From positions 1-30,350 of the forward strand of contig CAVZKL010000025.1 of assembly GCA_963775895.1 (NCBI GenBank): a stretch of 30,350 bases of DNA. Reading direction: 5' to 3'. Origin of the DNA: Candidatus Bathyarchaeota archaeon (GTDB lineage Archaea; Thermoproteota; Bathyarchaeia; Bathyarchaeales; Bathycorpusculaceae). Made by a program: the position numbers and the translations under genes. Position 1 is the stretch's first letter, and each line of letters starts with the position of its first letter. A model generated the notes under the pieces. The model did no database searches, was not told the DNA's origin, and worked only from the letters and a program-made list of their open reading frames with translations. Positions 1 through 30,350 of the stretch are shown in pieces.

Positions 1-1105
1 TAGGGGTTAAACGTGGTTTTCAATCCCGTTCCTGTGAGGACGATCACAGTTCTGTCGTTCTTTGAAACGTCGCCGTTCCCAGTTTGCTTACTGTAGCCCT
101 AGAAGCCACGGCAGAGCTTGGTTCGACAAAGAATCCTCTTCCTGCCAGGTTTCTGTACGCTTTTACGACTTCCTCTTCTTCGACCACTACTGAGTCACCG
201 CCAACTTCTTTCAACCTATTGGCCACCAAGGTCTAACAAAGGCGGGTTTACGCTGACAAGAGCGTCAGCAACTGAAGTTATCTTTTCGGGAGGAGCATAA
301 CTGAGGTTTTTGGGCTCACGATAAAGCGGCGACACTTGCCTCGTCTGGCAAGCCACTATTCTGGGCATCGACTTTATCGCATTTGAATCGACTAAATGCT
401 TAAACCCACTTATCACGCCCAGTAGCAGGGTTCCCGCTGACACAGGCAAGTAGATATGCTCCGGAGTCTTCCACTTGAACTGTTCAACTATCTCGTAGGC
501 GAGGCTTCGAATCCCATCTCGGAACAGTGGATGAAGTATGTGACCTACATAGAATTTTCCAGTCTCACTTTTCTGAGCTTCCTCTGCGACCTTGTTTCGA
601 CTGCCCGGAACCCTGACCACCTCAGCTCCGTAAATTTGGATCTGATTGAATTTTGGTCCCGAAACAGTTTCTGGAACGTAAATCTTCGCTTTCAACCCAG
701 CTCTTGCAGCGTACGCAGCTATCGAGGCTCCGGCATTCCCGAAGAGTCCTCAGAGATGTACCCTCCTTGCGATTTTATCAACTTCTGAATAGCGGACACA
801 AGTACGGACGATCCTCTATCTTTGAAAGAGCCAGTAGGGTTCAGGCTCTCAAGCTTGACGTGAATTTCATCAGAGAGTCGAACGAGAGGCGTCAACCCCT
901 CACCCAAGGACACGATGTCTGCCTCTTCAACATAGGGGAAGAATTGTTTGTACCGCCACAGCGAGTTGTCCATTCTGCTGATCCTTTTCTTTTCAAAATC
1001 GGGGTTGACTTGGACCTCCAAGGGAAAGCCGCATAGACTGCAGACAGTGCTGAGAAGATCCTCAGACCTGTGACCACACTTTGAGCACGCTATTTTAGAG
1101 TTCAC
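1..1105 (-). CDS. thrC: Threonine synthase (PLP fold II, N-terminal Zn-ribbon), split by three apparent single-base frameshifts; runs to the window edge
   Basis: ORF 719-1105 has CSKC..CSLC, SLGEGLTPL, KLESLNPTGSFKDRG and EDSSG. After a shift near 738 it reads NAGASIAAYAARAGLKAKIYVP into ORF 216-695 (PVSAGTLLLG, SVADAL). A shift near 229 leads into ORF 44-229 (GFFVEPSSAVA). A shift near 100 gives the terminal TVIVLTGTGLK. Confidence 0.85.
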
Positions 1106-1124
1106 CGCAGCACGGCCCCAGACG

Positions 1125-1660
1125 TTAAGGTGAAGAAAGCTGCATGCCGGTTCTGAAGGCGTTGATGTTAGTTTTCACGTTTTCACAGATACACTTTCTC
1201 CAATCGCTTTTTCCATTGATTGAACCGTGACAAGCTTCGTAAGCTTCGTGAAGACTCCAAGCATGACCATGTTCGCGTAGATGGCTTCTCCGTACTGTTT
1301 CTTCGCGGTTTCTGTTATCGGAATCTTGTATACATTTGTCTTCGTTTCAGGAAACCGCGTCACGTTCGTGCTGTCAACGATTAGGATACCGTTTTCCTTC
1401 AAGTCTTTGAGCAGCTTGTCCATGGCTTCTTGGCTCATTGTGACAAGTATGTCAGGTTTCCTAACTGCTGGAAAGCCTATTTTTCCATCCGAAATTATGA
1501 CCTCGCTTTTTGCCAGGCTTCCTCTGGCTTCAGCACCGTAGGCTTGGGTTTGAAGGGCGTTTTTCCCGTCCAAGACGGCTGCTTTGCCGAGTATTTGGGC
1601 AGCCAGGACTACACCCTGTCCGCCGCTTCCTCCAATTCTAATCTCGGTCTTGTTCGCCAT
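1125..1660 (-). CDS. korC: 2-oxoacid:ferredoxin oxidoreductase gamma subunit; frameshift near 1178, probable true stop at 1125
   Basis: EIRIGGSGGQGVVLA, YGAEARG and ANMVMLG motifs. The alternative frame after 1178 reads KTNINAFRTGMQLSSP*, the typical N..AF..G ending. Confidence 0.88.
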
Positions 1661-2477
1661 GTTGTTTTGCCTTCTTCATCATTGCCTGAACAGCCTCCAC
1701 GAGTGTCGTTCGCGTTTTCGACTCGTATTCGCCGATGACTATTTTCCTTTCAACCTCTTCCGAACTCATTTTCTCAGCCTGCTGCACCGTGACGGCGTCT
1801 TCCTTGAAGTGCCTGAGCATTTCTCCGAGGTCTTTGAACCCTGCTCTTCTGCCATAGGCTGTCGGACATTGGGTGACGACTTCGATGAACCTGAAACCCT
1901 TGATCTGAAGTGCCTTCTTGATTGATTCCTTCAGTTCACTCTGGTGAGCAGTCGTCCACCGTGCAGAATACGTTGCTCCTGCCGCAAACGCAAGCTTGAC
2001 AGCATCTATGGGTGGCTCAAAGCTCCCATATGGCGTGGTGGATGTTCTTGTGCCGAACGGTGTTGTCGGTGCCACTTGCCCGCCCGTCATTCCGTAGACC
2101 ATGTTGTTGCCCATTATGACGAGTATGTCCGTGTTTCTTCTTGCAGCGTGTACGAAGTGACTTAGGCCTATCCCGACTATGTCGCCGTCTCCGCCAAAGA
2201 CCACGACGTTCAAGTCTGGACGCAGCAATTTTATGCTCGTGGCCGGTGGTATGCTTCTTCCATGCAGTGTGTGAATCGAATCCGCCATGTAGTAAGGAGA
2301 AGGAATCCAAGAGGAGCAGCCTATGCCACTTGTGAAGCAGAATTTGCTAAGGTCCTCGTATCCCAACTCATGAACCGCTTTGACGAACGTGTCGCTGAGT
2401 GAGAATAATCCACAACCCGCACAGAAAGGTAGTTTCAAGTCTCGCATGTACTTTCGTGAAGAGAACGGTTCAGTCAT
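1638..2477 (-). CDS. korB: 2-oxoacid:ferredoxin oxidoreductase beta (TPP-binding) subunit
   Basis: FCAGCG, SGIGCSS, HTLHGR, GGDGD, NNMVYGMTGGQVAPTTP and QCPT motifs. Likely start is ATG 2477, overlapping the alpha-subunit stop. Confidence 0.92.
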   Translation of the reverse strand: MTEPFSSRKYMRDLKLPFCAGCGLFSLSDTFVKAVHELGYEDLSKFCFTSGIGCSSWIPSPYYMADSIHTLHGRSIPPATSIKLLRPDLNVVVFGGDGDIVGIGLSHFVHAARRNTDILVIMGNNMVYGMTGGQVAPTTPFGTRTSTTPYGSFEPPIDAVKLAFAAGATYSARWTTAHQSELKESIKKALQIKGFRFIEVVTQCPTAYGRRAGFKDLGEMLRHFKEDAVTVQQAEKMSSEEVERKIVIGEYESKTRTTLVEAVQAMMKKAKQHGEQDRD

Positions 2478-3611
2478 TCGACTTTCCTCCTTCAACGATT
2501 TCGTTGAAAATCTCTTCAGGAGTAATGAGTTCTCCTCCTCCAATCTTGCTCAGCAAAACTACTTTTGATCCGCATGCAACTCTCTGCACTTCATGATAAA
2601 CTTGCCCCAAATTCATCTCTGGCACGATGATTCTTTGGGCAGTTTCAGAAAGTCTTTTGACTTTTTCATCAGGAAACGGCCAGATCGTCTTCAGTCGGAC
2701 GTGTCCCACTCTTATTCCTCTAGCTTCCAGCTGCTCAACAGTTTCGTAGACCGCGCGGGAAGTACATCCATAAGAGACGATGCCCACGTCGCATTTTTCG
2801 ACGCTGTGGTTTTCCACCTGAGCAATATCCTCCACGTGGTTGTTTATCTTCGCATTGAGCGCGGTCACTATTCTTCTGTGAACGAGAGCATCCTGCGTGA
2901 ACCTTACTCCGTATTCATCGTGAGTTGAAGCCGTTACAGCCACGTTGAACCCCTCACCCACAGAAGGCATGGGAGCAACATTTTCTAAGCCGAAGAACGC
3001 CCTGTCGTCTGCCTTGGGCTTCTTTCGGTCGACTATCTCTATCTTTTCAAGAGGTGGTACGGACAGTTTCTCCCTGACATGGGCAATGGTCTCGTCGGCC
3101 AGCAAGATGACTGGCGTACGATATTTTTCCGCCAAGTTGAACGCCCTTATCGTAAGGTCGAACATCTCTTGCACAGAGTTGGGGGAAAGCACGATCGCAG
3201 AATAGTCACCGTGCGTTCCCCACCTCGCCTGCATCACGTCACCTTGACCGCATTTCGTCGCCTGTCCAGTCCCAGGTCCAACTCTTTGAACATCAACTAT
3301 GACGCACGGCGTTTCACTCATGAACCCCCAACCAATCGTTTCCTGCATAAGACTGAAGCCGGGCCAGACGTGGCTGTCATAGCCTTTCTACCAGTCCAGC
3401 TTGCTCCCATGACTGCGCCGATAGAAGCTAATTCATCCTCCATTTGGATGAATGTTCCATCTACCTGAGGCAAGCGTTCAGAGAGACGTTCAGGTATCTC
3501 ATTTGATGGCGAAATAGGATATCCTGCGAAGAATCTGCAACCTGCGATGATTGCAGCTTCAACGCACGCCTCGTTTCCTGACCAGAAATAAGTACCCTGT
3601 TTTGTCGTCAT
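2470..3611 (-). CDS. korA: 2-oxoacid:ferredoxin oxidoreductase alpha subunit; frameshift near 3360
   Basis: ORF 3318-3611 has GNEA, FFAGYPISPS, QMEDELAS and TATSGP. Restoring one base gives TSGPGFSLMQE into ORF 2470-3348 (QRVGPGTG, QGD, WPFP, EMNLGQ). Confidence 0.9.
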
Positions 3612-3833
3612 GCATCTTCTCCGCTGTTACCAGAGTTGCATTACAGATGTTCTTATTTAGCTGTTTCTTGCAAATGTCGCAAATCATTAGGTTCTATTCT
3701 TCGCGCGCAGAACAGGATTGTCGACATGAAAAGAAGCCCAGCTTTGGGGTGAGGCATTTATCGGCTTTCGAACCATAGTGCCTGGGTGCACGCGTTCGAC
3801 GAAAAATGCTGCTTGACCCGGACATGTGCGAGG

Positions 3834-4073
3834 TTATTCTCTGACTGGACGGGGGATTGTTATCAGTGTTTGGGTTCGTCGTACACCGTTGAGGTGCTGA
3901 ATTTTGTCTATGATGTTTCCCAGATCCTCCATCTTTGGAAACTGCAACAAAGCGACGACATCAAATTGCCCTGTAACTGCATTTGCATTCTTGACGCCTT
4001 CGATTTTGAGCACGGCTTCTGCAACATTCCATATAACATTGGACTGCGTGTTAACGAGGATATATGCTTCCAA
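3834..4073 (-). CDS. Stand-alone Lrp/AsnC ligand-binding (RAM) domain protein, about 79 aa
   Basis: AYILVN...IEGVK....VTGQFDVVA...I..LNGVRRTQTLI pattern with no HTH. TTG at 4073 follows a GAGGGA SD-like sequence, so the ORF-track start at 4148 is probably too long. Confidence 0.8.
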   Translation of the reverse strand: MEAYILVNTQSNVIWNVAEAVLKIEGVKNANAVTGQFDVVALLQFPKMEDLGNIIDKIQHLNGVRRTQTLITIPRPVRE

Positions 4074-4171
4074 ATCGTTTCCCTCAATACTGTTCTTTTT
4101 CTGAGAATAAAAAACTAGCGTGTGATCGGTAGAAGTTCGGCGGCACAAGTGCGTGGAGGGTCTATTGTTCT

Positions 4172-5020
4172 CTAGTGAACGGTTTCAAGTCTGAGCGCTT
4201 TCTCCACTTCTTCTCTGATTATGTAGCCGCCGATGTGAAGGATCGGCTCTTTCATCTCAGGGTCAGTGTTCATCGTTGCCGTGCACGGGAAGCTGTGATG
4301 GGCTTTAGCTATTGTGTCGTAGAGAATTTGTTTTCTTGTTTCAACTCCAAACAGTTTTCTCGCGACGTACCACGTGGACCCACAGGGTGCGCTTCTTCGA
4401 ACGGTTGCTGATTCTATGAACTCGTGTTCGCCTCTCTTTACAGTTGAGACCTCTAAAGAAGGTCTTCCAATTCCAAGTTCAGTTACAAGTCTTGAAATCG
4501 TCGGAATGGCATCCGCGGGTTCCAAGGAGCAGAAAGGTTTCGGGAAAGCGCTTTCCAAACCCATTTCCTTGCATTTTTCCTCAGTCTGCTTCTTCAAGCC
4601 AGACGGAACTTCGTTGAAGTCTTCTATGGGTACGATCAAGGCTTTTATCCCCGCTTTTTGCATCTGATTGGGGAGTTCCAGTAGCAAGTCTTTGTGCAAT
4701 CCTGAAGCAATGCACAGATCCGCCTTGGGAAGCTTCTTAGGCATGTATTTTTCTGGACTATCTAGAAATGCTGGAAGCTTCGAAGGATTTGGCAGTTCAA
4801 CCGCTGCTCTTACGTTTTGAACGTGACTGTAAACGCCGTATTTGCAGGAGTCGCAAAGAAGACCACAAGACTTGCAGTAGCTTGGATCGTTTATCAGATT
4901 TCTTATGACTCGTTCAGCGAAGTCACCGCTATAAATGAAGATCAAGGTCAGCGGATCTTTTCCAAATGTTTTGTTCAAAGTTAGTCTCTCGGAGTGAACC
5001 GTCAACGTGAAACTTTGCAC
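4172..5020 (-). CDS. DUF166 family protein with an N-terminal Cys cluster
   Basis: Motifs PKPFCSL, RSAPCGSTWYVA, HHSFPCTATM and ILHIGG recalled as DUF166; also CKSCGLLCDSC. Start uncertain (TTG near 4978 possible). Confidence 0.7.
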   Translation of the reverse strand: MQSFTLTVHSERLTLNKTFGKDPLTLIFIYSGDFAERVIRNLINDPSYCKSCGLLCDSCKYGVYSHVQNVRAAVELPNPSKLPAFLDSPEKYMPKKLPKADLCIASGLHKDLLLELPNQMQKAGIKALIVPIEDFNEVPSGLKKQTEEKCKEMGLESAFPKPFCSLEPADAIPTISRLVTELGIGRPSLEVSTVKRGEHEFIESATVRRSAPCGSTWYVARKLFGVETRKQILYDTIAKAHHSFPCTATMNTDPEMKEPILHIGGYIIREEVEKALRLETVH

Positions 5021-5149
5021 TTCTTATGAAATAAAGGTTCAGGATCAAGACGTCAGAACGTGCCGTTTCAGAAAATCTGCTGCACCGTGGATTTCTTGAA
5101 TGAAAAAAGCGGGGGAAGGAACTAATGGTTTCGCTCTCAGGTCGTGTTC

Positions 5150-5692
5150 TTACTTCTGGAAGCGCGCGCGTGCCTCGTAGAGTTCGAGGGCTGAGACTAT
5201 GATGTCTTCCGCGGCCTTTGCGTCTCTCCACTCTTTTGGCTTAACCCACTTCTTCGGTTCGAGTCTTTTGTAGTTGACAAAGAAATCTGTAATCTCGGCT
5301 TTCAAATGCTTTGAAATGTCGCTTACATCCTTGATTTCTTCAAACCGCGGGTCACCCAATGGTACTCCGAGGATCTTGTCGTCCTCGCCTTTCTCATCCA
5401 CGGTGGTCAAAACCCCGATGGGACGTGCAGGTATGACGCAACCGGTGAAAGTCGGGTTTGTGGTCAACACCAGTATGTCCAGGGCGTCCTCATCCAGAGC
5501 CCATGTGCGAGCAATTATGCCATAATCACCAAGGTAGTAAAGAGAGGAATACAAGACTCGGTCAAGTTTGAAAAATCCAGTTTGACAATCAAACTTGTAT
5601 TTGTTCGTGCTTCCCTTTGGCACTTCAACTATTGCGTAAATCTCGTGCGGAGGATTTGAACCAGGCGGAAGGTCTTGCCACAAGTTTGCCAT
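5150..5692 (-). CDS. ppa: Soluble inorganic pyrophosphatase (family I)
   Basis: VEVPKGSTNKY, LDRVLYSS..Y..DYG, DEDALD, DEKGEDDK and FFVNYKRLE motifs. Confidence 0.95.
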   Translation of the reverse strand: MANLWQDLPPGSNPPHEIYAIVEVPKGSTNKYKFDCQTGFFKLDRVLYSSLYYLGDYGIIARTWALDEDALDILVLTTNPTFTGCVIPARPIGVLTTVDEKGEDDKILGVPLGDPRFEEIKDVSDISKHLKAEITDFFVNYKRLEPKKWVKPKEWRDAKAAEDIIVSALELYEARARFQK

Positions 5693-5869
5693 TCTTGACA
5701 ACTCCTGCTTCTAGGTATTTTAGATTCACACATTTAAGCCTATCAGAAACCACAATTGAACGTGGGCAAAGATGCTTTCCTAAATACGGCTTGTTCTGTA
5801 ACTGGACGCGATTTTTTATCGGAAAAAGGGAAGGTAATCTGGCAAACGTAAATAAGCCATCAAAATGAC

Positions 5870-6667
5870 TTGGAAATGGGAAAACGGATGAAGATTGCGA
5901 TCTCTGGAAAGGGCGGAGTAGGTAAGACACTGATTGCTGGGACATTGGCCAGCTTGTTCGTGCGAAAGGGCATGAAGACGATAGCCATCGATGCAGACCC
6001 TTCGCCTAACCTTGCTCTGACACTTGGCATGTCCTCACTTGAGGCACGCAAGATACTGCCGATATCCGAGAACAAGAGTCTGATAGAATCCAAGACGGAT
6101 ACAGGTTATTCAGGTGTTTATCGTCTTTCCTTCACGGTTGATGACGTTGTCCGTGATTTTTCGGTGAAAACGCCCTTTGACGTTAATTTGGTTGTTATGG
6201 GAACTGTACATTCTATGGGTTCAGGATGCACGTGCGCAGCTAATGCCGTTGTCCGAGCACTGTTGCGCCACTTAGTTGTGGAGCGCAGCGAAGCTGTCGT
6301 TCTTGACATGGAAGCAGGCGTCGAACACATCGGCAGAGGAACAGCAAGAAATGTGGATGTCATGCTGATCGTAGCAGACGCCAACGTAAAATCCCTCGAG
6401 ATTGCCAAACACATTTACGAATTGGCCACGAAAGCAGGCATGAAAAAGGTCTTCTTGGTTGGAAACAGAATTGGAAATGAAAGGCAGAGGGATATTATCG
6501 AAGAATTTGCCAAAGAAAACAACCTCGCAATATTGGGTTTTGTGCCTTTCGATCAGAAAATCGTTGAGGCAGAAATGCGCGGAGAAACCCCTCTTAGACA
6601 AGGCAAATCTGAAGCTCTGCAGGCAATAGAAAAATTCGGTGAAAAGCTCCTATCAAAAGAGGTTTAA
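5870..6667 (+). CDS. cooC: CooC-type nickel-insertion ATPase (MinD/SIMIBI family)
   Basis: KIAISGKGGVGKT, IDADPSPNL, GSGCTC (CxC Ni motif) and DMEAGVEHIGRGT; upstream of the cdh operon. Confidence 0.9.
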   Translation: MEMGKRMKIAISGKGGVGKTLIAGTLASLFVRKGMKTIAIDADPSPNLALTLGMSSLEARKILPISENKSLIESKTDTGYSGVYRLSFTVDDVVRDFSVKTPFDVNLVVMGTVHSMGSGCTCAANAVVRALLRHLVVERSEAVVLDMEAGVEHIGRGTARNVDVMLIVADANVKSLEIAKHIYELATKAGMKKVFLVGNRIGNERQRDIIEEFAKENNLAILGFVPFDQKIVEAEMRGETPLRQGKSEALQAIEKFGEKLLSKEV

Positions 6668-6711
6668 TAGGTTGGAAACGCCACCTGACCACAATGGGAG
6701 ACGATAACTTC

Positions 6712-7479
6712 ATGAGAACACTGGTGACGATCGGACGGGGAGGAACCGGGAAAACAAGCTTCACGGCTCTGATGACAAAAAGCTTCATCGAAACTGCACA
6801 AACTCCGTTGTTGCTCGTAGATGCTGATCCTGACCAGAACCTTGGCGAAATGCTAGGCGTCGACCTGAAGAACGCGGGAAAAAAGAGCATTTCAGAAATT
6901 CTCGTAGAGACTTTCTTGGAGCAAGGCGGAACAACAGTCGGAGTTCCTCCCACGGAAAGAATAGAAAGCAAAATCTGGACTCACGCTTTATTCGAAAGCA
7001 GCTCATTTGACTTTCTTGCTATCGGAACAAAATGGGTTGAAGGCTGTTACTGTATGCCAAATGCGGCCTTGAAGGGAGCATTGGAACACCTAGTTAAGAA
7101 CTATAAGTACGTGCTGATCGACTCGCCAGCCGGCCTAGAACATTTGAACCGCAGAATCACGTCGAGGGTCAACGACATTTTCGACATCCTTGACCCCTCC
7201 AAGAAATCCTTCGATCACGTCATGCGATCCTTTCGCATAGCCCAAGAGGTCAAGATCGACTTCGAAAACTTCTACATCGTTGGTGGCTGCAGGTTTCCTG
7301 AAAACCTAAGAAGTCAGGCTGAGACCTCATTGAAATTCAGGTTTCTGGGCAAGATTGCTCGAGACGAACAGGTTGAAGAATTCGTCCTCGCAGGGAAATC
7401 TCTGCTCGACTTACCAGCAGATTCGCCAGCCTATGTCTCCGTGAAAAACATCTTGAAAGAAGCTGGATACATCAGCTAG
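6712..7479 (+). CDS. cooC: Second CooC/AcsF-type nickel-insertion ATPase
   Basis: GRGGTGKT, VDADPDQNL, EGCYC and DSPAGLEHLNRR; start taken at MRTLVTIG. Confidence 0.85.
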   Translation: MRTLVTIGRGGTGKTSFTALMTKSFIETAQTPLLLVDADPDQNLGEMLGVDLKNAGKKSISEILVETFLEQGGTTVGVPPTERIESKIWTHALFESSSFDFLAIGTKWVEGCYCMPNAALKGALEHLVKNYKYVLIDSPAGLEHLNRRITSRVNDIFDILDPSKKSFDHVMRSFRIAQEVKIDFENFYIVGGCRFPENLRSQAETSLKFRFLGKIARDEQVEEFVLAGKSLLDLPADSPAYVSVKNILKEAGYIS

Positions 7480-7550
7480 CAATGCTCTTCTGATCAAGGA
7501 TTTCTTCAGCGCATCTCCCATGTTGCTTCGGACAGAATAGAACATAAATT

Positions 7551-7566
7551 CGCAAAAGTTAAAAAG
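7551..7566 (+). promoter_or_regulatory. Putative BRE/TATA promoter of cdhABCDE
   Basis: cgcaaaagTTAAAAAg about 50 bp upstream of GTG 7614. Confidence 0.45.
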
Positions 7567-7613
7567 CTTCGAGAGCCACGTAACGTCTTCTGCGCCTCTG
7601 GTTGTGTTTGCGA

Positions 7614-9962
7614 GTGAGTAAGAAAGAGGTTAATTTGAAGATCGGTGAACTTAGAACCGAAGTTGGTTTCCTAAAGAACCTCGAACTCTCCGTTGGCAAA
7701 ATCGTTCAAGAGAATTGGACAGAACAGATGGGGCCCACGCCGTTCCCATCATTAACGGCTTTAAGAGAATGGGACATGAAGCTTCTTCAAAGGTACAGAC
7801 CGTTTTACATGCCCTACTGCGACGTCTGTTGCCACTGCACTTTTGGCAAATGCGACTTGACCGGCAACAAACATGGTGCTTGCGGGATTAACATGTCCGC
7901 ACAACAGTCTAGGACAGTGCTTCTGGCCACATGCATCGGAGCCGCAACTCACGTGGCACACGGTCGCCACTTACTGGAGCATCTCATCGAGAAATTCGGC
8001 AACAGGTATCCCCTCGACGTGGGCGGGTTGAATGTCAAGGTCGAAGCGCCAATAATCCGTTTGGTCTGCGGAATCAAACCAGAAACACTTGGTGATCTGG
8101 ATCAAGTATTAAGTTATGCTGAAAGCCAAGTCACACACCTGCTTGCCGTCGCCCATACCGGGCAGGAGGGCAGCAACCTTGATTTTGAGTCAAAAGTCTT
8201 TCATGCAGGCATGGTAGATCATGTTGGGTTGGAAGCAGCAGACATAGCTCAGATCGCAGCTTACGGTTTTCCAAAAGCAGATCCGGATTCGCCTCTTGTA
8301 GACTTGGGCTTCGGAACCGTCAGCATCGAGAAACCTGTTATACTGTGCATTGGGCACAACGTGGTTCCTTCTATCGGAATAATCGACTACATGAAAGACA
8401 ATGGATTTGAAGAACAGATTGAAGTCTGCGGGTTGTGCTGCACAGCTCAGGACATAACAAGATACCACAAACGCGGAAAGATAATCGGTCCAATTTCGTG
8501 GCAATTGCGATTCATAAGGAGCGGCGTTCCGGACATCGTTGTTCTCGACGAACAGTGTGTCAGAACGGACTGTCTCAACGAGGCCGAGAAAATCAAGGCA
8601 CCTGTCATCGCTGCGTCCGAAAAGAACTGCATGGGTCTGCCAAATCGTACTAACGATCAGGTCAACCTAATAGTCGACGACCTCGTAAGCGGCAAAACTC
8701 CAGGAGTACTGATACTAGACCCTGAAAAAGTGGGAGAGGTTGCCGTAAAAGTCGCTTTGAAAGTGGCCCCCTTACGAAAGAAATTCAAAAACATCCCCGA
8801 AGTCGAAGACGTTATAGCAGTAGCCAAAACATGCAGACTGTGCGATGATTGCAGAAGATCATGTCCGCAAGACCTTTACATTCCAGAAGCAATGAAAGCC
8901 GCAGCAGGAGGAGACCTGACGAAGCTTGCAGACCTCTACGAGTCCTGTGTAGGTTGCGGTAGATGTGAACAGGCATGCCCAATTGGCACACCGATTCACA
9001 GTTTCATAGTAAAGGCTGGCGAGAAAAAACTGAAAGAAGAAACCTACAAGATTCGGGCTGGAAGAGGCGCGATACAGGACATCGAAATCAGAAACGTGGG
9101 AAGCCCTATCGTGTTTGGTGAAATCCCAGGTGTACTCGCTGTCGTCGGATGCGCCAACTACCCCAAAGGAGGAGCAGAAGTCGCCGAAATCTGCACGGAA
9201 TTTGCCAACAGACACTTCATCGTCGTGACCTCTGGATGTGCAGCGATGTCAGCTGCTATGTACAAGAATGAAGAGGGGAAAACACCTTACGAATTCCTGA
9301 CTGGGGAGTTCACGTCAGGAGGCATGATTAACGTCGGTTCCTGCGTTTCGAACTCGCACATCGCTGCGGCTGCAATCAAGATAGCAAACATATTCGCGAA
9401 ACGCAACTTGAGAGGAAACTACGAGGAAATAGCCGATTATATACACAATCGCGTGGGTGCAGTGGGTCTCGCATGGGGCGCTTACTCTCAGAAGGCTGCA
9501 GCGATCGCTGCGGGCTTTTGGAGGTTGGGCATACCGGTCATCGTTGGTCCACACGGAGTCAAGTATCGTCGGATGCTCTTGGGAAGAGCTGACCATGTAG
9601 AAGATTGGAACGTTTATGATGCAAGGTCCGGAGAGGAAGTCTACGTCGGACCAGCGCCAGAACACCTGTTTTGCGCGGCCGAAACAAAAGAGGAAGCCAT
9701 GGTTCTCATTGCTAAACTCAGCATGAGACCCAATGACACGACAAAAGGAAGAGCAATAAAACTCACACATTACATTGACCTACACAAGAGACTGTACGAA
9801 ACCATGCCGGACGACATCAACTTGTTCGTTCGTACCGCCGCAGATATGCCCGTAACGATGAAAGACGAAATTGCGGGAATCCTTGAAGAAAAGGACTGGA
9901 AAGAATCAGTGATCCCGGACCCCACACTTCTTTCAAGGATGATCAGAAAGAGAAAGGAGTGA
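7614..9962 (+). CDS. cdhA: ACDS complex alpha subunit (Ni-CO dehydrogenase)
   Basis: CDVCCHCTFGKC..CG; C-cluster ligands GHN, GLCCT, DEQC, VGCAN, SGC and GSCVSN; two CxxCxxCxxxCP ferredoxin motifs; WGAYSQKA; PDPT C-terminus. Confidence 0.97.
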   Translation: MSKKEVNLKIGELRTEVGFLKNLELSVGKIVQENWTEQMGPTPFPSLTALREWDMKLLQRYRPFYMPYCDVCCHCTFGKCDLTGNKHGACGINMSAQQSRTVLLATCIGAATHVAHGRHLLEHLIEKFGNRYPLDVGGLNVKVEAPIIRLVCGIKPETLGDLDQVLSYAESQVTHLLAVAHTGQEGSNLDFESKVFHAGMVDHVGLEAADIAQIAAYGFPKADPDSPLVDLGFGTVSIEKPVILCIGHNVVPSIGIIDYMKDNGFEEQIEVCGLCCTAQDITRYHKRGKIIGPISWQLRFIRSGVPDIVVLDEQCVRTDCLNEAEKIKAPVIAASEKNCMGLPNRTNDQVNLIVDDLVSGKTPGVLILDPEKVGEVAVKVALKVAPLRKKFKNIPEVEDVIAVAKTCRLCDDCRRSCPQDLYIPEAMKAAAGGDLTKLADLYESCVGCGRCEQACPIGTPIHSFIVKAGEKKLKEETYKIRAGRGAIQDIEIRNVGSPIVFGEIPGVLAVVGCANYPKGGAEVAEICTEFANRHFIVVTSGCAAMSAAMYKNEEGKTPYEFLTGEFTSGGMINVGSCVSNSHIAAAAIKIANIFAKRNLRGNYEEIADYIHNRVGAVGLAWGAYSQKAAAIAAGFWRLGIPVIVGPHGVKYRRMLLGRADHVEDWNVYDARSGEEVYVGPAPEHLFCAAETKEEAMVLIAKLSMRPNDTTKGRAIKLTHYIDLHKRLYETMPDDINLFVRTAADMPVTMKDEIAGILEEKDWKESVIPDPTLLSRMIRKRKE

Positions 9963-9969
9963 AAGACGG

Positions 9970-10517
9970 ATGGCAATAGCCGAACCTTGGCAGAAAGCAG
10001 AGATCCCAGGACCAAAGCGTGCCATGGTAGTGACAAAACCAGAGGTAATCGCGGCCATGGCAAGACGCGCGAAGCACCCCATTCTGATCGTCGGGCATTT
10101 GGCTGCGGAAACCAGTCTGGAACGAAAGAAACTGATCGACTACCTGATTCAATTTGCGGAAAAAGGGCGAATTCCCGTTGTTGCGACGGCACAGACGGTG
10201 AAAGAGTTTCTGAAGAGGAAATTCAAACCGGCAGGGTCAATGCCAGCGGTGGACATAGGAAACCGACTAGCGGACCCAAAGTGGATGGGAATTGATGGGA
10301 AGGGCCCACATGATTTGGCATTTTTTGCTGGGCTTCCGTACTACATGGAATGGACAATCCTCTCAGGCCTTAAGCATTATGCTCTCAACCTCAAAACAAT
10401 CACGCTGGATAATTTTTATCATCCTCACGCCAGTTGGTCTTTCGCAAACATCTCCGAGAAAGACTTGCCGAAAACCTCAAAGTCATAATCGAACAACTTG
10501 AAAGTGGAGAGAAATAG
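9970..10517 (+). CDS. cdhB: ACDS complex epsilon subunit; frameshift near 10466, probable true stop at 10517
   Basis: RAKHPILIVG, WMGIDGKGPHDL, LSGLKHY and HPHASWSFAN. The alternative frame ends AENLKVIIEQLESGEK*, 3 bp before cdhC. Confidence 0.92.
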
Positions 10518-10520
10518 CAG

Positions 10521-11933
10521 ATGTCAGCATTCAAAGACATACCAGTCGACGTAGGCGTCATCTACGAGGGCCAGAGAATCCGCAGGAACGACATGCAAAT
10601 CGAACTGGGCGGGCCGGACATAAAAGAGAAATTCGAACTCGCAATAGTGAGAAAATCGGAACAGGTCGAAGATGGAAAAGTAACGATCATAGGACCAGAC
10701 ATGAAAGACATGGAACAGGGGAAGAGCTACCCGTTAGGCATTCTCATAGAAGTGTCGGGTCCAACGCTCGAACCGGAGCTTGAAGGAGTCGTTGAAAGAC
10801 GAATACACTCCTACTCAAACTTCATCGAAGGATTCATGCATCTTAACCAGCGCTACGACATCTGGCTGCGACTGAGCAAGAAAGCGTTCCAGAAAGGCTT
10901 GAACTCTTTCGAATACGTTGGAAAGGTGCTGCAGAGACTCTTCAAAAGTGAGTTGCCCATAATTCACAAAATGCAGATAACCTTCATTACCGACCCTCAG
11001 AAAGTGAAGGAGCTTCACAGCGAAGCGATGCGCATTTACGACGCAAGGGATGCCCGAGCAAGAGGTCTCAAAGATGAAGAAGTTGACAAGTTTTATGGTT
11101 GTGCACTGTGTCAGTCCTTCGCTCCAACACATGTCTGTGTTATCACTCCTCAACGTTACTCAAACTGTGGAGCGATAAGCTGGTTTGACTGCAGAGCAGC
11201 GGCAAACGTCGATCCGAAAGGACCCGTCTTCGCAATAGAGAAAGGGCAGCAGATCGACTCAATTAAGGGAGAATACACCGGCGTCAACGAGGCTGTGAAG
11301 AAAAAATCGCTGGGCGAAGTTACGAAAGTGGAGCTTTACACGGCCTTCGGTCATCCTCACACGTCATGCGGCTGCTTTGAGGGTGTGGCCTTCTTCATAC
11401 CAGAGGTTGAAGGGTTTGGCATAGTGAATCGAGCTTACAAGGACGTGACCGTCAACGGTTTGGCTTTCTCAACTCTCGCCGACTCAACAGCGGGTGGGCG
11501 ACAAATAGACGGTTTCCACGGAATATCGATCGAATACATGCGTTCCCCCAAGTTTCTGCAGGCTGATGGCGGCTGGAAGCGGGTGGTATGGATGCCCAAA
11601 GAAGTGAAGGAAAGGGTGAAGACCTACATTCCTGCTGAAGTCGTCAACAAGATAGCAACTGAAGAAAATGCGAAAACAATCGATGAACTGAAAAGTTTTC
11701 TCAAGGAACAGGATCACCCAGTGGTGGCAAACTGGAAGGTGGAAGAAGCAACCGCTGAGGCGGGCGCACCGACTGAGTCCGCAGAGGAGATGCCACCCAT
11801 GCCTGTCGCAACGGTGTCAACGCTGCCCATAACAGCGGGCGGATACAAGATCATTCTCAAGGACGCAAAGATTTACGCCAAGAAAGTCATTATTCGCGCA
11901 ACTAAAGGCGAAAAAGGTGAAAAACATGGCTGA
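10521..11933 (+). CDS. cdhC: ACDS complex beta subunit (acetyl-CoA synthase)
   Basis: YEGQRIR, ERRIH, HLNQR, FYGCALCQSFAPTHVC, CGAISW and PHTSCGCFE A-cluster motifs. Confidence 0.97.
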   Translation: MSAFKDIPVDVGVIYEGQRIRRNDMQIELGGPDIKEKFELAIVRKSEQVEDGKVTIIGPDMKDMEQGKSYPLGILIEVSGPTLEPELEGVVERRIHSYSNFIEGFMHLNQRYDIWLRLSKKAFQKGLNSFEYVGKVLQRLFKSELPIIHKMQITFITDPQKVKELHSEAMRIYDARDARARGLKDEEVDKFYGCALCQSFAPTHVCVITPQRYSNCGAISWFDCRAAANVDPKGPVFAIEKGQQIDSIKGEYTGVNEAVKKKSLGEVTKVELYTAFGHPHTSCGCFEGVAFFIPEVEGFGIVNRAYKDVTVNGLAFSTLADSTAGGRQIDGFHGISIEYMRSPKFLQADGGWKRVVWMPKEVKERVKTYIPAEVVNKIATEENAKTIDELKSFLKEQDHPVVANWKVEEATAEAGAPTESAEEMPPMPVATVSTLPITAGGYKIILKDAKIYAKKVIIRATKGEKGEKHG

Positions 11934-13146
11934 AAAGGAAAAACAGGATAAAACCAAAGGATTGAAACTTAACCCAAGCCTGTGGGAACTCCTCGCGAAA
12001 ATGCAGGAGATAGAGCTTGAAGACTTTGAGATGAACGTCGGTGACCTAGAGATCTGGCTTCAACCGGGCGCAGTTGCCACGCCCGTGACAGCCATTCCAA
12101 AAGCGGTGAGGCCAGTGAAGGGCAAGCCTACAGCGATCCTGGATGCAGACTTCATGCCACCCGTCGAAACCTATCCAGGGAAGATTGTCGAAGTGAAGCT
12201 TGGAGCAACGAAAGGTGAAGGTGGAAGCCGAGGTAGGAGCTTCATCGTTGGGGGAGAGACAAGTCCGGCGTTCTACACTTTTGAAAGACCAGTCTTGCAT
12301 CCTCCGGTTGTAACGCTCGACGTTTTTGACATGGAAGTCCCCCTTGCGAAAGCCGTTAAAATGCACGTCAAAGAAGTGATGGGAGACCCCGCAGCGTGGG
12401 CGAAACTTGCTGTCGAAAAGTTCGACGCTGACATGATAACCATCCATCTGATCACAATAGACCCGCTTGTCAAGGACGCCTCGCCTAAAGAAGCCGTCAA
12501 AACCGTTGAAAGAGTCGCCCAAGCCGTTGACGTGCCGCTCGTCATCGGTGGATGTGGAGACCCCAAAAAAGACATGGCAGTATTCACAGAGATAGCTGAG
12601 ACCTTTGCCGGAGAGAGATTCCTCATGAGCTCAGTGACACGAGACATGGACGTTGAAAAATGTGCAAAACTCATCAAGAAAAACAATCATGTTGCCTTAT
12701 CATTCACTCCGATGGATCTTAACCTTGCAAGAGAGCTTAATCGCCGATTGTACGATTTCATGCCGAAAGAAAGCATAGTGATGGACCTTACAACAGCCGC
12801 GTTGGGTTACGGGCTTGACTACGCTTTTACCAATATGGAAAGGGCCAGACTCAGCGGGTTGATGGGAGACCCAGAACTGGCCCACCCAATGTCCTCAGGC
12901 ACGACAAACGCTTGGGCCGCAAGAGAAGCATGGCTGAAAATGGCTCCCGAATTTGAACCCAGAGAACTCAGGGGCCCATTGTGGGAAGTGTGCACAGCAC
13001 TGACTCTTCTGCTCGCTGGCGTTGATCTGTTCATGATGATGCATCCCGCAGCGGTGAAAACTCTGAAAGACGTAACTAAGCAGCTCATCAGCGGCGGCAA
13101 AGGCGACCCAGATAAGCTGGCCAATTGGGTGTCAGCAAAAATCTGA
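11926..13146 (+). CDS. cdhD: ACDS complex delta subunit (corrinoid Fe-S protein small subunit)
   Basis: EVKLGATKGEGGSR, VPLVIGGCGDPKKD, TAALGYGLDY, NAWAAREAW, RGPLWE and MMHP. Confidence 0.96.
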   Translation: MAEKEKQDKTKGLKLNPSLWELLAKMQEIELEDFEMNVGDLEIWLQPGAVATPVTAIPKAVRPVKGKPTAILDADFMPPVETYPGKIVEVKLGATKGEGGSRGRSFIVGGETSPAFYTFERPVLHPPVVTLDVFDMEVPLAKAVKMHVKEVMGDPAAWAKLAVEKFDADMITIHLITIDPLVKDASPKEAVKTVERVAQAVDVPLVIGGCGDPKKDMAVFTEIAETFAGERFLMSSVTRDMDVEKCAKLIKKNNHVALSFTPMDLNLARELNRRLYDFMPKESIVMDLTTAALGYGLDYAFTNMERARLSGLMGDPELAHPMSSGTTNAWAAREAWLKMAPEFEPRELRGPLWEVCTALTLLLAGVDLFMMMHPAAVKTLKDVTKQLISGGKGDPDKLANWVSAKI

Positions 13147-13163
13147 GACCGGAGTGAACTTGA

Positions 13164-14604
13164 ATGAGTGAAAGAGAAATCAAAGGGAAAGGCAGTGTAA
13201 GAGAACTGAGCCCCATAGAAGTCTACAAGCTCCTCCCGAAAACGAACTGCAAAGAGTGCGGCGAAGAGAACTGCATGGCCTTCGCCACAAGACTGGTCAA
13301 TCGTGAAGTGACCATTCAGAAATGCAAGCCGATCTTCACCAAAGAATACGAAAAAGCTTACGCGCAACTCGAAGACATGCTGAAGCCTCCCGTAAAAGAA
13401 GTTGCCATTGGCACGGAGGGCAAGGGTCTAAAGATCGGCGGAAAACTCGTCATGTACCGCCACGAATTCACTTATTCAAATCCAACAGCAATCGCAATAG
13501 ACGTCACCGACGAAATGTCAGAGGACGAAATCCTGAGCAGAGTGAAGAAAACCTCTGGCTTCACCTTCGAGTACATTGGGCAAACGCTGAAACTGGACAT
13601 GGTCGCAGTCCGCTCCACGTCAAACGACCCCGACAAATTCAAAGCAGTCGGTGAAAAAAGTCGCTGAAAACACGGAACTACCTTTGATACTATGTTCTTT
13701 GCAGCCAAACGTGTTAGAATCGGGACTCATGGCGATTCCAAAATCAAGACCACTTCTGTACGCGGCAACCAAGGACAACTGGAAAGAAATGGCAGAACTT
13801 GCCCTGATGTACAATTGTCCACTGACGATTTCTGCACCAGGTGACCTTAAACTGCTGAAATCCTTAGCGAAGACGCTTTTGGAGTACGGAGTTCAAGACC
13901 TCGTCTTAGATCCTGGAACGTTTCCAGACGAAGGCTTGGCCGACACGTTGAATAATTTCACGATGATCCGTAGAGCTGCATGCAAAAAAGGCGATGAGCT
14001 CTGCGGTTTTCCATTGCTGGGCGTTCCCATGATGGCATGGATACAAAAAGGTGAAGTCTCACAAGAGATCGCAAATTGGAGAGAGGCCTATCTAGCATCG
14101 ATGCTGATCGTCAGATACGCAGACGTTCTAATACTCCACAGCGTGGACGGCTGGTCTCTACTGCCGAACGTAGTATTGAGGCAAAACATCTACACGGATC
14201 CAAGAAAACCAGTCGCCGTCGCTCCAGGCTTGAAGACATTTGGAACTCTTGACGAAAACACACCAGTGATGTTCACGACCAACTTTGCGTTGACATACTA
14301 CACCGTGGCGAATGACATCGAGTCATCAGGGACAAGCGCCTACCTGCTCGTCGTAGACACCGAAGGCATAGCCGTGGACAGTGCAGTTGCGGGAAGAAAA
14401 CTGACAGCCGAAAAAGTTGCAGAGGCTCTGAAATCCTCTGGCATAGAAGGAAAGGTCAAACACAGAAAACTCCTGATCCCTGGAAAAGCAGCGCGGATAA
14501 GCGGGGAAATCGAAGAACTCAGCGGTTGGCAGGTGCTGGTTGGGCCTCGCGATTCATCGGAGATTCCGAAGTTCCTGAAAGAAAAATGGCAGCAGACAGC
14601 CTAA
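13164..14604 (+). CDS. cdhE: ACDS complex gamma subunit (corrinoid Fe-S protein large subunit); one extra base near 13650
   Basis: LLPKTNCKECGEENCMAFA..C in ORF 13164-13667. Removing one g gives FKAVVKKVAE into ORF 13651-14604 (IYTDPRKP, TTNFALTYY, VGPRDSS). Confidence 0.95.
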
Positions 14605-15092
14605 TTCTTCTTTTTTTGCCGCTCGGACTTTTTCGGCATTTTTGGCGTGGTGTCGAGGGCTTCACGGATGCTTTGAATTCGTTCAACCCGTTTCTTAGTG
14701 TTGATGTTGTTCTGAAGCAGCAGGACCTCTCTTGGTCTGCTGAAACGTTCAACCTCGCCGTTCTCCCTTTTCCTCACCATTTCTATGCAATCGTCAACGA
14801 TGCAGTTTAGGACACATGCGCCACAATAGACGCAGAGTTCTTCAGTAATTCCCAGCTCTCCCGCCTTCCAAAACAAAGCCTTCGTGGGACACGTCTTCAC
14901 GCAGAGATTGCAATCAATTCCCCTACAAGTCCTTTTGTTAATCCTGATATTCCCTTCAACAAAGAACTCCTTTATGCGCAGCGGAGCCAGCAGCTCTTCT
15001 CTTCTTTTCGCTTTTTCCAGTTCAGCGGTATCCGTCATGTCTTGAAAAATGTCAATGCTCGAAGGCTTGCTGGGCTTGCTTTGATTTGGCAT
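14601..15092 (-). CDS. 4Fe-4S dicluster (ferredoxin-like) protein with charged N- and C-terminal extensions
   Basis: CRGIDCNLCVKTCP and CVYCGACVLNC motifs; its stop overlaps the cdhE stop convergently. Confidence 0.8.
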   Translation of the reverse strand: MPNQSKPSKPSSIDIFQDMTDTAELEKAKRREELLAPLRIKEFFVEGNIRINKRTCRGIDCNLCVKTCPTKALFWKAGELGITEELCVYCGACVLNCIVDDCIEMVRKRENGEVERFSRPREVLLLQNNINTKKRVERIQSIREALDTTPKMPKKSERQKKKN

Positions 15093-15296
15093 TTAATTCA
15101 TCTTTCGATCGAGCATCCTTTTGAATTGTGTGGTCTTGGAATTATAATTACTTATCCTGAACGCATTGCAGAAAGACAAGGTCGAAGAACACATCAGCGT
15201 TGAAGGAGAGAATTGCTGGAGCATCGTAAGATACTTCAAGAGGAAGTTTATTACTGGGTCAGTATTCTCGTTTAACGATCGAGGTGATCCAGAAAA

Positions 15297-15476
15297 ATGT
15301 GTGAATTTACTGTTATCCTCAACGGGAAAGCTGTTTTCAAAGACGTGGTGTTCGCAAGAGTGGAACGTGGCAAAGTTGTTGTCAGGGACGTGCTTGGAGA
15401 ATCTAAAGAGTTCAAAGACTGCAACATCACAGAGGTCGACGTAAACTCGACGCGTTTGGTCTTATCAAGCCAATAA
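15297..15476 (+). CDS. cooT: CooT family nickel-binding chaperone (59 aa; absent from the ORF track)
   Basis: Manual translation: MCEFTVILNGKAVFKDVVFARVERGKVVVRDVLGESKEFKDCNITEVDVNSTRLVLSSQ*. It has the Met-Cys start, D(V/I)LGE and EVD patterns, SD GAGGTGA at 15281-15287, and lies near the cdh operon. Confidence 0.88.
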   Translation: MCEFTVILNGKAVFKDVVFARVERGKVVVRDVLGESKEFKDCNITEVDVNSTRLVLSSQ

Positions 15477-15505
15477 CCAAAATGTGTCCAGCCACTGTGT
15501 GCCAG

Positions 15506-17128
15506 CTATTTTCTGACTCCGCTTTTTTCAATCATCTTGGGCAAGACCGATTCGAAACCAACTGCCATCAAGTGCAGTCCTGCCGCATTCGTCGCCTTGT
15601 GAACATCATGAATCAAAGTAGCGAACGACTCGATGTTTTCTTCCAAGAACGCTTCCTTGCCCTTCTCCCTTGCTTTGCGTAGACGCTGTTCCAGTTCTGG
15701 CGGAACTTTGATTCCGGGAACAAACTTTATCATCCAGTCCATCATGGCCAACGATTTGAAAGGCGCTATGCCCAACAAAACCGGTGTTTTCAAGTAGGAC
15801 ACTGCGCTCATGAAACCTTCAGCCTGTTCCACGCTGTAGACGCATTGAGTCTGTATGAAATCCACTCCGAGCTTAACTTTTCTTTCAATCTTCAGGATTT
15901 CAGGTTCCAACGGGTCAGCATTGACTGAGGCACCGATTCCGATGTTGAATTTGGGCGCGTGTTCTATCTTGTTCCCGTTAAGGTCCACACCCTGGTCAAT
16001 CACTTTTCTCAGCATGTAAACCAACGTTGCAGAGTCCAAGTCAAAGACGGGCTTGGCCTGGGGCGCGTCACCAACAGTCGTGTAATCACCCGTTAAGGCA
16101 AGAATGTTCTTTATTCCAAGATTGCCCGCGGCCAACGCGTCGGAAAGCAGCGCCAAACGGTTTCTATCTCTTGTAGTCACTTGGAAGACAGCCTCGACCC
16201 CGGATTCTCTCTGCATTATGTACGAAGAGACAAGTCCATTGAAAAACCCGAACGACGTGGGGTTGTCCGTTACGTTGATTGCTGTGACATGTCCTTTCAG
16301 GATCTTCGCGCTTTCGATGACCTCATGCAGGTCGGTGGTTTTCATCGGCTCAAGCTCGCCCGTGAACACGAATTTTCCTTCTTGGATTTGTCTCATCAAT
16401 TCGCCGTAGGCTTCCCGTTTCACGTCAGCCTGAGCTTCAATCTCCTTCTCCGTTTTGGGTTTACTCTCGGCCAGTGCAACCATGTCCAGATTTCGCGGGT
16501 GTTCCGAGATTCTGTAATCGTGAGGTACCCTGAACTTTCTGAACAGGTCAAGTCTGTCTTTCTCTTTAAGACGGTTGTAGATCAAAACCCACGCACAATC
16601 ATTCTTCCAGCCACCTGCCTCACACTTTCCCTTCACTTGTCCACCGCACGGTCCGTTGAGAAGACTCTTGGCACACCGCGTTATAGGACAAATCCCGCCC
16701 GTCTCTCCGAGAAGACACTCTCCGCACGCTCTGCACTTTTCATGCATCGCGCCGTTTTCACGATCCTGTGACCCCAGAAAAACTGTGTCTTGAGCGGGAT
16801 AGACTGGAGTGTTGGGGAAGACTTCTGCAAGCGTCTGAACGCCCACGCCGCAAGACATAGATAAAACAGCGTCCACGTCTTGAAGTTGCTGTCCGAGCGC
16901 CGCATTGACTTCATAATTATCACATTGCTTTCCCATCGTTGTCGGCTTGCACACGAACTCCTTGTTCTGGAGTTTTCCACCCATTTCAACGAGCATGGCA
17001 AAAGTCTTGGCTTCCCTCAAGCCTCTTGGAGGAGTGGTGCAGCCGTCACACCCTACCACCAGAATCCTCTTGTGTGGAGCCAGAAGATGCAATATTTCTT
17101 CCAAGGGTTTTTCTTTCGTCATTATCAT
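15506..17128 (-). CDS. metF: Fused MetV-MetF methylene-tetrahydrofolate(-like pterin) reductase
   Basis: N-terminal MetV motifs: VGCDGC, QCD, SCGVG, CRACGEC..TGGICPITRCAKSLLNGPCGG..CE..CAW. C-terminal MetF motifs: GELEP, INVTDNP, RDRNRLAL, LALTGD, FIQTQ, GLHLM. Confidence 0.92.
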   Translation of the reverse strand: MIMTKEKPLEEILHLLAPHKRILVVGCDGCTTPPRGLREAKTFAMLVEMGGKLQNKEFVCKPTTMGKQCDNYEVNAALGQQLQDVDAVLSMSCGVGVQTLAEVFPNTPVYPAQDTVFLGSQDRENGAMHEKCRACGECLLGETGGICPITRCAKSLLNGPCGGQVKGKCEAGGWKNDCAWVLIYNRLKEKDRLDLFRKFRVPHDYRISEHPRNLDMVALAESKPKTEKEIEAQADVKREAYGELMRQIQEGKFVFTGELEPMKTTDLHEVIESAKILKGHVTAINVTDNPTSFGFFNGLVSSYIMQRESGVEAVFQVTTRDRNRLALLSDALAAGNLGIKNILALTGDYTTVGDAPQAKPVFDLDSATLVYMLRKVIDQGVDLNGNKIEHAPKFNIGIGASVNADPLEPEILKIERKVKLGVDFIQTQCVYSVEQAEGFMSAVSYLKTPVLLGIAPFKSLAMMDWMIKFVPGIKVPPELEQRLRKAREKGKEAFLEENIESFATLIHDVHKATNAAGLHLMAVGFESVLPKMIEKSGVRK

Positions 17129-17129
17129 T

Positions 17130-18368
17130 TCAAACAACTTCCTTTTTGTGCAATTCGTCTATTTTTTCTATGAACTTCCTAATGTGGTCGTCGAGGTCGC
17201 CGACGTTCTTGGGGGACACGAAACACATCTCAACCCTTTCTTCGAGTTTGACTTGGGCGAGAAGGTTCTTGAGCGATGTCACATGTTCCTCAGCTCTCTC
17301 GTTTCCATCTTCCAGTTTGCACTCGCCTTTCTTGCAAGCCGTAATGAGAACTCCGTCGAAGCCCTGACGCAATGCTTCCAACACGTGCAACGTATCAGCT
17401 CTGCCTGCGCAAGGAATCCCTGCGAACACGACGTTTTCCATGGTGCCATTCCCGTATGCGTCGAGATCTGAGAACTCGCTCCATTGGCAGGACAGAACAA
17501 GTATCACAGGTTTCTTCGTTTCTCGCTTCATCCTCGGCATTGATGAGCCGTAGTCGCGAATTGCTTCCGAAATCGTTTCGTACTCAAAACCGTCCAGTTT
17601 CACGGCCAGTGCCGGACACACTGCGACGCAGTCTCCACAGCCTGTGCATGCAATCGGATCAAGTTGGGGAACCTTCGAAGTCCCCATCGTTATCGCATCA
17701 TACGGGCAGATGTAGTTACAGTTTCCACATCCAACGCATTTGTTGCTGTCAATCTGCGCTTTGTTCGACCGCTTCGTTATGGTCAGAGTGTCAGGTTTGA
17801 AACCAAGCTGGGTCAACAAAGTCTGGGTCAGCAAGAGCCTGCGCGTGTCAATCCTGCTTCCTTCTTTGAATCGGCAGTACTTGTCTTCGCAAGGCATGAC
17901 GATCACTTTCTTTGTCTTCGATGCGAGCGCTTTGAGAATGAGTTCAGAAGGGACACGGCCGACGCAGGGCAAGCTTATTGAAATGAAATTGTCTGCCTTA
18001 AACTTTGCCAGCTCCTTCATTCTTTGGTTTTGAAAGGGGCTACTCCCGCGGCAGGTGAGCATAAGTTTGTCCGAGTTTTGTTCAGTCATTCTCTTGTTAA
18101 TGTAGCCTATCAGCGAATCAACGTTGTAGTAGATCGTGTCTATGGCCGAAGCTGGGCATGCACTTGAGCAGATACCACAAACCTGACACTTTTCCATGTT
18201 TAGCCTTACTTCTCCGGTCTTTTCTTCGACGGCGATAGCGTCGTAGGGACAGATAGAAGGACAGACAAGGCATCTGCTACAGCGGGTCTGATCTATTTTC
18301 ACGCTGTCTTCAGTCTTCGGTTCTACAATGACCTGCTCATTCATTTCAATTCTCTCAGAGTCTGTCAT
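17130..18368 (-). CDS. Tandem (2x[4Fe-4S] ferredoxin + MvhD/FlpD-like [2Fe-2S]) x2 protein
   Basis: Four CxxCxxCxxxCP motifs in two pairs. Each pair is followed by an MvhD-like domain (TCRGS..LPCVGRV..PCEDKYC..EGS; SCQWS..IPCAGR..GFDGVLITACKKGEC..GN). Its stop abuts the metVF start. Confidence 0.85.
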   Translation of the reverse strand: MTDSERIEMNEQVIVEPKTEDSVKIDQTRCSRCLVCPSICPYDAIAVEEKTGEVRLNMEKCQVCGICSSACPASAIDTIYYNVDSLIGYINKRMTEQNSDKLMLTCRGSSPFQNQRMKELAKFKADNFISISLPCVGRVPSELILKALASKTKKVIVMPCEDKYCRFKEGSRIDTRRLLLTQTLLTQLGFKPDTLTITKRSNKAQIDSNKCVGCGNCNYICPYDAITMGTSKVPQLDPIACTGCGDCVAVCPALAVKLDGFEYETISEAIRDYGSSMPRMKRETKKPVILVLSCQWSEFSDLDAYGNGTMENVVFAGIPCAGRADTLHVLEALRQGFDGVLITACKKGECKLEDGNERAEEHVTSLKNLLAQVKLEERVEMCFVSPKNVGDLDDHIRKFIEKIDELHKKEVV

Positions 18369-18570
18369 GGCAGACTGACAGCGCCAGTATTCTGGCGGCT
18401 AAATGTATCGCTTGTTTTGAAGCCTATAGAAAGATGATGTTCCCAAATAAAGATTACCCGCGGGTTATGCAGCTATCATCCATCGAATCGCCCTTGACGT
18501 TCAGACGGATGACCCGTCTGGTCGTCCATCAGACTTGAGAAATCATAAGCTGAAACAGTGAAAAGATTGG

Positions 18571-18592
18571 GTCAGCCAGCTGTCAGCCAGCT
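18571..18592. repeat. 11-bp perfect tandem repeat (gtcagccagct x2)
   Basis: Read directly from the sequence, just upstream of the putative frhB-like TATA box. Confidence 0.85.
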
Positions 18593-18598
18593 GATCTG

Positions 18599-18611
18599 TA
18601 AAGCTTAAATT
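18599..18611 (+). promoter_or_regulatory. Putative BRE/TATA of the frhB-like gene
   Basis: taaagcTTAAATt about 32 bp upstream of ATG 18642. Confidence 0.45.
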
Positions 18612-18641
18612 CGGGCCCCTTAAGGTAGAGGTTGATCTTTC

Positions 18642-19683
18642 ATGGGTTCATCGAGAACAGGTTTTCAAAGCACTTTGGGTGATAGCGTTGTGGACAAAGA
18701 CAGGTGCACCAATTGTTGCGCATGCGTGGTCGCCTGTCCGTTACAATTGTCTAGGTCCTGTCGAACAGAAGCCTAGCCTCTTGAAAGAGTGTCCGCAGTG
18801 CGGTATCTGCGAGAAAACTTGCCCGCAGTATGAATGGTCTTTGTCGGATGCAGAAAGGTTCACGTTTGGCAGGGCACGTAAAGCCGAGGAAACGTTTGGA
18901 GTCTATCGGCGCGTAGTCGTTTCTCGAGCAACTGACGGTGAGGTGCTGAGGGTTGGACAGGACGGTGGAGTTGCCACGGCTCTCCTATTGCATGCTCTGA
19001 AGAATGGCTTGATCGATCGTGCGGTTGTCTCTGGAATCGACCCTAACAAGCCCCTGTTCCCTGTTCCGAAAGTGGCGATCAGCGTTGAAGAGATTCTAGC
19101 CTGCGCTGGGACACGGTACTTTTATTCACCAAATCTTCTCGCACTGGCCGAGGCGATGAAAGGGAAGATTGGAATAGGCTTCGTTGGAACACCGTGCCAG
19201 ATCAAAGCCATCAGAAAAATGCAGTTGGCTGGGCTGAAGAAATATGGCTCGTTGAAGCTCCTCATCGGACTCATGTGTTCAGAATGCTATGATTATGATG
19301 GACTCGTGAAGAAACACCTTCACCAAGAACTAGGCCTTGATCCAAAAGACATCCTGAAGATCAGCATAAAGGGAAAAATGAACATAACAATGAAGAACGG
19401 ACAGACCAAGAGTCTTCCTCTGGCCGAAGTGAAGCAACATGCCAGAAAAAGTTGTGAATCGTGTTCTGACTTCAGCTCCGAACTAGCCGACATTTCGGTG
19501 GGAGGTCTAGGGTTGGACGGGTGGACGTTCACTATCATTCGATCAGAAAAAGGAGAAGAGGCCTTTTCAAACGCCGAAAAAGCTCGAGTCGTTCAGACCA
19601 GAAATGCTAGCGAAGAAATGCACGCGTTGAACTTGCTCACCAAACTCTCTGAGAAGAAAAGACGGCTTCAGCGTTCTCAATAA
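18642..19683 (+). CDS. Coenzyme F420 hydrogenase/dehydrogenase beta-subunit family protein (FrhB/FpoF-like) with N-terminal ferredoxin; one extra base near 18741
   Basis: ATG 18642 reads MGSSRTGFQSTLGDSVVDKDRCTNCCACVVACP, then shifts into YNCL..CPQCGICEKTCP, GQDGGVATALL, AGTRY, VGTPCQ, IGLMC, CESCSDFSSELADISVGGLG..GW. Confidence 0.9.
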
Positions 19684-19704
19684 TATTTTTCTTCTGACCT
19701 TTTT
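19684..19704 (+). terminator. Possible oligo-T terminator after the frhB-like gene
   Basis: tattttttcttctgacctttt immediately after the stop codon. Confidence 0.4.
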
Positions 19705-19760
19705 CGTATATCTTTCGTGACTTGAACGTTTAGAGCTTGTATATATCGTTGAGTAAGGAT

Positions 19761-19775
19761 GGAAGTTTTAATATA
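19761..19775 (+). promoter_or_regulatory. Putative BRE/TATA of etfBA
   Basis: ggaagTTTTAATAta; SD GGTGAG at 19814-19819 precedes TTG 19825. Confidence 0.55.
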
Positions 19776-19824
19776 GCACACGCGCGTTCGTTTTTTCAAT
19801 CAAAACTGACAATGGTGAGATCTC

Positions 19825-20614
19825 TTGAAGCGTATGCTCGTTTGCGTGAAACAGGCAGTTGATGTTACACAGTTGAAGGTCGACCCAGCAACAAGACAGT
19901 TAGTCACAGCCGGGGCTCCTAAGAAGATGAGCGATTTTGACAAGAATGCACTGGAGGAAGCTATCAAGATTAAAGAAAAGCTCGGAGGCGAGGTTGTGAC
20001 GCTGACTGTGGGTCATGAAGAAGCGAAGGCTAGTATTGCGGGAAGGATTAGCGATTGGTGCTGACAAAGCATACTGTGTCAATGATCTCGGTGTACAGGG
20101 AATTGACACAGGGGGGACAGCTTACGTTCTGGCAGAAATGGCCAAGAAGATAGGGGAATATGATCTCGTTCTTTGTGGTGATTCGTCTCTGGACAGTTTC
20201 TCTGGGCTTGTTGGGCCAAGACTTTCTGAAGTACTGAACCTGCCTCAAATAACTTCGGTGAAAAAGGTCACCGTTGAAGGTGACGCGGTCATTGCTGAGA
20301 GATCCCTCGAAGATGCAAGTGAGGTCGTCAAAGCAAAGATGCCTGCTTTGATTTCCGTCACACGTGAGATAAACCAACCGAGGATACCTTCACTTATGAT
20401 GATCATGAAGGCTTCAAAGAAGGAGATTGTAACTTGGTCTTTGAAAGACCTGAACGTTCCAGCGGAGAAGATCGGTTCAAGAATCGAAATCATTGACGTG
20501 CTTGCACCGAAAATGGAGAGAAAAAGAGTCAAGATCACTGGCGAATCGGTTCAGGAGATCGCGGAGAAACTGGCCAAGGCACTTGCCCAAGAGGGTGTCG
20601 TCGGGAGGAAGTGA
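19825..20614 (+). CDS. etfB: Electron transfer flavoprotein beta subunit; one extra base near 20028
   Basis: VCVKQAVD and DKNALEEAIKIKE; after the shift, LREGLAIGADKA, CGDSSLDSFSGLVGP, INQPRIPS. Confidence 0.92.
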
Positions 20615-20619
20615 TTGGT

Positions 20620-21585
20620 ATGAGCGAAAACAAGGGCATCTGGGTGTTCTCTGAAGTTTACGATCTGATTTTGGAGCTGCTCGGAAAAGGAAGGGAACTG
20701 GCAGACAGGACGAAGGACGAACTGTCAGCGATTCTAATTGGAAGTAACCTGCAAGACAAGGCGGCTGACCTGATAAAATACGGTGCAGACAAGGTATACA
20801 TTGTTGATGATCCTGGCCTCGAGCGTTTTCAATCTGAAACCTACTTGAGCATCCTCAGCAATCTTGCCGTCAATCATCCTCCGAAAACCATGCTGATAGG
20901 GTCAACGAGAAACGGTAAACCACTTGCAGCCAAACTTGCAACCCGTCTGGACGCAGGGTGCGTTCCTGATTGCACGCGACTGAGTATCGACGAAAATGAG
21001 CGGCTCGTCGGCGAACGGATAACTTACGGCGGAATCGCATTCGCTAGAATCACATTCAAGTCTAAACTTCAAATAGCCACTGTTCCTTCAAGAGCTTTTG
21101 ACAAACCTGAAAAGAAGGATCGCACAGGGCAGATAGAAAAGCTGGACTTCAAAGCTGAAGGCCCAAGGACTGAGGTAATTGAAAGGAAACCGCTCGAGAC
21201 TTCAAGCGTGCGGATCGAGGATGCTGCTTACATAGTCTCTGGTGGAAGGGGTTTAGAGAAAAGGGATGATGTAGCGCTGCTGGAAGAGTTGGCAGGGGTC
21301 ATCGGTGGGCAAGTAGGATGTACAAGACCGCTTGTCGAAGATAGGAAATGGTTCACTGATTGGATTGGGCTCTCTGGACACAAGGTGAAACCAAAACTGT
21401 ACATAGCTTGTGGTGTTTCAGGAGTAATCCAACACGTTGCGGGAATACGCGACTCCAAGATAATAGTAGCGATAAACAAGGATCCGGAAGCACCGATATT
21501 CGAAATTGCAGATTATGGGGTTGTGGGCGACCTTTACGAAGTGGTTCCAGCCTTGAAAGAAGCATTGAAGAAACTGCTTCAGTAA
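20620..21585 (+). CDS. etfA: Electron transfer flavoprotein alpha subunit
   Basis: GADKVY, IVSGGRG, GCTRP, IGLSGHKVKPKLYIACGVSGVIQHVAG, AINKDPEAPIF..ADYGVVGDL. Confidence 0.95.
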   Translation: MSENKGIWVFSEVYDLILELLGKGRELADRTKDELSAILIGSNLQDKAADLIKYGADKVYIVDDPGLERFQSETYLSILSNLAVNHPPKTMLIGSTRNGKPLAAKLATRLDAGCVPDCTRLSIDENERLVGERITYGGIAFARITFKSKLQIATVPSRAFDKPEKKDRTGQIEKLDFKAEGPRTEVIERKPLETSSVRIEDAAYIVSGGRGLEKRDDVALLEELAGVIGGQVGCTRPLVEDRKWFTDWIGLSGHKVKPKLYIACGVSGVIQHVAGIRDSKIIVAINKDPEAPIFEIADYGVVGDLYEVVPALKEALKKLLQ

Positions 21586-21589
21586 TTCA

Positions 21590-21600
21590 CTTTTTCTTTT
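21590..21600 (+). terminator. Possible oligo-T terminator after etfA
   Basis: ctttttctttt just after the stop, in a convergent intergenic region. Confidence 0.45.
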
Positions 21601-21716
21601 GCCTTATTCAGAATTACATAGAAGAGTAAATTCCAAAAAGCTGAACCATGGTTTTCACAAGGTGTAACGAAACCAGTGAGCACCAGTCAGGCATTTTGGG
21701 TATCAAGTTTGTGCTC

Positions 21717-22943
21717 TTACTTGTATGCTATGAAGTCTTTGCCCAACAGTTCTCGGGCGATGACTGTTCGCTGTATGTTTGTGGCTCCCTCTGCACCCAC
21801 GCAGTAGGACATTATTCCTCTTAGGCCCATTTCGAGGGGGCATTCTTTGGTGTACCCGTATGCTCCAAGCCAGATCATGGCGTGTTTGTATATGTCGAAG
21901 GCCAGATGAGGTGCCAAGAGCTTGCACGCAGCAATCATCTTTGTTACTTCAAGTGGCGAGAACTTGTTTTCTCTGTAGCGCATGTCCATCATCCATGCGG
22001 TTCGGTACGTTAGTGATTTCAAAGCTTCTAGGTGCGCCCAATCATCCGCCATTTCAAACTGGATGCCTTGGAACTTGCCTATTGGTTTTCCGAAGGCCTT
22101 TCGTTCCTTTACGTAATCCATACCAACGTCAAGTGCGCGTCTGCCGGCGCCAACACAAACAGCTGAGATAAGTATTCGGGCAGTATCGAATCCTTCCATG
22201 GTTAAGTAAAAGCCTTTATCAACGTCACCCAAGCGGTAGCTGTCTGGTACCTTCACGTTTTTCATTAAGAAGCCACCAGTTGAGATTGCCATCCTTCCCA
22301 TGTCATCGTAACGTTTGTTGACTTCCACGCCGGGTGCGTTTATCGGAACGTAGAAGCCTGTCATTCCTCGATGTTGGGCTTCCGGAGGAGCGGGTGAAGT
22401 CCTTGCAACCACAAAATACCCTCCGCCTATCCTTTTTGCTTCTTCAGTGCCACTGATGTACGTTTTTTCGCCGTTGAGAATCCATTCATCTCCTGTTTTC
22501 TTTGCCGTTGTTTTGAAGGCCGCGACATCAGAGCCTCCGCCGGCTTCTGTCGAGCCGATGCCTATGAAAGCGTCCCCCTTTATGGCTGGTCGTATTACGT
22601 CGTTTCTTACTTTCTCGCTCGCGTGTCTGTCAACGACGTACCCCCAGGATGATTCTACAAGCCACAGTACAGGTAAAGCGATGCTCACATCAGCGTACGC
22701 AAGTTCTTCCGCTGCGATGCACGCTGTGACCCAGTCGGCACCTGTTCCACCGTGCTCTTGCGGTGCCGTCATTATGTTCAATCCCATCTCACCCATGCTT
22801 CTCAGAATCGACTGTGGGATTGCGCCGTGCGTGTCCATTTCTCTTATTTTCTCTATTGGCAGGTTTTTTTCGCACCATTCTCGCACGGCTTTTCTGAAGA
22901 GTTCTTGTTCTTCGGTGAAGCCAAATTCTACCAATCCTTTCAC
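21717..22943 (-). CDS. Acyl-CoA dehydrogenase
   Basis: FTEEQELFR, TEAGGGSD, WILNGEKTYIS, ERKAFGKPIGKFQGIQF, LGAYGY, EGATNIQR.VIAR. Confidence 0.94.
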   Translation of the reverse strand: MKGLVEFGFTEEQELFRKAVREWCEKNLPIEKIREMDTHGAIPQSILRSMGEMGLNIMTAPQEHGGTGADWVTACIAAEELAYADVSIALPVLWLVESSWGYVVDRHASEKVRNDVIRPAIKGDAFIGIGSTEAGGGSDVAAFKTTAKKTGDEWILNGEKTYISGTEEAKRIGGGYFVVARTSPAPPEAQHRGMTGFYVPINAPGVEVNKRYDDMGRMAISTGGFLMKNVKVPDSYRLGDVDKGFYLTMEGFDTARILISAVCVGAGRRALDVGMDYVKERKAFGKPIGKFQGIQFEMADDWAHLEALKSLTYRTAWMMDMRYRENKFSPLEVTKMIAACKLLAPHLAFDIYKHAMIWLGAYGYTKECPLEMGLRGIMSYCVGAEGATNIQRTVIARELLGKDFIAYK

Positions 22944-22968
22944 CTTTTGCTGAAGTCTGGAGCAGGGA

Positions 22969-22980
22969 GTATAAAAGTTG
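22969..22980 (-). promoter_or_regulatory. Putative TATA box of the acyl-CoA dehydrogenase gene (likely near-leaderless transcript)
   Basis: The minus strand reads caacTTTTATAc about 27 bp upstream of GTG 22943. Confidence 0.5.
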
Positions 22981-22989
22981 TTTGGAATC

Positions 22990-23865
22990 CTAACTCGAAA
23001 TCTTTGCTAGAAGTTCTTCAGCCGGACTCTGGTTCAGGTTCAAACCGAGCTTCTTTTCGTCAATGCCCAATGCCAGTCCGAGCAGCTGCGAAAAATAGAC
23101 TACTGGAACGTTGAGGTTCGCGCCGACAGTTGTCCCGGCCTCTTTCTGTTTAGCGTCAAACATTAATTGGCAATCTGGACATGAGACAACCATTCCCCCC
23201 ACGCCGAGTTTTTGCACGGCTTTAAGTTTGGATCCCGCAAGCGAGAGCGCAGAGTCAGGGTGACTGCGCATCAGTGCCGCACCACAACAATCCAGCTTTT
23301 CTGCATAATCAACAGGTTCAGCACTCAGTGCGATCAACAACTCGTCGAGTTTCCGCGGGTTCTCCCCGTCATCAACCCTTCCAAGATCGCTGTACCGGAT
23401 TATCTGGCAGCCCACGTGAGTGGCCACTTTCAAACCTTTAAGTGGCCTTTTCACGGCTTTCTTGATTTTTGTTAGTCCGACAAAATCGTGTAGCAGATCG
23501 ATCGTATGCCAGATTCTTATGTTTGGGTCATATTGTAGGTTTTCCTCTTTCAGCAAGTCGATGATTTTCTGAGCGGTTTTGGGATTGTTCTTCATTGCGT
23601 CTTGGGCTTCGGAAATTGTGAAGTGACAACGATTGCACGGGACAAGAAGGTTTTCTGAACCTGTCAGGTTTGCGAGAGCTAGGATCCTAGCTGCCAAGAA
23701 ATTGGCCGTGAATTCGTTGACACTCTTCACCGGATCACCACAGCAAAAAGACTCGGCCAAATCGACCAGTTCAACGTTCAGTTTCGGAAGAGTCTCACGG
23801 AGGGACATTTCGTACGCGAACTGGCTTGTTTGTATACAGCAACCCCAAAAGACGGCGATCTTCAT
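22990..23865 (-). CDS. hdrB: Heterodisulfide reductase subunit B (CCG domains)
   Basis: FWGC, CCG..PCNRC, HVGC, CCGA and SCPDCQLMFD..Q..PVVYFSQLLGLALG. Confidence 0.93.
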   Translation of the reverse strand: MKIAVFWGCCIQTSQFAYEMSLRETLPKLNVELVDLAESFCCGDPVKSVNEFTANFLAARILALANLTGSENLLVPCNRCHFTISEAQDAMKNNPKTAQKIIDLLKEENLQYDPNIRIWHTIDLLHDFVGLTKIKKAVKRPLKGLKVATHVGCQIIRYSDLGRVDDGENPRKLDELLIALSAEPVDYAEKLDCCGAALMRSHPDSALSLAGSKLKAVQKLGVGGMVVSCPDCQLMFDAKQKEAGTTVGANLNVPVVYFSQLLGLALGIDEKKLGLNLNQSPAEELLAKISS

Positions 23866-23866
23866 T

Positions 23867-24352
23867 CTATCTTTCCTCCATGGCTTTCATGAACGCGGCT
23901 TGAAAGCTCTCTTTCGGAGCTTTGATCTTGGGCAAATGCAGACATTCACGATCTATTGTCTCCATCTTCTTGGTGACAATCTTCTGAGGAGGTTCAGCCA
24001 ACCCTGTTTCGAGTATGTGTGAAACTATTTTGAGGTACGTTTCTGGCACTTTCGCCTCTTTTTCAACGGCGAGGTTTCTGAGTGCCATTATCACGTGGTA
24101 AGGTGAGGCTTTTTGTGGACATCTTTGCACGCATTTTAGGCATGTGGCGCACGTCCAGATTATATCTGAGGTGGGCAACTCATCAACAAAGCCGAGGTTG
24201 ACGAGTTTCACTATTTCATGGGGCTTTAATTCCAAGAGTTTTAGAGCTGTGCATCCACTCGTACATTTTATGCATTGGAAACAGTTCACCAGTTCTCTTT
24301 TCCTAAGCTTCGAGAGGATCTTGTCCCGCGACTCGAAGTTAGGTTTAGCCAT
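23867..24352 (-). CDS. hdrC: Heterodisulfide reductase subunit C
   Basis: CFQCIKCTSGC, IWTCATCLKCVQRCP and VIMALRNLA. Start at ATG 24352 or 24358, which avoids overlap with hdrA. Confidence 0.92.
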   Translation of the reverse strand: MAKPNFESRDKILSKLRKRELVNCFQCIKCTSGCTALKLLELKPHEIVKLVNLGFVDELPTSDIIWTCATCLKCVQRCPQKASPYHVIMALRNLAVEKEAKVPETYLKIVSHILETGLAEPPQKIVTKKMETIDRECLHLPKIKAPKESFQAAFMKAMEER

Positions 24353-24377
24353 TGACATCAAATCGATGAGGCTCAAA

Positions 24378-26378
24378 CTATCTTCCTCCTTTGACGCAGG
24401 TCTCATTGAGAGCTGCTTGAACTTGTGTAAGAACTTGGCTGTAACTATACTGCTGAATCTTAATCGCCTCCGTTGGGCAAGCAGAACTGCAGGCGCCGCA
24501 TCCTTGACACATGGCTTCGATAACTTCGGCTGTCAGTTTTTCTTTGCCTTTCACGGTTTCGGTTTTCATCTCTATTGCCATAAATGGACAGACTGACTCA
24601 CATATTCGACATCCGCTGCACAAGTCCTTGTCGATCACGGCTTTCAGTGGTTCGAGCTCAATTTCACCGCATGATAGGAGGTCTATTGCTTTCGCCGCGG
24701 CTCCACTCGCCTGTGCCACAGTATCGGGGATATCTTTGGGTCCTTGGCATGCTCCAGCAAGAAATACTCCAGCCATTGAGCTTTCTAGTGGTCGCAGTTT
24801 CGGGTGTGCTTCAAGCAGGAATCCGTCTGCACTTCTTGACGCGTGGAAGAGAGCACTGATCTGCTCGAGATCGTCGTTCGGGACAAGCCCCGTGCCTAGT
24901 ACCACCATGTCTGCATGTGCCTCTAGAAGCTTATTTGTCCCTTTATCGTAAACATCAAAGTACAGAGACCCGTCTGGAGCTTCGTGAATTTCTGATGGCA
25001 TACCAGCTATGAAGTCTATATCCATGTCCCTCGCGCGCCTGTAGAATTCTTCGTAACCTTTGCCGAAGGCCCGCAGATCAATGTAGCAGACGAGTATTCT
25101 CAGTGGTTCGTGCGTTTTTTCACGGGCGAGAATAGCTTGTTTTAGTGTCACCATGCATCCTACGCGGCAACAATAATCATGGAAGCGTTTGTCGCGAGAA
25201 CCCACGCACTGTATGAACACTATGGTTTTGGGCGTCTTTCCGTCTTTTGGAGTGAGTATCTTTCCGCTTGTTGGTCCGGACGCGTCTGATATTCTCTCAA
25301 ATTCTATGCTGGAAATAACGTTTTTGAAACGCCCGTAACCAAGTTCCGTAATTCTGGTGGCGTCGAACACTTCTGACCCGACGGCGATGACTATTCCGCC
25401 CACTTTAACTTGGACGGTTTCGGGTTGTTGTTCAAAATCTATCGCTTTAGGTTCACAGGCTGTTTGGCACTTGCCACACACACCTTTGGCGTGTTTGAGC
25501 CTTAAGCAATGCTCCGGATCGATGATTGCGATCTTCGGAACTGCGTGCGCCGAAAAAACGTACACTGCCCTTCTTTCCGTGAGATTTTCATTGAATGCGT
25601 CTGGGACTTTCACTGGGCAAACTTTGGCGCATTCTTCACATCCAACACATCTGTTTTGGTCAACATATCTGGGCTTTTTGATGATGGTCACGTTATAGTT
25701 TCCGACGAATCCTTCTACGCCGGTCACTTCAGCGTTCGTCATCAGAGTGATGTTTCCGTTTTTGGCCACGTCAACCATTTTCGGTGTCAGAATGCAAGCA
25801 CTGCAATCAAGGGTTGGAAAGGTTTTGTCCAACTGGGCCATGCGCCCGCCGATGCTAGGGGCCTTTTCAACCAAGTAGACTTTGAATCCAGCGTTAGCCA
25901 AGTCGAGTGAAGCCTGTATGCCTGCTATGCCGCCGCCAACGACGAGAACACTTTTTTCCACGCTTACCTTTCGTTTTTCCAGGGGTTCAAGAAGTCGAGC
26001 GCGAGCTACGCCCATTCGTACGAGTGTCTTGGCCTTTTCTGTTGCTTTCTCAGGCTCATTTGTGTGCGCCCAAGAAACGTGTTCCCTGAGGTTGACTATT
26101 TCGGTCAGGTACGGGTTGAGTCCTGCTTCTGCAATCGCTTTCCTGAACGTATCCTCGTGCATACGTGGAGAACAGGTTGCGATAACTATTCTGTCAAGTT
26201 TGTTGAATTTTATATCATTTTGGATGAGTCTTTGTCCTGGTTCAGAGCACATGTAAGTGTAATGTTTGACCGTTACCACTTCTGGCAGGGTCTTGGCGTA
26301 TTCAGCCACTTTTGCGACGTCGACGACGCCGGCAATGTTTAATCCGCAATGGCAGACGTATACGCCTATTCTTGCCAT
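24378..26378 (-). CDS. hdrA: Heterodisulfide reductase subunit A (FAD/Fe-S, bifurcating family)
   Basis: GVYVCHCG.NI, YMCS, CSPRMHE, GGGIAG, IGGRMAQLDKTFPTLDCSACIL, QCVGSRD, HPKLRP, GACQGPKDIP, plus inserted and C-terminal ferredoxin motifs. Confidence 0.97.
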   Translation of the reverse strand: MARIGVYVCHCGLNIAGVVDVAKVAEYAKTLPEVVTVKHYTYMCSEPGQRLIQNDIKFNKLDRIVIATCSPRMHEDTFRKAIAEAGLNPYLTEIVNLREHVSWAHTNEPEKATEKAKTLVRMGVARARLLEPLEKRKVSVEKSVLVVGGGIAGIQASLDLANAGFKVYLVEKAPSIGGRMAQLDKTFPTLDCSACILTPKMVDVAKNGNITLMTNAEVTGVEGFVGNYNVTIIKKPRYVDQNRCVGCEECAKVCPVKVPDAFNENLTERRAVYVFSAHAVPKIAIIDPEHCLRLKHAKGVCGKCQTACEPKAIDFEQQPETVQVKVGGIVIAVGSEVFDATRITELGYGRFKNVISSIEFERISDASGPTSGKILTPKDGKTPKTIVFIQCVGSRDKRFHDYCCRVGCMVTLKQAILAREKTHEPLRILVCYIDLRAFGKGYEEFYRRARDMDIDFIAGMPSEIHEAPDGSLYFDVYDKGTNKLLEAHADMVVLGTGLVPNDDLEQISALFHASRSADGFLLEAHPKLRPLESSMAGVFLAGACQGPKDIPDTVAQASGAAAKAIDLLSCGEIELEPLKAVIDKDLCSGCRICESVCPFMAIEMKTETVKGKEKLTAEVIEAMCQGCGACSSACPTEAIKIQQYSYSQVLTQVQAALNETCVKGGR

Positions 26379-26534
26379 CAGTCAGCCATCCGAAACCGTG
26401 TTTTATTGAATTCGGCTTGACGGTCTCTATTATGTTTTCTGCAAAGATTCCTGATGTTCTAACGTTGTTATTCACGTGTCCGATTTTGACGGTTAGACGA
26501 AGCTATATGCTGATAGGGTACTTTCATTTCCATT

Positions 26535-27039
26535 CTAATACACCGAGACCTTCGCTACGCCCTTTGATTTTGAGCAATTCTTGAATGAGCTCTCCAGGGA
26601 TCTGTTTTTCCACAATCAAGGTGAGTCTGGGTTCGGGGGAAAGTTCTGGATCATCCACTATAGCTTGTCTTACGCTCAGTCCATTGTTTGCAAGGATCGT
26701 TGCTGCACTCGACAGGATGCCGGTGGCTCTAGCATCTACGGGTGTTATTTCGGCAACTCCGAGGTTTAGATGTCTCGCAACCTCTTTGAGCGAGTATCCA
26801 GCAGATCTAATGCCCTCAAACAATAATCTGAGGTCACGATTGGAGCTGATTGCAGCTATTGTTTCTTTGACCGTTCGTCTGTCTACGCTAGCGACGCGGC
26901 CTATGCGGACCGGTGGAATCTCGATTTCGTTGAGATATATCTTGCCGTTTCTTAGGCTTAGCCCATTTTCTATGAGGACACGCGTCACTTTGAGTCTTTC
27001 TGGATGTCCCTCAAAGTATTCTTTTACGCTGTTCCACAT
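26535..27039 (-). CDS. trpY: TrpY-like transcription regulator (N-terminal HTH + C-terminal ACT, COG2150 type); one extra base near 26561, probable true stop at 26535
   Basis: MW.....F..HPERLKV..LIENG, EI....IGRVASVDRRTV, GILS......NGLSVRQAIVDDPE. The corrected end is KIKGVAKVSVY*. Divergent from trpB2 across TGTACA-like boxes. Confidence 0.8.
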
Positions 27040-27054
27040 ATTCCGTTTCCTTTA

Positions 27055-27137
27055 TGTACATTTTTGTGCAATAAAGTATAAATATGTTCGCGTGATATTT
27101 TGTGTTCTTAACGTACATACATGTGCATAAAGGTACA
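27055..27137. promoter_or_regulatory. TRP-box-like operator array with divergent promoter
   Basis: TGTACA-tttt-TGTGCA (27055-27070); CGTACA-taca-TGTGCA-taaa-GGTACA (27112-27137); TATAAATA at 27077-27084. TGTACA is the known TrpY box consensus. Confidence 0.75.
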
Positions 27138-27150
27138 TTGGTGAACTGAA

Positions 27151-28509
27151 TTGGCACAATTGAACGACCGAAAATACTTCACAATGTTGGACTCGGATGA
27201 CATGCCGACTTCATGGTACAACATTCAAGCAGACCTTCCCGATGCTCTGCCTCCTCCTCTAGACCCGACGACTCTCAAGCCAGTCGATCCTCGAATGCTT
27301 GAACGGATATTCGCAAAAGAGCTTGTAAGACAGGAAGCAAGTACGGAGAGATACATCAGGATTCCAGACGAGGTTTTTGACGCCTACTTGGCTCTTCCCC
27401 GGCCGACTCCATTATACCGTGCCAGAAGGCTCGAAAAACACCTCAAGACGCCCGCCCAAATCTATTTCAAGTGTGAAAACTTCAGCCCCACAGGAAGCCA
27501 CAAGAACAACACAGCTCTTGCACAGGCTTATTACAACAAGAAGCAGGGAATAGAAGGATTGGTCACTGAAACAGGAGCTGGACAATGGGGCACGTCTCTG
27601 GCTCTAGCCACTGCACTCTTCGAGTTAAAGTGTCGAATCTACATGGTTCGAATAAGCTATCAACAGAAGCCAGGTAGAAGAATTCTCGCCCAATTATACG
27701 GTGCAGAAATGTTTCCATCTCCAAGTGACAACACTGATTTCGGCCGAAGACTACTGAATGCAGATCCAAATCATCCGGGAACACTCGGAATAGCCATAAC
27801 CGAGGCAATTGAAGACACCTTAGCTCATGATGACACGCGTTATTCGCTTGGTTCAGTCCTAAACCACGTTCTTATGCATCAGACGATCATTGGCTTAGAG
27901 GCAAAGAAACAGTTCGATCTTCTCGACGTAAAACCGGACGTGATCTGCGGCTGCATAGGCGGAGGCTCCAACTACGGTGGCTTCTGTTTCCCCTTCATGA
28001 AGGATAAATTGGACGGCAAGACTGACGCGGAATTCGTCGCCTGTGAATCAAGGGCGGTTCCACACACCACCAGAGGCATCTACCAGTACGATTTCGGCGA
28101 CACGGGCAAGATGACTCCTCTCCTAAAGATGTTGACAATAGGGCATGACTACGCATGTCCACCTGTCCATGCTGGTGGCTTGAGATACCATGGAATGGCT
28201 CCGTTGCTATCTTACTTGCTTTACAAAGGATATGCGCGTTCCGTCGCTTACGGTCAAAAGGAGGTTTTTGACGCTGCCAAGCTTCTAATCCAAACGGAGG
28301 GCTTGATTCCTGCTCCAGAAACAACACACAGCTTGAAGTTCGTCGTAGACGAGGCATTGAACTGCAGGAAGACCGGTGAAAAGAAGGTGATAGCCATGAA
28401 CTACAGTGGACACGGTCTGCTTGACTTGTCCGCTTATGAACAGTATTTGGCAGGAAGACTCGTGGAATATGAGCCTGCCAAAATAGAAGTTGCAAGCGTC
28501 GGCCATTAG
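27151..28509 (+). CDS. trpB2: Tryptophan synthase beta chain, type 2 (TrpB2)
   Basis: WYNIQADLP, RPTPLYRA, SPTGSHK, TETGAGQWG, YSLGSVLNHV, GGGSN, HAGGLRYHG, SGHGLLD. No trpA in the window. Confidence 0.95.
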   Translation: MAQLNDRKYFTMLDSDDMPTSWYNIQADLPDALPPPLDPTTLKPVDPRMLERIFAKELVRQEASTERYIRIPDEVFDAYLALPRPTPLYRARRLEKHLKTPAQIYFKCENFSPTGSHKNNTALAQAYYNKKQGIEGLVTETGAGQWGTSLALATALFELKCRIYMVRISYQQKPGRRILAQLYGAEMFPSPSDNTDFGRRLLNADPNHPGTLGIAITEAIEDTLAHDDTRYSLGSVLNHVLMHQTIIGLEAKKQFDLLDVKPDVICGCIGGGSNYGGFCFPFMKDKLDGKTDAEFVACESRAVPHTTRGIYQYDFGDTGKMTPLLKMLTIGHDYACPPVHAGGLRYHGMAPLLSYLLYKGYARSVAYGQKEVFDAAKLLIQTEGLIPAPETTHSLKFVVDEALNCRKTGEKKVIAMNYSGHGLLDLSAYEQYLAGRLVEYEPAKIEVASVGH

Positions 28510-28524
28510 AAAGGTGGAGACCTG

Positions 28525-29166
28525 ATGACTACTGCGATGTTGAAAATGGATTCAAGGCTCAAGTTGGCGTTGCTGCCTATTGACGCGCTAAGGCCGCATG
28601 AAAGGGGTTTGCCTTTGTACCTGCAGGTTTTGAAACGGGAGATTGTTCGAGACGGTGTGCTCAGGTTTCCGATCATCGCTGATGAGAAATCCCACGTTAT
28701 CCTGGATGGAATGCATCGTTGGCTTGTCCTGAAAAGCCTAGGCTACAAAGAAATTCCAGCTATACTAATTGATGCACAAGGAGACATTGGCATCCGCGTC
28801 GGGAGAAGAAGAATTCATCGGTACATGATTGATCCAACCGAAGAAATACAAGTTGAAGAAGTTATCTCAGCAGGACTTAGTAGGCAATTGATGAAGCCAC
28901 GTTCAACTAGGCACTTCTTTCCTTTCTCTAAGCGCCAAGAAATCAACTTTCCACTCAATCTTCTGAAGAAAGGATCCGAACAGGATGTTTCAGAATATCT
29001 CTCGGAAAATTCGCCTGAGAAGTGTGGCGAGGTTATGAATGGGTGGTTGCAGGAGATATGCGAAGAGCTGGAGTTCTTGGCTAAGAGAAAGGAAGAGGTT
29101 GAGAAAGAAAAACAAGAGTTGATCAACAGAGTAACGAACTTGCGCGACTGCCCTGTAACGCGTTAG
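28525..29166 (+). CDS. ParB/Sulfiredoxin-fold protein, SerK/SbnI (serine kinase)-like, with a C-terminal coiled coil
   Basis: LRPHE, PIIAD, ILDGMHRW..LK.LG...IPA and EEVI......LMKPRSTRHFFPF. It starts 15 bp after trpB2, with SD AGGTGGAG. Confidence 0.7.
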   Translation: MTTAMLKMDSRLKLALLPIDALRPHERGLPLYLQVLKREIVRDGVLRFPIIADEKSHVILDGMHRWLVLKSLGYKEIPAILIDAQGDIGIRVGRRRIHRYMIDPTEEIQVEEVISAGLSRQLMKPRSTRHFFPFSKRQEINFPLNLLKKGSEQDVSEYLSENSPEKCGEVMNGWLQEICEELEFLAKRKEEVEKEKQELINRVTNLRDCPVTR

Positions 29167-29243
29167 CAACCCTTTTTAGATCTCATTGGCCAATCTTATC
29201 AGTTGTTGCCCAAGAAAACAGGTGCTGCTGACGAGGTCATTTG

Positions 29244-30347
29244 ATGATTCAGATTAATGCCCCTCAAATCGGAAAGGAGGAAATCAGGGCTGTTGTGAAA
29301 GTTCTGAAAAGTGGGATTCTGACTCATGGGATTGGCGCGGGCCCCAAGGTCATCGAATTTGAGAATCTCTTCTCGAAATATGCAAAGGCCAAATATGCCG
29401 TAGCTGTCAGCACTGGAACAGCTGCCTTACATTCGGCACTCGCAGCTGCAGGCGTGAAACAAGGCGATGAGGTAATTCTGCCGAGCTTTACATTTGTGGC
29501 GACTGCCGAGGTCATCGTCTTCAACAGAGCCAAACCAGTCTTTGTGGACATCAATCCGATTACCTACACTATTTCACCTGAGAAAATCGAGAAAGCCATA
29601 ACCCCAAAAACTGCGGCGATCATGCCCGTTGACCTTTATGGGATGCCTGCTGACATGAAACCTATCAGGGAAATTGCTGACAGACACGGATTAAAGATCA
29701 TCGAAGATGCAGCTCAGGCTCATGGAGCTGTTTACATGGGAAAACCGCCCGGCGCTTTCGCTGATGCCGCATGTTGGAGTTTCTACGGGAGCAAGAACAT
29801 GACGACGGGCGAAGGTGGAATGTTGACCACCAATGACGGTGAACTCGCTGAGACAGTGAAAATCATTCGAAGTCACGGAGAGAAACAGAAATACATGTCC
29901 CTTATGTTGGGACATAACTATCACATGCCAGAAATTGAAGCTGCCATAGGAAGCGTTCAGCTGAAGAAACTGCCGAAGTTCGTTGCCAAGAGACGTTCGA
30001 ACGCGAAGAGGCTGAGCGAGATTCTTGTAAAAACGGACAAGCTTGATCTTCCTATGGAGCCAGAGGGATTCAAATGCAGTTACTATCTTTACACTGTGAG
30101 ACTGAAAAACGCGAAAGCCGAAAGAAGAGACGCGCTGGTCGAAAAGCTGAAGCAGGAAGGGATAGGAGCTTTCGTTTGCTACGTTAATCCCATCCATCTA
30201 ATGCCCTACTACAGAAGATTCGGAAAGTACAGACTTCCAGTAACAGAATCCCTTGCCAAGCAAGTCTTCTCATTGCCGGTCCATCCAGGTGTCACCCCAA
30301 GTCAAATCAGGTTCATAGGCGAAACAACGCTAAGATTATTGCAATAG
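29244..30347 (+). CDS. DegT/DnrJ/EryC1/StrS family PLP-dependent sugar aminotransferase
   Basis: STGTAALH, GDEVILPSFTFVAT, IIEDAAQAHGA, SFYGSKNMTTGEGG and SLPVHP. Confidence 0.93.
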   Translation: MIQINAPQIGKEEIRAVVKVLKSGILTHGIGAGPKVIEFENLFSKYAKAKYAVAVSTGTAALHSALAAAGVKQGDEVILPSFTFVATAEVIVFNRAKPVFVDINPITYTISPEKIEKAITPKTAAIMPVDLYGMPADMKPIREIADRHGLKIIEDAAQAHGAVYMGKPPGAFADAACWSFYGSKNMTTGEGGMLTTNDGELAETVKIIRSHGEKQKYMSLMLGHNYHMPEIEAAIGSVQLKKLPKFVAKRRSNAKRLSEILVKTDKLDLPMEPEGFKCSYYLYTVRLKNAKAERRDALVEKLKQEGIGAFVCYVNPIHLMPYYRRFGKYRLPVTESLAKQVFSLPVHPGVTPSQIRFIGETTLRLLQ

Positions 30348-30350
30348 GTC

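Follow-up and report, generated by a model that had tools for sequence, protein, structure and literature searches.

Probably two redox modules, an ACDS–MetVF cluster and an HdrABC–acyl-CoA dehydrogenase–ETF block, lie side by side in a wetland bathyarchaeal genome

Results

The comparative analysis presented here indicates that the redox genes in the window, the whole 30,350-nucleotide stretch that was analysed from a wetland Bathyarchaeia metagenome-assembled genome (88.8% complete), probably form two neighbouring modules, A (5870-19683) and B (19826-26378), rather than one. A sequence-only reading had joined hdrABC, an frhB-like gene, etfBA and acd with metVF in a single hybrid module, and had named unlinked genes in relatives as evidence against itself, which is what the synteny comparison found. 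In none of 11 related loci does hdr, etf or acd lie within 10 kb of metVF, and the block is unlinked from metVF in 4/4 relatives, with the orthologous hdrB 178 kb, 266 kb and >500 kb away in G001-G003 and carried by a different contig in G004. Conservation does not extend to the hybrid module, and A and B are adjacent only in this lineage. Each half has its own conservation. The hdrA-hdrC-hdrB-acd/etfBA block is kept with the same trpY-trpB2 flank in all four relatives, HdrCB immediately precedes acd in 4 of 29 additional loci, and G013 (100% complete) has block B with no MetVF, Mer or CdhC match. Genes for cdh lie within 10 kb of metVF in 7/11 related loci, and in three of the other four the contig ends <2 kb past metVF. 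The A|B junction is real, as contigs from three studies (X4, 17301-21106; X6, 17578-20527; and X3) bridge frhB and etfB.

Genes were called by Pfam scans of 32 chosen open reading frames, with coordinates given in the window, and all genes named by the sequence-only reading were present as described. Module A opens on the plus strand with two cooC-like genes (5870-7479) that have CbiA/NifH-type matches and encode CooC-like nickel-insertion ATPases; the pair likewise precedes cdhA in loci L019, L020, L025, L026 and L083. There follow, on the same strand, cdhA (7602-9962; Prismane), cdhB (9970-10488; CO_dh), cdhC (10521-11933; CdhC and ACS_CODH_B_C), cdhD (11917-13146; CdhD) and cdhE (13164-14604), which by their Pfam matches encode an archaeal acetyl-CoA decarbonylase/synthase (ACDS). 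The cdhE gene is split by a frameshift near 13648-13667 against an unbroken frame in relatives, and one base at 13648 is absent from the contigs of run X1 (depth 20.3 of 31.9). The metVF gene had been placed directly beside cdhABCDE; the two do adjoin, but a minus-strand gene for a 163-aa 2x[4Fe-4S] ferredoxin (14601-15092; Fer4 families, nine Cys) sits between cdhE and metVF. This ferredoxin gene is also downstream of metVF in 4/11 related loci (L019, L020, L023 and L026).

MetV and MetF, both present as described, proved to be encoded not by separate genes but by a single fused reading frame (15506-17137, minus strand) for a methylene-tetrahydropterin reductase of 543 aa, the sole MetF in a genome search. 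It comprises a MetV domain (PF12225, residues 113-208, E 2.5e-31), a part in which 12 Cys are invariant over 36 sequences, and a MetF domain (PF02219, residues 249-539, E 1.5e-28). Foldseek matches the MetF barrel of an AF2 model (mean pLDDT 73.5) to MTHFR of T. thermophilus (E 2.2e-15, TMt 0.84), and E261 and D351 align with the Glu in the LEFFPP stretch and the Asp of RGD of human MTHFR, which we take to be catalytic residues of that enzyme.

Overlapping metVF by 8 nt is a minus-strand gene (17130-18368; two FlpD stretches and Fer4) for a 412-aa adaptor, (2x[4Fe-4S] ferredoxin-MvhD)x2, and this overlapping position directly upstream of metVF recurs in 6/11 related loci; in the 64-69% identity lineages a divergent NfnB-like-Fd-MvhD fusion replaces it. 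Each MvhD half carries four equally spaced Cys (106/135/160/165 and 294/320/345/350). Such translational coupling of an MvhD-domain protein to MetVF suggests that its partner is an HdrA. Every MvhD of this genome other than the double Fd-MvhD has an adjacent HdrA; among NCBIfam models the adaptor best matches HdrA2, over the C-terminal Fd-MvhD part of that model (positions 569-774 of 777, 199 bits). A class survey of 121 genomes scored 15 candidates per genome, so that absences are soft, and found the double Fd-MvhD in at least 24 genomes, abutting MetVF in 7 of them. In eight other loci that were fetched it precedes NfnB-like genes in seven, with HdrA within 5 kb in two of them, neighbours in keeping with an adaptor that links a dehydrogenase to HdrA.

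Module A ends with a gene for an FrhB-like F420-binding iron-sulfur flavoprotein (18679-19683, plus strand, divergent from mvhD2; PF04422 and PF04432; best PDB match 8RIU_B, 175 bits). It is a single-copy orphan in this genome, and an orthologue was not found in three of five relatives searched (G001, G003 and G072). In L025 and L029 frhB also stands next to metVF, there by mer or F420 genes, and across sister lineages it adjoins mer or cof genes.

Module B comprises etfB (19826-20614) and etfA (20611-21585; PF01012 and PF00766) on the plus strand and acd (21717-22943; three ACAD domains), hdrB (22990-23865; CCG families), hdrC (23867-24406; Fer4 families) and hdrA (24378-26378) on the minus strand, with acd 46 nt downstream of hdrB. 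The two Hdr-type gene groups had been described as lying on one strand, which holds for hdrACB-acd and mvhD2-metVF but not for the intervening frhB and etfBA; with the intergenic gaps examined, this opposite orientation implies at least three transcription units rather than one. HdrA matches 8RVU HdrA over its full length (753 bits) and appears to be a canonical methanogen-type bifurcating flavoprotein; its E361 and K413 align with E356 and K409 of 5ODC_A, and C195 with Cys197. Its best NCBIfam model is HdrA2 (positions 1-643 of 777; 881 against a cut-off of 1100). HdrB matches methanogen HdrB over its full length (154-166 bits) with both CCG motifs intact in its Cys pattern. Of the six HdrA copies in the genome, all but this one have a neighbouring MvhD. 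The Mvh hydrogenase on contig C6, which had been raised in general terms as a partner encoded elsewhere, carries its own hdrA-mvhD-hdrCB set.

The ETF resembles bifurcating ETFs in sequence. EtfA scores 250 bits with CarE, 219 with LctC, 204 with 7KOE, 204 with 4KPU and 196 with 5OL2 against 139 with 1EFV, and is without the N-terminal ferredoxin domain of CarE. The etfB gene was read directly across a 1-nt frameshift near 20033; the frameshifting base is absent from run X1 contigs (depth 32.5 of 32.5), and the orthologue in L040 is intact (262 aa), with 172, 165 and 163 bits to CarD, 5OL2_B and 4KPU_B against 109 to human ETF-beta. The best PDB matches of the acyl-CoA dehydrogenase (ACAD) are 1UKW, rat SCAD and CarC, and its NCBIfam matches all fall under their cut-offs.

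The wider genome was searched for the C1 methyl branch, as the sequence-only reading had proposed. Mch, two Ftr and an MtdA/B-type Mpt_N protein were found, together with FwdC adjoining Mch, CofD and CofE of F420 biosynthesis and an ADP-forming acetyl-CoA synthetase. F420-type Mtd, FolD, Fhs and McrA were not found in these searches, nor was Mer in the 88.8% complete genome (best match 75 bits, cut-off 349); as had been noted, the contig holds neither mer nor a [NiFe] large subunit, the only whole-genome matches being on other contigs. The proposal that MetVF replaces or supplements Mer, possibly on H4MPT, is borne out in so far as an H4MPT-type branch without detected Mer, FolD or Fhs accompanies a single MetF beside ACDS. 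A genome search for RFAP synthase, which catalyses the first step specific to H4MPT biosynthesis, gave no match, a result that counts against the H4MPT reading. Among 93 CdhC-positive sample genomes, Mer alone occurs in 20, MetVF alone in 31, both in 14 and neither in 28, and this last group takes in 8 of 10 further CdhC-positive genomes from the organism's own family; MetVF is not a general gap-filler across CdhC-positive genomes. Mer and MetVF occur together in 15 of 51 MetVF-positive sample genomes as well as in G004 and G005, and are neighbours in 4 of those 15 and in G004, G005 and L025. Where they are neighbours, MetVF supplements rather than replaces Mer.

Discussion

The linkage to cdh in 7/11 loci and the overlapping double Fd-MvhD in 6/11 make a role of MetVF at the methylene/methyl-pterin step plausible. 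To our knowledge all characterised MetF enzymes use H4F, and we know of no MetF shown to use H4MPT. An anabolic methylene-H4F reductase that supplies methionine methyl groups, unrelated to Wood-Ljungdahl flux and beside an incomplete methyl branch, would fit that precedent, the missing RFAP synthase match, the 28 genomes with neither enzyme, the 6/51 MetVF-positive genomes without a CdhC match (including G072, 100% complete) and a best NCBIfam match to a bifunctional homocysteine methyltransferase/MTHFR model (206 bits, below the cut-off of 453). We consider it quite unlikely, as neither FolD nor Fhs was found as a source of methylene-H4F, metVF is linked to cdh and in several lineages to mer, and an iron-sulfur/MvhD adaptor, not an NAD(P)H site, accompanies the protein; nor was a functional Mer found beside which MetF could serve methionine synthesis, as the sequence-only reading had allowed. 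A Mer in the unassembled ~11% of the genome, which MetVF merely supplements, would agree with the incompleteness and with sister lineages that have both. Its presence is improbable given that Mer was also not found in the closest relatives G001, G002 and G003, whose MetVF is 81-83% identical and of which G002 and G003 are single-chromosome records.

The two-module reading must also be weighed against proposals that unite the gene sets. A Moorella-like Hdr-coupled MetVF complex that would receive electrons from F420H2 via FrhB and from acyl-CoA oxidation via ACAD and ETF, and would couple organic-acid oxidation to acetogenesis, has in its favour that all parts lie within 11 kb across a confirmed junction, that HdrA and MvhD, each an orphan in this genome, supply what the other lacks and that F420 biosynthesis genes are present. 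It nevertheless appears unlikely, with linkage confined to this lineage, units on different strands, an FrhB orthologue missing from searches of three relatives and frhB found by mer or cof genes elsewhere. The acyl-CoA/enoyl-CoA couple is very positive, about -10 mV, so acyl-CoA oxidation could power methylene reduction only if more energy were supplied, and the ETF is similar to the bifurcating kind, whose normal role is enoyl-CoA reduction; a flow from ACAD through ETF into MetVF found no support. Reversing the flow, methyl-H4MPT would deliver electrons through MetVF and (Fd-MvhD)x2 to the bifurcating FAD of HdrA, with ferredoxin as low-potential acceptor and HdrC/HdrB, ETF-ACAD and enoyl-CoA as the high-potential route. 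The same orphan pair, the conserved hdrB-acd-etf linkage and a described precedent in class II benzoyl-CoA reductase (10.64898/2026.04.10.717634) speak for such a supercomplex, but its likelihood is low: A and B are unlinked in relatives, G013 retains B without MetVF, both disulfide-reductase CCG motifs are retained in HdrB, and the precedent ETF is non-bifurcating. Cooperation between A and B is not demonstrated by gene order. Full independence is in turn opposed by the complementary orphans and by their matches to different parts of one model, HdrA to HdrA2 1-643 and the adaptor to 569-774.

Known systems offer partial parallels. In the published descriptions drawn on here, the Hdr-type ("fourth type") methylene-THF reductase MetVF-HdrCBA-MvhD of Moorella thermoacetica and Sporomusa ovata (PMC9430772, PMC9012536) shares the MetF barrel and Cys-rich MetV, an MvhD-type [2Fe-2S] domain encoded with metVF, and HdrA, HdrB and HdrC in the genome. 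Here, by comparison with those accounts, one frame encodes both MetV and MetF, the MvhD domains sit in a double Fd-MvhD protein of their own, hdrACB lies outside the metVF operon and shows no linkage to it in relatives, HdrA is of the canonical methanogen type with an inserted ferredoxin domain whereas theirs are doubled or GltD-bearing, and the C1 carrier is likely H4MPT. MetF in place of Mer is an already published idea: in PMC9012536 and PMC10322722 it is proposed, perhaps with H4MPT, for ANME-1 and Ca. Syntrophoarchaeum, MetFV-HdrA-MvhD clusters are noted in the latter, and Bathyarchaeota MetF homologues are placed in the ANME-1-type group. The likeness, on that description, extends to an H4MPT pathway without Mer, adjacent MetV and MetF and at most a few further H4F genes; the differences are the lack of detected Mcr or Acr here, a fused MetVF beside ACDS with a double Fd-MvhD adaptor, and sister Bathyarchaeia that carry Mer and MetVF in one cluster.

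For module B, the account of Geobacter metallireducens BamDEF describes an HdrB-like BamD that passes the high-potential electron to ETF, with crotonyl-CoA reduced via butyryl-CoA dehydrogenase in vitro (10.64898/2026.04.10.717634). By that account both systems combine an Hdr-type bifurcating flavoprotein and an HdrB-like non-cubane-cluster subunit with a genetic or physical tie, here of genes alone, to an ETF able to feed an acyl-CoA dehydrogenase. They differ in that tungsten BamBC and BamGHI are not seen here, the HdrABC is genuine (identity in the 57% class to methanogen enzymes by alignment) and the ETF resembles bifurcating ones. Bcd-EtfAB (5OL2) and CarCDE caffeyl-CoA reductase (6FAH) supply the top scores for EtfA and EtfB, and CarC ranks third for ACAD, but those systems are without an hdr set such as the co-oriented one 46 nt from acd. 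HdrA2B2C2 of Methanosarcina acetivorans is an F420H2-dependent bifurcating Hdr. It shares with the window the top NCBIfam model for both HdrA and adaptor and a nearby FrhB-like F420 protein, whereas the window's HdrA scores below that cut-off, the MvhD portion belongs to a protein of its own, duplicated and encoded with MetVF, and CoM/CoB metabolism is not evident (no McrA found).

In summary, we favour a lineage-specific rearrangement that would have placed two independently conserved redox modules side by side. Module B, hdrA-hdrC-hdrB-acd convergent with etfB-etfA, would be a canonical bifurcating HdrABC that travels together with an ETF of the bifurcating type and an acyl-CoA dehydrogenase, and by analogy with class II benzoyl-CoA reductase the high-potential electrons of HdrB may go to ETF-ACAD. 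Module A would comprise cooC-cdhABCDE, the ferredoxin, the fused MetV-MetF, the co-translated (Fd-MvhD)x2 adaptor and the FrhB-like protein. Judged by domain content, the iron-sulfur clusters of MetV and those of the adaptor, predicted to be four [4Fe-4S] and two [2Fe-2S], would carry electrons to or from an HdrA-type flavoprotein, and NAD(P)H would not be the direct electron source. With no Mer, FolD or Fhs found in the genome, the most likely task of MetVF is to convert methylene- and methyl-tetrahydromethanopterin into each other for the adjoining ACDS.

Gene content and organization of the window

Pfam scans of 32 ORFs provide the gene identities in the window and confirm every gene named in an earlier, sequence-only reading of this DNA. 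The linkage which that reading reported between metV, metF and the cdh genes also holds, but metV and metF form one fused gene encoding 543 aa, and a ferredoxin gene sits between cdhE and metVF. Its statement that the hdr and metVF groups lie on the same strand is correct for hdrA-hdrC-hdrB-acd (hdrACB-acd) and for metVF with the double Fd-MvhD gene mvhD2, all on the minus strand, but frhB and etfB-etfA (etfBA), which lie between them, are on the plus strand. The gene spacing fits three units: mvhD2-metVF, overlapping by 8 nt; etfB-etfA, overlapping by 4 nt; and hdrA-hdrC-hdrB-acd, with a 29-nt overlap between hdrA and hdrC, 1 nt between hdrC and hdrB, and acd starting 46 nt past hdrB. Since plus-strand frhB-etfBA and acd intervene, hdrCBA is not part of the transcription unit of metVF. 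Positions 14500-27200 yielded 12 promoter-like sites (10.7 expected) and 13 terminator-like sites (13.4 expected) in a scan that is uninformative and whose sigma-70 promoter model does not apply to archaea.

Beyond hdrA, positions 26524-29166 encode a TrpY-family regulator and, divergently, a TrpB2-like PLP enzyme with a weak SerK/SbnI-like ORF after it; the same three genes adjoin hdrA in each of the four relatives examined. The possibility that the regulator gene, orf171 (26524-27039), opens the hdr operon was rejected because it matches the TrpY family with 176.9 bits (cut-off 180) and is paired with the divergent TrpB2-like gene.

The source genome spans 1.77 Mb in 28 contigs and is 88.8% complete and 3.5% contaminated, the window being one entire contig (C25), and DNA near-identical to the window is present in wetland, peat and freshwater-sediment metagenomes of 10 studies. 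Frameshifts split the TrpB-like PALP gene (216-1105), porA (2470-3611), cdhE (13164-14604) and, through a single base, etfB (19826-20614). One base at 13648 and one at 20033 are missing from contigs of other runs, an extra G stands behind position 10466 at the end of cdhB in contigs of all four compared runs, and relatives carry intact versions of the frameshifted genes. The frameshifts and the base difference at the end of cdhB are probably assembly indel errors, strain-specific pseudogenes being the alternative. The last 4.4 kb of the window (25935-30350) overlap positions 1-4415 of contig C13 of the same genome with 98.5% identity, 65 mismatches and 1 gap; the two contigs either join there or stem from two strains.

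Two separately conserved units adjoin in one lineage

We compared eleven related metVF loci, ten of them in Bathyarchaeia records and one in a record titled Acidiferrales bacterium that is probably mis-binned. Together with the names carried by the closest MetVF proteins, the ten records assign the window genome to Bathyarchaeia. The cdh genes lie less than 10 kb from metVF in seven of the eleven, and three of the four loci without nearby cdh are on contigs that end less than 2 kb past metVF. A double Fd-MvhD gene is directly upstream of metVF in the six loci whose MetVF is 79-83% identical to that of the window. hdrABC, etf and acd were found near metVF in none of the eleven loci. In the three closest relatives the hdrB orthologues (69-82% identical) are 178 kb, 266 kb and more than 500 kb from metVF, and in the sister-lineage genome G004 the two genes are on separate contigs. 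hdrACB-acd convergent with etfBA (19826-26378 in the window) is kept in all four of these relatives, unlinked from metVF, and its trpY-trpB2-serK-like-degT flank is the same there as in the window. The single hybrid module proposed in the sequence-only reading is thus not supported.

The hdr block of G004, and that of the close relative G003, also carries the PALP and/or POR genes of the left end of the window. Because these genes adjoin the hdr block in relatives, a 15.5-kb block of DUF166-PPase-cooC-cdh-fd-metVF-mvhD2-frhB appears to have been inserted between porA and etfB relative to G004. This seemingly inserted block opens, at positions 4172-5020, with the gene for a DUF166 protein, which weakly matches the DfsP selenoprotein family, and that for an inorganic pyrophosphatase. 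An assembly chimera at the frhB|etfB junction is rejected by contigs from three other studies that cross the junction, which show that the window arrangement is real in nature. The adjacency, though real, is specific to the lineage of the window. The left POR|DUF166 junction (near 3611-4172) is crossed by none of the pieces listed with at least 31 letters on both sides. The intergenic region between frhB and etfB differs among populations, contigs from two other metagenome runs (X1 and X3) carrying 102 different letters in place of the 107-nt spacer at 19684-19792.

The sister lineages show a different arrangement. In G004, in a second sister-lineage genome (G005) and in the related locus L025, a single Wood-Ljungdahl supercluster unites frhB, mer, cofE/cofD, cooC, cdhABCDE, fd and metVF with an NfnB-like-Fd-MvhD fusion that is divergent. 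The supercluster, some 20 kb long, is seen at L083 (G004:C24:231500-251499), L029 and L025. The sister-lineage supercluster holds both Mer and MetVF, and their presence in one gene cluster argues that both serve the same C1 pool. In the lineage of the window genome and its three closest relatives, Mer appears to have been lost, and the double Fd-MvhD gene stands in for the NfnB fusion. Searches for FrhB orthologues found none in two of the closest relatives (G001 and G003) or in a further genome of the class sample (G072).

MetVF and the double Fd-MvhD adaptor

Both parts of the fused protein are recognized by Pfam, MetV (PF12225, E 2.5e-31) on the N-terminal side and MetF through PF02219 (E 1.5e-28). 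Against solved structures, sequence comparison of MetVF yielded only 27-29 bits, to eukaryotic MTHFR, which made a fold search necessary. In the AF2 model (mean pLDDT 73.5) the MetF domain folds as an MTHFR barrel, which matches Thermus thermophilus MTHFR in Foldseek with E 2.2e-15 and a TMt of 0.84. In alignment with human MTHFR, E261 and D351 fall on the LEFFPP Glu and the RGD Asp, which we take to be catalytic residues. The MetV part has 12 invariant cysteines across 36 sequences. MetF is 47-61% identical to Asgard and Altiarchaeota proteins and 42-45% identical to Chloroflexota and Omnitrophica MetF, and a tree of 39 chosen rows, from which ANME-1 and Syntrophoarchaeum are absent and which has a midpoint root only, separates an archaeal clade (Bathyarchaeia, Asgard, Altiarchaeota; support 100/97) from the Chloroflexota/Omnitrophica sequences. 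Fused MetV-MetF forms are found at two places in this midpoint-rooted tree.

The 412-aa adaptor encoded by mvhD2 has the order Fd-MvhD-Fd-MvhD, with four cysteines at matching spacing in each MvhD half, and the NCBIfam model closest to it is that of HdrA2, matched in its C-terminal Fd-MvhD tail. From these features MetVF electrons are predicted to run via the adaptor to an HdrA.

The methyl branch and Hdr complement of the genome

A genome-wide check for methyl-branch genes found an intact Mch on contig C17, two Ftr and, near Ftr, an MtdA/B-type Mpt_N protein. FwdC adjoins Mch; a broken second Mch copy lies at C27:62972-63906, in two frames with an internal TAG. Mer was not found in this 88.8% complete genome, the best match scoring 75 bits against a cut-off of 349, nor in the three closest relatives, and searches of the window genome found no F420-type Mtd, FolD, Fhs, McrA or RFAP synthase. 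Apart from Mer, a methyl branch of the H4MPT type is represented in the genome, and one of the H4F type was not detected. MetF occurs in one copy, CofD and CofE are present, and an ADP-forming acetyl-CoA synthetase is encoded at C6:21652-22995.

The genome also encodes three [NiFe] large subunits. Of its six copies of HdrA, each of those on C6, C10 and C17 has an MvhD fused to it or next to it. At C6:8946-19982 two domain-permuted HdrA genes, each followed by MvhD, precede hdrC, hdrB and a [NiFe] large subunit; at C10:64752-68569 an NfnB/GltD-like gene is directly upstream of HdrA and MvhD; and at C17:4554-8944 the second of two tandem HdrA genes is fused to MvhD. The window HdrABC might instead have served an Mvh hydrogenase encoded elsewhere. 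The C6 hydrogenase, however, adjoins the sole other hdrC-hdrB pair of the genome, so an Mvh-type hydrogenase needs no Hdr from the window. The window HdrA and the double Fd-MvhD protein are each other's only unpaired candidates in the genome.

HdrABC, ETF, acyl-CoA dehydrogenase and the FrhB-like protein

The window HdrA (666 aa) matches methanogen HdrA with 753 bits and is colinear with it over residues 3-661, including the inserted Fd domain. Its E361, K413 and C195 align with E356, K409 and C197 of 5ODC_A, so that it keeps the Cys197-equivalent ligand together with the E/K signature of the bifurcating HdrA flavin described in PMC9430772. HdrB matches HdrB structures over its full length, with two intact CCG motifs (Cys 9/10, 41, 42, 77, 80 and 153, 193, 194, 229, 232). 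EtfA scores 196-250 bits to bifurcating ETFs against 139 to non-bifurcating ones, and EtfB, scored through its orthologue in the related locus L040, 131-172 against 109; both thus resemble bifurcating ETFs (CarDE, LctBC, Bcd-Etf) more closely by sequence score. The ACAD is of a generic short- or medium-chain type. The FrhB-like gene stands alone between mvhD2 and etfB, with a score of 206 against an FrhB equivalog cut-off of 332.

Distribution across Bathyarchaeia

In a class sample of 121 genomes including that of the window, each at least 80% complete, CdhC is present in 93, MetVF in 51 and Mer above its cut-off in 36. Six of the MetVF-positive genomes lack a CdhC match, and about ten of the 51 have the fused form. 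Among the 93 CdhC-positive genomes, 31 have MetVF only, 20 Mer only, 14 both and 28 neither. A strict Mer-or-MetVF distribution is rejected by this last group and by the 15 of 121 genomes with both enzymes, in four of which Mer and MetVF lie within 7 kb of each other. The group with neither enzyme includes eight of the ten other CdhC-positive members of the family of the window genome.

A member of the double Fd-MvhD family is encoded in 24 of the 121 genomes and abuts MetVF in seven; the family is not specific to MetVF, as 13 of the 24 holders gave no MetVF match. Away from MetVF it precedes NfnB-like genes in seven of eight examined loci. The one such locus scanned with Pfam (L075; G013:C55:80000-95000) places it beside NfnA-like and NfnB-like genes, together with TrxR-like and HdrD-like (Fer4+CCG) genes and a 787-aa HdrA::MvhD fusion, with EtfBA-like genes 1 kb off. 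We read the protein as a general adaptor linking a dehydrogenase module to HdrA. In 29 loci with acd orthologues, HdrC-HdrB is directly upstream in four and Etf genes adjoin in ten. The hdr-acd block is also present in G013, the genome that contains L075, which has no MetVF, Mer or CdhC match.

Discussion

The observation behind the sequence-only reading is confirmed, and its interpretation stands in part. As a hypothesis, a MetVF that takes the place of Mer or works alongside it, possibly on H4MPT, finds support; MetVF would act on H4MPT-bound C1 units for ACDS. This idea is already in print: in PMC9012536 and PMC10322722, MetF is proposed to replace Mer in ANME-1 and Syntrophoarchaeum, and Bathyarchaeota homologues are noted. 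The window genome resembles those cases in that Mer, FolD and Fhs were not found in it and the H4MPT branch is otherwise present. The Hdr-type MetVF is likewise a published idea. As in the Hdr-type MetVF-HdrCBA-MvhD reductase, there is a MetF TIM barrel, a Cys-rich MetV and an MvhD encoded with metVF, but here hdrCBA and metVF are in separate transcription units. According to PMC9430772, HdrA of the acetogen type carries additional TrxR or GltD domains and lacks the inserted ferredoxin domain, whereas the window HdrA is methanogen-like and has that domain. With methanogen bifurcating HdrABC the window system shares a full-length HdrA bearing the E/K signature and Cys ligand and an HdrB with two CCG motifs. 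The methanogen type is encoded with MvhD and a donor module (Mvh or Fdh), but no MvhD adjoins hdrA in the window or in four related loci (L040-L043). The FrhB-like gene, unlike that of the F420-reducing hydrogenase FrhABG, is without frhA and frhG.

Feeding of MetVF by acyl-CoA oxidation, as first suggested, is not supported. By analogy, we infer that ETF-ACAD may be wired to HdrB; the best precedent is class II benzoyl-CoA reductase, where, according to a 2026 preprint (10.64898/2026.04.10.717634), an ETF is reduced by the HdrB-like BamD. A bolder reading, which we consider quite unlikely, is that the rearrangement in this lineage united MetVF-(Fd-MvhD)x2, HdrABC and ETF-ACAD into one soluble bifurcating machine. 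The donor module, oxidizing methyl-H4MPT while docked on a canonical HdrA, would then be MetVF-(Fd-MvhD)x2; low-potential electrons would go to ferredoxin, and those of high potential would pass from HdrB to ETF-ACAD-enoyl-CoA rather than to a heterodisulfide. Such a machine, if real, would account both for the role of Hdr in a non-methanogenic archaeon and for the link of a Wood-Ljungdahl pathway without Mer to ferredoxin.

For the Wood-Ljungdahl pathway of Bathyarchaeia, in which Mer frequently seems to be missing, a comparative study speaks of an 'alternative and unknown complex' (PMC8407382), and the terms 'MetF', 'Hdr' and 'Etf' are all absent from the text of a 2025 review of the class (PMC12694404). 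Our literature searches turned up no paper that reports, for Bathyarchaeia, either a MetV-MetF fusion accompanied by a double Fd-MvhD next to ACDS or the hdrACB-acd/etfBA unit; these genes may appear in the gene tables of PMC7886697 and PMC8407382. An attractive over-reading is corrected by the comparison, the Hdr, ETF and ACAD genes being a separate conserved unit.

Bathyarchaeia are among the most abundant archaea of anoxic sediments and peat, and their proposed acetogenesis relies on the Wood-Ljungdahl pathway, often seemingly without Mer. The fused MetVF and its double Fd-MvhD adaptor, encoded beside ACDS within the block at 5870-19683, provide a candidate enzyme to express, and the hdrACB-acd/etfBA unit offers a lead to the role of heterodisulfide reductase in non-methanogenic archaea.
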